From positions 23,188,001 to 23,252,000 of the forward strand of contig NC_043008.1 in assembly GCF_006345805.1 (NCBI RefSeq): a stretch of 64,000 nucleotides of DNA. Direction: 5' to 3'. The translations under genes were made by a program, and so were the position numbers. Shown piece by piece: positions 1-64,000 of the stretch; the first letter of the stretch is position 1, and each line of letters opens with the position of its first letter. A model generated the notes under the pieces. The model had not been told where the DNA came from and searched no databases. It was given only the letters and a program-made list of their open reading frames with translations. The DNA is from Octopus sinensis (Eukaryota).

Positions 1-3000
1 CTGCCAAATGCGAGCTCTCTTTTCAGGTACGTGACGCCACTGTCCCCCGTCCCAGGGTCTCACAGGCCCATACCTCCCACACCCTCAGGGTTGGCACCCT
101 CAATATCGACACACTGAAAGGTAGGTCTGGTGAGATTGTTGAGATGCTTGAATGGAGATGTGTCAATATGTGCTGCACCCAAGAATTAAGGTGGAGAGGA
201 GGTTCTGCTAGGTTCCTCACAGGAGCTCTCTTTTCAGGTACATGATGCCACTGTCCCCCGTCCCAGGGTCTCACAGGCCCATACCTCCCACACCCTCAGG
301 GTTGGCACCCTCAACATCGACACACTGAAAGGTAGGTCTGGTGAGATTGTTGAGATGCTTGAATGGAGATGTGTCAATATGTGCTGCACCCAAGAATTAA
401 GGTGGAGAGGAGGTTCTGCTAGGTTCCTCACAGGCAAAGAACACAGGTACAAGATTTTCTGGGCAGAGAACACTGACAGGGTTGGGGGGGGGTATACTTC
501 TTGCGGAGAAATGGGTAGATAAAGTAATTGAGGTAGTGAGAGTATGCGACAGAATACTTAAGATTAGATTAGACAAATGACAGGGACCTTCTCTTTGTGG
601 CTAGCGACTTCAATGGACATGTTGGACAACATGTTGGGGGCTTCCATGGCATACATGGAGGCTACGGTTTTGGCTCTCGCAATGAGGAGGGAACCAGGTT
701 GCTGGAGTTCTGTGACACAAATGATCTTATGGTTTGCAATACTAACTTCAGAAAACCTGTCAGCCACCTAGTCACCTACCGCTCTGGCAGACACACTAGT
801 CAAATCGACTACATCCTCATCAGAAAAAGGGAAAGATGGCTGCTTATAAATGCCAAAACCTTCCCAGGCAAAGAATGTACCCCACAACATAGACTAGTAG
901 TTAGTGACTTTAGGATCAGGGCTAAATGGATGCCCAGAAGTTGACCAGCAAGGAGAAGAAGGTATGGAGACTTAAAGATCCTGCAAATGGACAGAGATTT
1001 AGAGACATATTACTCGAAGCCTTTGACGAAATAGAAGGGGATATAGCTTCACATGGTATAGAAGACAACTGGAGGTTACAATGGGACAACCTGCTAAGGG
1101 TCACTGACCAGATCTGTGGATGGTGCAAAGTCCCCTCCCGACCCAAAATAACGTGGTGGTGGAACAATGTTGTTGACAGGGCTATTAGAGAAAAGAAACA
1201 GGCTTGAAAGGACTGGAAGAATGGTGGTAGCAGGGAAGTGTATCAGACTGCCAGAAGGGAAGCTAGGAGGCAGGTTTATTTAGCCAGAGGGGAAGCAGAT
1301 AAGAAACATTTTGCCAATGTTCTGCGCTGTGAGGACAAAAGACTTGAGGTATTTCGTGTTGCAAGACTGTGTGTGAGAGAGAATCGTGACGTGATAGGAG
1401 AGAAATGTGTTTGCATGGATGACGGTTCACTTGCACTGGATGAGGATGCAAAGAGAGAGGTTTGGAGACACCACTATGAAAGGTTGCTCAGTAAAGAAAA
1501 TAAATGGGAGAATGGGAGTCTGCCAAATGTCGACCCAACAGAGGGACCAGCTATCCGAGTTGACAGTTCCTTGGTAGATAAGGCAATTAGAAGCATGAAG
1601 ACAGGGAAGGTCCCTGGCCCATCAGGAATTACTGCAGAGATGCTCAAAATATCTGGCAGTGTCGGCTGTAGCCTAGTCACCCATATAGTTAACCAGGTGA
1701 TACACAAAGAAGTCATTTCCAATGACTGGTATAGCAGCATAATAGTCAACTGCTACAAAGGTAAAGGTGATGCTTAGATACAAATGATTACAGAGGTATC
1801 AAGCTGTTGGATCAGGTAGTGAAGATTACGGAGAGGGTCATAGCCCAACTGATTAGGGAGAGAGTCAGCCTGGATGAAATGCAGTTTGGTTTCGTACCAA
1901 GGAAAAGCACCACTGATGCCATATTTCTGTTAAGACAGCTGCAGGAGAACTACCTAGCCAAAGATAAGCCCCTGTACCTGGCTTTCGTTGACATGGAGAA
2001 AGCCTTTGACAGGTTTCCCCGATCCCTTATCTGGTGGTCAATGAGGAAATTAGGGATAGATGAATGGTTAGTGAGAGCTGTGCAAGCCATGTACAGGGAC
2101 GCTGTAAGTAAGGTGAGGGTTGGCAATGAGTACAGGGAAGAATTCAGGGTAGAGGTAGGGGTCCACCAAGGTTCAGTCCTCAGCCCCCTCTATTTATCAT
2201 AGTCCTCCAGGCAATAATGAAGGAATTCTAGACAGGATGCCCCTGGGAGCTCCTCTATGCTGATGACTTTGCTCTAATTGCTGAGTCACTATCAGAACTA
2301 CAGGCGAAGTTTCAAGTGTGGAAACAAGGATTAGAATCGAAGGGCCTTAGAATCAACCTAGCTAAAACCAAAGTCCTAATAAGTAGGAAGGCAGGCAAAC
2401 CACAAATCCCTTCAGGTAGATGACCCTGCTCAATCTGTAGTAGAGGCGTAGATAGAAACTCTATAAGATGTACCCAGTGTAAGCTATGGACACATAAGAG
2501 GTGCAGTAATATCAATGGGAGGCTAACGGGGAAGATAGTTTTTGTATGTGGCAGATGCTCGGGAGCAATAAACACTGAAAATGCGCAGAGACCAACTTCC
2601 GCCACATTCCAGGGAGAAAAACTAGAAGTAGTTGATAGCTTCTGTTACCTAGGGGACCAAGTCAGTAGCAGAGGTGGGTGTGCTGAAAGTGTAGCTGCTA
2701 GAATAAGAATAGCCTGGGCAAAGTTCAGATAGCTCCTACCTCTGCTGGTGACAAAGGGCCTCTCGCTCAGAGTAAGGTAGACTGTATGATGCTTGTGTAT
2801 GAACAGCCATGCTACATGGCAGTGAAACGTGGGCTGTGACTGCTGAGGACATGCTCGCAAGGAATGAAGCCAGTATGATCCGATGGATGTGTAATGTCAG
2901 TGTGCATACTCGACAGAGTGTAGGTACCTTGAGAGAAAAGTTGGACCTAAGAAGCATCAGATGTGGTGTGCAAGAGAGACGACTGCACTGGTATGGACAT

Positions 3001-3748
3001 GTGGCAAGAATGGATGAGGATAGCTGTGTGAAAAAGTGCCACACCCTAGTGGTTGAAGGAACCTGTGGAAGAGGTAGACCCAGGAAGACCTGGAATGAAT
3101 TGGTGAAGCATGACCTTCGAACTTTAGGCCTCACCAAGGAAATGACTAGTGACCGAGACCTTTGGAAATTTGCTGTGCATGAGAAGACCCGGCAAGCCAA
3201 ATGAAACCATAGTCTCATGGCCTATGCCAGGGGCGTAACCAGTCCACTTATGCATACCTTTTCCTTCTTTGGACACTAAAACTCTGCTTGCGAAGACCTG
3301 TTGAGGCAAGTGAAATCAATCAGAAGCAAAATCAAAATCAAAATCGATGACTGGCGTCCGTGTTAGCAGGGTGCAAAGAGCACCATACGAGTGTGATCAT
3401 TGACAGAGCGGCTAACCAGCTTCCATGCCAATGACACCTAAATGACACCATTCGAGCGTAATCGTTACCAATGTCGTCTTACTGGCACCTGTGCTGGTGG
3501 CATGTGTAAAAGGATTCGAGCATGGTCGTTGCCAGTACCGCCTGACTGGCCCCTGTGCCGGTGGCACGTAAAAAGCACCCACTACAGTCTTGAAGTGGTT
3601 GGCGTTAGGAAGGGCATCCAGCTGTAGAAACTCGGCCAAATCAAGATTGGAGTCTGGTGCAGCCATCTGGTTCGCCAGTCCTCAGTCAAAATCGTCCGAC
3701 CCATGCTAGCATGGAAAGCGGACGTTATATGATGATGATGATGATGAT
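1..3748 (+). mobile_element. RTE-clade LINE, family A, near full length, degraded
   Basis: APE endonuclease remnants (DFNGHVG, RNEEGTRLLEF, SQIDYIL, QHRLVV). RT motifs (QFGF, LAFVDMEKAFD, GVHQGSVLSP, LLYADD). C-terminal LHWYGHVARM...RGRPRKTW. (GAT)n tail at about 3729-3748. Many stops and frameshifts. Confidence 0.92.
12..433 (+). repeat. 211-bp direct tandem duplication at the 5' end of the RTE copy
   Basis: 12-222 is nearly identical to 223-433 (gagctctcttttcaggtac...ggttcctcacag). Confidence 0.95.
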
Positions 3749-3848
3749 TTATTTTGATAATAAAATCTTAACGATTAAGATCTTTACACTATTATTATTT
3801 AAAAATATTTTCTCTCATTTTATTTTCTAAACAATGATTTCATTTTAG

Positions 3849-4048
3849 ATTTCAAAGTGAATCTGCTGCCAGTTAAAGATGAAATCTCACAATCTGAAGA
3901 GGACATTTTAACAAAAAGAAAAGGGGTTTCTCTGAAAATCATGAACACAGTTGACAAAAATCAGTTATGTGGTATGACTGTACAGATACCTACTGAAAAT
4001 ATGAAAGATCTGTCACTACAAAGGACTCTTTCAACAACTTTTCCAACA
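3849..4048 (+). CDS. IQCH: Internal coding exon of host gene (IQCH-like), exon A
   Basis: ttttAG acceptor at 3847-48 and GTaatt donor at 4049. Open frame FKVNLLPVKDEISQ...LSTTFPT. Ends in phase 0, matching the next exon. Not repeat-like. The protein here is poorly conserved, so the call rests on splice-phase continuity. Confidence 0.65.
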
Positions 4049-5068
4049 GTAATTGAACAAAAGATTTTTTTAGTTTTGATTAATTTTTGCTTTTCTGAAA
4101 TTCATTAGAAGCAAAGACAGAGAACAAGTGTTAAGTTACTCTTTTGATGTCATTCTATTGTCTTGTTAGTTCATGATACTTTGTACTGTTTATCTCAGTT
4201 TATATTAATTTTAAATTAGGTACTATACTATGCTATATATTAGAATAAAATTATTAGCTTATTGATGGAAGTTAATTACTGACCATGTGAAACCTGTGGC
4301 TTGTGTAAGAATTAAATACCGAATGCATCAAGTAAATATGTTCACTTTAGGATTAATGAGTCTAGTCATAAGCAATTATGTTTACATTCTATTTATACTA
4401 CATTGCATTAGTTAGTTATTGGTGTGTTTAATGATTTGAGTTACAGATGGTGATTCCATTCTATGATAATGGGTTAATAATGTAAGTACTAGATTTTTAA
4501 TCTGCATTAAACTGTATAAATCTTTACTTTCTTCCAAGACAAGGGTATCTACTTACTTAAAGATCCATATAATTTATAATTAATTGGTCATATAGACACA
4601 GGCCTTACTCATTAGTTGGGGTGAGGAATTGATATCAAAGCATGTCAAGTATTTATTACGTTGCTTCTGGCAGGATAAAGTATGGAGTTGAACCTAGAAG
4701 TATTTGAATTCAAAATATGTAGGAATTAAAATAAAGTCTTTAGACATTCAGTTTAGTTCTACATCATTTCTACCCTTTTTAGTAATAAATAATGACATGA
4801 ATCATTCAACAAGCAGAAATATTTGTGTTTAAGGAAATGGGTTTATTGTAAGTTGTATAATTAGTTGTCTCAATTTTGGTATATTATTGGTGTTTGGTCT
4901 GCTGTCCTTATTTGACTCCAAAAGCATGAGAAGCAAAAAACAATTTTGACAAGATATAAGTAAAATTCTTTTACATTCTGTACCAACTATACTACTTTAA
5001 TTGAGAAAGATCATTTCAACCATTTTGACTAACTGACTTTATTATCTTCCAATTATATGTAATTTTAG

Positions 5069-5199
5069 CCACCACCAACAACTCCTACTTCTCATAAAGA
5101 AGAAACATTCTACAAAATTGCCATCCAAGATGGACGTACACGAAGTGACACAATGGAATATTTAGCTTTTAAGGAGACCCATCAGGAAAACTGGGGGAA
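5069..5199 (+). CDS. IQCH: Internal coding exon of IQCH-like gene, exon B
   Basis: ttttAG|CCA...GGG AA|GTatg, 131 nt. Encodes PPPTTPTSHKEETFYKIAIQDGRTRSDTMEYLAFKETHQENWG, which resembles the IQCH segment I.DG......dFLAFKEH....WG (recalled, not searched). Confidence 0.85.
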
Positions 5200-6104
5200 G
5201 TATGTTTTCTGTCTTAATATCTTCTGAGACTACACTTTGATTTTAGCCAAAAGGCCGAGAAGTGATTCTTCTGAAACTAGCTACTAGGTGGTCAGTGTTT
5301 TTGTGCTACCTAAGAAAGGAAAGGAGCAATGATAAATATTTATGATTTCTGACCACATCCTAGCACCTGTTTCTCTGCATCTGTAATATGCAATCTATCT
5401 CCTTCCCATAACATTACAACAAACATTTCAAGCATTTTTTTAAATCCTTGCTGTACTAAGGAGGTTATTACTTCTATCACATGTATATTTAGATTATACC
5501 GACAACTTTTTTTCAACTTACATTCAGCAAAATAAGCTTAAAACTAAACAAGACCTTAAATCTTATGGTCAATGATTCCTTTTTTTAGACATGATAACAC
5601 AACAAAATTAATTATTAAAAGCAAACAAACAAAAACACAGAAAGACATTCTCTTCTAAGTTTCTTTTATAGAAATACATACAATTTATTTTGTGTTTGTT
5701 AATGTCCAAGGTTTGTATGATATTATGAAAGAGATAAATTTCTGAAATAATAGCCATGGATCATGCGTTCTTTTCCAATGCAAGTATTTACTGTGTCTCT
5801 GGTGACCACTTAATCCAGCTGATGAGGAAAAAGATGTTGCTTCATGGAAAATTTGTCTTTAAATCACAGTTTAGTATTATGAGAATTATTAAATAATTCC
5901 ACATATATCCATCTACCTGTCTAGGTATGTCTCTTTGTCTAGCTATGTTAAGTCTATATGTATGTCCATCTCTCTATTTGTCTGTTCATTCATTTATTTA
6001 TCCCTTCCTTCCTTTCTTTCTTTCTCTCTTTTTCTGTTCTGTTTTGTTCTGTCCTGTTCCATTCTGTTCTCTTCTATTCTATTCTATTCTGTTTTGTTTT
6101 GCAG

Positions 6105-6182
6105 ATTTGCTACTTTGTTACATTTTATTGAACAGTTCCTAACAGATTTTTGTATCCCTTTTGTATTTGCTGATGGAAACAA
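6105..6182 (+). CDS. IQCH: Internal coding exon of IQCH-like gene, exon C
   Basis: Long pyrimidine tract plus gcAG acceptor, AA|GTaagc donor, 78 nt, phase 2-2. Encodes (K)FATLLHFIEQFLTDFCIPFVFADGN(K), similar to IQCH LL..vE.FL..Y.IP.....GN. Confidence 0.85.
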
Positions 6183-6410
6183 GTAAGCAGAACTGTATAT
6201 TTGCTTTTTTATTTACTGCTTGTTATCAAGCCTGGTGTTTTATTTTCAATAACTTGTTTAAATATTAATGATATGATTTTATTTGAATACTGTTTCCTGC
6301 AAGAAACTAAAAGTTACATAGTTCTCAACTTGAAATTTGCATACACACACTCTTACATGTTGTAAACACACACACACACACACAGACACATTAGTGTATG
6401 TATATTTCAA

Positions 6411-8843
6411 TAACGGAACAGTTTGCCTATGTTCAGCGCTGTGAGGACCAACAAACTGAAGTATTTTGGATTGCAAGACAGTGGGTGAGAGAAAATTGTG
6501 TTGTCATAGGAGAGAAATGTGTCTGCATGGATGATGGTGCACTTGCTTTTAATGAGTCTGCAAAGAAAGAGGCTTGGAGAAGCCATTATGAAAGACTGAA
6601 AGACTGCTGAACATGGAGAATGAAGAAGAGGATGAAAGTCTGCCAAATGTTGACCCAACCGAGAGACCAGCTATCTGAATTGACAGTACTCTAGTAGATA
6701 AAGCAATTAAGGATATGAAGACAAGGAAAGCCCCTGGCCCATCAGGAGTCACTTCTGAGATGCTTAAAATACCTAGTGGTGTGGGTTATGGTCTAGAGAC
6801 CCGTATTATAAATCAGGTGGTTCATGAAGGAGTCATAGCCCAACTAATCAGGGAGAGAGTTAGTCTAGATGAGATGCAGTTTGGCTTTGTGCCAAGTAGA
6901 AGCACCTATGATGCTATATATTTCTGGTAAGGCAACATCAGGTGAAATACCTAAGAAAAGATAAACCTCTGTACTCTGCTTTTGTTGACTCAGAGAAAGC
7001 TTTTGACTGAGTGCCCTGATCCATTATCTGGTGGTTAATGCGGAAACTAGGGATAGATGAGTGGTTGGTGAGGGCTGTACAATCCTTATACAGGGACGAT
7101 ACCAGTAAGGTGAGGGTTGGCAACGAGTACAGCAAAGAATTTAGGGTACAAGTAGGGGTTCACCAAGAATTGGTGCTCAGCCTCCTCTTGTTTGTCAGTC
7201 TTCCAGGCAATAATGGAGGAATTCAAGACATGCTGCCCCTGGGAGCACCGCTATGCTGATGACCTTCCTCTTATAGCTGAATCACTGCCTGAGCTAGAGA
7301 AGAAGTTCCAAATATGGAAACAAGGTCTACAGTCAAAGGACCTTAGAGTTAACCTAGCAAAAACTAAAATCTTAGTAAGTAGGAAGGCAGACAAATCACA
7401 AGTCCCCTCAAGTAGCTGGCCCTGCTCAATCTGTAGAAAAGGTATAGGTAGAAACTCCATAAAATGCACCCAGTGTAAACTTTGGGCACATAAAAGGTGC
7501 AGCAACATCAAAGGAAGGTTAACAGAGAAACTAACTTTTGCATGTGGAAGGTGCACAGGCATAATAAATGCTGAACATGTGCAGAAAATATATTCCATCA
7601 ACTGCCAGGGTGGCAACTTAGAGGTAGTAGATAACTTCCAGTATCTAGCTGACCAGGTTAGTAGTGGAGGTGGTTGTTTCGAGAGCATAGCTGTGAGAAT
7701 AAGATTAGGCTGGGCAAAGTTCAGAGAGCTTCTACCCCTGCTGGCAACAAAGGGCCTCTCTCTCAGAATGGGAAGCAGATTGTTTGATGCCTGTGTGCAA
7801 ACAGCTATGCTACATGGCAGTGAAATATGGGCTGTGACAGCTGAGGACATGCATAGGCTTGAGAGTATTGAAGCCAGTATGCTTCACTGGATGTGCAATT
7901 CGACAGAGTGTAAGCATCTTGAGAGAAAAGTTAGGCATATGAGATATTAGATGTGGTGTGCAAGAGAGATGACTGCACTGGTATGGTTATGTGATGCGTA
8001 TGGATGAGTTGTTTAAAATAAGTGTCAATCTCTAGCTGTGGAGGGAACCTGTAGTAGAGGTAGACTCTGGAAGACATGGGATGAGGTGGTGAAGCATGAC
8101 CTTTGAACTTTGAACCTCACAGAGGCAATGACCGGGACCTTTGGTGATGTGCTCTGCTTAAGAGGACCTGTCAAGTCAAGTGCATCCTTGCTGGTAGCAG
8201 ATGAAAAAATAAAAATCAACCTTTGAATGTTGGGACTCACAGAGGCAAAATGGCTGAGTACCTTTCGAGTGTTGGGCCTAACAGAGGCAGAGTGACAGTT
8301 CTTTTCTAGCATTGGGCTTCATGGAGGCGAAGTGGCTGAGTTTCTTTGAGTGTTGGGCCTCACAGAGGTGTGGTGGCTGAGTTTCTTTCGAGTGTTGGGC
8401 CTCATACAGGCAAAGTGGCTGAGATCCTGGGCCACATGGAGACAAAGTGGCTGAGCTCCCGGGCCACATGAAGGCAAAGTGGCTGAGTTCTTTTCGAGTG
8501 TTGGGCCTCATGGAAGCAGGGTGGCTGAGTTCCTTTCAAGCATTAGGCCTCATGGAGGCAATGACCAAGACCTTTGGCATTATGTCGTGCTTGAGAATAA
8601 GGCCCATCAAGTCAAGCAAAATCGCAGTCATGGCAGATACCAGTATCATGCAAATGACACCAATGCCAGTGGCATGTAAAAGCACCCATTACACTCTCAG
8701 AGTGGTTGGCATTAAGAAAGGCACCCAGCCATAGAAAACCATGTCAAGTCAGACTGGATTCTGGTGTAGCCTTCCAGCATGCCAGCCCAGCCAAACCGTT
8801 CAACTCATGCCAGCATGGATGTTAAATAATGATGATGATGATG
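6411..8843 (+). mobile_element. RTE-clade LINE, family A, 5'-truncated with internal deletion
   Basis: Colinear with about 1300-3748. ORF 7192-7950 contains YADD and a Cys-rich domain. (GAT)n tail at about 8829-8843. Confidence 0.9.
8215..8580 (+). repeat. Minisatellite (~42-bp unit, ~8 copies) in the RTE 3' region
   Basis: Recurring gagtgttgggcctca(c/t)(a/g)gaggcaaagtggctgagtttctttc units with no unique spacers. Confidence 0.85.
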
Positions 8844-8910
8844 GAGCAGGTGTTTTTAGAAGTGTTTGTTGATATTCAGCACATGACCTATAATACTGGA
8901 TAAGGGATAA

Positions 8911-11497
8911 TACTGAACAGCAATTTTGTTTTAATTTTCTATCACACGAGATTTTGTTTTTACTGATTCTGTCTTTTTTGTGCTAATTTCAAATCTATAA
9001 TCAGTTTTGCGTTCCATGCTCTAGTTTTCTTGCATTTTGAAGAATAGCTTTTCATACATTTATAGTTAAATTTGACATATTGAAATGCATATATCCTACT
9101 TACGAGAAATTGAAAATTGTATTTTTTCAGGCTTCTTCAAATAGACATAGGTGTGTAAATAATCCTGATGGCTTTTGCTATGCCTGTGGCTCCTTCACAC
9201 TTTTTGGCCAAAGGCACAATATCATATTGTTTATGAGACGGGCTTATAAAGCTTATTCTGGAATTTTCCTTGGCAACCATGACAAAAAAAGTGTCCATCA
9301 TTTTGTGTGTCATAACTGTGAGGAAATGCTTCATCACTAGACAAAAGGAAAATAAAAGGCTTTGCTATTTGGAGGTCCTATGGTTTGGTGAGAGCCCAGA
9401 GACTGCACAAGTGACTGTCATTTTTGTATGGGCAACACAAAAGCATCAGCAAGAAAAATAGGTGTAAAATATCTTATCCCAATATCCTTTCATCCTTTCA
9501 ATAATTAGACCTGATTCCAGTTTTCCTTGGATTTACCTCTTCTGAAGACAAAGCTAGTAAACAAGAGTACGGGGATGATAAAGAAGATCAACAAATTACT
9601 TAAAAATTACAAGACCCCTCTTATGGTACTGAAAAATCAACTCCTCAACAATTTAACTAAACAGAACTCAATGATTTAGTGCATGATTTGGGACTCTCCA
9701 AGACTGCAGCTGAAGTCTTAGAGTCCAGCCTGCAAGAAAAACATCTACTTGACCAAACTCAAAAGATTCTTCTTTTTGAAAACAAGACCAGATTTTTGTG
9801 TCATTTTTTTTCAGAAGAGAAACATTTTGTTTATTGCCATGATATTCCCAGTCTTCTTCAGGAATTAGGCAACTATTTCTAGATAGTTCTAAGTGCAGCC
9901 TGAAGTGTGTTCTACACAATGGCAATGTTTATGGAGCTGTCCCAGTTGGTCACTCAGTACATTTGCAAGAAGAATACAATGACATAAAAATAGTTATTGT
10001 CATGAGCACAATTGAACCATTTGTGTAGATTTGAAAATGGCCTAATTTCCTCCTTGGTCAATAGAAAGGTTTGACAGAGTATCCTTGCTATCTCTGTATG
10101 TGGGACAGCTGATATCAAGAGAAACACTGGATTCAGAAGTGGTTCATTCGTGATACTCTGGAAGCAGGCATGCCAAATATTTTCTCACCACTTCATATGA
10201 AGCTGGGCTTGAAGCAAATCACTAAGGCATTGAATACTGATGGTGAATGTTTTTAACATATAGTATCTGCATTTCTTGGTTAATCATTTAAGAAGATCAA
10301 AGCAGGTGTGTTTGACAGACCTCAGATTCATGTCCTTGTAAGTGATGAGGAATTTGTCAGAAAGATGAATGACAAGGAAAGAGCTGCATGGCTGCCATTT
10401 GTAACAGTCATAAAAATTCTCTTGGAAACTGAAGAGCAGATGATTATGAAATGTTTGTCAATAATATGTTGTCAGCTTTCCATGATCTTGGGTGTAACGT
10501 GAGTGTTAAACTCCATTTCCTGCATAGCCACCTTGATCAATTCCCCGAAAACCTTGGATATGTATGTGATGAACAAGGAGAGCACTTTCGCTAGGACCTC
10601 AGGACCATGGAAGTGCATTATCAAAGGTGATGGGATAAAAGCACAATGGCAGACTACTGCTGGAGCATTAAACAAGATTTCCCTAAGAAAGTCTACAAAT
10701 GCAAGAGCTCCAAGTGCAAATTCTTGTCTGAATAAGATCTATTTGTGTTTTATCTTCCATCTTAATCAGTTTCTCAACTATTCTTTTATTCTTTTACTTG
10801 TTTCAGTCATTTGACTGCAGCCAAGCTAGAGCACTGCCTTTGAACAAATTGATCCCATGACTTATTTTTTCTTAAGCCTAATACTTATTCTATTGGTCTC
10901 TTTTACTGAACTGCTAAGTTATGGGGATGTAAACACACCAACACTAGCTGTCAAGTGGTGATGGGGGGACAGACACAGACACAAAATCATACACAGACTT
11001 CTTTCAGTTACCATCTACCAAATCCACTCACAAGGCTTTGGTTAGCCCAAAGCTACAGTAGAAGACACTTGCCCAAGATGCCATGCAGTGGGACTAAACC
11101 AAGAACCATGTGGTTGGGAAGCAAGCTTCTTAGCACACAGCCACGCCTATCATTTGTATATAATATATACAACTGAAAAACAGATGGTGCAAAAAACTGG
11201 CACATGATAACATTTATTTTATACAACATCAGAATAAGAAATATTTTTTATAGCCCAATTCTTATTGTGGTGTACTAACTCATATATATGAATAAAGTTA
11301 GAATCTCAATGCATAGATATTTGTTCTTTTCCGCCTTAGAAAATTATCAGATAGATTACCTCATATCTTAGAAAAAAAATTTGGAAAAAAATCTAGAGCT
11401 TACAGAGAAAAACTAACTTCATATTTGAATTCAGCATACTGAAATTAGGTAATACCAGTTGTTATTATCAATGCAGCAAAAATTTTGTTGGCCAGTG
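8911..11497 (+). mobile_element. Chapaev3-like (CMC) DNA transposon with decayed transposase
   Basis: Remnant motifs CVNNPDGFCYACG, FGGPMVW.EP...DC.FC, DSSKCSLKCVLHNGN, PLHMKLGL, HFLHSHLD.FPENLG, MADYCWSI. Imperfect termini: (t)ACTGaacagcaattttg at the left and aaaattttgttggcCAGTG at the right. TAA at both flanks (8908-10, 11498-500), consistent with a TWA TSD. Confidence 0.75.
10781..11148 (-). mobile_element. tRNA-derived SINE (octopod-type) inserted in the Chapaev3 element
   Basis: Reverse complement of the SINE at 40592-41009, with the same head, cttgggcaagtg core and tgactgaaacaagtaaaaga tail. Confidence 0.85.
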
Positions 11498-12999
11498 TAA
11501 TAGATGTTGGATGATAATAATTGTTGTGATAGTGGTGGTTTGAATTATGGTAGTGCAAGCAACATTTAATACTGTGTAGTAGTTTCAAAATGTTCATTTC
11601 AGTTTTTTGTTCAGCTTATTTTGTTATGTATGGGGGATTTTGTAATTGTTGAAGAATTGAATGAATAAGCTCAATTAGCATGAGCTTTATCATAAGGGAT
11701 TGTCAAGCTTATCTCATGTATTATTGTATTTGGTATTATTCTTTTGTTCTTGTTTTGGTCATTGGATTGCAGTCATTCATGTATGCATTCATGTATACAT
11801 GTATGCATACATGCATACATATATGCATGCATGTAACTTGTGGTATATACCATATGGCATACTGAGCAACAACAAAAGCAAGCCAACTTTCTTGTCTTAT
11901 AGTGTGAATTTTGTGTCATGTCAGATCAAAAATTATTTGCTATTGGTAATCATGTAAACTAGCAGTTCATGTTTCATTGGTGGGATTGTCAGTGACTAAA
12001 CTGGCAAAGCTATTGTAAGGTTGCTCCCTGGTGTGGAGAACATAAGGACAAAAGACAACATCTAATTACAAAGTAGATGAAATTAGCAAAATATCAACAG
12101 CTATTTATCAAGCCAGTAATGAAATGGAGCCCAACTAAGCCATTTTAGTTTAGAATTGCTGATTTTTTGGCAACTCATGTATCCAATCATCTTTCTTTGA
12201 TATACTGGATTTACCTTTCAACTGACCCAGTGAGATCTAGGTGAAGGAAGTCCCTTCATAAGTATGATGACCATCCAAGGTGCTTGAATTAGTACTGGCT
12301 AGGATCATGAGTATCTTGTCTTAAGCTTGAGTGATGATGAGTGATGTTATTCCTGTTGCAATGTTGGAAATTACAGATGCAAGCCATTCATTCATAATGT
12401 GTACTGGTACATTTTATTGCATCACTGGCAGTCTCATGAAGTGGAAATCAGAAGATGTTCAGATAAGCAACTTTTCCTTTCCAACCTAGCACACATCTAA
12501 AAACCTCATCTACAGTGCAAACTATAATTACTTACTTATTATTCATTAATTTATCGATGTACCCACACAGTTTTCATCTGTTCTATGCTGTATGTTATAA
12601 TACACTTAAGAAACCCTAAACCCTATCTTCTATTCAATTCTTCCTCATCTTCATTTTCACACTCATTATTGTTATTCATTTATTTATCTAATTTTGTCAC
12701 AGTTTGGCTGACCACATACCATGGGTTGCAGTTATAACTATAGTTAAGAATGCAAAGGTGTAATGCTTTGTATCTTTCACATTGACAGCCAGAGTGCTTT
12801 TGCCATTTTACAGTGTGCCCTCTTCTCCCACTGCCACTACCTATACTGGAAGTCTTTATTCTCTAACTGCTACCATATGTCTTTCTCCTGAGCACTTCCA
12901 ATGGCCCACTATACAGAATACTGCCTTCACTCCTACCTAGTGTTTATCTCCTAAGGAATGTAGTGATTATGTAGCACATAAAAATGATGGTGTAGTGTA

Positions 13000-15035
13000 T
13001 GCAGGTTGAAGGCTATTGTATGTCTACGAGTTCTGCCAAATGCGAGTTTTTTTTCAGATGCATATGTCACAGAGTCACACTTTCCATACCCTTAGAGTTG
13101 GCACACTTAATGTTGGCACATTGAAAGGTAGGTTTGGTGAGATTGTTGAGATGCTTGAACGGAGACATGTAGATCTGTGCTGCATCCAAGAAGTATGGTG
13201 GAGAGGAAGTTCTGCTAGGTTCCTCACAGGCAAAGAACATAGGTATTAGATTTTCTGGGCAGGGAACACTGATGGGGTGTGGGTATACTTCTTGAAATGG
13301 ATTGATAAGGTAATTGAGGTAGTCAGAATCTTAAGCTTAGACTAGTCCTGCAACATGGTTTAGCAACCATTTTTTTGGCTTATGCCCATTAGCCAGGACT
13401 ACATGATGAACAGAAAGACCATTTTTATGACACCCTCTTGCAGACTACCGCATCAACAAATGGCTGGTGACTTCAATGGGCATGTTGGACAACATCCAGG
13501 AAGCTTCCATGGTGTACATGGTGGCTACAGATTTGGCTCCCACAATGAGGAGGGAACCAGGCTACTGGAGTTCTGTGATGCAAATGATCTTCTGATCTGG
13601 TGGACACACTAGTCAAATTGACTACATTCTTGCCAGGAAATGGGAAAGATGGCTACTTATAAATGCCAAGACCTTCCCTGGTGAAGAATGTACCCCACAA
13701 CATAGGTTAGTAGTTAGTGACTACAGGATCAGGGCTAAATGGGCTGCCTAGAAAACAACCAGTGTGGAAAAGAAGGGTCTGGAAGCTTAAAGATCCTGCA
13801 AATGGACAGAGATTTAGAGACATATTACTTGAAGCTTTTGACGAAAAAGTGGAGGATGTAGTATCCCATAATGTGGAGGACAACTGGAGGTTCCTATGGG
13901 ATAACCTGTTGAGGGCTACTGATCAGATCTGTGGATGGTGCAAAGTCCCCTCTCGACCTAAGGTAATGTAGTGGTGGAACAATGTAGATAACAGGGCCAT
14001 TAGGAAAAAGAAACAGGCATGGAAGGACTGGAAGTGTGGTTATAGCAGGGAACTATATTGGATTGCCAAAAGGGAAGCTAGGAGACAGGTTTATTTAGCC
14101 AGAGGAGAAGCAGATAAGAAAAAATTTGCCAATGTTCAGTAACGTGAGGACCAAAGACTTGAAGTGTTTCAAAGTGCAAGATTGTGTGAGAGAGTATCGT
14201 GATGTCATAGGAGAGAAATGTGTCTGCATGGATGATGATGCACTTGCATTTAATGATGCTACAAAGTGAGAGACTTGGAGATGCTACTATGAATGGTTTC
14301 TAAATGAAGAGAATGAATGGGAGAAAGAAAGTCTGCCAATTGTCTACCCAACAGAGAGACCAGCTATCCGAATTGATAGTACCCAGGCAGATAAAGCAAT
14401 TATCAGGAATCACTGCAGAGATGCTTAAAATATCTGGTGGTGTAAGCTATAGTCTAGTCACCCATATAGTCAACCAGGTGATACATGAAGGAGTCATATC
14501 CAATGACTGATGTAGCAGCACCATAGTCAACTGCTACAAAGGAAAAGGTGATGCATTAGATAGGAATAATTACAGAGGTATTAAATTGTTGGATCAGGTG
14601 ATGAAAGTCATAGAGAGGGTCATACTTGAACTAATCAGTTAGTTTAGATGAGATGCAGTTTGGCTTTGTGCCAAGGAGAAGCACCACTGATGCTATATTT
14701 CTGGTAAGACAGCTGCAAGAGAAATTCCTAGCCAAAGATAAACCTCTGTACTTGGCTTTAATTAACATGAAGAAAGCCTTTGACAGGTTCCCCCAATCCA
14801 TTATCTGGTGGTTAATGCGGAAACTAGAATTTCAGGTAGGAGTAGGGGTCCACCAACGTTTGGTCGTCAGCCCCCTCTTATTCATCATAATCTTCTAGGC
14901 AATAACAGAGGAATTCAAGATAGGCTGCTCCTGGGAGCTCCTCTATGCTGATGATTTTGCTTTAATAGCTGAGTCACTACCAGATGAAGAGGAGAGATTT
15001 CAGGTGTGGAAGCAAGGTTTGGAATCAAAGGGCCT
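13000..15035 (+). mobile_element. RTE-clade LINE, family A, degraded and 3'-truncated
   Basis: TLRVGTLNVGTLKGR, AGDFNGHVG, QFGF and LLYADD remnants. Colinear with 1-2345 and cut off abruptly at about 15035. Confidence 0.9.
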
Positions 15036-15528
15036 TTGCCGATCTTTATATTGACCAGTCTCCGAGTATAACTTCCACGCTTGCACACAAGCTGTTTTAC
15101 TGCACTTTAGTTGCTTGCTGATATCCGAAAAGGAAACTTTTGCTGGTGGAGTAATACGATTTTTGCTCTCTTGACAGGACTTAAGCTTCGTTGTTTTCCC
15201 ATTATTAATCAATTGTATAATAACGTTAAATTATAATATTATATAGTGCATTTAGGCTAGTTGTGTGACCACCCATTTTGGCAAAAAATTTGCATACATA
15301 TTGCATGGTCTTAAACTAATTTTGCAGGTAAATTTGAAACATTTATATTAATTTAGCATTAGAATTCTTCAAGTTGTATAAAAATAGTTATTGTCTGCAT
15401 CATTCGAAAGAGAAATAATCTATGCATAAGATGTAAACGATAAAAATAATTTGTCTGGTGTTATTAACAAAATATTTTGTAAGAAATAGAACTTTTATCA
15501 TCGGTCTTAAATTTATTTTCACCAGCCA

Positions 15529-15531
<3 letters not shown>
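15036..15531 (-). mobile_element. Tc1-like transposon 5' fragment (TIR plus HTH)
   Basis: The minus strand starts TA|CACTGgctggtg inside a (TA)n tract. ORF 15000-15212 carries a Tc1-type HTH (SFSDISKQLKCSKTACVQAWKLYSETGQYKDR.R). Confidence 0.7.
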
Positions 15532-15591
<60 letters not shown>

Positions 15592-17346
15592 GCACATACA
15601 CACACACGTTTGCACATGCATAAAGAATACACATATACAAGTATAGACTTAAAGAGTAGTAAAGAAAGAAAAAAGGGACAAAAATGAAAACTATACTATT
15701 TCAGTCAGACATCAAACAAATAAAAAAAAACTAAAGGTACCCATGAAAAATGTTGACCTTGGAACTCAAGTGCTTATCAATATAGAATTTAAACAAAAAT
15801 GAAATTGATCTATTATCAAAGTGATTCAAATTTACTTCTATATCAATCTGAAATATACCCAAATTTAAAGTAGATTCAGAACTTCGACTGAAATTACCTA
15901 GAGGAAATTTTCTAAAACAGGAATGTAGATAATGATTCTTTTGTCAGGAATAAACCAACTTCACCATATATGAAAGAAGAAGTGAACATTAGGATATGTT
16001 TATTGACACAATACCAAAGTTTCCTATTAATACTCATATTAGGTGCTTTCTATGTGACACCGGCACCAGTAGTATCAACAAGTAGCAGGTGAGAGAGGGA
16101 GTGGGACCAAGGGAAGTGGTTGTGTGCCAGGTGAAAGTTTAGAGTATAATAGAGATATAGAATTAGTTGTCTTACTATTGAGGAGACAGCTACCCCAATA
16201 GGACAAGAAAGGAGAGGAAGGTGGGAAAGAGTTAAAGAGAGAGTTAGAGAGATTGTCTGAGTGAGAGAGAGAGAGAAATAGATGGTGTCAGAGATGTATT
16301 GGTGGCTACCCATAGTGGGAAGGAGGTATAAGTAATACAGAAAGGATAGAGCAGAATGTTCTACAAGAGTGTGAGGGAAGATATTTAGAGATGAGGAAGA
16401 TATGACTGTAGCAAATGAAGGCAAGATAAATTGGAGTGACTGGAAGGGGAGCATGGTAGATATGTGAGGACATTGAGAGAGTATAAATAGGTACATGAGA
16501 AAGAGTGGGCCTGCAGGTATTGGTAGGGATGCTGGGAAGATGGATTGTGGGGGAGTTTTGAGAGCCCTGTGAGACTCAACATCTGAAGATCATCTCAACA
16601 CTTTGTCCTATGTCTTCTTGGGTCTACCCCTTTCATAGATTCTCTCCACAATTAGAGATTGCAATTCTTTATGCAGTTGTCCTTTTCCATATGCATCTTA
16701 CAACCGTACTTCTTGCACACTACATCTGATGCCTTGTATAGCCAATTTTTTTCTTAACTCATTTACACTCTGTCATTACCTATCCTGTGAAGTATGCTGA
16801 CTTCATTTCTTTCAAGACTTTGCACATCCTCTGTAGTCACAGTCAATGTTTCACTGCCCTGTAGCATAGCTGTTTGTACACATACACTCTGCCTTTCACT
16901 GAGAGAGAGGTCCTTTGTTACCAACAAAAGTAGTAGCTCTCTTAACTTTGCCCAGCTCATTCTTATTCTAGCAACAATGCGTTCAGAGCATTCTCCTCCA
17001 CTACTAACTTGATCACCTAGGTAGTGGAAGTTATCCACTACTTATAAGAATCTCCATCAACATTTGAGGAAATCTATTTTCTGTACATTCTTAGTGTTTA
17101 TTGTACCTGCACATTTGCCACACACAGAGGCTACTTTTTCTGTTAACTCTCCAGTGATACCACTGCACCTCTTAAGTGTCAATAACTTATACTAGGTACT
17201 CTGAATGTAATTTCTAAATATTGTGCAGGACCATCTCCTGAAGTGATTAGTCATTTATCTGTTTTCCTACTTACTCAAGACTTTGGTCTTTGCTAAATTA
17301 ATACTAAGCCCCTTTGATTACAGACCTTGCTCCCACATCATCATCA

Positions 17347-18840
17347 TCATTGTTCGACCGTGGTCGAGACAATGGAATTTACCATGCTATGCCAGACTTT
17401 ACGGTCCATCATGGCATTACGGAGGTCCTGTTGCTGGATGCCTGTATCCCTGGAGATTACATCAGGGTAGGAGAGGGTGCGCCCTCTGGTATTGCGAGTA
17501 GATGGCTTCCAGTGGAGAAGAATAGAAATTACCTCTTTTTCAGCTCTACAACAATGTCCAGCAAACTGGACTCTCTTACCTTTCACAAGAGATGACACAG
17601 GTGGTAGTTTCCCATATATTTGCATTTTGGTTGGATGGCGCTTCCACGAAAGATTTTGAGCTCTCATAAGGAGGCGAGTGTAGGTTCCATCCAACCGCCT
17701 ATCAAGCTTCTTTGATAACGTCCAGGTTTCTGAGCCATATAGTAGAATTGGTTCGACTGTGGCTTTGAAGATTTCAAGTTTGAAGTCTCTACTTAGATTT
17801 GATGACCAGATCTTATGCATGTCATTACAGGCTGACCAGGCCATACCCTTTCTAGTTAGAAAGTCTTTTCCAGATGATATGTATGACCCAAGATATTTGT
17901 AATCAGAAACCATATTTAAGGGCGCATTGTTGAGAGTATGGATGATGCAATCACTGTTGGACAGGCACTTGTTTATGTATTCAGTCTTGGCCTCATTGAG
18001 GTAAAGACCTACACAATTTGAGGCTTGTTCGAGAGATTGTAAAAGAGACTGGGCATTGGAGAGAGAATCACTGATAAGAGCGATGTCGTCAGCAAAGTCA
18101 GTGTCTGTCAAGTACTCAGCTGGGTGTCTGGAACTTCTTCTTGGTTTTATTTCAAAGCCCTTGCCAGAGATGGTATCAACTGACACACGTAGCACATAAT
18201 CAACAATGATGAAAAAAAATGGGGCAAGTGCGTCTCCCTGCAGTATTCCGGCTTTGATTGAGAAAGATGATGTTTCTCCATCAGGGGTTAAGATGGTTGA
18301 AGACGTATCTGTGTAGAGGGCCTTGATGGCGGAAATGATTTTGTCTGGTATCCCATAGAGGATTTCAAACATCTTGTACCTATCTACAGAATCGAACGTT
18401 TTAGAAAAGTCTACAAATACCATTGCAAGATCGCGATTAAATGCTTTTGATTCTTCAATAAGTCTGCGTAGGCATAGTATCTGGCTCAGCGTTGAGCGCC
18501 CATTTCTGAATCCATTTTGGTTCTTTCGGAGCAAAGGTTCAACAAAAAGGACAAGACGATTTAGGATCAGTTTGTTGTACAGTTTTGCAGCAATTGACAT
18601 TAGAGATATACCCATGTAGTTGGTGACGAGGGATAAATTGGCTTTTTTGGGTATTTGGATGATTTGAGATTGGTGCCAAATCTTTGGAGCGACAAAGGTG
18701 GAAAGTGTGTGGTTGCAGAGGTTGAGCAAAAGTGTGTGAAATCTATCATCCTTCCAAATTATAGCTGGGATGTTGTCGGGACCAAATGCTTTCGAGGCTT
18801 TTAGTTGCTTGGTGGCTGCTGTTAGTTCAAATATGGTAAA
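17347..18840 (-). pseudogene. Reverse-transcriptase half of the family B LINE ORF
   Basis: QNGFR, FVDFSK.FDSV, GILQGD.LAP, FADDIAL, YKYLGS and LLYGSETW. The frame stays open upstream of the annotated start as far as the homopolymer run (FTIFELTAATKQLKASKAFGPDNIP). Confidence 0.88.
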
Positions 18841-20387
18841 AAGGGGGGGGTGTTGATGTCCAGCGTGTCTGATATAGGCACACTTGGAAGAGTGGGGTTA
18901 TCAGGGATTTTGGCATTCTTCCCAAGGAGGTTTTTAAAATGGGTTGACCAATTTTCTAAACGCTTCTTAGCTGATCCCCCTTTAATTCTAATTGATGACC
19001 CAGAATTTTTGCCTGATAGGTCTTTGATGGATTTCCAGGCGAGGTGGTGTTTTTTACTAATGTGCTCTTTGGATAGTTTACTAATTTTGCCATTGATAAA
19101 GTCAACCTCGGCGTTCAAGTAAGCCTCATCAAGATTCTTCTTGACAGCTATGAGTTGGATCTTCAGTGACTGGGATGGAGAATGGTGGTAAGCTAGTGAT
19201 ATAGACTTTAGATGGTTTCTGGCTTTGATGACATTTGGGGAATTAGAAGGTTTGCTCTGGCCCCATCTCTTCTTTTTGGGAAGAGTAGCCAGTGCAACTT
19301 CCTCTGTTAATTTGATGAGGCTGCTGTATACTTCTTCAATGTTCTCAGCATCTATTTCAGAAGTAGACAAAGATTGAAATGTGTTATAGACCTCAATAGT
19401 AAATTGTTTGGACATATCAGGGTTAGATAAGACTTCCTCCCAGTCGATCGTTTTCATTGGGTGAGGCTTAGCTTTTTTGGATGAGCGAAGACTAAGCTTA
19501 ACGGTAGCTGATACAATTCTGTGGTCAGAGCCAACAGAACTAAAGGAAGAGTAAGATCTCGAGTTTTTAACACTATTGCGCCACTTCTTTCGAAAGATGA
19601 GGTAGTCAATTTGTGCCCTATCACCAAGTGGGGACCCAAATGTCCAAAGTTGACCTTTTGGTTTCATAAAAGAATTGTTGGAGGTGTAGAGATTAAATTC
19701 CTCCAAGAAGTCTTTGAGCATTTCTCCGTTCCGATTAGTTTTAGAGTTGAAAGTAAACTTGGTCTCATCGGGTCCTAGTCTAGCATTCAGATAACCAGCT
19801 ATAACTAGAAAATTATGGAGAGGTACTTGCTCAATGGTTGAACGAAGGGTTGTATAAAAACTCTCAATCTCATCTGCCACAGACGAATTATGTGGGCTAT
19901 ACACACATACCAATGTTGTTTTGGGGTTTCCATCTATCTCAAGCACCATAATTCTAGGTGAGATTGACTCTATACTCAAGAGAGTATCACTGGCTTTTGA
20001 TGAAAGTAGAAATCCGGTACCTCCAACTGTTGAATTAACAGTATTCTTTGATGCTGAGGAGGTTACAAGTTGATAAGAACCGACTTGATGGTATTTGAGG
20101 ATGTTGTCAAGGTGGTAAAATCGGTGTTCTTGGACAGCTATTATATCAATGCCATGTGATTCTGCATTTGCACCAAGTTCTTCTAGACAGCCAAGAGAGC
20201 CGAGGGTGTGGGCATTGAAGGTGCTGAGTATCGTATGATTTTTACAGCTGATGAGGTGTTTGTTTGGTGTTGTTTGGTTGGGGGCTGACTCTTCTCCATC
20301 AGGTGATACCCGTCTGTTAAGATTAAGGGCATCACCGTCAATGGATGCCCTTGGAGGTGCAACGTGATCAGAGACAGGACCCAGCAA
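18822..20387 (-). pseudogene. APE endonuclease half of the family B LINE ORF (521 aa)
   Basis: STFN, IIAVQEH, VYSP, G.LNA, QIDY and SDH motifs. The frame ends just after a C8/T5 homopolymer run at about 18838-18850. Confidence 0.85.
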
Positions 20388-22749
20388 AGCAGGGTCTGGA
20401 CCTACATCCGCAGGTATACCATTAGGTCTGGTTCCCTAGGGAAGAGGAACCCTGGTGCAGTTAATTGTAAATTCCATAGTCTTTGCTCCCACACCTGAAA
20501 TTTCTTCTCTAGTTCTGGTAGTGATTCAGCTATAAGAACAAGACCATCAGTATAAAGGAGCTCCAAGAGCAGCCAGTCTTAAATTCCTCTGTTATGGCCT
20601 GAAGGGCTATGATAAATAAAAGAGAGTTGAGAACTGATCTTTGGTAAACTCCTTCCTCTACACTAAATTTATTGCTATACTCATTGCCAACTTTCACCTT
20701 ACTGGCAGCATCCCTGTACATGGCTTGTACAGCTCTCACTAACTGCTCCTCTAACCCTAATTTCCACATTGACTACCAGATAAGGGATTGGGGTACCTTG
20801 TCAAATGCTTCTCCTTGGCTAAATGCTTCTCCTGCAGTTGCTTTACTAGGAAGATCTATCTAGGAAGTGCTATCACAAGTGCTATCTAGGAAGTGCTATC
20901 ACAAAACTAAACTGCATTTCATCTAGGCTAACTCTCTTCCAAATTAGTTGAATTATGACCCTTTCTGTAACTTTCATCACCTGGCACAGCAATCTGATAC
21001 TTGTCTCAGGTGTCACCTTTCAGACTAAAGTATTACCTTTAACTCTGTAGCAGCTGATTATAATGCTGCTACACAAATGATTGGGTTTGACTCCTTCATG
21101 GACAACCTAATTAACTATATTGGTGACTAAGCCATATCCCACTCTGCCAGATATTTTTAAGCATCTCAGCAGTGATTCTTGGTGGGTCAGGACATTCCCT
21201 GTGTTCATATCCTTAATTGCTTTATCTAACAAGCTACTGTCTATTCAGATTGCTAGTCCCTCTGTTGCATCCACATTAAGCAGACACTCCTTCCCTCCAT
21301 GCATTCTCTACATTCATCAGCCTTTCATAGTGACACTTCCAAGCATCTTTATTTGAAGAATCACTAACTTCAAGTGAACCATCATCCATGCAAACACACT
21401 TCTCACCTACAACATCACAATTTTCCCTGACATACTGTCTTGCAATCTGAAATACCTTAAGTCTCTAGGCCTCATGCCATAGAACATTGGAAAACTTCCT
21501 CCTTTCTGCTTCTCCCCTAGCTAAATATACCTATCTTCCAGCTTCACTTTTAGCTACCTGATATAATTCCCTGCTACCACTACTCTTCTGATCCTTCAAG
21601 GATTCTGTTTCTTTGCTTTAATGGTTTTGTCTGCTACACAGTTCCACCACCATGTCACCCTAGGTCTGGATGGGACTTTGCACCAGCCACAAATTCGGTC
21701 TGTGAGCCTCATAAATTGTCATGTAGGAATTTCCAGTTGTTCTCTATGTTACATGTCACCATCTCCACCTCCTCCTCATCAGACGCTTCAATTAGAACAT
21801 TTCTAAATCTCTGACTACTCAGAGGATTCTTAAGCTTCCACATCATTTTTTTCCCAAACTGCTTGCTTCTTGACATCCTTGAAGCCGGAGATCTGAAGTC
21901 ACTAACAACTAACCTATATTGAGGAGTGCACTCTTCACCTGGAAAGGGATTTGCATTTATAAGCAACCATCTTTCCTGCTTTCTGGTGAGAATGTAGTCA
22001 ATCTGGCTTGTGTGGCCACTCGATTGATAGGTGAACAGGTGTCTGGCTAGTTTCCTGAAATTACTATTGCAGATCATAAGGTCATTTGCATCACTGAAAA
22101 CCAGTAGCCTAGTTCCCTCCTCATTTAGGGAACTCTCTCTACAGTCTCCATGCACAAACCATGAAAGTCAACCAGATATTGTCTAGCATGCCCAACATGC
22201 CAACATTGTCAGTTATGAAGAGAAGTTAACTGTCATTTGTCAATGAAGTAGTCTACAAAAGGGTGTCATAAAAGCAATCTTTCTATTTGTCTGTCAGCTC
22301 TGGTTGAGGAGCATAGGCAGAAATAATAACTGATGTTCTACTTTGCAAAACTAGTCTAAGCATAAGTATTTGATCACACAATCTAACTTGATTGCTTTAT
22401 CAAACCATTCTACAACAAAAAGTATGCTCACGTCACTAACCCAATCACTAATGCCTACCCAGAAGATTTTATACACATGTTCTTTGCTTGTAAGAAATCT
22501 GGTAGAAGCTCACCTCCACCTTACTTCTTGTGCAACACACTTTCATTCCAGCATCTCAAATAATCTCACCAGATGTACTTTTCAATATACTCGCATTGAG
22601 TGTGCCAACTCTAAGAGTGAGGAAAGGGTGGCAAGAGAGAACAGGAGTATGGAGGTCAACATTCTGCAACTGAAAAATAGGTTTGCATGGACATTTGCCA
22701 ACAGATATATCATATAGGTTCATATAATTTTCAAATAAGTTTCATCCTA

Positions 22750-23479
22750 AAGAATCTTATCCTGCTAGTCAAGAAAGAGAGTGAGAAATTTGGGCTGTAC
22801 CTCAATGTCAAGAAAACGAAGATCATGTCAACAGCAGCCACAACAAACAACATCAAGATGATAATGAAGAGATTGAAGTGGCTGATGATTTCATATTCCT
22901 AGGCTCCAAAATAAATCGAGATGGTAATTGCACTCCAGAAATAAGGCAGCGGATAGTGCTAGGCAGAGAGGCAATGGTCAGCATGAGCAAAGTCTGGAAG
23001 AGTAGAGACATCAGACTCGCTACCAAATGCAGATTGGTGAATGCAATTGTCTTCCCAATAGCAACATATGGATGCGAGACCTGGACACTAAAGAAAGCTG
23101 ACCAGAAGAGAATTAATGCATTTGAGCTTTGGTGCTGGAGAAGACTTTTACAGATTCCATGGATAGCGAAGCTCACCAAATGGAGAGGTTTTTAAGCAGA
23201 TCAAGCCAAAACTGTCACTAGAAGCTGGGACCACCAAGCATAGATTGGCATATTTCGGTCATATTATGCGGAGAAAATCCCAAGAGAAGGACATCCTACT
23301 CAGAATGGTCAGTGGCAAGAGAGGAAGAGGCCGACCAAGAACCCGCTGGCTTGACACCATCAAGAGTGACACGGGAATGGACATAGCCAATCTGAAAGAA
23401 GTGACCAGAACTGGCTGGAAGACACTGATCCATCGAGTAACCAAGAGTCAACTTCGACTGAGCGGATAGATAGATAGAT
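22750..23479 (+). mobile_element. BovB-like RTE 3' fragment (family C)
   Basis: GLYLNVKKTKIM, FIFLGSKI, YGCETWT, AFELWCWRRLL, YFGHIMRR and RGRPRTRWLD. (GATA)n tail. Confidence 0.85.
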
Positions 23480-23871
23480 AATATTTTTATTGATCTTTAG
23501 CAGAAGTAACAGAATAACTCAAGAGAAATAAAGAGAGATAAAAAGAAAATCTTGTGCATGTCACCACACATGCACACACACACACTCACATATACACACA
23601 CATATATACATACACATACCAAAAAACTCATAAATTTTGCACATATACACTCTATATGTATATATATGTATGAGAAATCTGTGGAGGTTTTTTTGGTGTG
23701 TGTGTGAGTATATTGAGTGTGAGTGTGTGTGCATGTGTGATAACGCACACAAGATTTCTTTCTTTTTATCTCTATTTCTTTACTTATTTATCTATGTATT
23801 TGCTTACTGAACGACATAACAGTCAAACTATTTGAATTATCCACATGACATTATGAATCATTCTGGAACAA

Positions 23872-24022
23872 TTTCAGTTTCCATCTACCAAACCCACTCA
23901 CAAGGCTTTGGTTGGCCTGAGGCTATAGTAGAAGACACTTGCCCAAGGTGCCATGCAGTGGGACTGAACTCGGAACCATGTGGTTTGTTAGTAAGCTACT
24001 TACCACACAGCTACTCCTGTGC
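23872..24022 (-). mobile_element. tRNA-derived SINE, 5' part
   Basis: Reverse complement of the head and core of the SINE at 40592. Confidence 0.8.
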
Positions 24023-24402
24023 TTATAATTATTTAGACTTTACAATTTTTCCAGTAAATGGTATATTAAAGTTAATTTTTTTCTCACAGCTAAAATACAT
24101 TTGTAATTTTAATAGCTTAAATACATATTTCCTCTATTTACGCCATATTTTCACATGATATATTTCTTATAAATGTTAAGTTCTATGTATTGCATTAAAA
24201 TTTTTAGTTAACAGAAATCCTTTGATAAGATAAGTTATGTTTTTATTTTAAGAAACTCCCAGAATAAAAATGTAAACACCTGAAAGAAAAACTTTCCTTC
24301 TATTCATTACTAAGTGTCTTTCCCTCTTCGTTGTTAAAAGTAAAGAAGCTAGAAAACATCAATTGTATTTCAGTCCTTTTTTCTATGGTTAAGAGAATGA
24401 AG

Positions 24403-24720
24403 GTGTGTGGTTCAGTGGTTTGGGGTATTTGGCCCACGTTCATAAAGTCATGAGTACGATTCCCTGTGTTGCACTGTGTTCTTGAGTGAGGTACTCTACT
24501 TCACCTTGCTGTAGTTCACTCAGCTGGCAATAATAAGTTGTAGGTGTAATTCAAAGGGGCCAGCCTTATCTCATTCTGTGTGAGACTGAATCTCCTTGAG
24601 AGCTACCTTATGGTATGCATGTCTGTGGAGTACTCAGCTACTTGCACATTAATTTTACGAGCAGACTGTTCCATTTATCAGATAAACAGGAACCTCGTTG
24701 TCATAATCGATGGAGTGCCA
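24403..24720 (+). mobile_element. Second SINE family (tRNA-like head), with a partial duplicate at ~25000-25150
   Basis: A-box-like tggttcagtggtt and B-box-like gagtacgattccc. The body recurs at 25000-25150 (ccagccttg...attctgtgtgag..tgaatctccctgagaactac). Confidence 0.55.
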
Positions 24721-27260
24721 TTTTTTAAAAAGAGTGAAAAAAAAGGAAATGTTCTATATTAGGCAAAAACATTGTGTTTAGTATAAGCAGTGAAAGCTAA
24801 GACGAAAAAATAGCTTTTCTGTCCTCAACTCATGCTCAGTTTGATAACAACAGCCTGTGCATCAGTGTTTATGTGAGACCCACAAATGCTGCAGTTAGGA
24901 CTGGATTAACACTCATAATGATCCTGATGACTAAAAAGATTTTCCTGCTCCTATATAGGATATTTTTTCGTTTTCTTCCAACCACTTGAAGGCTTATCTT
25001 GCTCCAGTCCACTAAGCTGGCCAAAATGAGTTGTGGCTGTAATTGAAAGGGGTCAGCCTTGTTATATTCTGTGTGAGGTTGAATCTCCCTGAGAACTACG
25101 TTAATGATATGCATATCTGTGGAGTACTCGGCCACTTGCGAGTTAATTTTATCCTCTGTGGTAATGAAAAGTGAAAGTGACTTCCAATATTTGTTGCAGT
25201 TGTCTTTGATTTAACATCATGTCTATGTATTTGTGAATCAACTTTTCTTTCGATCATGTATCTTCTATCTCTCTCAATCTCATTCTCTCTCACTTCCTCT
25301 GTGTCCCTCCTCTCTCCTGATTTTAATTTAACAATATGTGTATGTATCTATGTATCAACTTTTCTTTCGACCTATGTATCTACTTTTCGACCTATGTATC
25401 TACTTTTCTTAAATATTTAAAACCACAAAAATGCTATAACCACTCACTGTCTCTTTGTCTTTCTCTCTTACTTCCTTTCTGAAACATTTAAAAACGAACG
25501 CTATCACCATTCTCTCTCTTCTCTCCTACTCTCTTGATTTCTCATTCTCTCTCTTTCTCTCTGTCCTTCTCTCTCTTGCTTTGCCATGCACTTCTTCCTT
25601 TGAAGTAAGCATGACACAGACCACAAAAGAACAAGTTGGTGTATTAATATTATTGATAAATTTGTTGTTATTATTATTATTCATACCAATCACATATTTA
25701 GTATCTACAGATTTATACCTATACTTATTAATAATATGTTCATCATCAATGCTTAATTTTCTGCCTATTGCATTTATATCATTATTTCTTCTTTTATTTA
25801 GCTAAGTTTGAAAAATTGTTTAATATATTTCTATCTAGATTTTTAGTTTTATTATACTCCCTATTAATTTCCAACTTATGCAAAATCCTATCATTTCCAG
25901 GAATTTTATTATTATTATGATTCTGGATATAGTAAATTTTATCTTTATATCCAGCTTCAAATAAAGTGTGGTTATAGTAATTTTCATTTTGTTTAAATAC
26001 ATCCTCATTAACTGAAAGTCTTGAAATGTGAGTAGATATGTTTTTAATGATAGAATTTATTATTCTCCTTGGATGATCTGAATTTTTATTTATATACCTT
26101 AGGCTTATGATAAAGTTGATCTGAATTTTTATTTACATGCATTAGGCTTATGATAAGGTTGGTATAGCTCATTACATAAATCAAGTGTAACATCAAGGAA
26201 GTTAACGCTATTCTAGTGGTAGAAAGAATAAGACACTTAAAGAATTTGAAAAGTTATTTTCTGGACTTTTCTAAATTAACCATATTAAATCTACCCATCT
26301 ACGATGGAGGTATAAAATGAGGGAGGGAAGTCATAACAGCAGTATGTATTGAGAAATGTGCAAATGGACTTGATAGATTACTGGGTGATGTCTTAAAGAA
26401 ATCACATTATTGTTGGTGATACAGCATTCTATTGCAGCTATATGACATGTGTTTGCGACTAAGTAACCTGTGATGACATTTCTCTCCTGAACTGAAATAG
26501 GTTCCCAACCTCTGTATCATGAATGGTTATGTGGACCACTCCTAGCAAAAGCCAGAGCTTCCTTTGACCACTACATAAAAAGTATTAAGAAAAAAATGTT
26601 ATTTAGTTATACTTTTATTTTAGTTGTTTACACTATTTTATGCTTGTTTATACTCTTATACATTCAAAGTTCATAAATTTTCTTATTTAAATTATGAATT
26701 ATATTCCTTTTGATAATATCAATATGATTACAAAACTTCTTTTTAGACAATATTTTCTGTTTGGTCGACACTAATTTTCAAATTACTGGAGTGATTGGCC
26801 ATGTGTAAACATTGGAGAGGTTAAAAATACACTTACATGATCTAATGTCTGGCCCTGTGCCTTGTTTGCTGTGAATGTGTGAGTGGAATCTTTAGGGTTG
26901 CAAAAAATCAAACTAAGACTTACCTCTCACTGTTCTATGCGAATAATGTCAGGCTTATTTTAATTGACAAAACTGAGATGTAAACAGCAGCCGCTTCGAT
27001 TAGCTGTTTTGAATCCTGCTTGAGACTGACTCGCTTCAATAACCACTAAATAATCACACACTAAATACTGACACACACTTTTTCCATTTTATTTTTGCTA
27101 TTAACTGTCCTTGTGACATTCTTCATATCTACGATGAGGCCACGAACTATATGATGAAAATCCAGAGTTACTTGAGGTTCATGAATTTTTAATAAAAATG
27201 TGAATCAAAAATCGATATCCATGAAATAGTCATACTTTCTGATTTTTTAATGCTAAAAAC

Positions 27261-27572
27261 CTACCAGATGACCATCTTTGTAATCCCGAAAAACATTGTT
27301 ACCATTGGTCCAGCTGTCTGGCCATGAAGAGAGAACAGACAAAGAGATAGAGAGATGGACAGACAGACTGACATAATGCCCATTCTAGTAAGATATATAG
27401 TGAATAGAGCTTCATCTCTATATAATCCACCTCCTAATTCAAGAAATTCATTATGTATACAACTAAGAATATAAATACCAACTAAATCGCTTACCTGAAC
27501 TAAATCACTAGACCACATGGTAATGTTGAAATTATCAGGCCTATCAATTGTAGTCCAATACTTCGAATTCAA
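27261..27572 (-). mobile_element. Penelope-like RT fragment
   Basis: NFNITM.S.D..QVSDLVGIYIL and GGLYRDEALF, matching the PLE RT core at 52000-52401. Confidence 0.7.
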
Positions 27573-28797
27573 TAATGATTTTTCTTGCTGCGAGTATATG
27601 TATATATATATATGGATTTGTTTGAATGTGTAGGTGTGTGTGCTCCATTTTCATTTTTTCTCTAGCTTTTTTATATCTTTGTATGTAAATTATAATCAAA
27701 GAAGAGATACATCTATATTCTGACTTATTTTCTGTGTTATGAATACATACATGCATGCGTTCACACACACACACACATTCATGTCCATACACACTTTTAT
27801 TCGTTTGTTTTTATATCCATTTTTCTGTGCTAGCAATCATTAAATATATATTAGTGAGGCACTGTTTTTACAGCCAGATGCCCTTCCTGTTATTAACCTT
27901 TACCTCTTTTTTGAGTGAGGGATTTGTTATGGGATTGAACCTGAAACTATGCAATTGGAATTAAATTCTTACCTGAAACTTCTCTGCTCTTTTTCTCTTG
28001 TATCTTCATCAGCAGCATTTCATTTCATTTCAAGCATGCATGGACTGTTTTTTCAGGTGTCATCTTGCATTTCTCTCTGTGAAATTGTAACACAAATATT
28101 TTTGTGACCATATGTATTAAGTTTTTAAAACATTGATATATTTAGAGATGGGAGGTCTGAAATTGAGTAACACAAAACATATCAATAAACTTCCATCCAC
28201 AACTTAATGCAAAGTACGCTGATTTTTTCAATAAATATACACAAGACATTCTGGTTATAGGTCCAGTCTACTTGTGATATCTAGGGGTTTGTGTTTGAAA
28301 ATCTCACAATGCATTGGGAATGATGTACGCAGTAATTTGTTGATTATTGCTTGTGAGAAATTTGTCATGAGCAATTGATGCAGTTGGTACTATGATGTGA
28401 GCATTCTAGTACTGTGTACAAATCCAGCAATAACACATGTGATGACAAATGGAGATCGAATTCCTCAAATTATAATGTAGTTGTAAATATCAAACATTTT
28501 TTCCTTCTCTGACAATGAGATCACTAGTTTCAAAATTACGATCTTATTATCAATAACTCATCTCAAACATTTAGATATCTACTTTTATGAATGAATTTAA
28601 ATATTGTTTTATGAGTTGCAAGTCATTAGCAAGCATTGATTTGCCCCTCTGGAATAACTGTTATTTAGGTGTCATCATATCTTTGTTACGAGCATGTAAT
28701 CTGAAAATTTGAAACTGAAACATTTTGATTTCAAAGATGGTAAAAAGTATATTAATGTGAATTTTGTTTCTATGAGGTCTAATAACTCTATGGTAAC

Positions 28798-29028
28798 TCT
28801 CTCTCTCTCTTTCTTTCTCTGACTCTGTCTCAGCCTGCCTGCCTGCCTGTCTGTCTGTCTGTCTCTGTCTGTCTGTCTGTCTCTGTCTGTCTGTCTGTCT
28901 CTGTCTGTCTGTCTGTCTCTGTCTGTCTCTGTCTGTCTGTCTGTCTGTTTTTGTCTGTCTGTCTGTCTCTCTCTCTCTTTCGCTCTCTTTGTCTCTATCT
29001 CTCTCTTTCTCTGTCTGTCTCTCTCTTT
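28798..29028. repeat. Compound (TC)n/(TGTC)n microsatellite
   Basis: Seen directly, about 100 bp upstream of the exon D acceptor. Confidence 0.95.
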
Positions 29029-29124
29029 GACTACTTGTATAGATTGTTAAGCTACAAATTATTTATTAATATTTCATATTCTTGTGTAGATTCTTTAACT
29101 CACACATTTCTTTATTTTCTTTAG

Positions 29125-29233
29125 ATTAAAAGATTTTGTCAATAGAGTTGGAACTGAAAGACAACCTGAAGTCAAGGATCTTATAAATATGTTAATCAAT
29201 CCTAAAACAATAGAAGATATTGTCAAAGTACCT
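29125..29233 (+). CDS. IQCH: Internal coding exon of IQCH-like gene, exon D
   Basis: ttttctttAG acceptor and CCT|GTgagt donor, 109 nt, phase 2 start matching exon C. Encodes LKDFVNRVGTERQPEVKDLINMLINPKTIEDIVKVP, similar to the IQCH segment just before the first IQ motif. Confidence 0.8.
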
Positions 29234-29558
29234 GTGAGTTGTATCACTTCATTTTGTTGTCCTTTCATTGCATTCAGTATATTATTTTATTAGTCAATAT
29301 CAATAAAGCTGAATTGCAAATAATTTGTTTCTCTTATTTTGGGATGGGAACGGTTTAAGGGGCAGTAGATGGGGTCGGATTGGCGCCAAAATTTACAGGG
29401 ACATGTAAAAAGAGGTGAGCAGGCGACTGGTCTAGGTTAGAAACCCCTGTCTTAAAAGCTGTGGTTACTAGGGCAACAAAACCCAGACTTTGACAAGTGT
29501 TTGTCGTTTCTTTCTTTCGGATATCACCCTGTCTTCCTCAATCTCTCTCTTTCCTCTC

Positions 29559-29928
29559 TTGTGCAGTGGTGGTGGATGATAATAATTCACCGTTCTAAAT
29601 GACCTGTGGCGGGAATATTTAAACTTTTGCAGCTGTCAATGCTTTCTCTCTATAGATACAGACATACAGTGAGAGAGGTGGTGGGAGAAAGAGTGACAGA
29701 GAGACGAAGCTGTCAAACATCGTTATAGAGAAAATGTGGAGGGAACTCCACATTTTCTCTATAACGATGTTTGACAGCTTCGTCTCTCTGTCACTCTTTC
29801 TCCCACCACCTCTCTCACTGTATGTCTGTATCTATAGAGAGAAAGCATTGACAGCTGCAAAAGTTTAAATATTCCCGCCACAGGTCATTTAGAACGGTGA
29901 ATTATTATCATCCACCACCACTGCACAA
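29559..29928. repeat. Perfect palindrome with 183-bp arms and a 4-nt GGAA loop
   Basis: 29559-29741 is the reverse complement of 29746-29928. No mismatch seen. Confidence 0.97.
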
Positions 29929-32214
29929 TCATAACAGATATTATTAATCAGATATATTGTGTTAATTTATATATATATGTATATAAATAGATATATAATT
30001 AATATACATATATATATGTGTATATATATATAATCTTAATATATATCGTCATCAACCCCTAGACATTAGTGACGGTAATCTATATATATATATATATACA
30101 AGAGGCTTTGGGTTAAAATAGTCAGCACATTTTGCTACGTTAGAGGTTGGCGGCCAGATCGAGCTGAAAATTGACACAGGCATAGAAGGCATGATGAGGC
30201 AGAGAGTTGAGTAGGTTAAAACTCGCCATCTGGGAAGATGCAGTTGCTATGGTGAGAAGAGTGATTTTTCTATATATATATAATCAATATGTATAAAGCT
30301 GAAATGCAAAAAATTTGTTTGTCTTATTTTGTGATGGAAATGGTTTAAGGGCCGGTAGATAGGGTCGGATTGGCACCAAAATTTACAGGGACATGTAAAA
30401 AGAGGCGAGGAAGTGACTGGACGAGGTTAGAAATCCCTATCTCAAAAGCTGTAGTTACTAGGGCAACAAAACCTAGACTTTGACAAGTGTTTGTCATTTC
30501 TCCCTTTCAGATATCACTCTATCTTTCTCGATCTCTCTCTTTCCTCCCTTCCCTCCATCATCTCTATATTATAATTCTGAAATGCAAAAAGTTTGTTTGT
30601 CTGGTTTTTGGCATTGAGAATGGGTTAAGGGCCACTAGATCCTGTCGGATCGACTCTAAAATTTACAGGGACATGTAAAATGAGGCGAGGATGCCAGTGG
30701 GCTAGGTTAGAAATCTTAAAGGTGTCATTGCTAGGGCCAAAAACGCACACTGACAAGTCTCCTCTCATTCTTTTATGTGTCTGTCTTTCTCCATCACTCA
30801 CTCTCTTTCCTCCCTTCCTTTCACATTCTATCTATAACGTCATTTCACAGCGTCTACTTCTCTTCCCTCCACATTCTCTCTATAACATTATACAGAGAAA
30901 GTGAAAGGAAGGGAGAAAGTAATAATGAGTGAATGAGAATAACAACGAAGGGTTTAAAAAGCATAAAAATATTTTCTTTCTCAACATACTCAACATCTTT
31001 TGTTGTTTATAAATGGGAGAGAGATAGATAGAGAAAGATAGAGAGTAAGAGAAAGCGAGGGAAAGTCTACTATCATTCCCCCGCCGCTTTCACCAGCACT
31101 GTCACTCTCTCTCTCTCTATGTCTGTCTGCATTCATAGAGAGAATTATCATCGCCACAACCACCACACAATCATGAGAACAAATATATATTATGAATCAG
31201 ATATTTATTGGGTTAATTTATATATGTGTGTGTGTTCTATATATAAATCATGAGAACAAATATATATTATGAATCAGATATTTATTGGGTTAATTTATAT
31301 ATGTGTGTGTGTTCTATATATAAATATGTATATATAATGTATATATACAAAGTGTATATATCTGTATTTATATATATATATATGTATACAATTTGTATAT
31401 ATTTATATATATAATGCGTATGCACACACACACACACATAGATATATATATAAATAATGCGTATATATGTACTTATATATATATAATGTGTGCATTATGT
31501 AGTCGGTTGAGCTGAAAATATGCACACTTATGTTAAAAGTGCTGGCGAGTTTGCATGTCAACTATTTTTTACCTCAAATGAAAGGCGTAACCTCTAGGAC
31601 AAAATTCCTCATCTTATAAAATGTGGCCCGAGTAGACCCGAATGAAATCGGGTTATATTAACCAGAATGTGAAAAGGGGTCTAAATGGGGCTGGAAGGGG
31701 ATTAAAATTTCAACTTACTCAAGATCTTTTGTTGTTTATAAATGGGAGAGAGATAGATAAAGATAGAGAGTAAGAGAAAGCGAGGGAGAGTCCGAGAGAA
31801 AGGAAGAGTAAGAGAGTGAGAAAGTGAGAGAGAAACAAAGAGGGAGAATGTGGTGATAAAAAACAGAAAGGAAGCAACAGAAAGTAACAACCACACTCTT
31901 ACCCGTCTCATTCTTTTATGTATCTGTCTTCCTCTGTTTCTCTCTCTTTCTTCCCTTCCCTTCACTTTCTCTTTATAACATCGTTTCACAGCATCCTATA
32001 TCTTTCCTCCACCGCCTTCGACAGCGCTCTTTCACATTCTCTCTTTATGTCTGTCTGCATTCATAGAGAGAATTATCATTGCCACCACCACCACACAATC
32101 ATGAGAACAAATATTATGAATCAGATATTTATTGGGTTAAATTATGTGTGTGTGTGTTCTTTATATAAATATGTACATATAATGTATATATACAAAGTGT
32201 ATATATCTGTATAT

Positions 32215-32268
<54 letters not shown>

Positions 32269-33770
32269 ATAATTTGTATATATTATATATATAATGCATA
32301 CACACACGCACACACACACGCACACACATAGACACAGACACACACACACATATATAATGTGTGCATTATGTGGTCGGTTGAGCTGAAAATATGCACATTT
32401 ATGTTAAAAGTGCTGGCAAGTTTGCATGGCAATTATTTTTTACCTCAAATGAAAGGCGTGACCTCTAGGAGAAAATTCCTCATCTTATAAAATGTGGCCC
32501 GAGTAGACCCGAATGAAATCGGGTTATATTAACCAAAATGTGAAAAGAGGTCTAAATGGGGCTGGAAGGGGATTAAAATTTACAGGAGCGGGTGTTTAGG
32601 AATTCTCTGTTACATCAAGCCTTTTATTCGTCAATGTGTTGCCGTCCATGATGAAGAAGTTTTGAATGCTTGCCATGGTGAGTCTACTGTCGTGAGAAAG
32701 AATCACTTCAAAAGTTGGTGTTTAGGAATTTTCTCTTACATCAAGTTCAAAATTTTACGCCAGCCGTTAAACTGCCACTACGTTGCTGTCTGTCGTTAAG
32801 AAATTCCAGCCATGGTGACTCTACTGTCCTCAGACTCTATCCCTTCAAACTTTGGTTTCCAACATTTTTTTTTCCGCTCGCTAGTTCGTCTGTCCCTTTT
32901 AAATGTTAGTGTTTTGCTGTCTTCTTTGAAGCAGACCTTTCCATTGTCACTGCCTGATACTTATGATTGATCTTTCAAACTATTTCCTTTCTCAACTTAC
33001 ACAAGATCTTTTGTTGTTTATAAATGGGAGAGAGATAGATAGAGAAAGATAGAGAGTAAGAGAAAGCGAAGGAGAGTCCGAGAGAAAGGAAGACTAAGAG
33101 AGTGAGAAAGTGAGAGAGAAAGGAGAGAGAAACAAAAAGGGAGAATGTGGTGATAAAAAACAGAATGGAAGCAACAGAAAGTAACAACCACACTCTTACC
33201 TGCGCATAGAGCTGGTCACTTTGAGCTAGTCTCTATATTGTAATTCTGAAATGCGAAAAGTTTGTCTGGTTTTGGCATTGGAACGGGTTAAAGGGCACTA
33301 GATCCCGTCGGATTGACTCCAAAATTTACAGGGACATGTAAAATGAAGTCAGGATGTGAGTGGGCTAGGTTAGAAATCCCTCTCTTAAAAGGTGTGGCTA
33401 CTAGGGCAAAAAACACACACTTTGACAAGTCTCGTCTCATTCTCTTATCTGCATGTCTTCCTCTGTCTCTCTCTGTTTCCTCCCTTCCCATCACTTTCTC
33501 TCTATAAGGACGTTTGACAGATACTACTATCTTTTCCCGCTGCCTTCGCCAGCGCTGTTACTCTTTCCCTCACCACCTCCCCCCCTCTCTCTCTGTACAT
33601 CTGTCTGCATTCATAGAGAGTTTTATTATCGCCGCCACCATCACCACCACCACCACACAATCATGAGAACAAATATTATGAATCAGATATTTATTGGGTT
33701 AATTTATATATATGTGTGTGTGTGTGTGTGTATCTATATACACATATGTATATAATGTGTATATATGTAC

Positions 33771-33802
<32 letters not shown>

Positions 33803-33857
33803 TATATATATAATGATAAATCTCAGAGCGAGTTATAAACAGTAGCGGTAACACATC

Positions 33858-33968
33858 GTGATGCATATTTGCCATTTGAATATGGCTAACCCATAAGGGT
33901 GGGGCTACAAACTACAGTAGCATCCACCCTTATGGGTTAGCCATATTCAAATGGCAAATATGCATCAC
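33858..33968. repeat. Hairpin with 45-bp perfect arms
   Basis: 33858-33902 pairs with 33924-33968. An extra gctac/gtagc stem lies in the spacer. Confidence 0.93.
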
Positions 33969-36900
33969 TATATATATATATATATATATTATGTGTGCAT
34001 TATGTGGTCGGTTAAGCTGAAAATATGCACACCTATGTTAAAAGTGCTGGCGAGTTTGCATGGCAACTATTTTTTCCTCATCTTGGACAAAATTCCTCAT
34101 CTTTTAAAATGTGGCCTGAATGAAATTGGCTTATATTAACCAAACAAGTAAAACAATGAAAAGCTATGCCATTGTAATCCTAAGTAAGGTGGGGTATCTC
34201 TGTAGGTCTACTACATATTTGTGCAAAGAGCAGACATTGTCTCACAAGTAGTTATACAGGTAAAAATGTTAGTAAATATGGTAGGATTTAGTTGAAAATT
34301 TGCACACCTATGTTAAAAGTCCTGGCGAGTTAGCATGGTAACTTCGAGTTTGCTCAATTGAAAGGTGTGGCCACTAGGGCAAAATTCCTCATCTTTAAAG
34401 TGTAGCCTGTGTAGACCCGAATGAAATTGAGTTATAATACCGAAACAAATAAAAGAATGATAAACTTTTTTAATCCCGAGCAAGACCGAGTTTCTCTGCT
34501 ATTTATAAAAGAGGCTTTGGGTCAAAATCGTGTGCACGTTCTGCTACATCAGAGGTTGGGCGCCAGACCAGTGGTCAGATCGAGCTGAAAATTTACACAG
34601 GCATAGAAGGCGTGATGAGTGGAGTAGGTTAAAACTCACCATCTGGAAAGATGCGGTTGCCATGCTGAGAAGATTCAAGGGGGCTCTAAGCCCCTCTAGA
34701 TTGGCGCGATTGGCATCTAAACCTATCTATAAAATGAAGAAGGCGAACGTAGACACAGATTCGATTTTTATGTAAAAAGGGGTTTAAATGGGGCTGTAAG
34801 GGGATCCAAATTTACAGGAGGGGGTAACTTGAGGGGGGAAATTGATTGGGAGATGTTTTGTGGCGCTACAGTGGTTACTTTGATGTGAAAACTGGGATTT
34901 TATTGATTTGGGGGGACACTTGGTGGTCTATATCGGACACCTTTTGCCCAATTTCAATCAAATTAACGCGGAAACCTAATTTTTTTATAAATGGCAGAGA
35001 GACAAATAGAGAAAGATAGAGAGTAAGAGAAAGTGAGGGAAAGTCCAACAGAAAGGAAGAGTAAGAGAGTGGGAAAATGAGAAAGGACAAACAAAGAGAG
35101 AGAATGTGGCGATAAGAAACAGAAAGGAAGCAACAGAAAGTAACAACCACAACCTCACCCGTGCGTAGAGCGGGTCACCTTAAGCTAGTCTATATATATA
35201 AAAGGGGCTTTGGGTCAAAATTGTGTGCACATTTTGCTATGTCAGAGGTTGGCGGCCAAACCAGTAGTCGGATTGAGCTGAAAATTGACACAGGCATAGA
35301 AGGCATGATGAGGCAGAGATTTGCGTAGGTTAAAACTCGCCATCTGGAAAGATGCAGTTGCTATGGTGAGAAGAGTGATTTTTTATCGATTCAAGGGTGC
35401 TCTAAGCCCCTCCGGATTGATGTGATTGACATCTAATGCCAATGGCATGCACTTTGGGCTGTTGTGCTTTATAATCATGCATTTTGTCGCAAAATTCAGG
35501 CTACTAAGCAAAGATTTTTCATTGTGAAAAAACGAGTGCTTTTTGTCCTTATTTTCTTTTAAATTTTTTTCTGATCACATTGTAACCCTTTCCAGGAAAA
35601 AAATTGCATCTTCATATAGCCCTTGAGAAGGGCTATAATGCACATTTTCAGTCGACATGAAATTTTGCTTTTAAGGTCGAAAAAGTTTGAAAATTAAACA
35701 AAAATGTTGAAATTTTCCTGGCACATAGTGCTTCAAATGATGTCATCGCTTTGAGCTGCAACTTTGCTGCAAAAGCATTATCAATCTTTTTCACGGCTGC
35801 ATAAACTTATTAAGCCAAAGTGCTAGCAAGCTCATGCAAGCTGCTGGTGACTGATCTTTTTATAAAAGTGAAAGGATTTTGTCTATTTCTGCTGTCCATT
35901 TACGACAATGATTCAATTGACTAGGAAAACTACTTATATGTGATGAATATCCAATACCAAACTATCTTAATCTACATATTGAAACTGGATTAAACTTTGG
36001 CAAGCTTACCTTTACCTATTCTGAGTTACTTGAAAGGTGATGTCCCCTTCCCTCCCTTCTGTTTGTTGATACCTTTTTTTTAACCTCTGATACCGTTGTT
36101 TCACTTTAAGGATACTTCTTTACCCGTCCATTATGATATTTTGACTGCTGTCCATTGTTTCAAATATGTGTTAGCATTGTCATTCTAGCCTTTTCTAAAC
36201 ACTCATATATGGTTCATCCCAAGGAATCAACCTTTAGATAAGAGTTTTGCTTTCACTAGCGAAAGCTATATGTATCTTTCAGTTTATGTCCACACTATGT
36301 GGGAAGATAGAATGAAGGGGCTTTTGATAGCTTTTCTCTCCAAAAAAAAATAGCTCCCTTTGCTGTTGAAAAAAATAAACTCGCAGAGGAGAAATTTCAA
36401 CATTTTCCTTCAATTTCCTTACACCATTTATGTGGCTGTTTCTGACAAGAAATTTCGCTTTCATGTAAAACAACTATATTTTGTAGTCATTATCTGTAAT
36501 CTACTCCCAAAACACTTCAGTAGCTCTACTTTACATGGCTTGCAAACTTATATGTTCTATGATCATTAAAAGTGCAATGACTTCCACAATAACCAGCCTT
36601 CAACTTGATTTTCTGTTCCTAGGTTAATTGGAAACAGATTGCCATGCTACACATAAACCTTCTCGGTAGTTCAATTATTTGGTGAAAAAAATAACATGAA
36701 AGCAACTTAAACCGTCCAAAGGACAAGTGTGTTTGCTAGTTTCAGATATTTTATTAAACTCAGGAGATGATAAAGTCAGCCACATGTAAATAGGTATAAC
36801 TGGGTCAAACCATTTATATTTCTATATGTGCAAATACATACATATGCTTATGGTGAGCTTCTGCACAGTTTCCATACACTAGATTCAATAGTAAACATAA

Positions 36901-38313
36901 TTATTTAGTTAGAAGTTTGTTTTTCACTTATGTGAGTTTGGGTTCAATCTCTTGGCGTAGTGTATTGGACAGGTGAATTCTACTATAGCCATAGATCTTC
37001 CAAAGTGTGAGTGCAATTTGTAAGATAGAAATAATGTCAGTTTGTCAGAAGGCTCATTCCTGTGTTTAGTGGTGCAAATTTAACCCATCACCTTGGGTAG
37101 TTTTAATAGAATTTGCTCTGTTGTGAGCATTCAAGTTAGGTTTCGTATCTGAGCATAATTTCCTCCCTGTCTTTCACCAATTTTAGAAGTCCTGAAGAAT
37201 ATATTAGGTGCTGCCATTTCTCCTCTGAATAAATCATAGAAAAAAATCCCGAAATTTCAGTTGACCTAAACTAAATGATGCTTGGTAGAAGAAACTTGCT
37301 CATTGTATATAGACATTTATGTATGTGCATGAAATGAACTTCTTAACTGCACAACCATGCCATTATAGGCTAATATTTCCTTTAAGAGAGATGTAGTCTA
37401 CAGAAAATTTTCACTACTGCTATTTTAAGAACCTGTGAAGCAGAGGAGTCATCTAGAATTGACATTCACCTGAACGAACACCAAGTTAGATGGTATTGTG
37501 ATATCTGATGATCCCTTCTGATACTTTAGCAAACTCCTACATTTTCATACAAGTGTATTTATCTTGATCTCATCTTGCCAATATTCATATAGTATCAGAA
37601 AAAGAGGGTCTGAATTGTGTGCAGCTTTTTCTCACTTTTAAAGAAATCCTTGCACAAATGTAACATTTGTGTCTAGTGAGTAAGACTGTTACAAATAATT
37701 GTCAGATTCCTAACTATAGGACAAATAATCTTGCAGTGGTAGTGGGGTGTTCTGTACATTATAACAATGAAATACACCCACTTCTGTAGTTTCAGGTACA
37801 AAGAAAGTATAATATATATGGAGTTGTCATAGTTTTCTGCCTCACCCCACATGACCATGCACTTTGTGTGCATAGACAGTCATAGGCTTCATTGATTGCT
37901 GATGGCTAAATCTTTTTCAAGTCATAAGTGGCAGGTCTTTAATGGTAGCTGTGGTGTTATCACACATTGTGATAATGAAATACCACCACTTCTGTGGCTT
38001 GAGGCATGTAAGGTGTAACATTGGTGAGCAGTTGTGAGTCACTGGTCCCTTGCATGGATGTATCTTCTGTTGAGGTGCTGTATAGCTGAAGTTATTGTCC
38101 TCATTGATTACCAATGGATGAACCTGATAACTTTAGGTCTGTACTTCTGTTTTCTTTTTTATTTCTTTCACTCTCTCTTCTTTTATTTATTTATATTTTT
38201 GGTAGTTGTTAGGATCAAATTTGAGAATGAACTATCATATGTCGTGTGTGTGTGTGTGTATACATATAGTAAGATGAAGGAAACAGAAGATAGATTTGGT
38301 GCTAGTCTTTATT

Positions 38314-39186
38314 CAGTATGATGATCATTTCGACTAATCCTGCAACTCTCCATTATGGGTATGATTTTGTGCATCTAATTGCGTTGCATCAATCTGTGCA
38401 GTTTGTGTCACATCAGATACATGTATAAAGAAGGGAGTGTTGGGCTAGATATGCTGACCTGTCCTAGGAATGTTGTTTGTGCTTGCTGTTTCTTATCTAT
38501 GACCAGCTAACAGTTGTCTGTGGGTATATAATGTAAAAATTAAAGTAATAAAATGTAAGGAATATAACCTAATAAAGAAAGATTAGATTTATAGATTACT
38601 GGGGAGGAGTGTACACTCACAGTCATGAACACACACTCACACAAATGCACAGACACTTCCACACATGCACACACACACACACACACTATAAATTAAAGAT
38701 ACAGAACCATAGAAGGAGAGTAAAACTGTTAAAAAAAAGATTACATTAAGATTAAGAGGCAGGATTCTGTGTTCATTGAGCATAGACACATATATAGGCA
38801 TTTTTTGACAGTTTTACTCTCTTTCTTCTATGATTCCGTGTCTTTAATTTACAGTGTATGTAGGTGTGTGTGTTCATGACTAGGAGTGCACACTCCTCCC
38901 CATTAACCTAAATCTAATCTATCTTTCTTAAGTTGTATTCCCAATATTTTATCACTTTAATGCTTGTGTTATATACTCACGGACAACTGTTAGCTAGTCA
39001 TAAACAAGATACAGCAGGCACAAACAACTTGCCTAGGACAGGTCAGTATATTTAGCAGGACATTCCCTTCTTTATGCATGTACCTGATGTGATGCAAACT
39101 GCACAGATTGATGCAACACAATTAGATGTACAAAATCCTACCCAAAATGGACAGTTGCAAGATTAGTCAAAACAATTGTTGTACTG
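38314..39186. repeat. Diverged inverted repeat (~400-bp arms) next to a PLE fragment
   Basis: 38314-38737 matches the reverse complement of 38800-39186, with many transition differences. Confidence 0.88.
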
Positions 39187-39269
39187 TACCAAAGGTTTTC
39201 TTATTTGTTGTATTGTCATTTAGCATTTCAGTAACTTCTGCTGCATATATGACAGATGTAATCATACAT

Positions 39270-39587
39270 CATTGGTCAACTGGACAGGATCCTAGGTTGA
39301 AACAGTTAGGCTCTTGGTATTGACCTTGTATAATGATATTCTTCATGTTGGGGCAGTGGCTATATAATAATTTCACAGAACATCTATTAAATATTTTCCT
39401 GTATCTGTGAGTTGCTGGAAAGTCTTTGTCTAGGAGGGAGAGGAATCTTTTACCTATTTTAGTTTTTATATAAAGGGAAAAGGAGGGGCAAACCAAATGA
39501 TTTTCCGTGGCCTATTTGTAGATCTATTATTATTCTGATTGATATTAGTGGGGTTATCTATTACTTTATTTTTGATACCACTAGGTA

Positions 39588-39654
<67 letters not shown>

Positions 39655-40250
39655 TAAATTATCTTTGAAGTTATTCTTGGCTAAGGCATTGTTATAGTAG
39701 GGCATTGCTTTCCCAAAATTTTCTTTAGATGAAGAGAGGTTAGACACTCTGTTATCAATATTAGCTATTAGGTTTTTAAATATTACAGGAGGGTAACAAA
39801 ACTGTTTGTGTATACAGGTGAGTTTCTCATTAGGCTAATGGAAAGGCTTATACAAGGACTTCAGGTCTAGGGGAACATCTAAAAAGTCAGCTATAGACAG
39901 ATTAGTAGCTACTGTAATTTTTAAGGCCTAATTGACTGAAGGTAGAAATAAGTTGTTTTCTGAATCTATCAAGAATGTGACCAACACACCTATGGGAAAT
40001 ACCCAAACCATCATGTCATGAGATGGGTACTTAGATCTCAATGTGTTTAATATAAACAAACCCAAAAGGTCAGAGATCTTAGCACTATCATACGATAGTT
40101 AATGGATGAAATAAATGTAGGCTATGTTTAATTGAAAGCACTCAGATCCTTTCCAGATCTATGATCCCTAACTCTTTACTGAACTCTAGATCAGAAATTT
40201 ACATTGGTTCCAAACATATAAATATACTTTGAAGAATTGGAAAATTCCAC
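39270..40250 (-). mobile_element. Penelope-like element fragment (RT and linker)
   Basis: YYNNAL, poly-Asn linker, IIWFAPPF and IGKRFLSLLDKDFP..HRYRKIFNR..VKL.YS..PNMKNII. DFLDV remnant at about 39880. Confidence 0.8.
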
Positions 40251-40470
40251 CTATATCTGATTAATTTGTTGATATCTTTTCAGCTTTATAATTTAAGGTC
40301 TAAGATGGATAACTCTTTTACCTTTTTTTTACTTTTTACTAAAATGTAAAAAGTTTTTACTTTTTTGTTTTCTGTTTTTTATCCTTATCCATTTTCTATA
40401 TGCTGCCTTCTCAGCTTTTTTGTGTTTCTTCCCTGATTCAATTTTTTTAGTTCATTATGATATGTGGTTT

Positions 40471-40525
40471 GTACTTGATGAATATGTTTGAAGTATTTCT
40501 TAATATGTGAAACTATTAGTAGCAC
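40471..40525 (+). ncRNA. Degenerate type I hammerhead ribozyme (same repeat family as 58257)
   Basis: gtac-TTGATGA-atatgt...atatgt-GAAA-ctattag-TA-gcac. The core has C3>T and the stems have mismatches. Confidence 0.6.
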
Positions 40526-40591
40526 TTAAAGACATGTATTGCTCTTCAAATAAATAATAAATAATATATATAATATATAATAATATATATA

Positions 40592-40754
40592 GGCACAGAA
40601 GTGGCTGTGTGGTAAGTAGCTTGCTAACCAACCACATGGTTCCGGGTTCAGTCCCACTGCGTGGCATCTTGGGCAAGTGTCTTCTGCTATAGCCTCGGGC
40701 CGACCAAAGCCTTGTGAGTGGATTTGGTAGACGGAAACTGAAAGAGGCCTGTCG

Positions 40755-40785
<31 letters not shown>

Positions 40786-41009
40786 ATATGTTTGTGTGTC
40801 TGTGTTTGTCCCTCTAGCATTGCTTGACAACTGATGCTGGTGTGTTTACGTCCCCATCACTTAGCGGTTTGGCAAAAGAGAGCGATAGAATAAGTACTGG
40901 GCTTACAAAAGAATAAGCCCCGGGGTCGATTTGCTTGACTAAAGGCGGTGCTCCAGCATGGCTGCAGTCAAATGACTGAAACAAGTAAAAGAGTAAAAGA
41001 GTAAAAGAG
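40592..41009 (+). mobile_element. tRNA-derived SINE, full length (octopod-type)
   Basis: A-box tggctgtgtggtaag, B-box ggttcagtccc, cttgggcaagtg core, internal (TA)n(TG)n and (GTAAAAGA)n tail. Five copies in the window. Confidence 0.88.
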
Positions 41010-41099
41010 GGTGTGGTGAATAAGCTGTCATCTAAATTAAACAAAAATGAAAATAACACTGGCATCTCCTTTTAACAAATATGTTTACCAAAATTACAT

Positions 41100-41290
41100 T
41101 CAAATATCTTGAAATACTAAAGAGTAAATTTATTCAATAAAATCACCATTGGCTTCAACCACAGCCTCCAGATGACTTCAGAATCTCCTGCAGCTTTTCT
41201 GGATGATCTCCTTGTTTAACTTGGTGAATGCTGCCATAATCTTTGCCTTCAGTTCATCTTTGGTGTTACAAGGAGTTTTGGTGGTCTTCC
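41100..41290 (-). mobile_element. Tc1/mariner transposase C-terminal relic
   Basis: The minus strand reads PCNTKDELKAKIMAAFTKLNKEII...HLEAVVEANGDFIE*. Confidence 0.7.
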
Positions 41291-41504
41291 TATACTTCAT
41301 ATTGTACCCCTACAACTACCCCTTGTCAATTCTTTCTCACATATTTCCTTTCTTTCCTTTCCCCTCCTTAAACTGATATTCACTGCATCCAACTCAATCC
41401 GCAGTGAATATCAGTTTAAGGAGGGGAAAGGAAAGAAAGGAAATAAGTGTGTGAAGGAGAAAGAATTGACAAGGGATAGTTGTAGGGGTACAATATGAAG
41501 TATA
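41291..41504. repeat. Hairpin with ~96-104-bp arms and a 14-nt loop
   Basis: 41291-41386 pairs with 41401-41504, with one small indel and a few mismatches. Confidence 0.9.
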
Positions 41505-41689
41505 AGAAGATAAGTGGTATTATGTATAGCACCTGAGTAAATAGTACCACAGAAGATAGATTGAAGGGAGGGTGTTAGAAGATATGTTGTGAGGGAAAGA
41601 GCTGACAAGACCTCAATGTTGCTGAGGTGGACAGTCTTTTCAAGCATAGCTTTTCATCATTTATCTCAGTTTCCCATCATCTCCTCTGA

Positions 41690-43540
41690 GAGGCTTAACA
41701 TCTTGAGGTCAGACTTGTCCTCCCTCATTTAGTGATTGGCACTTCTTTATACATCTGTTATCTATCTACATCATATGACCATATCAGTGCAGTTATCTTT
41801 CCTGTACACAACATCTGATCCCTCTAATTACCAATTTTTCTCTCAACACATTTGCAGTTGGTAATAAATGTACTCTGATGTTGCACATCCATTGCTTCAT
41901 TTCTTTCTAGTCTTCATGTCCTCTGTATTTACAACCCAAGTTTTACAACTATGTAGCATTGCCATTCATATACAGGCATTGTACAATCTGTCTTTCATAC
42001 TGAGAGAGAGAGAGAGGCCTTTGTTACAAACAGAGGTAATAGTTCTCTGGATTTTGACCCTGCAGTTCTTCTACTTTTAGCACATCACCACCTTCCACTG
42101 CTAATTAGGTCTCCTAGGTAACAGAAATTACTACCTCTGAGGATCCTCCTGGGCATTCGAGAAAATCTATTTCCAATGTACTTATAGGGTTTATCATACC
42201 AAGGCCACTAAAGTCTGCTTTCTCTGTTAACATGGAATTTCTATCAATGTTTCATCATTTCAAATAAGGCCATTTACCTGACAGAATTAGTGGTTTATTT
42301 GTTTTCCTGCTTAATGGAATTTTGGTCTTTGCTAAGTTGTTAAATCCAGGTTTTGCTTCCATACCTAGAATTTCTTTTCTAATTCTACTCCAGATTCAAC
42401 CATAAGAACAACATCACCAGCATAGATTTCTTCCCATAGATTACTTGTCTTAAATTTCTCTGTTATGACCTGGTTATAAACCAAAAGAGACTGAGAACCA
42501 AACCTCGGTGAACTCCAGTCTGTGCATGAAATTTATTGCTGTTCTCATTACTAACTTTTACTTTGCTAACCGAACCCATTTACATTTTTTAAGGGCTCTC
42601 ACCAGATATTTGTCTATTCAAATCTTGTCTCTTTCAGATATTTGTCTATTCCTACTAGGTGACTTTCTCGCATATTGACAAATGCCAGGTACAGTATTTT
42701 TGGCTAAATACTTCTGAAATTGTCTTACTAGAAAGAAAGCTTCAGTAGTGCTTCTCCCTGGCACAGAACCATGCTGTATCGCATCTTGGTTAACTTTTTT
42801 CCTAGTTTATTGAGCTATCACTCTTTCTGTGACTTTCAAAACCTGGTCCAGTAATTTGATACTGCTGTAATCACTTCTCTCTAAGGCATCTCCTGACTAT
42901 GATGCTGCTATATCAGTCATTGGATATAATACTTTCTTGTACAACCTGATTAGCTATATGGGTGATTAGGCCATATTTCTTCTCCACTTGATATTTTAAG
43001 CATTTCAATGGTAATTTCAATGTTCTTAATTTCTGCCTCTATCATACTGCTGTCAACAAGAATGGCTGGAATCTCTGTTTTAGTTCGGAAGACTATCTTT
43101 TCCCAGTCATTCTCCACATTTAGCAGTCTTTCATAATAGCACTTCCCTGTCTCTTTGTTTTCAGAAACACTAATTGTAAGTGTACCATTATTGTTCTCAA
43201 TGCATTTCTCTCCCTCAGCATCTTGATTTTCTCTGATACACTGCCTTGCAATCCAGAACATCTCATGCCTTTGGTACTCATGTCTTAGAACATTAGCAAA
43301 CCCCTTCTTTTGTGCTTCTCTCTTTGCTAAATAAACCTGCCATCTAGTTTCTCTTCTAGCTACCTTGTATAGTTCTCTGTTGCCCTCATTCCTCCAAACC
43401 TTCCAAGCCTTCCACTTTTTTTACGACTCTATCTACTTCCCTATTCCACCATCCTTGTTTGTTTGCCTTGAATTTTGCATCAGCCACAAATTGGATTTGT
43501 AGTCCTCAGTAGGTTACTCCCTAAGAATTTCCAATTGTCT
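41690..43540 (-). mobile_element. Old RTE family A-related copy
   Basis: FWIARQCIRENQD..GEKCI, YERLLNVENDWE and RT remnants on the minus strand. Heavily decayed. Confidence 0.8.
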
Positions 43541-43544
43541 GCCC

Positions 43545-43790
43545 TCAGCTTCCACCAGGGCCTCAAGACAGCTCTGGAACCTGATACATGTTCTTATTAT
43601 GTCCGTCCCTGGGAAGATTTTTGAACTCCTCTTTGATCATGGCTTCCAGCTTGGCTTTGGTGTTGCAGGTAGAGTAGTTGGTGTCTTTCTCAGCTGTACC
43701 TCACACATAGTAATCCATGGGATTACAATCAGGGGAACTAGGAGGCCAGAAATTGGGGCTGCTGAAGTCATAGAAATTCTCCAACAATTA
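43545..43790 (-). mobile_element. Tc1/mariner relic
   Basis: The minus strand reads NFWPPSSPDCNPMDYYV.GT.E..TN, a typical D,D34D C-terminal segment. Confidence 0.7.
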
Positions 43791-43899
43791 CTTTGCCTCA
43801 ACAATTACTTTGCCTCAACAATTACTTTGCAGAAAAATTATAATAGCATCCCAAAATGTACAGAAGTTTCTGCCTATTGGACCACTAGCATGCATGGAA

Positions 43900-44275
43900 A
43901 ACCAAAATTTTAGTAGAAACACCATCTTCTCCTCCTCCCCTGAAGGTTTCTCATCCCTTTTCCTGACATCCAGTCAATTTTCTTTGTTTTGATGGCAAGA
44001 AACATGGAAAATGTAGTCTCACACCCATGGGTGGTTGGAAATGGCATCAGTACTTTAAGAGACATCTTTGCAACATCAAGATATGACCATGCCATTTCAG
44101 TCCAAAAGTCAGAACAGTACATTTCTGGAAAAAGCATTTTGCATCTCGATCAGACCAAATCAGTGAACTGTTCTTGAATTAAATTGTCTTCTGTTGGCAG
44201 ATCGCTAACAGTGAGTACAAAGGGGTTCCTGATAAAACAGAAGTATTTGTTAAAGTCATGAAGATCAGGAAAATA
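43900..44275 (-). mobile_element. hAT transposase C-terminal (dimerisation) relic
   Basis: FW.EM...Y.DVAKM.LKVLMPFPTT.GCET.FS..LAIKTK, with FIRNPF upstream. Confidence 0.75.
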
Positions 44276-47210
44276 AAGAGAATATTTATGAATACTTTTT
44301 AGTATATATCAAACTTTTACCACAATAGAAGGAGAAAAAGAAAATATAGAAATAGTTTAATATTTATACACTTAAATATTAACTCATCAGATGATATCTT
44401 TGAATATTGATTAAATGATATTTACTGGTATTAATAAAGAAGTATTGAGGTAACAGAACATACTAATTATATATAAAAAATTTTTAGTCTAAGCAGATTT
44501 TTTTATAAGTAGTGAATATATAGCTTTATATAAGCTGAGTATGAAATTTATATAGATAGAAGACTTAGAATAATTTCATAAATAAATGAATAAAGTCTAA
44601 TTTTAAGATAAAATAGAATAATCATAGAACATCATAGAAAAGGGATAAAATGATTTAAATACTCATACTATGATAAAGTATATTTAACTTGTTAACACCA
44701 ATAGAGAAGATTTTTAGAAAAAAGTTTAATAATTCAAAATATATTAAATTAAAAATTATATTTACTTGTCACGATAATATCTATAAAAGACTAATGTTCG
44801 GTCTCGGCTAAAGGAATAATTAAGTTATGGAACAATTCTATTTTACACTAATCTTTTTTTTAAATTAAGGGTTATATTATAGGTTTAAGAAGTTATTATT
44901 ACACCCTACATGATATTTATATTTTGTTATTGATACTTATTTAGAAAGGTTATTTATATAAAGGTCCTTATAAATACTAAGATCAGGAGGGTGGAGCAAT
45001 TTGAGAAAAGAGAAAAATCAAGTAATTTTTAAATATCATTTCAAACAATATTATCATACTGTATAAGGTTAAAAAATTTTTTTAGGGTATTCAAGAAGAT
45101 TATTAAGAATGAGGATTTTAACAAAAAGGATACCACTTTTTTTAATATTTTGAGTATATACCAAATTTTTTTTTACCATAATAGAGGGAGGAAAAAGAAA
45201 ATTGCAAAGAAATAGATTAATATTTATATATTTATTCTTATCTAAAATATTCACTTATTATTAGGTTTCTATGGAGATTGATCAAATGGATTTAACTGAT
45301 ATTTAATAAGGGCAACTGAGGTTAAAGAACATGTCAACTATATACTGATTTAATTAAAGTTGAACTAATTTTAAGTTGTGGACATACCAGTATTAACTTA
45401 TATAAGCTGAGTATGAATTAATAGGGGTACAAGGATTAGATTTATTTAAGGCTGCTATAAAAATAACAATAACAATAATAATAAAATGATCAGTTAGGGT
45501 AGAGCATCATGGAAAAGGAATAAAATAGACTAATCATTAAAAAACCATAATAAAGAAAAAAATATTCATACCTTATTAACTCTAATAGCAAGATTTTATA
45601 GAAAATGTATAATAATTTATGAGCTAAAATAATTGTTAACTTATTTAGCTTACTATAATCAGGGCTGAAACTCGGTATTAGTTGAAAAGATAATTTTTGT
45701 TAAAAGGACAAGTTAACCATATACTAATATTGAATCACGATATAGATTACAAAAGTTATTTGTGTTAATTCATAAATGATATTACAGTTTCTTAGGGGTA
45801 CTTAATTGGAAGGGCTATTTAAAACCAAAATAAATACAAAAATTAAGAGGATGGAACATTTTAAGAAAGGGATAAAAAACTTAATTACTAAAACTATTTT
45901 GAACAATATGTCATTTTTTGGTATAAGGTATAAATATAAGGCTGTCATGGAGATTTACCATTTAGGCAAGAGAACAAATAGTTAAATTTTAATTTAGGTA
46001 GTTTAGTTTTTAAATTTTGAAGATACCCATATTGTTTTTATAAGCTAAGAATGGCTTTATAGGGGTACAAAAATTTAGGTTTTTATAAAAATAATTATAA
46101 AGTTTTGAAATGATTAGGTAGAGTAGAAAAGAATGTGAAAATAGCTTAATCACTAAAATCATGATGAAGTACATATACAACTTAGTAACTTCAATAGAGA
46201 AGATTTATGGAACATATGCAATAATTCTAGAAATTAAAAAATTGTTTATTTACTCAATTAGCTTGTGTCTTTAATCACTGATACCTAGTATTGACTAAAA
46301 AATTAATGTTGCAGGGTATGCTATTTATGCATTGATTTTAAAACTAAGAGGTATATTATACGATTTAAAAACTCAAGATCAATAAAGAGCTACTTTCTAA
46401 AATATTTGAAGGTACGGGTAGTACTGTGTATGCATGATACCCTAAGGTCTAATTGATCAGGTTTACATTATCTTTATACTTAAAAATTTAATGTTTCGAT
46501 AGAGCAAAGCTCGCACCCATATCTGCTATTTCTATAAGGCTGTGCTTTTCTTATTATTTCCCATTTGAGGCTAAATTCAATTCCACTTTCCTTCAATTCC
46601 CACATCTTACTGATTAATGATGTACAATTCACTTTATGTTTAAGTTTAAAAGATGACACATGATTGTATATACGCTGTTTCAAATTAATCAAACAACCGA
46701 AGTAAATATAATTATTACTTGTAGTTATTATTGTACATTTATATACTACATTCTAGGCAAGACATTGGCCTAGTAACGGACAGCGGGATTTAACCCTACA
46801 GTTGCAACTAGGGGAATAATTATTATTAATATTAGTATCATTAAGAATTAAATTATTTTTATTTATATTATTAGTGTTTTCATTATTTATAATTAGATTA
46901 TTAAGTAAGTTATGTTCATGTCTATAATTTTCTAACTCCACTTCAACCGTATTATCATATAAATTCTCCTCATCACCAAGCATACAAATAGTTTCCATGC
47001 CCGTATATGTACTGAGACTATAATCCATAATACTATTATTAGAGGTGTTACCACTATTTATTCCATATACCCTATCATTTTCAATATTATTATTTTCCTT
47101 TTGGGGGTTTAAGTTATGGCTGATAGAATTATTACTATTATTATTTATATAATTATTATTATTGCCATTGTTATTATTATTTTTATTTTCATTGTTATTG
47201 TTAATGTTAC

Positions 47211-47254
<44 letters not shown>

Positions 47255-47255
<1 letters not shown>

Positions 47256-50200
47256 CATTCAGTAGTTTTATTTTTATAATGTGCTTTCACTTCACTACCA
47301 AGCGCAGCTCTGTGTGCCTTGGGTATGTGCTGTGATTTGTTGTGATGCTCTGATGATTACTGTATTGAAAGTGTTCTGTGTAGGATGTGTGCTGTGCCTA
47401 GTAGTGCAATTTTCTGTATGTTATATGTGTTTGTAAGTCCTGGTGTTTTTGTTATGTATTTGTCTGAATATTTTTTATCATGCCTAATGCACCTACTATG
47501 ATAGGAATTGTTTCTGTTTTTAGATTCCACATTCTAGTTACCTCTATTTCCAGGTCTTTGTATTTTGAAAGTTTCTCCATTTCTTTTAGAGACATGTTGT
47601 CATCTGCTGGTATTAATACATCAATTAGAAAGCATTTTTTTCTCTTCATGATCTCTGACAACTATATCTGTTCTGATGGCCTTAATTTATCTATCTGTGT
47701 GTATCGGCATATCCCAGAGTATGGTTGCTTTCTCGTTTTCTGTGACCTTTTCTGGTGTGTGCCTATACCATCTTTTTTCTGTTGTTATTTCATAATGTTG
47801 GCATAGCTTCCAGTGTATGTAGGTCCCAACTCTGTCGTGTCTGTGAATATATTCCTTCTTAGCCAGGACTGGGCAGCCAGAGATAATATGATTTATTGTT
47901 TCTTGTCCATCTCCACATATTCTGCAGTTACTTGTTATATTTCTTTTCAACCACTGCTGGGATTTTTCTTTGTCTATTTCTTTTGCATTTAGTTTAGTCC
48001 AGTACTTGCCATGAAGGGGCTTTTCTTGCCATCGTTTTATCATGGTCCGTTGCTGTTCTAGTTTTAGTTTTGATTTCATTTGCTTTATAGCTTTTGTTGT
48101 GTTTTTTCTTCTCCTTCTTCTTCTTCTTCTTCATCTTCTTCTTCTTCTTCTTCTTCTTCTTCTTCTTCTTCTTCTTCTTCTTCTTTGTTAGGTGGTATGA
48201 TTTCTTGTTTGTATTTGTCAGCTTCCTTAAATACTGAGAACAATTTTTTGTTTTGCTCGTGTTTTGCCGCTATTTGTATCAGTTTTCCTTGCTTCTGAAG
48301 TAGGTATTTTTGCAGTCCTATGGTGGTTATTTTGTAGTAGTTTTCCAGCTTTATGAGGCCTCTGCCACCTTCTATACGTTGTATATATAGTCTTTCGATG
48401 TCAGATTTTGTGTGATGCATCCTAGATCCTGTCATTATTTTTCTTGTTTTCCTATCTATTTTGGTTAGTTCATTTAGCGTCCAGTTAAGGGTATTGTAGC
48501 TGTAACTTATAACTGGGATGGCTAAAGTGTTAATACCTATTATCTTGTTTTTAGCATTGAGCTCTGTTTTTAGTATTGATCTAACTCGTCTATAGTATTC
48601 TTTCTTTATTTTCTCTTTCATTTGTGTGTGTTGTGTCTTATCTAGTTCATAGATTCCTAAATATTTGTAAGTTTGGCTTTGGTCTAATTCTCTTATTTCA
48701 TTGGCTTTATCTAGTGTAATGTTGCTACTCTTAACTAGTTTTCCTCTTTTCAGGGTTACTTTGGCGCATTTTTCTAATCCAAATTTCATATCTATTTCTT
48801 TGGTGAATCCATGGACTGTCTTTAGTAGTGTTTCCAGCTGTTTGTCATTTGTAGCATATAGTTTTAGGTCATCCATATATAAAAGGTGGCTGATCGTTTT
48901 GCCGTAACATTTATATCCACATCCAGTTCTATTTAGCATATCAGATAGAGTTGACAGTGCCAAGCAGAAAAGGAGTGGAGAGAGCGTGTCTCCCTGGAAT
49001 ATTCCTCTGCTAATGGTGATGGCTTTGGTTTTCACGAGTCCCCCTTTTGTTTGGAGTTGTAGCACTGTTTGCCATTTATTCATATAGTGTCCTATGTATT
49101 TTATGATTGTTGGTGCTACTTTGTTAATGGCTAGTGTTTCGAGGATCCATGTGTGGGGAATGCTATCAAACGCCTTTCTATAGTCAATCCAGGCCATACT
49201 GAGGCCTTTCTTCTTTCTGTGGCTGTCTTCATTTATGGCTTTATTGATCATTAGTTGATCTTTACAGCCATATGAGCCTTTGCGGCATCCTTTCTGCTCT
49301 TCTGGAAACAGGTTGTTTTCGTCCAAGTGCTTGTTTAATCTTTGTGATATTACCGCAGTGAATGCTTTGTACATTGTAGGGAGACAGGTTATAGGTCTGT
49401 AGTTTTCTGGTTTTGCTGTCTCATTGGATTTGGGAATTAAGATGGTTTTCCCCTTTGTGAGCCATTCAGGCATTGTCTCTGGCTCTGCCAGTATGTTGTT
49501 AAAGTTTTCAGCCAGCTTTTTGTGCATTCCTGTCCGATATTTCAACCAGAAGTTGGGGATCTTGTCATGCCCAGGTGCCTTCCAGTTGCTTAGTCTTTGC
49601 AGTGCCTGGGTGACCTCTTCAGTTGTTATGGGGGTCCAAAGTTGCTCAGATGCTGAATTTGTTGTTTTAATACTCCTTATTTTGGTTGTTCTTTCACCGA
49701 CCATATTTCTTTCCAGAATTCTTCCACTTCTTCTGCTGTTGGTGCTGCAGTGATGTCTATTTTATTTTTGCCATTTTCTTGGTAGAACTTTTTGGGGTTG
49801 GAGTTGAACTGTTTGTTTTGTTCAAAGAAACGTTGGCGTTTCTCATACCAGTAGAACCTTTGTGCTTTGGCAAGGATATCTTGCTTTAGCTTTTCTTTTT
49901 ATCTCAGGTAATTCTTTTTCTGTGATGTTGTATTTGCACAGTATTTTTATTTTATTTTTGTTGCTTAGTAGCGTTGATTGTCTACTGATTTCATTAAGAA
50001 TTGCCAGATCTTTTCTCATTTTTTGTATTTTGTTTTGGATGTTATTTATCCACAAGGTTTGTTTGGGTGGTGGTACTCCTTTTTGGATGGGTTTGAGGGA
50101 GTATCCAGCTTCTTTTGTGGCTGCAGTGGCTGCTGCATATACTAAGTCATTTAGCTCAGTGATATCGCTATTTGTTTCAGTGGCTATTAGTTCTGTGATG

Positions 50201-51289
50201 GCTTGGTTTATGCTATTTATAAGTGTTGTTGTTTTTTTGTCTATTTTGATTTTTGGGAGGTATGTTCGGTGGTCCATTTTGAGATCTGTATTTTTCAGTT
50301 CTTTGATTATTCTACTTTTTATAGTATCATAATCATTAGGCTCCCCTTCATTGTTTCCAGGTTTTAGATTTGTGTCGCTTTCTTTCTCATTCGTATGTTT
50401 GTCTGTCGTGTTTTGGCTTGCTGCTTGTTGTGCATTATTATGCATCCTTACGGTCTGGGTTTGCTGTTTTTTGTTTACATCGTTTTTGTGGGAAATGTTA
50501 CGTTTGTCTTCGTGTTTTACTATCTCAGTGTTTATATTATTTGGCATTGTTGTGTGGCTTCTATCTACATTTTCCTGATGTATTTTTCTTTTAAATGTTC
50601 TATTTCTATTTCTGATATTTTTTTTGCGTTGAGAATATATCTTCGTATGTTAGCTAGTTTATTAGGGTTCATTGCTGTATCCAAGTCTTTGTTTATGTCA
50701 TTTTTCTTCCATATTTTATATGTATATGTTGTTATGTATTCGTTCTTTGGGTAGAGCACTGCTGTAAAGTAAGCATGTAGGATTGAAATGTATTCCTCTC
50801 GCGTCCATTTATGCCTTTTTGGTTTTATTTGCAAGGACGTGAGGAACAACGTCTTGCCCATTATTTTGACGGTCGTCATTTTCGTTGGGTACTGGCCCGT
50901 TCATTTCTGTTGTCACATTGTTTTGCACATGTAGTTTTTCGTACTTTTTGTGTAACAAATTTAAAGTTCGTACTTCCTGATTGCTATTCTTGGGTTGAAT
51001 AATACTGGTATTATTTAATTTATTCGTAGTTTTTATGTACATGGTGTTTGGGGCTGAAGATGATCTGTTGTTGATGGATCGTAATGTATCAATCATGTTT
51101 ACATGGTTGGAGATGATATCGAGTTAAAATACATCATTTCATTTGGGAAATAGCAATAAATTTCAATGATATAGTCCAATCCTTTGTTAGTTAGTTTTTT
51201 GCTCCATGCAATGTCTTTGTTTCCGATGTTTTGTGGATAGATTTCGGAGCACTGTTTTATCACTCTCACATGTTAAATGTTCCCCGGTG
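47255..51289 (-). mobile_element. R4/Dong-clade non-LTR retrotransposon (RT plus restriction-like endonuclease), frameshifted
   Basis: 539-aa ORF with WKAPGHD, CKDQL, WIDYRKAFDSIPH, GIFQGDTLSPLLF and YMDDLK. CCHC CRICG...HIISGC, RHD, and RLE motif LIDV.IP...K..KY..L. N-terminal KWTREE. Flanked by (TAA)n on both sides. Confidence 0.9.
48110..48185 (-). repeat. (GAA)n microsatellite giving in-frame poly-Glu in the Dong ORF
   Basis: (ttc)n run on the + strand. Confidence 0.95.
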
Positions 51290-53482
51290 TTATTATTATT
51301 ATTATTATTACCATTATTTTTAACAATTCTGGCTAATCTTATATTCTTCCTATTTAATCTAGCTATGATGGTACTTATATTGGGGAGAGTAGAGTATAAG
51401 ATTCTAACCATCTTACGTGAAAAGATTCCATTATATCTATGGGAATTAGGGAAGTTTTTTTCTAAAATAGCCATAAATCTACTATATATGTTTGTGGATA
51501 TTGTTTAGTTGAAACCATATGAGATTTTTACCTTTAAATTTTTTATGTAAGTAAGGGTAGGATAAATTTGTGCTTTCTCTGCTCCCTAGAATTGTGCCAT
51601 GAATAATAGTTTTGTATTTATTTCTATTGGGTCCTTTATTTGGAGGAGTAACCATTTCTTTTTCATTTTCATCTATTTTATTTAACCCAAGTTTTTTACT
51701 TTTATTAGTATCCAATCTACTATCGGAGTCTACTCTGTTATTATTATTTAAAATGTAGGATAGGTTATCAGTTTGTATTTTTTCATAACTCAGTAAGTTA
51801 GTAGACTTTCTATTACTTAAACTATTCTTATTTTTTCCTCTATTAAAAAGTGCTAAACTCTCCGGATTGAGAAAAGTAATTTCTTGGTCATATCCCGCTT
51901 TAGACAAAGCAACATTATAGTGGTATGAATGGGAATTAAAAATCTCAATGTTTGATGATAATTTAGTAATTCTCCTTGAAATACTTTTAACTACTGATTT
52001 TAATACATTGGGGGGGGGGTTGTTGATAATTTATTCACATATCTTATAACCTCACCTTCTTTCCTATAGGGGTAGTATAATTTAGAATTAATGTTTAAAG
52101 TAGTATCTAAAAAATGAACTACTTTAGTGTTATATTCATATGTAATACTTAAGTTAAAATTTTTGAAAAATTTTCTAATTCCCTTTCTCATTCTTTCTAT
52201 GATTGATTTATTGGTGGTAGGGATGATGAATAAAGCATCATCCCTATATAGACCACCTTGTAATTCAGGGATTTCTTTATTTAGACATCTTAACAGATAC
52301 GTGCCCAATAGATTAGTGACTTCAGCTGAGTTGCTGGAACCGTTAGGTATATCAAAATTTTCTGGAGTCAGTCCTAGTCCTAGTCCAGAGTTTGCCCTCA
52401 AATTTTATAATAGTTCTAGCTAACAGAATTATATCAATTTTATCCCTAGTTATGAGAGAGAGAGAGAGAGAGAAAGAGAGATCTTTAGCTAAAATAAGAG
52501 TCTTGTTAAGGAGGATGGGGGATATACTTGAATAATAACTATTTATATCAAATTGGATAAAAGAATAATTACTATCAATAGATTTGAACCAATGAATTAC
52601 TTCATCTGTATCAATCCATAATTTTAGAGTTAGGTTGGGAATTATAAGGGGTAGAATATTGTCAAGAATAGACTTGCTAAGCCGGCCAATATCCAACTTA
52701 GGTGGGCATATAAATCTTACAGTAGGATTATCCTGGAAGTTCTTTTTGTGGTCTTTCAGGTTAATCCTAGGTTCGCTTGGTGTTCGCTTGGTGTTCGTGG
52801 TTCTGTTCGGTCTGCTAAGTCATATTCCATTATAACTTCCTTGATTTTCAAATTGATATCCGATAGATTCTTTTTTGATGTTATTTTATATTTAGCGTTG
52901 AGTTCCTTCATTACAAGTTTACTATAGGTGGTATAGTCAAACCTATATAAGTTTCTGGTTTTATCTGTTGGGACCAGAATGCCTGGTTTTGTTATGCAAT
53001 GACTTAATAAATTCCTTTAGTTTCCTCAGATGTAAGTTTTTTCTTAGTGGGTATTCCTTGAATTTTACATTAGCAATACGATTGAATAAATCTTTTTCAA
53101 AATTTTCTAGTAGTGGATTAGGTGACAGATTTTTTCTGCTTTTGAATATCTTTTTATAATAATTCTTCTCATGTGTTTCTAGAGATTCATTTTTCTTTGT
53201 AGCATCTTGATGGTAAGCAATCTACCTTACCTGTCCAATAAACTCGTTTGTTCTATGGATTAGTAGCCACGTATAGGTGTCTTTACTATGTAAGGGGATG
53301 TCCTTCTGAGAAAATTCTATATTTACCTTTTCCATCTTGCTGAAAATTAAATATCAGAAATATACTCTAGGTATGGTAGATGAGTTCAGTAGAAATTTAG
53401 ATTCAGATGAATATGGTACGTAATTTGAGGCACCAGAATTTAGTATGGTATTATCCATACAATTTCAAAATATGGTGATTAA

Positions 53483-53691
53483 AATCAAAATAAGCAACAA
53501 GGATATCCAGAGGTAATGCAGTACGATCGTTTCATGTGACTCCATTTAATTGAACAATGCAATCATTTCATTACATCAATTTAAAATGTAGAGCAATCTT
53601 CAGTTGAAATGATTGCATTGTTTAATTAAATGGAGTCACATGAAACGATCGTACTGCATTATCTCTGGATATCCTTGTTGCTCATTTTGAT

Positions 53692-53692
<1 letters not shown>
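53483..53692. repeat. Hairpin with 88-bp arms and a 34-nt spacer at the 5' end of the PLE
   Basis: 53483-53570 pairs with 53605-53692, with about 3 mismatches. Confidence 0.92.
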
Positions 53693-53723
<31 letters not shown>

Positions 53724-54239
53724 TGTATGTATATATGTATGTATGTATGTATGTATTCATGCATGCATGCATGCATGCATGCATGTACGACATACATACG
53801 TACATACATATTAAAACAAATGAATGGATTTATGAGTGCTGCTACAATTGTTTCATCAGGGGAAAACATAATATAATTATTCAGGTTAGTTATGCAGTAC
53901 ACTAACCAACTTCTGAGCTTATCAGGCAACTTCTCAAAATGGAATGACATAAGTTGTTAAATGATACATTTATTCTCAACAAGAAGGATTATAAATGTAG
54001 ACACTTTAGATACCTTCTCTTTAACAGTGCACATATCCATAGTCATTTACTATAGGCATCAACCTATATTAAATGATTTTTTTATGCATCACTATTAGTC
54101 ATAAGAGAGATGAATCAAATGACTCTATCATACCCTGTCTCTTATATGATAACATAAACTGGAGTTTATCATCATAGACACAATTTTGAATTGAATTTTG
54201 GGATATCTCCCAATAATCACATTATCTCTATCAGATCAC

Positions 54240-55150
54240 TGACTTTTGGTGGAATCCATTCAAGTCCAACAAAAGCTCCAATGGTGTCCCTCAGGGGAGT
54301 GTTTTGGGCCCGCTTCTGTTTATAGTCTATATAAACAACATCTCAAATGTCACCAAACACAGCAAAGTAAAAATATTCACAGATGACTCCAAGCTCCAGA
54401 AAATAATTAATGGAGAAGAAGACTGAACTGAACTCCAGTCTGATCTGCATGCTGTAAGCCAATGGGTTGACAAAAACAAAATGTGGTTAAATTTGGACTG
54501 ATGCATTTTGCAAAAAAGACTATGCTCAAACAACCATATTCTCTTCCTTCAGGGGAACCACTCATAGCATCCAATCGTATAAGAGTGATTATTGACGATC
54601 TCAGCTGGAGTACGCACATCAACAATAAAGTCAATAAAGCTCATAGGATGAGCTCCTGGATCCTTAGAACTTGCCAGTCCAGAAAGCAAGATTTCATCAT
54701 CCCTTTCTTCTCCTGACTACAGCCACACTGATGTCCCCCTGTAGTCTCCCCACACAGAACAAAACATTACGAGAATTGAGTCACCCAAGAGAGCATTCAC
54801 TAAAAAAATTAAAGGCATGACTGATCTTGAATGTTGGGACTGCCTTAAAATATTGAAACCTTATTCTCTCCATTGTTGACATGAGTGTTACATCATTTGC
54901 TCACTGTGGAGAATATACCACCAGCATTATCCAAATGACCTTAATATTAGATTCTGAATTCATCTTAGGCTGGGGCCACACAATTCAAAATCACAACACA
55001 TAAATTCACTGCAACACAGTTTCTTTTCCTCAACTGGCCCTGCTCTATTTGACAGTATCGCAAAACAAATTAAAGAAGGTCCCATCACCTTCAAATGAAG
55101 CTTGGATAAATTTCTTCAAAGGATACCTGATAAGTCACCTAAACCCAAAT
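54240..55150 (+). mobile_element. CR1/L2-group LINE 3' fragment
   Basis: GVPQGSVLGPLLFIVYINNI, KIFTDDSK, DDLSWSTHINNKVNKA and IE..QRAFTK.I.G remnants. Confidence 0.8.
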
Positions 55151-55159
55151 GATTAGACC

Positions 55160-56982
55160 CTGTTACAGTTGCTGTTGCAGTTACTGTTGGCTGTAGCCAG
55201 TATTGTGTTTGGATTTATTGGATTTATTTTACCAATTACCGGAAAAAAAAAAGATTCATGCCAAGGACCATATTCACATTTGGCCGGGAGTACCTGTTGG
55301 CCAAGAAATTGGATTTTTGCTGTGTGGATTGTTTTTCTTTTTTTCCGTCTATCTTTCCTGATTTTATCTTTCTTTTTGAACTGTTTATTTATTTTTTTGA
55401 CTTTCTTTGTTATATTTTTTTTTGACTGTTTCTGTTAACTTTTTGTGTACCTTTTTGGACGTTTTCTCTGACCTTTGAACATTCTTTGAACTTTTAAAAC
55501 CTTTTTTGGCACATGGCAAAAATAAACGGTGCCTCTGCTTTGGAATGGGAGGTGGTTCCTCCCAAGCAGTGGATTAAAGATCTTGAGAAAAGGACGGTGG
55601 TACTATGGACCTATTCTAGGTCGCAAGATTGTGACAGAGAAAGAATTGGCAGACTGCCTGCCAACTATAAAATTTATTCCACAGGGGATCAAATTTGCAA
55701 TGGTCTGGTTGCTATTTGGTACCCTCCGAGGAAGCTGGCAGATTTGCCAGCGAGCCCCTTGAGGGGCAAGAAATTTTGTTCCTCCCCACTTATTGTGGGA
55801 GGAGGGTGATCAAAAGCCTGGGTATGTGGGCTACCTCTGGGCACAGAAGCAGGATGGATTTGTGATACCATCCGGTAGGGGCTGGGGGATAGCGGGCTCA
55901 GGCTCTTAAATGTGAGAATGATGCCAGCGGTTGACTGGGAGGGGGTCAAAAGCAATTTCGACCTTATGGACCCCATCGGCCGCAGGTGAAATGGTATTCT
56001 CAGACTTCTTAAAAATGGCTGGCTGCAGGTATCCAGTGATATTTGAGAATCGCTCCCCCAAGTGTCACTCGTGCCTGGAGCCAGGCCACATTAGGAAGGC
56101 GTGCCCCCGGGGCCGTAACATGGCCCTAGTACAGGAAAGTAATGTGCCCACCCCCATCCCCTGTGGCGGGGGAGAAGGTGGAAGTCGTGGAGGAAGTTGC
56201 CTCCACAAAGAGAAAAAGAAAGGTGAGCAACCAACAATGGTTGCTCACCAAATAATGTGCAGGCGGCACAAGAGGCGGAGGGAGATAGTGTCCCCCTGTG
56301 TTCACCAACGCAGGCCCCTGCCCCCGCAGCCGCAAAGAGAAAGAGGAAAAGGAGGAGCAGGACAGTTGGCGGATGGCCCTGTGCCACCTATTGAAGTGCC
56401 AGTGGGATGTGTACCACTGGTGCGTGAGGCTCTATCAGTGGGAGTTGTGCCACTGACAGAGCAGACAGAGACCTCTCCCCCTGAAGAGGAGGAGGATTTT
56501 ATCCTCCTTTACCTCAAGGGGGGGGGGCTGTCAATGAATACTTGGGTGGCTTGGGCAATTGAGAACGCGTGTTCTCAGCATGTTCAAGCAGTCCAAGGTG
56601 GCCTCCGCAGGTAACTGCGGAGGTGGTGAGTTATAAATTGTGGCACTGTGGGACACAAATATTTGATAAAAGGCACTTCACCTTCTTCTTTCTGAACTCC
56701 CGGCTGTCAACGCGGTCTGCTCTGCAGGTGGCTAGATATTTGACTGGCGGTCCGGAAGGGGGAGGAACGGAAATGTGATAGTGTATTTTTGATGTTTGAT
56801 TGACTTTGTAATTTTTAAGTAATAAAAGAACCTGTGATTTCGAAGGGTGTTCGGTCTACGAGCGCTGAATACCCTTCCCATTTACATCATTCGTATTTGT
56901 CATTTTCATCTCATTAATGTATATGTCCAGCCCACATTGCTTCTCTGTAAGGCCTTTATGGCCAATTTGATAAAATAAAGAA
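55160..56982 (+). mobile_element. Non-autonomous L1/Tx1-like element carrying only a gag-like ORF1
   Basis: T-rich 5' leader. Broken ORF from ATG 55513 with a CCHC knuckle (CHSCLEPGHIRKAC) and a basic/Pro-rich tail. GC-richer than the flanks. 3' end with AATAAA signals. No EN or RT remnants. Confidence 0.6.
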
Positions 56983-57537
56983 GCTTGCTTCCCAACCACA
57001 TGGTACCGGGTTCAGTCCCACTGCATGGCACTTTGGGCAAATGTCTTCTACTATAGCCTCAGGCCTACCAAAGCCTTGTGAGTGGATTTGGTAGATGGAA
57101 ACTGAAAGAAGCCCATCGTATATATATATATATAGGAAGAGTTTACGAAAAAAACAAAAGACGAAGACAGATGGTGCACAAAACAAATAGATGTATTAGT
57201 ATAATGCTCAGGAATAGAAAAAGTCTTTTTCGTTTTAAGCCTACGCTCTTCTACAGAGAGGGACACAGAAAAAACAAGGAGAGAAAACAAATGTGTGTAG
57301 TGGCTAACGATCTATCATGATATATATGTATATATTTGTGTGCCTATCTTTGTCTCCCCAACATCGGTTGACAACCGATGTTGGTGTGTTTATGTCCCCG
57401 TAACTTAGTCGTTCAGCAAAAGTAACTGATAGAATAAGTACTAGGCTTACAAGGAATAAGTCCTAGGGTTGATTTGTTCGACTAAAAGCAGTGCTCCAGC
57501 CTGGCCGCAGCTAGTTGGCTGAAGCAAATAAAAGAAT
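56976..57537 (+). mobile_element. tRNA-derived SINE, 5'-clipped, with a ~185-bp insert in its (TA)n
   Basis: Matches the SINE at 40592 from aagcttgcttcccaaccacatgg onward. 57135-57320 is absent from the other copies. Confidence 0.82.
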
Positions 57538-57567
57538 ATCTGTGTGTGTGTATGTGTTTGTATATAT

Positions 57568-58030
57568 CATCATCATCATCATCATCATCATCATCGTTTA
57601 ACATCCCTTTTCCGTGTTGGCATGGGTTGGGTGGTTTGACAGGGGACTGGCAAGCCATGAGGCTGCACTAGGCTTCAGTCTAATTTGGCAATGTTTCTAC
57701 TGCTGGATGCCCTTCCTAACACCAACCACTCCAAGTATGTAGTGGGTGCTTTTTATGTGCCACTGGTATGGGAGCCAGTCAGGCAGTACAGGCATCAGCC
57801 ATGTTTGGACGGTGCTTTTTACATGCTACCGGCAAAGGAACCAGTCAGGGGTGGGGAACTGGCATTAACCACATTTGGATGGTGCTTTTTACATACCAAC
57901 GTCACAGGGAGCCAGTCAGGTGGCATTGGCAATGACCCATGCATGAATGGTGCTTATTACATGCCACCAGCACGAGAGCCAGTCAGGTGGTACTGGCATC
58001 AGCCACAACTACAATTTCCATTTTTGATTT
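57568..58030 (-). mobile_element. RTE family A 3' UTR/tail fragment with internal ~55-bp repeats
   Basis: (CAT)n tail. Reverse complement of 3500-3748 (aagggcatccagc.gtagaaac, aaaagcaccca). Repeated ggtgctttttacatgc...gagccagtcagg. Confidence 0.8.
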
Positions 58031-58046
58031 TGATATATATTATCAT

Positions 58047-58090
<44 letters not shown>

Positions 58091-58256
58091 ATTAAATTAG
58101 AGATAAAACCACTATTAGGCAAATCAAACAGTGAAAAACATAAACCAAAACATAAAAGTAAAAATAATATAATATACAAAATATATAAAAATATAAAATT
58201 TATATATATATAGATATATATACGATTTAATTAAAGGACACAATACATGTCTTTAA

Positions 58257-58311
58257 GTGCTACTAATAGTTTCATATGTTGAGAAATATTTCAGACATAT
58301 TCATCAGGCAC
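58257..58311 (-). ncRNA. Minimal type I hammerhead ribozyme with intact core
   Basis: Minus strand: GUGC-CUGAUGA-AUAUGU[cugaaauauuucuca]ACAUAU-GAAA-CU[auu]AG-UA|GCAC. Stems I, II and III all pair, and the cleavage triplet is GUA. Confidence 0.85.
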
Positions 58312-58541
58312 AAACCACATATCATAATGAACTAAACAATTTGAATAAGGGAAGAAATGCTAAAAAATTAAGAAGGCAACATGTAGAAAACGTGGATGGA
58401 TAAAAAAAATAGAAAATGAAAAATGGAAAATGAAAACACAAAACTTAAAATGTAAAAATGTATTGTGTCCTTTAAATAAATAATATTTATCTCTCACCAG
58501 AGAGTAATTATTTTGTTGAATTTTCTATCACAGAACAGTAC

Positions 58542-58580
<39 letters not shown>

Positions 58581-58622
58581 GAAAGAATGGAGTCGAACGA
58601 CGATTTTAACAAAATTCTTTTA

Positions 58623-58705
58623 CTCTCGACACATGTTTCGAAGGCTGCATATTCCTAATTCCGAAGGAATAAAGGGTGCATTATGCCGCCATCTCATCAG
58701 GAAAG
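58623..58705 (-). ncRNA. Type I hammerhead ribozyme in the PLE terminal repeat (left arm)
   Basis: Minus strand: CUUUC-CUGAUGA-GAuGGCgGCAUA...UAUGCaGCCuUC-GAAA-C[AUGU]G-UC|GAGAG. Stem III is minimal, with palindromic ACAUGU. Confidence 0.82.
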
Positions 58706-61700
58706 ACAAGGAACTTATGTCAGCACCATGAAGAGCAAAAACTTTTAGATGACTGCCCACATGATGTCCACAGTAATAATGAGTGTTTCTTTAAAATATC
58801 CCGTTATAAGCAATGACATCAAAGTTGGTTGGATGGAGAATGTTCTGAAGAGTTTAAGAGTTCAAATTTGGTTGGGAGGAGAAAGCTCTAGGAAGGGGAT
58901 AGAGTGCAAGCTGTATTGTATGGGGATGCGTTCATGCTTGTATGTGTGTGTGTGCGTGACTGTGTGTGTAGGGTGACAAATATCAGAAACATTTAGTAGT
59001 GAGGTGACAGATTTGTGTCTGTGTGTTCGATTGTGGGTATGATAGATAGAGAGAGAGAGAGAGAAAGAGAGAGAGGTGGGGAGATGCAGAGAAAAAGAGG
59101 AAAACATATCCCAACAAATTTAGTAGTAATTCTTCATGTAACGTAGTAGAAAAAAAGAAATTGTCTATGGTGGTGTTGTAGAAGTGAAACTAAATTATTA
59201 AAATCAAAGAGGTTATCTATACTAATCATCATTCATATGAGAGGAAAGTATGTCTCTGCCAATGTTTGCACTTATAGGATTTTTCTATAATTGTGTTTAC
59301 CAAGGGGAATTTGGAGAAAAGGATAAAGAAGAGTTCGGAATTACAAAGGCCACAGAATTTCCTGTCCTTATCAAAAGGAAAAGATACAGATAATATGGAC
59401 CAGTCCAGTTTGAAAGTTATATTGCTGTCCTTAAGACGCCATACTTATTTACTTAGTCCTGTACTCTGTTGTTTTCTCTTATCTCAGAAAGTTGAATAAT
59501 GATTAGAAATTCTCTGGGGCAAACAAGAAGTTGTCGCGCCAATATAGAAGAAGACACCGGCCCTGGAAGAAATCCTACACTGGTAAATGGAGTTTTTAAT
59601 TTTGGAATTACTGGATAAGAATTTTAATCTGTTAGGGTTTTCCTCCGAGATTAAAACGGAGTTTCTATTGTTCTGATTGCTGTTAACATTACTGCTAGCG
59701 TTGATCACTACACTATTTCTATTATTGTTATTATTATTAGTTGTACTATCACCGGCAATATCCCTGACAATAGAAATGCTGTCGTTGCTACCATCAACAC
59801 TACCACTGTTATTAATTTGACTAATACTATTACTAATATTACCATTGTTAATACTAACGCTGCTACGAATGTTGTTATTATCAATACTACCTCTATCATT
59901 ACTATTGTATGTTTGGTTGGAATTGGTGAGAATAGTGTTGTAACTCCCGGGTGAAGAATCTTTGTTTAGCAGCTTATTATTATGGGAGGCAATAATTTGC
60001 GAAAGATTTTTAGTATTAGAGAATGCAATCCTTACCCTATGCAAATTGATAATCGAGTAATACCTAGAATCCCTGGGAAATTTCTTAGCTACGGCCTCAC
60101 GGAACTGTAAAGGAAGGTTTGATTTGATTTGCTTCCCGAAAGGTATAACAAACCAGATATAGTTTTTTGTGGATTTAGAATTGGTCATATTGCTACCATT
60201 GACAGTAAAGGGAAAATTTCTATGTTGGAAATTTGGGGTTGGTTGTCTATTTCCTCCTCTGGTCTGTAAATTACTTTTCTTATGTACAGAAATAGTGAGA
60301 ATAATGATTCCAGCTCTAACAATGTCGGCACCCCTGTACATAAGAAAAGTAATTTACGGACCAGGGGAGGAAATAGACAACCAACCCCAAATTTCCAACA
60401 TAGAAATTTTCCTTTTACTGTCAATGGTAGCAATATGACCAATTCTAAATCCACAAAAAACTATATCTGGTTTGTTATACCTTTCGGGAAGCAAATCAAA
60501 TCAAACCTTCCTTTACAGTTCCGTGAGGCCGTAGCTAAGAAATTTCCCAGGGATTCTAGGTATTACTCGATTATCAATTTGCATAGGGTAAGGATTGCAT
60601 TCTCTAATACTAAAAATCTTTCGCAATTATTGCCTCCCATAATAATAAGCTGCTAAACAAAGATTCTTCACCCGGGAGTTACAACACTATTCTCACCAAT
60701 TCCAACCAAACATACAATAGTAATGATAGAGGTAGTATTGATAATAACAACATTCGTAGCAGCGTTAGTATTAACAATGGTAATATTAGTAATAGTATTA
60801 GTCAAATTAATAACAGTGGTAGTGTTGATGGTAGCAACGACAGCATTTCTATTGTCAGGGATATTGCCGGTGATAGTACAACTAATAATAATAACAATAA
60901 TAGAAATAGTGTAGTGATCAACGCTAGCAGTAATGTTAACAGCAATCAGAACAACAGAAACTCCGTTTTAATCTCGGAGGAAAACCCTAACAGATTAAAA
61001 TTCTTATCCAGTAATTCCAAAATTAAAAACTCCATTTACCAGTGTAGGATTTCTTCCAGTACCGGTGTCTTCTTCTATATTGGCGCGACAACTTCTCGTT
61101 TGTCCCAGAGAATTTCCAATCATTATTCAACTTTCTGAGATAAGAGAAAACAACAGAGTACAGGACAGCAATATAACTTTCAAACTGGACTGGTCTGGTC
61201 CATATTATCTGTATCTTTTCCTTTTGATAAGGACAGGAAATTCTGTGGCCTTTGTAATTCCGAACTCTTCTTTATCCTTTCTCCAAATTCCCCTTGGTAA
61301 ACACAATTATAGAAAAATCCTATAAGTGCAAACATTGGCAGAGACATACTTTCCTCTCATATGAATGATGATTAGTATAGATAACCTCTTTGATTTTAAT
61401 AATTTAGTTTCACTTCTACAACACCACCATAGACAATTTCTTTTTTTCTACTACGTTACATGAAGAATTACTACTAAATTTGTTGGGATATGTTTTCCTC
61501 TTTTTCTCTGCATCTCCCCACCTCTCTCTCTTTCTCTCTCTCTCTCTATCTGTCATACCCACAATCGAACACAGACACAAATCTGTCACCTCACTACTAA
61601 ATGTTTCTGATATTTGTCACCCTACACACACAGTCACGCACACACACACATACAGGCATGAACGCATCCCCATACAATACAGCTTGCACTCTATCTCCTT

Positions 61701-61887
61701 CCTAGAGCTTTCTCCTCCCAACCAAATTTGAACTCTTAAACTCTTCAGAACATTCTCCATCCAACCAACTTTGATGTCATTGCTTATAACAGGATATTTT
61801 AAAGAAACACTCATTATTACTGTGGACATCATGTGGGCAGTCATCTAAAAGTTTTTGCTCTTCATGGTGCTGACATAAGTTCCTTGT

Positions 61888-61970
61888 CTTTCCTGATGAG
61901 ATGGCAGCATAATGCACCCTTTATTCCTTCGGAATTAGGAATATGCAGCCTTCGAAACATGTGTCAAGAG
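61888..61970 (+). ncRNA. Type I hammerhead ribozyme in the PLE terminal repeat (right arm)
   Basis: ctttc-CTGATGA(61893-99)...C-GAAA-catgt-GTC(61963-65)|aagag. Core intact. The first stem I pair is lost (G>A) relative to the left copy. Confidence 0.75.
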
Positions 61971-62186
61971 TAAAGGAATTTTGTTAAAATCGTCGTTCGA
62001 CTCCATTCTTTCATTTATTCATAGTTTAAAAAAACACACAAATTTACACACGAGAACACAGGATCCCTGCCCTTGGCATATAGCTTCAACCGTGTTTTCT
62101 GATGTGAATTTGCTACCCAGGTATCGGTTAACCGAATTATCCATACTAGGATAATTCATTCACCTTCTTAAATATATATATATATA

Positions 62187-62357
62187 GGCGTAGGAGTGGG
62201 TGTGTGGTAAATAGCTTACTTACGAACTACATGGTTCCAGATGCACTCCCACTGCGTGGCACCTTGGGCAAGTGTTTTCTACTATAGCCTCGGGCCGACC
62301 AAAGCCTTGTGTGTGGATTTGGTAGACGGAAACTGAAAGAAGCCCCTCGTATATATG

Positions 62358-62389
<32 letters not shown>

Positions 62390-62636
62390 CATATATATGT
62401 GTGTGTGTGTGTGTGTGTATATATATGTTTGTGTGTCTGTGTTTGTCCCTCCAACATCGCTTGACAAGTGATGCTGGTGTGTTTACGTCCCTGTAACTTA
62501 GCGTTTTGGCAAAAGAGACCGATAGAATAAGTACTAGGCTTACAAAGAATAAATCCTGGGGTCGATTTGCTCAACTAAAGGCGTTGCTCCAAAATGGCCA
62601 CAGTCACATGACTGAAATAAGTAAAAGAGTAAAGAG
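62187..62636 (+). mobile_element. tRNA-derived SINE, full length
   Basis: Same family as 40592-41009, flanked by (TA)n. Confidence 0.88.
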
Positions 62637-62650
62637 TATATATACATATA

Positions 62651-63395
62651 CGGGGAGATACCAAAAAGTAACTGGAAACGTTTTCTGTGGGACAAGCCCA
62701 TTGTTGTTCAGGCTTCTGCCACTAGAACCCACTTGATGTGACCCTTAAATATCAGTCTGCTGACTAGCAGTATTATGTGGGCTCGTACTGCCACATGGTG
62801 TGTCTTTGTTTTGCAGTGCTTTTCCCTTGTTCATTGATTTTTGCAATGACTGAAACAAAGAAACAATCTGCTACCATGAAATTCTGTTTCCTGCCTGGAA
62901 AACAGCAACTGAAACAGTTGTCATGCATCAAACAGCTTACAAGAATGCTACCATGAGCAAAATACAAGTTTGTGAGTGGTTTTCATACTTAGGAATAGTC
63001 ATTTGTTGTTTGAAGTCCAATGTCATCCAGGGTGACTGTTAATCTCTCGAATGAAAACATCATGAAAATTCATGAACTGACTTTGTAGGACTGTTACCAA
63101 ACAATTGACGAACCTTTTGATATGACAGGTGTGTCCTGAATCTCCTACTAATCAATTTTGGAATTGCGAATGAAAAGAGTTACAGGAAAATTTGTGCCTT
63201 GCTTGTTCATGGAAGATCAAGAGTAGTCATGACTGAATGGGTGTTGTGAACTGAAGAAACAGTTGGAAGTTGCCTCAGACCGTTTTTTTGAAGGTCATCA
63301 CCGGTAACAAAAGTTGGTGCTCCAGTTACGACCTGGAAGCAGCAATCAAATCAATGGAAGCATTCAATGTCACCATGCCCCCAAAATGCATGTCC
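62651..63395 (+). mobile_element. Mariner-type transposon 5' half, decayed
   Basis: Starts TA|CGGGGAGAT. Remnants MKFCFL.GKTATET, VCEWF, VITG.KSW...YD.E and QS.QWKH..SP.P. Confidence 0.75.
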
Positions 63396-64000
63396 TGTGT
63401 AGTTACTGATTTGTGAATTGCTGAAATTAGTATTATTTGTTCTTTTAGTAAGGTATTGGTTATGGTGCTCATATTGATTAAGTTGATTATTATGTTTATT
63501 GCTGTTGTAGGATTTATGTCTATTGCTAATGTTGCCCTGATGACTATTATTGAGAGTTTTTGTTTGTCGGGGTGTACTAATTCACCAGTTGACTTAGGTT
63601 CATTATCATTTCTATGATAAATGACTTACTGGGAGTTTAAATTACTTAGCTACTTATTATTATATAGGAGGAACGTACCTCAAATATTTCTCATTCATAT
63701 TTTCAAATAACCATTATCTGCATCAGTTTTAGTTTATACCCAACTAGACTCAACAACATTTTTTAGTTTGCTCTCAATTTTTCATAAGGATAAAATATGT
63801 ATATCCAAATTTTGTTATCTGTTATTTCCTTCATCAAGTCTTCTGTAATAATAATTCTTGTTGTATACTTTTTGCACTGAGGAGAACAGTGATATGTAAT
63901 TAATTTAATTTAATCAAATTAATTTTAATTATTCTACCATGTTATTTACATGTTAATATCACTGTTCAAAATGAGTGTATGCATGTATTAAAACTCTTTT

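What the first reader, a model, noticed from the sequence alone, without database searches (positions are those of the whole stretch)
58090..58480. Short non-coding repeat carrying an intact minimal hammerhead (retrozyme-like or solo pLTR family)
Seen: a complete type I hammerhead at 58257-58311 (-), with all three stems and the CUGAUGA/GAAA/GUA core. It sits in a ~400-bp AT-rich repeat between (TA)n tracts, with no ORF. A second copy of the repeat lies at about 40330-40560 (+) with a mutated core. Its sequence is unrelated to the hammerhead only ~310 bp away at 58623. Inference: either a dispersed non-autonomous ribozyme retroelement mobilised by PLE proteins or a solo PLE terminal repeat. 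I do not know whether it has been described.
Basis: partly seen in the sequence, partly recalled or inferred. Interest (0 to 1): 0.78.

Follow-up and report, generated by a model that had tools for sequence, protein, structure and literature searches.

The report
Truncated Hydra-clade Penelope retroelement end
The hammerhead-ribozyme motif is real, but it is the ordinary ribozyme-bearing end of an old, broken Penelope-like retrotransposon of the known Hydra clade, likely inserted here as two short head-to-head pieces, and not a separate non-coding ribozyme element.

Summary
The type I hammerhead at 58257-58311 (-) is real (1 descriptor hit in the window, 0.02 expected). It is not a retrozyme. 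It is the 3' UTR/pseudo-LTR of a ~2.7 kb Penelope-like element (PLE). In other genomic copies the same sequence runs upstream into a GIY-YIG endonuclease and a reverse transcriptase (28 of 30 endonuclease-picked loci). In 4 of 20 RT-picked loci it also precedes the ORF start. The protein has every Hydra-clade motif (RWK, DKT, CxCX5C, no CCHH, CxxC/CxH). It is a sister of the published Hydra-1_Obim, with a different ribozyme. The window locus is a 5'-truncated head-to-head pair: 58458-58212 (-) with the short end, 58458-58545 (+) with the ~70-nt tail, both ending in TA repeats. One short plus one long end occurs in 11 of 14 inverted pairs, the known PLE tail signature. The 'second copy' also carries coding remnants (39193-40559). 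Copies are 79-87% identical to the query, with scattered 5' ends and no retrozyme-type arrays. One oddity remains: 15 of 55 arms stop just upstream of the ribozyme. Verdict: new family of a known clade, low interest.

The parts
58257..58311 (-). Minimal type I hammerhead with palindromic stem III; predicted cut between 58261 and 58260
   Evidence: Sequence, descriptor scan against shuffles, constrained fold
58212..58458 (-). Arm 1: 5'-truncated 3' UTR/pLTR of the PLE, starting about 205 nt upstream of the GAAA box (just below the ORF stop at about -225) and ending at the family's short 3' end (about +55) in a TA-rich tract
   Evidence: 79-87% identity to 39 other genomic copies; alignments
58458..58545 (+). 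Arm 2: inverted, very short copy (+25 to about +115, then TA) carrying the family's long 3' end with the ~70-nt tail; gives the 37-nt inverted repeat 58212-58248 / 58458-58494
   Evidence: 90% identity to the tail of natural copy L065
58543..58577 (.). (TA)n tract at the end of arm 2, likely target site; shared with the neighbouring, unrelated PLE insertion
   Evidence: Sequence; TA repeats at the 3' end in 20 of 28 copies against 8% background
58198..58222 (.). Degenerate TA tract at the end of arm 1, likely the other half of the target
   Evidence: Sequence
40110..40559 (+). Second window copy: end of the endonuclease coding region (broken), 3' UTR, hammerhead with C3 changed (40471-40525), short 3' end
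   Evidence: 77% to L065
39193..40095 (-). Inverted arm of the second copy: broken RT C-terminus, thumb, linker and start of the GIY-YIG endonuclease
   Evidence: 77% DNA identity over 928 columns; tblastn E 2.6e-40 with a sister-family ORF

Best explanation
The repeat is the hammerhead-bearing end (pseudo-LTR) of a Hydra-clade Penelope-like retrotransposon family whose longer copies encode a reverse transcriptase and a GIY-YIG endonuclease, and this locus likely arose when that protein cut a TA repeat and copied the element's RNA from two start sites, leaving two truncated arms head to head. Shown: the element layout (tail, 5' UTR, one ORF of about 715 codons, 3' UTR, hammerhead, tail), the two 3' end classes, their pairing in inverted insertions, the TA junctions, and the age and decay of the copies. 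Inferred from the Anolis PAc work: the endonuclease cuts both strands of an AT-rich target, each end primes reverse transcription at one of two internal RNA sites about 70 nt apart, and both cDNAs stop early and are joined. The ribozyme would have cut the long tandem precursor, probably only as a dimer or with protein help. In this copy it is most likely a neutrally decaying passenger.
For: 28 of 30 loci picked by endonuclease DNA continue into the repeat on the same strand (one is the query's own locus). RT, endonuclease, UTR and hammerhead are contiguous in L061, L065, L069 and L083. In 4 of 20 RT-picked loci (L066, L067, L075, L081) the tail or the 3' part of the hammerhead plus tail runs directly into the 5' UTR and ORF start, so the repeat occurs at both ends. 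Hydra motifs are all present (against PMC8557442 section 11). Among 28 pattern-picked loci, 5' ends range from -4 to -1223, 3' ends fall in two classes (12 short, 16 long), 14 have an upstream inverted arm, 11 of these 14 pair one short with one long end, and 20 of 28 end in TA repeats. First-look candidates fall from 1233 (3' end) to 1102 (endonuclease) to 180 (RT) (not copy numbers). Two subfamilies differ at a stem I pair (U-A in 34 of 38; C-G in 12 of 30 with 15 more C-A or T-G, as CpG decay would give) and at the variable core position 7.
Against: No copy of this family with an intact ORF was seen: the family's best protein hits have open frames of 167-317 aa or internal stops, so autonomy is read from broken copies. 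Most copies (19 of 28) do not reach the ORF, and 5' ends cluster at -40 to -57 (15 of 55 arms), which random truncation does not explain. The tail is about 70 nt, against 30-40 bp in the literature. Three of 14 inverted pairs do not show the short-plus-long pattern. Cleavage was not tested. The stem I change between subfamilies is a single event. Clade assignment rests on motifs and a by-eye comparison, not a tree.
Confidence: 0.92

Rival explanations
1. A dispersed non-autonomous ribozyme retroelement (retrozyme-like), amplified on its own through small linear or circular RNAs and mobilised in trans by PLE proteins.
For: More than a thousand first-look candidates; most copies lack coding sequence (19 of 28); 5' ends cluster just upstream of the hammerhead; younger sister Hydra families with open frames of 700-766 aa exist in the genome and could supply protein. 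Retrozymes are proposed to derive from pLTRs (bioRxiv 10.64898/2026.07.22.740005).
Against: No direct tandem in 28 loci; the two direct pairs checked are local duplications with host DNA. 5' ends are staggered, not fixed. No young copies: best non-self hits are 79-87%, highest pairwise identity over the ribozyme region 95%. GC-poor minimal hammerhead of PLE type, not the canonical retrozyme type (PMC7229834). RNA reads are few, on both strands, 91-95% run on into unlike sequence, no pile-up of ends and no circle-type joint (one study, about 6% of each run, possibly another species).
Confidence: 0.04
2. The family is a PLE as described, but the many very short copies are a defined product: transcription starts in the upstream pLTR about 50 nt before the GAAA box, and reverse transcription primed at the first tail runs off the RNA 5' end, giving short hammerhead-only copies.
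For: 15 of 55 arms end at -40 to -57; in L087/L088, L092 and L100 both arms stop at -51 to -54; only 1 of 27 arms ends near the predicted cut site. In vitro, PAc primes near the 5' copy of the tail and product length follows the RNA 5' end (PMC11167929).
Against: The ends spread over about 15 nt; a self-complementary AT-rich motif at that place could cause fold-back or joining instead; BLAST end calls are imprecise; no start-site data. It does not apply to the finding's own arms (-205 and +25).
Confidence: 0.3
3. A short DNA transposon or Helentron-type element with terminal inverted repeats that happens to hold a hammerhead-like motif.
For: A 37-nt inverted repeat flanks 58212-58494.
Against: The left repeat is simply the start of an inverted copy of the element's own 3' end; no other copy among L002-L030 has it at that place; upstream sequence in other copies is PLE coding sequence.
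Confidence: 0.01

Closest known systems
Hydra clade of C-terminal-endonuclease PLEs (Craig et al. 2021, PMC8557442), nearest published family Hydra-1_Obim of Octopus bimaculoides
   Same: Length under 3 kb, one ORF, RWK and DKT motifs, CxCX5C linker, GIY-YIG without CCHH, CxxC and CxH around E and N, hammerhead in the 3' end, (TA)n targets. By my own eye count 74 of 146 residues (about 51%) are identical from DKT to YPSI between L043 and the supplement's Hydra-1_Obim.
   Different: Different hammerhead sequence; two short motifs of this family's ribozyme give 0 hits in that supplement (line breaks could hide a hit). Here a pLTR arrangement is seen (4 loci), which the supplement notes as not found for Hydra-1_Obim. 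This family is old and broken.
PLE minimal hammerheads (Cervera and de la Pena 2014, PMC4209133)
   Same: Type I, short stem I, long stem II with an extra base before it, small palindromic stem III; mostly single motifs from truncated PLEs, some as close pairs on opposite strands.
   Different: Nothing of kind; a new sequence family. That paper found no cleavage for a single minimal motif and low cleavage for dimers; this one is untested.
PAc (Poseidon-clade PLE of Anolis; Frangieh et al. 2024, PMC11167929)
   Same: Two 3' end classes separated by a tail that is the start of the next tandem unit; AT-rich targets.
   Different: Other clade; tail about 70 nt here against 30-40 bp; here the tail lies in the 5' UTR, while PAc primes 111-118 nt inside the ORF.
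Non-LTR retrozymes (Cervera and de la Pena 2020, PMC7229834; Li et al. bioRxiv 2026)
   Same: Short AT-rich non-coding stretch with a type I hammerhead; PLE kinship.
   Different: Retrozymes are head-to-tail arrays of 170-400 nt units with abundant circles; here copies are dispersed, truncated, head-to-head and continuous with a PLE ORF.

Membership tests
Hydra-clade PLE | Single ORF, RT followed by C-terminal GIY-YIG endonuclease, element under 3 kb | tested here: met
   Contiguous broken RT-EN-UTR in L061, L065, L069, L083; about 2.7 kb estimated from L066 and L061 coordinates; collinear over the whole length with a 703-aa sister frame
Hydra-clade PLE | RWK motif at the N-terminus and DKT in place of DKG | tested here: met
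   RWK in L067, L074, L075, L081; DKT in L043, L065, L066 and others
Hydra-clade PLE | CxCX5C linker; no CCHH in the endonuclease; CxxC and CxH flanking the conserved E and N | tested here: met
   Linker cysteines spaced x1 and x5, no cysteines between the IY and YIG boxes, CxxC before E, CxH after N in L038, L041, L042, L047, L051
Hydra-clade PLE | Hammerhead in the terminal repeat; insertion into (TA)n | tested here: met
   20 of 28 ends in TA repeats against 8% background
Hydra-clade PLE | RT phylogeny groups with Hydra | not tested
   Reference proteins were seen only in a paper supplement and were not available to the tree tools; by-eye identity of about 51% to Hydra-1_Obim stands in
PLE pseudo-LTR | Same sequence at the 3' end and, in partial tandem, before the ORF start; inverted 5'-truncated copy; tail at one end only | tested here: met
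   4 of 20 RT-picked loci; 14 of 28 with an inverted arm, 11 of 14 with one tail
Non-LTR retrozyme | Head-to-tail tandem units, each with a hammerhead | tested here: not met
   0 of 28 loci; 2 direct pairs among 30 further loci are duplications of mostly host DNA
Non-LTR retrozyme | Fixed non-coding unit of 170-400 nt independent of an ORF | tested here: not met
   Staggered 5' ends from +23 to -1223; 9 of 28 reach the ORF
Non-LTR retrozyme | Abundant unit-length linear and circular RNA | tested here: inconclusive
   100-136 reads per run in three RNA runs, both strands, no end pile-up, no circle-type joint; standard libraries can miss small circles and the species may differ
Hammerhead ribozyme | Self-cleavage after the NUH triplet | not testable with these tools
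   Motif complete; monomer predicted to prefer another fold

The most novel reading that the evidence does not exclude
The pile-up of 5' ends 10-20 nt upstream of the hammerhead marks the RNA start of a Hydra-clade PLE, so that the element routinely scatters short, ribozyme-only run-off copies: a genomic record of two-site priming on both target strands and a ready source of proto-retrozymes.
Probability: 0.3. Interest if true: 0.5.

Novelty: new member of a known kind. Interest (0 to 1): 0.2.

Why it matters
As found, it adds one old family to a clade already described from an octopus, and shows that dispersed short hammerhead repeats in such genomes are truncated PLE ends. It has modest value as a test bed: the short-plus-long end pairing in 11 of 14 inverted insertions fits the two-start-site priming shown in vitro for a different PLE clade, and the genome holds younger sister families with near-full open frames in which the end pairing and the 5' end cluster could be measured cleanly.

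Tried and rejected
Rfam: no hammerhead model hit. Pfam: no hit at E<=0.001 for the window frames near the finding, none meaningful for three family fragments; the Atlas gave unnamed clusters first and GIY-YIG-bearing clusters at 0.94 (a lead only). The RT at 48085-49761 is unrelated to this family (E 0.23). Terminal-inverted-repeat DNA transposon or Helentron: rejected. Neptune, Nematis or Naiad clade: rejected on DKT, CxCX5C, missing CCHH and the C-terminal endonuclease. Identity with Hydra-1_Obim: rejected on hammerhead and about 51% RT identity. Selection on inserted copies: column conservation is nearly the same in core (0.94), stems (0.93), loop (0.94) and flanks (0.92); the core is intact in 33 of 69 rows and core plus all stems in 7 of 69 (rows were picked by likeness to the window motif, 2 rows cut inside the motif were dropped). 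5' ends at the cut site: 1 of 27. A second 5' cluster at -215 to -236 is staggered. Run search: no RNA holder listed on record. Earlier findings of this scan: none. Literature searches for Penelope + hammerhead + octopus and Hydra + Penelope-like + octopus + retrotransposon returned only Craig et al. as relevant; the giant squid genome paper was seen as a listing only. Repbase and Dfam could not be searched, so the family may already be catalogued there.

Full report
Observation. The minus strand at 58257-58311 holds a complete type I hammerhead motif: 4-bp stem I, CUGAUGA, an extra A, a 6-bp stem II, GAAA, a short palindromic stem III and GUA. A descriptor scan found only this hit on both strands of the window, against a mean of 0.02 in 100 dinucleotide shuffles (the descriptor was written after seeing the motif and misses the long-stem neighbour). 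Rfam does not detect it. The hammerhead fold is 5.6 kcal/mol above the best monomer fold. This fits minimal PLE hammerheads, which were found inactive as monomers and weakly active as dimers (PMC4209133, parts 1-2 of 4 read). The second copy at 40471-40525 has C3 changed. There is no likeness to the hammerhead at 58623.

Family. A search of the own genome with 58225-58485 gave 1233 first-look candidates; 40 were scored, and the 39 non-self full matches are 79-87% identical. Upstream of the repeat, several loci translate into the C-terminal part of a GIY-YIG endonuclease. Of 30 loci picked with that coding DNA, 28 continue into the repeat on the same strand (one is the query's own locus). Picking by RT DNA gave copies in which RT, thumb, linker, endonuclease, 3' UTR and hammerhead are contiguous (L061, L065, L069, L083). 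In 4 of those 20 loci the tail, or the 3' part of the hammerhead plus the tail, runs directly into a 5' UTR and the ORF start (L066, L067, L075, L081). So the repeat is a true pseudo-LTR. From the L066 and L061 coordinates I estimate about 2.7 kb and about 715 codons.

Clade. Craig et al. (PMC8557442; passages, section 11 and supplement searches read) define Hydra by length under 3 kb, RWK, DKT, a CxCX5C linker, no CCHH, CxxC and CxH around the conserved E and N, hammerheads and (TA)n targets. All are present here. Their supplement lists Hydra-1_Obim from Octopus bimaculoides. Its RT matches L043 at 74 of 146 residues by my eye count, and its hammerhead is different, so this is a sister family. 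The host is therefore probably an octopus (inference; a 2.7-Gb genome, and SINEs in the window that I recognise from memory only). No tree was built. A protein search found no intact ORF of this family, but many younger sister copies at 42-53% identity with open frames up to 766 aa; one of these aligns along the whole family ORF and shares no DNA similarity with the repeat.

Anatomy of the locus. The repeat is not 58090-58480. Arm 1 runs 58458 to 58212 on the minus strand and ends at about +55 from the GAAA box in a TA-rich tract. Arm 2 runs 58458 to 58545 on the plus strand, is an inverted copy of +25 onward with the 70-nt tail, and ends in (TA)n. 58090-58180 is another repeat. The window's second copy starts at 40110 inside the endonuclease coding end and has an inverted coding arm at 39193-40095.

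End structure across copies. An exact 26-nt pattern matched 53 places (control 0). Of the 30 loci returned, 2 were dropped as the other arm or a duplicate of a locus already counted. In the 28 left, 5' ends range from -4 to -1223 and 9 reach the ORF stop at -225; 3' ends are short (12, +44 to +73) or long (16, +97 to +128); 14 have an upstream inverted arm, and 11 of these pair a short with a long end; none has a direct tandem; 20 end in TA repeats against 8% background. A second pattern downstream of the cut site matched 93 places (control 0). Its 30 loci show the same two ends. Two direct pairs are 97-98% identical duplications of 750-900 nt made mostly of flanking DNA; a third pair in the match list (C7, 511 nt apart) was not fetched.

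Mechanism. Craig et al. describe 5' truncation, an inverted copy at the 5' end and a tail at one end only as general PLE features. Frangieh et al. (PMC11167929, main text read) show in vitro that a PLE protein cuts both strands of AT-rich DNA, starts reverse transcription at two internal RNA sites whose spacing is the tail, and that its hammerhead cleaves only with protein and is not needed for insertion. I infer that each cut end primed one arm here. That step is inferred, not shown for this family.

Ribozyme history. Over 69 rows (2 dropped as cut inside the motif), mean pairwise identity is 81%, the core is intact in 33 and core plus stems in 7, and core columns are hardly more conserved than flanks (0.94 against 0.92). 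The copies look neutrally decaying, and the intact motif here is probably luck. Two subfamilies differ at a stem I pair (U-A against C-G with CpG-type decay) and at the variable position 7, which suggests, from one event only, that the structure was kept in the active parents.

RNA. No holder is on record as RNA. Three raw RNA runs added by species label gave 100-136 reads each at 80% likeness, on both strands, 91-95% running on into unlike sequence, with no pile-up of ends and no circle-type joint. This fits read-through of scattered copies, but is weak: one study, about 6% of each run, possibly another species.

Against my reading. No intact parent ORF was seen. Most copies are short. 5' ends cluster at -40 to -57 in 10 of 28 and 5 of 27 arms (3 duplicate loci dropped from the second sample), and in three inverted pairs both arms stop at -51 to -54. 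This could mark the RNA start or a fold-back site; it is the one feature worth a follow-up. Samples are small and come from exact-match or best-score picks.

Comparison. Retrozymes are defined by head-to-tail units and circles (PMC7229834, passages read; bioRxiv 10.64898/2026.07.22.740005, part 1 of 5 read, its supplements closed). The tandem and fixed-unit tests fail here. The family's ribozyme motifs were not found in the Craig supplement, and two targeted literature searches gave no other relevant paper; Repbase and Dfam could not be checked. Verdict: new member of a known kind, interest 0.2.

Noticed in passing
window 58570-62170: A near-perfect 3.4-kb palindrome (arms 93-100% complementary, 44-nt centre at 60290-60333) made of two truncated 3' ends of another, younger PLE family with a long-stem hammerhead near each outer end. 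Its endonuclease remnant matches a Hydra-type protein. The right arm carries about 150 nt more than the left before its TA tract, the same one-tail pattern.
   Followed up: partly
window 52000-53341 (-), 51364-51501 (-), 46495-46809 (-), 25929-26206 (-), 27405-27569 (-): Further broken pieces with tblastn matches to a Hydra-type ORF, so this one window holds several such PLE families.
   Followed up: no
loci L119-L125 and the 42-49% hits: At least two younger sister families with open frames of 600-766 aa; better material for studying Hydra-clade transposition. My simple core pattern found no convincing hammerhead in L119-L125 within the fetched flanks.
   Followed up: partly
window 58090-58180: A separate AT-rich repeat, 93% identical over 84 nt to L055:3107-3190; not identified.
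   Followed up: no
L006, L007, L020, L021 (G000:C2:188628327-188634133): A 1.5-kb unit holding one head-to-head insertion of this family is repeated in tandem at 99.5% identity.
   Followed up: partly
L139 and L144: Two 3-kb loci on different large contigs (C2 and C3) are 99% identical over their whole length: a segmental duplication or a larger young element carrying the copy.
   Followed up: no
window 17347-20435 (-), 48085-50649 (-), 7156-7950 (+): Non-LTR retrotransposon frames with RT and endonuclease or PHD matches; unrelated to this family (for 48085-49761).
   Followed up: no
L133, L135, L143, L097: Some copies have an inverted segment that continues the element's upstream part rather than repeating the 3' end, like twin-priming inversions.
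   Followed up: no

Follow-up and report, generated by a model that had tools for sequence, protein, structure and literature searches.

The two head-to-head arms of a Penelope-like element (PLE) in the genome of Octopus sinensis were probably laid down in one insertion event, in which both nicked strands of a (TA)n target primed cDNA synthesis, each at a different fixed site on the element RNA. The locus lies in a 64,000-nt stretch of contig NC_043008.1 (positions 23,188,001 to 23,252,000 of the forward strand), here called the window, and positions are those of the window unless otherwise stated; sampled copies carry L numbers and public sequencing runs X numbers. The features of the locus are as follows:

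58545..58574, no strand: (TA)n target, left flank, in which no target-site duplication can be discerned
58575..60289, minus: left arm, a 5'-truncated PLE copy without tail, its outer end at S1 (equivalent to 62018)
58612..58717, minus: left-arm type I hammerhead, in antisense orientation to the host gene; core at 58700, the pair at the core preserved, one distal pair of stem I missing
58778..58782, minus: Inr-like putative transcription start of the left arm, outward-facing, A at 58780, placed by the 5'-end peak of the family
59229..60289, minus: ORF remnant of the left arm, with Asn-rich linker, GIY-YIG, CxxC/CxH end and premature stops
60290..60333, plus: spacer, native PLE sequence, with AG microhomology at 60288-60289
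60334..62018, plus: right arm, sense PLE with ORF remnant, 3' UTR and pLTR
61811..61816, plus: Inr-like motif TCATTA, putative transcription start at A61813, at the 5'-end peak of close copies
61876..61981, plus: right-arm type I hammerhead, with its core at 61893, a cleavage site that follows C61965, a branched stem II and a stem III of 2 bp
62018..62023, plus: site S1, first fixed terminus and putative reverse-transcription start, with 57 of 135 mapped ends at 62018 or 62023
62019..62172, plus: tail of about 150 nt, continuing into the 5' UTR and ATG in full-length copies
62165..62172, plus: site S2, second fixed terminus and putative reverse-transcription start, with 59 of 135 mapped ends at 62170 or 62172
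62173..62183, no strand: (TA)n target, right flank, with a common dispersed repeat after it

The insertion is a dead, 5'-truncated PLE in which both arms are inactive. A preliminary description of this DNA had reported two arms of about 1.7 kb around a 44-nt spacer, and the mirror repeat has just this form (58575-60289 and 60334-62018 around 60290-60333), the palindrome measuring 3444 nt and the whole insertion 3598 nt, with the right-only tail adding 154 nt and both outer ends adjoining (TA)n. The same description took the spacer to be native element sequence on the plus strand, as is borne out by L002, L003 and L010, which continue through it into the upstream ORF, and named the element Penelope-like, in agreement with the RT and GIY-YIG of the family copies, the hammerhead and the pLTR arrangement. 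A 2-nt AG at the central joint fits both sides, as a microhomology would.

The scattered differences between the arms, likewise described beforehand, all appear in the alignment of one arm to the other, which contains 16 substitutions in 1680 aligned columns and six indels: single-nucleotide indels at 60625 and 61278, a 29-nt deletion at 61162 flanked by AGGAC repeats, 5 nt duplicated at 61190, and two microsatellite slips of 2 nt each. Transitions account for 15 of the 16 substitutions and five are of CpG type as read from their sequence contexts; 14 of the 16 substituted positions show a single state among the remaining close copies, stray single copies aside. The transitions, the CpG decay, the AGGAC-flanked deletion and the duplication look like natural decay. 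Consensus errors may account for two homopolymer deletions of 1 nt in the right arm. The inactivating changes are a TGA at 61136 in both arms, the frameshift at 60625 and the 29-nt deletion in the right arm, and a further stop in the left. A selenoprotein or Naiad reading of the TGA was rejected, five close copies having C there and the endonuclease being C-terminal.

The element family was characterized from a genome search with the ORF remnant, in which 40 of 1677 candidates were scored. The natural full-length copy L038 is arranged as pLTR, tail, about 50 nt of 5' UTR, ATG, RT, Asn-rich linker, GIY-YIG, 3' UTR and pLTR, and in family copies the RT motifs (YRDD) share one frame with the C-terminal GIY-YIG endonuclease. 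In Pfam, one of four family ORFs gave a GIY-YIG match (E=0.005, under the curated cut-off), and the window's ORF remnants returned neither a GIY-YIG match nor anything informative. The DKG motif is modified to DKT (QSDKT in L210 and L212, PIDKT in L038), and the endonuclease is devoid of CCHH, with one Cys between SIY and YIG and an FCGLC..E..N..CKH end that places CxxC and CxH around E and N.

These characters point to the Hydra clade of EN+ PLEs, which is distinguished by a C-terminal GIY-YIG, DKT, a CxCX5C linker, RWK and (TA)n (PMC8557442). The C-terminal GIY-YIG, DKT, the missing CC pair between GIY and YIG, CxxC and CxH about a conserved E and N, a canonical hammerhead and (TA)n targeting are all common to that clade and the octopus family, in which TA repeats lie within 16 nt at 129 of 135 mapped ends of sampled copies. 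By contrast, the octopus family has an Asn-rich stretch of 85-139 aa instead of the CxCX5C linker, the RWK position reads RLL in L038, the sole full-length copy read, and the unit is about 3.3 kb, its 5' pLTR not counted, against less than 3 kb in Hydra (PMC8557442). CxCX5C is absent from all 35 linkers read, two of them from the window, which contain 26-35% Asn and 0-2 scattered Cys, and a C-x-C..CP linker motif is kept in 54 of 71 homologues; the N-terminus is IRIRLLAFF in L038, a single decayed copy, versus MRWKAFF in homologues. Because the CxCX5C linker is missing, we call the element Hydra-like rather than Hydra proper, not a typical member of the clade, a call made from motifs with no named reference PLE among the 71 homologues. 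The loss of the linker zinc finger with an intact (TA)n bias argues against the linker as the sole targeting device.

Other assignments were discarded. The endonuclease is not N-terminal as in Naiad and Chlamys, and a non-LTR retrozyme is ruled out by the ORF remnant and by an arrangement that is inverted, not tandem; the arrangement of PLEs, a partial tandem or inverted pLTR with a tail on one end, is found in the L038 unit and in 46 of 48 pairs. As a separate observation, L204/L205 (G000:C18:16640000-16659600) contains tandem and inverted full-length-type copies of 97-99% identity and is a possible recent source region.

The two fixed ends emerge from a census of about 97 non-redundant stretches drawn from five genome searches; each search scored 40 of 458-3757 candidates, so that the collection is a convenience sample in which some loci may be haplotype duplicates. 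Insertion ends were called by alignment, giving 48 head-to-head insertions and 51 single ends. S1 and S2 are about 150 nt apart, and one end of each kind is present in 46 of the 48 sampled head-to-head insertions; S2 is never paired with S2 (0/48), and the remaining two (L032, L122) join S1 to an atypical end. In the subset recovered with ORF queries, which involve no selection on ends, the combination S1 plus S2 occurs in 28 of 29. Single ends comprise 29 at S2, 19 at S1 and three atypical, a split from which mixed pairs would arise by chance in about 48% of cases, as compared with the 46/48 observed (binomial p=6e-13).

The arms of the 46 pairs differ widely in length. The S2 arm is the longer in 19 and the S1 arm in 12; the S2 arm is tail-only in five, the inner ends lie within 50 nt of each other in eight, and two are unmapped. 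In 17 of the 46, each arm carries sequence missing from its partner, so that, as they stand, neither arm is a copy of the other. The preliminary view of the left arm as a further-truncated copy of the right is too narrow in the light of the 48 family pairs, which suggest that it is probably a second cDNA started from its own fixed site. The window locus is one of the eight pairs with coincident inner ends, three of which end at the putative transcription start. Arm lengths are uncorrelated overall across the sampled pairs (rho -0.10), and a length-based coincidence test (8 observed vs 3.5 expected, p=0.013) took in two miscalls, L185 and L198, and is not relied on. Duplicated arms in the sample have a median length of about 250 nt, against 1.7 kb in the window, and the tail is about 150 nt (40 measured values, 115-160 nt).

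Several sampled pairs are themselves altered. L190, of about 4.4 kb, has inner ends about 30 nt apart and a deletion of its own, about 550 nt, in each arm; the internal deletions of L190, L220 and L198 may reflect an instability of long palindromes. In the S1 arm of L213 (G000:C15:67121000-67130900), unit positions 1652-2639 are missing and the sequence picks up again 7 nt from the end of the S2 arm, either by hand-over on one RNA or by later deletion.

The locus belongs to a known kind of PLE structure, its arm being unusually long. Penelope, Naiad and rotifer PLEs also have a 5'-truncated inverted copy next to the 5' end, a single-ended tail and an Inr in the pLTR, and Adineta Pen2a likewise has Asn-rich inserts between RT and EN; their tails are 30-40 nt, in contrast to about 150 nt in octopus (PMC8557442, PMC3846280). 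The inverted arm of 1.7 kb in the window and the one-S1-one-S2 rule, counted here, set the octopus family further apart from them.

The nature of the template can be approached from the 5' ends. Of 30 5' ends of close copies that lie inside the pLTR, ten fall at 61811-61815, on the A of TCATTA and with differing flanks; the queries, starting at 61700 and 61800, favor ends upstream of about 61830 but not that exact base. Position 61813 is probably the transcription start. Single copies with only S1 and those with only S2 alike reach it (L134, L138, L065, L069), and in L182 the S1 arm stops at 61812, its partner extending 1.57 kb further. In the short near-perfect palindromes L075, L125 and L140 both arms end at or within about 15 nt of the putative start, as expected if both cDNAs run to the 5' end of the RNA. 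The ribozyme cut site is not a hotspot of 5' ends, with two of 30 at 61960-61972 and none exactly at 61966; because copies carry the whole hammerhead and the cut site shows no end peak, the template appears to be uncleaved RNA, as it is for Poseidon PAc (PMC11167929).

Further observations may bear on the RNA. A possible 65-nt intron of the 5' UTR (GTATCG...ATACAG) spans S2 in L038:8078-8190 (minus strand) and L218, with the window counterpart at 62122-62172; it parallels that of Penelope, and its donor context varies between subfamilies. Native ORF sequence of the family is covered by contig 5 (1349 nt) of X7, which may be an RNA run; none of the public runs recorded as RNA contains the window stretch. 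In the tail, the fold of the window copy has z=-4.3 and 16 of 30 copies have z below -2; a conserved hairpin is unsupported, the consensus of the 30 reaching -1.2 kcal/mol with no covariation.

In the event proposed here, a probably dimeric RT-endonuclease would nick both strands of the (TA)n target; one strand would start cDNA at S1, giving the left arm of 1.7 kb, and the other at S2, giving the tail, right arm and spacer, 1.9 kb in all. The two cDNAs would have ended no more than 44 nt apart, probably at a common block or at the 5' end of a shared template, an unprocessed RNA with an intact hammerhead; their 3' ends would have joined via the AG microhomology, with repair filling in, and the arms would have decayed after insertion. 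The end points are read directly from the genomic copies; the priming, the dimer and the shared template we infer.

Two known systems bear on this reconstruction. In vitro, Poseidon PAc, a predicted dimer, cleaves both strands and extends them from two start sites on either side of the tail (PMC11167929). It resembles the octopus family in its two bracketing start sites, AT-rich targets, extension of both strands and uncleaved template, and differs in that its sites are adjacent and inside the ORF, while the octopus sites are 150 nt apart and upstream of the ATG. Counting against the model, PAc showed no difference in start-site use between top and bottom strands, and the available text does not discuss inverted insertions (PMC11167929); the one-of-each rule is a deduction from genomic end points.

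L1 twin priming offers the second comparison: both target strands prime on the RNA and a 5' inversion results, joined by microhomology, the second primer acting at variable sites and the two cDNAs not overlapping. The octopus pairs share the two-strand priming on RNA and the microhomology joint, and the five tail-only pairs look exactly like L1 inversions; they differ in that the sites are fixed and the cDNAs usually overlap, hence the palindrome. A broader and more tentative proposal for the family is an asymmetric, fixed-site form of twin priming, in which a dimer might give one strand the upstream and the other the downstream start, often on the same RNA, co-terminating cDNAs would yield kilobase palindromes, and the linker would be unneeded for (TA)n targeting. 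The two-site priming favored here connects the inverted pLTRs already known with the pair of start sites seen in vitro for Poseidon. In the literature, as far as its available text extends, no statement was found that derives the inverted arms of PLEs from priming of both strands at the two start sites; one may be contained in Evgen'ev and Arkhipova 2005 and Arkhipova 2006.

The main rival, a fold-back origin in which an S2-primed cDNA folds at a 2-nt microhomology and copies itself, the endonuclease then cutting the new duplex at S1 and unequal arms resulting from later central deletions, seems unlikely, even though near-perfect palindromes with short spacers, such as the 44 nt of the window and those of seven other pairs, are its expected product. 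Junction palindromes have been read as self-priming, on an antisense template (PMC3846280), and the tail has been attributed to endonuclease resolution (PMC8557442); large one-sided deletions do occur (L190, L213, L220, L198), as do local fold-backs at several junctions (L053, L140). Nevertheless, self-copying requires kilobase one-sided deletions in most of 36 pairs, five of which would have lost the whole shared part, and does not readily explain the S1-only single copies (19 of 51 single ends) or the S1 arm of L182, which ends at the putative start of transcription with a far longer partner next to it. In Poseidon, moreover, both sites act as RT starts in vitro (PMC11167929).

The shared variants of the two arms raise the question of a later origin of the left arm, in which a local inverted duplication, or gene conversion starting from an older single copy, would have formed it; this is improbable. 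Thirteen variants, including the TGA at 61136 and four CpG transitions, are common to both window arms and absent from the closest sampled copies (comparison sets of five, then six copies), so the arms come from one source lineage. The ratio of shared to differing variants is 13:16 in the window versus 87:402 in the other 39 pairs (Fisher p=0.001), and no arm-arm substitution occurs over 60414-60954, where six of the 13 lie; this excess fits later arm-to-arm conversion or a decayed source. Against a post-insertion origin, the left arm ends exactly at S1 in (TA)n, as do the S1 arms of other pairs, shared private variants do not rise with shorter spacers (rho -0.04, n=36), and contigs of runs X1 and X2 carry some of the 13, which may be variants of the source. 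Conversion could also have acted on top of the two-site priming favored here.

The placement of the element inside a host-gene intron, made in the preliminary description, is upheld. An IQCH exon at 29125-29233 (plus strand), matched by direct translation and absent from the tblastn listing, and the next exon beyond the window, at the window equivalent of about 85267 and 91% identical to Octopus bimaculoides IQCH, contain consecutive IQCH residues and flank the element; earlier IQCH exons are at 3848-6183. The intron measures 56 kb, with the gene on the plus strand, the right arm sense and the left arm antisense to it.

The window contains other repeats. Just downstream of the 29125 exon, a perfect 183-nt inverted repeat with a 4-nt loop (29559-29928) is non-PLE and related to a local repeat, and could be a fold-back duplication or a read artefact; an older inverted repeat at 38314-39186, whose best piece is 278 nt at 84%, is probably a MITE-like element. 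Decayed copies of other Hydra-like PLE families occur in the same gene, at 52355-53016, 39272-39511 and 27264-27650 (all minus) and in L171:394-2973, the last retaining RMRWK and a CNCR linker. Other transposon remnants, at 48088-50900 and 17350-20435 (minus) and 55498-56614 and 9041-10591 (plus), comprise two non-LTR retrotransposons whose RT frames are long, an ORF with a zinc knuckle and a transposase-like frame that has decayed.

A hammerhead near the end of each arm had also been described, and this stands, with cores at 61893 (plus) and 58700 (minus) and a supported family fold, except that the position first given, 61888, lies in stem I. In the family fold, stem I is long and holds an internal loop, stem II branches, and stem III consists of 2 bp and a palindromic loop. 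Taken from the window copy and applied to 28 related sequences, the fold pairs 93.8% of cells, with five pairs showing two-sided change and slid controls at 32-49%. Rfam at the gathering threshold gave no match in the whole window. In the sense hammerhead of the window, G61966A turns the core-adjacent C-G pair into C.A. Of 28 aligned sequences 27 retain C-G there, this copy being the sole exception, as do 79 of 86 matches of a wider motif scan. Hammerheads with minimal stem III are dimer-dependent, need a tandem partner and cleave poorly (PMC4209133), and the PAc ribozyme depended on its protein (PMC11167929).

In the host pre-mRNA the arms could pair into a long duplex, with predicted uninterrupted runs of 330, 291, 255 and 222 bp; the hammerhead paired to its antisense is predicted at -187 kcal/mol, and the ribozyme fold at -17.6. 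The sense ribozyme is unlikely to cleave the host pre-mRNA, because the core-adjacent pair is lost, stem III is of the dimer type and the antisense partner would bind far more stably. The earlier suggestion of folding-controlled self-cleavage is weakened by this C.A and by the 2-bp palindromic stem III. It is therefore very doubtful that the palindrome acts as a folding-controlled ribozyme switch or as a selected dsRNA in the host pre-mRNA; the plus-strand gene does place both arms in one intron and the duplex would far outweigh the ribozyme fold, but the sense ribozyme and the stem III are compromised as described, and the arms are decaying with no sign of selection. Octopus and other cephalopods show heavy A-to-I editing, and processing of the putative arm duplex by ADAR or Dicer is plausible.

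Hardly credible is an assembly artefact from a fold-back long read, since such a read would mirror the tail and flank too and the mirror halts at S1, short of both; no contig spans the center junction in five public runs (X1-X4, X7), although X2 contigs did show the junction of another copy (L006 type), rare variants are lost from contigs and this insertion could be polymorphic, so the reality of the palindrome rests on internal evidence, the decay of its arms (set against the two homopolymer deletions) and its halt at S1, and the earlier rejection of a read fold-back is probably correct.

The origin of tandem and inverted PLE structures and the microsatellite bias have been named as open questions (PMC8557442). 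What appears to be new here, from sequence comparison, is the long tail, the lost linker finger, the counted one-S1-one-S2 rule and a testable mechanism, and the family census weighs more than the locus itself. The rule (46/48) gives a sharp prediction that can be tested in existing in vitro PLE systems. If asymmetric twin priming is true, the octopus Hydra-like family would show the rule plainly, and the linker would be dispensable for (TA)n targeting; if the rule holds, PLEs would be a routine source of long intronic inverted repeats in octopus.
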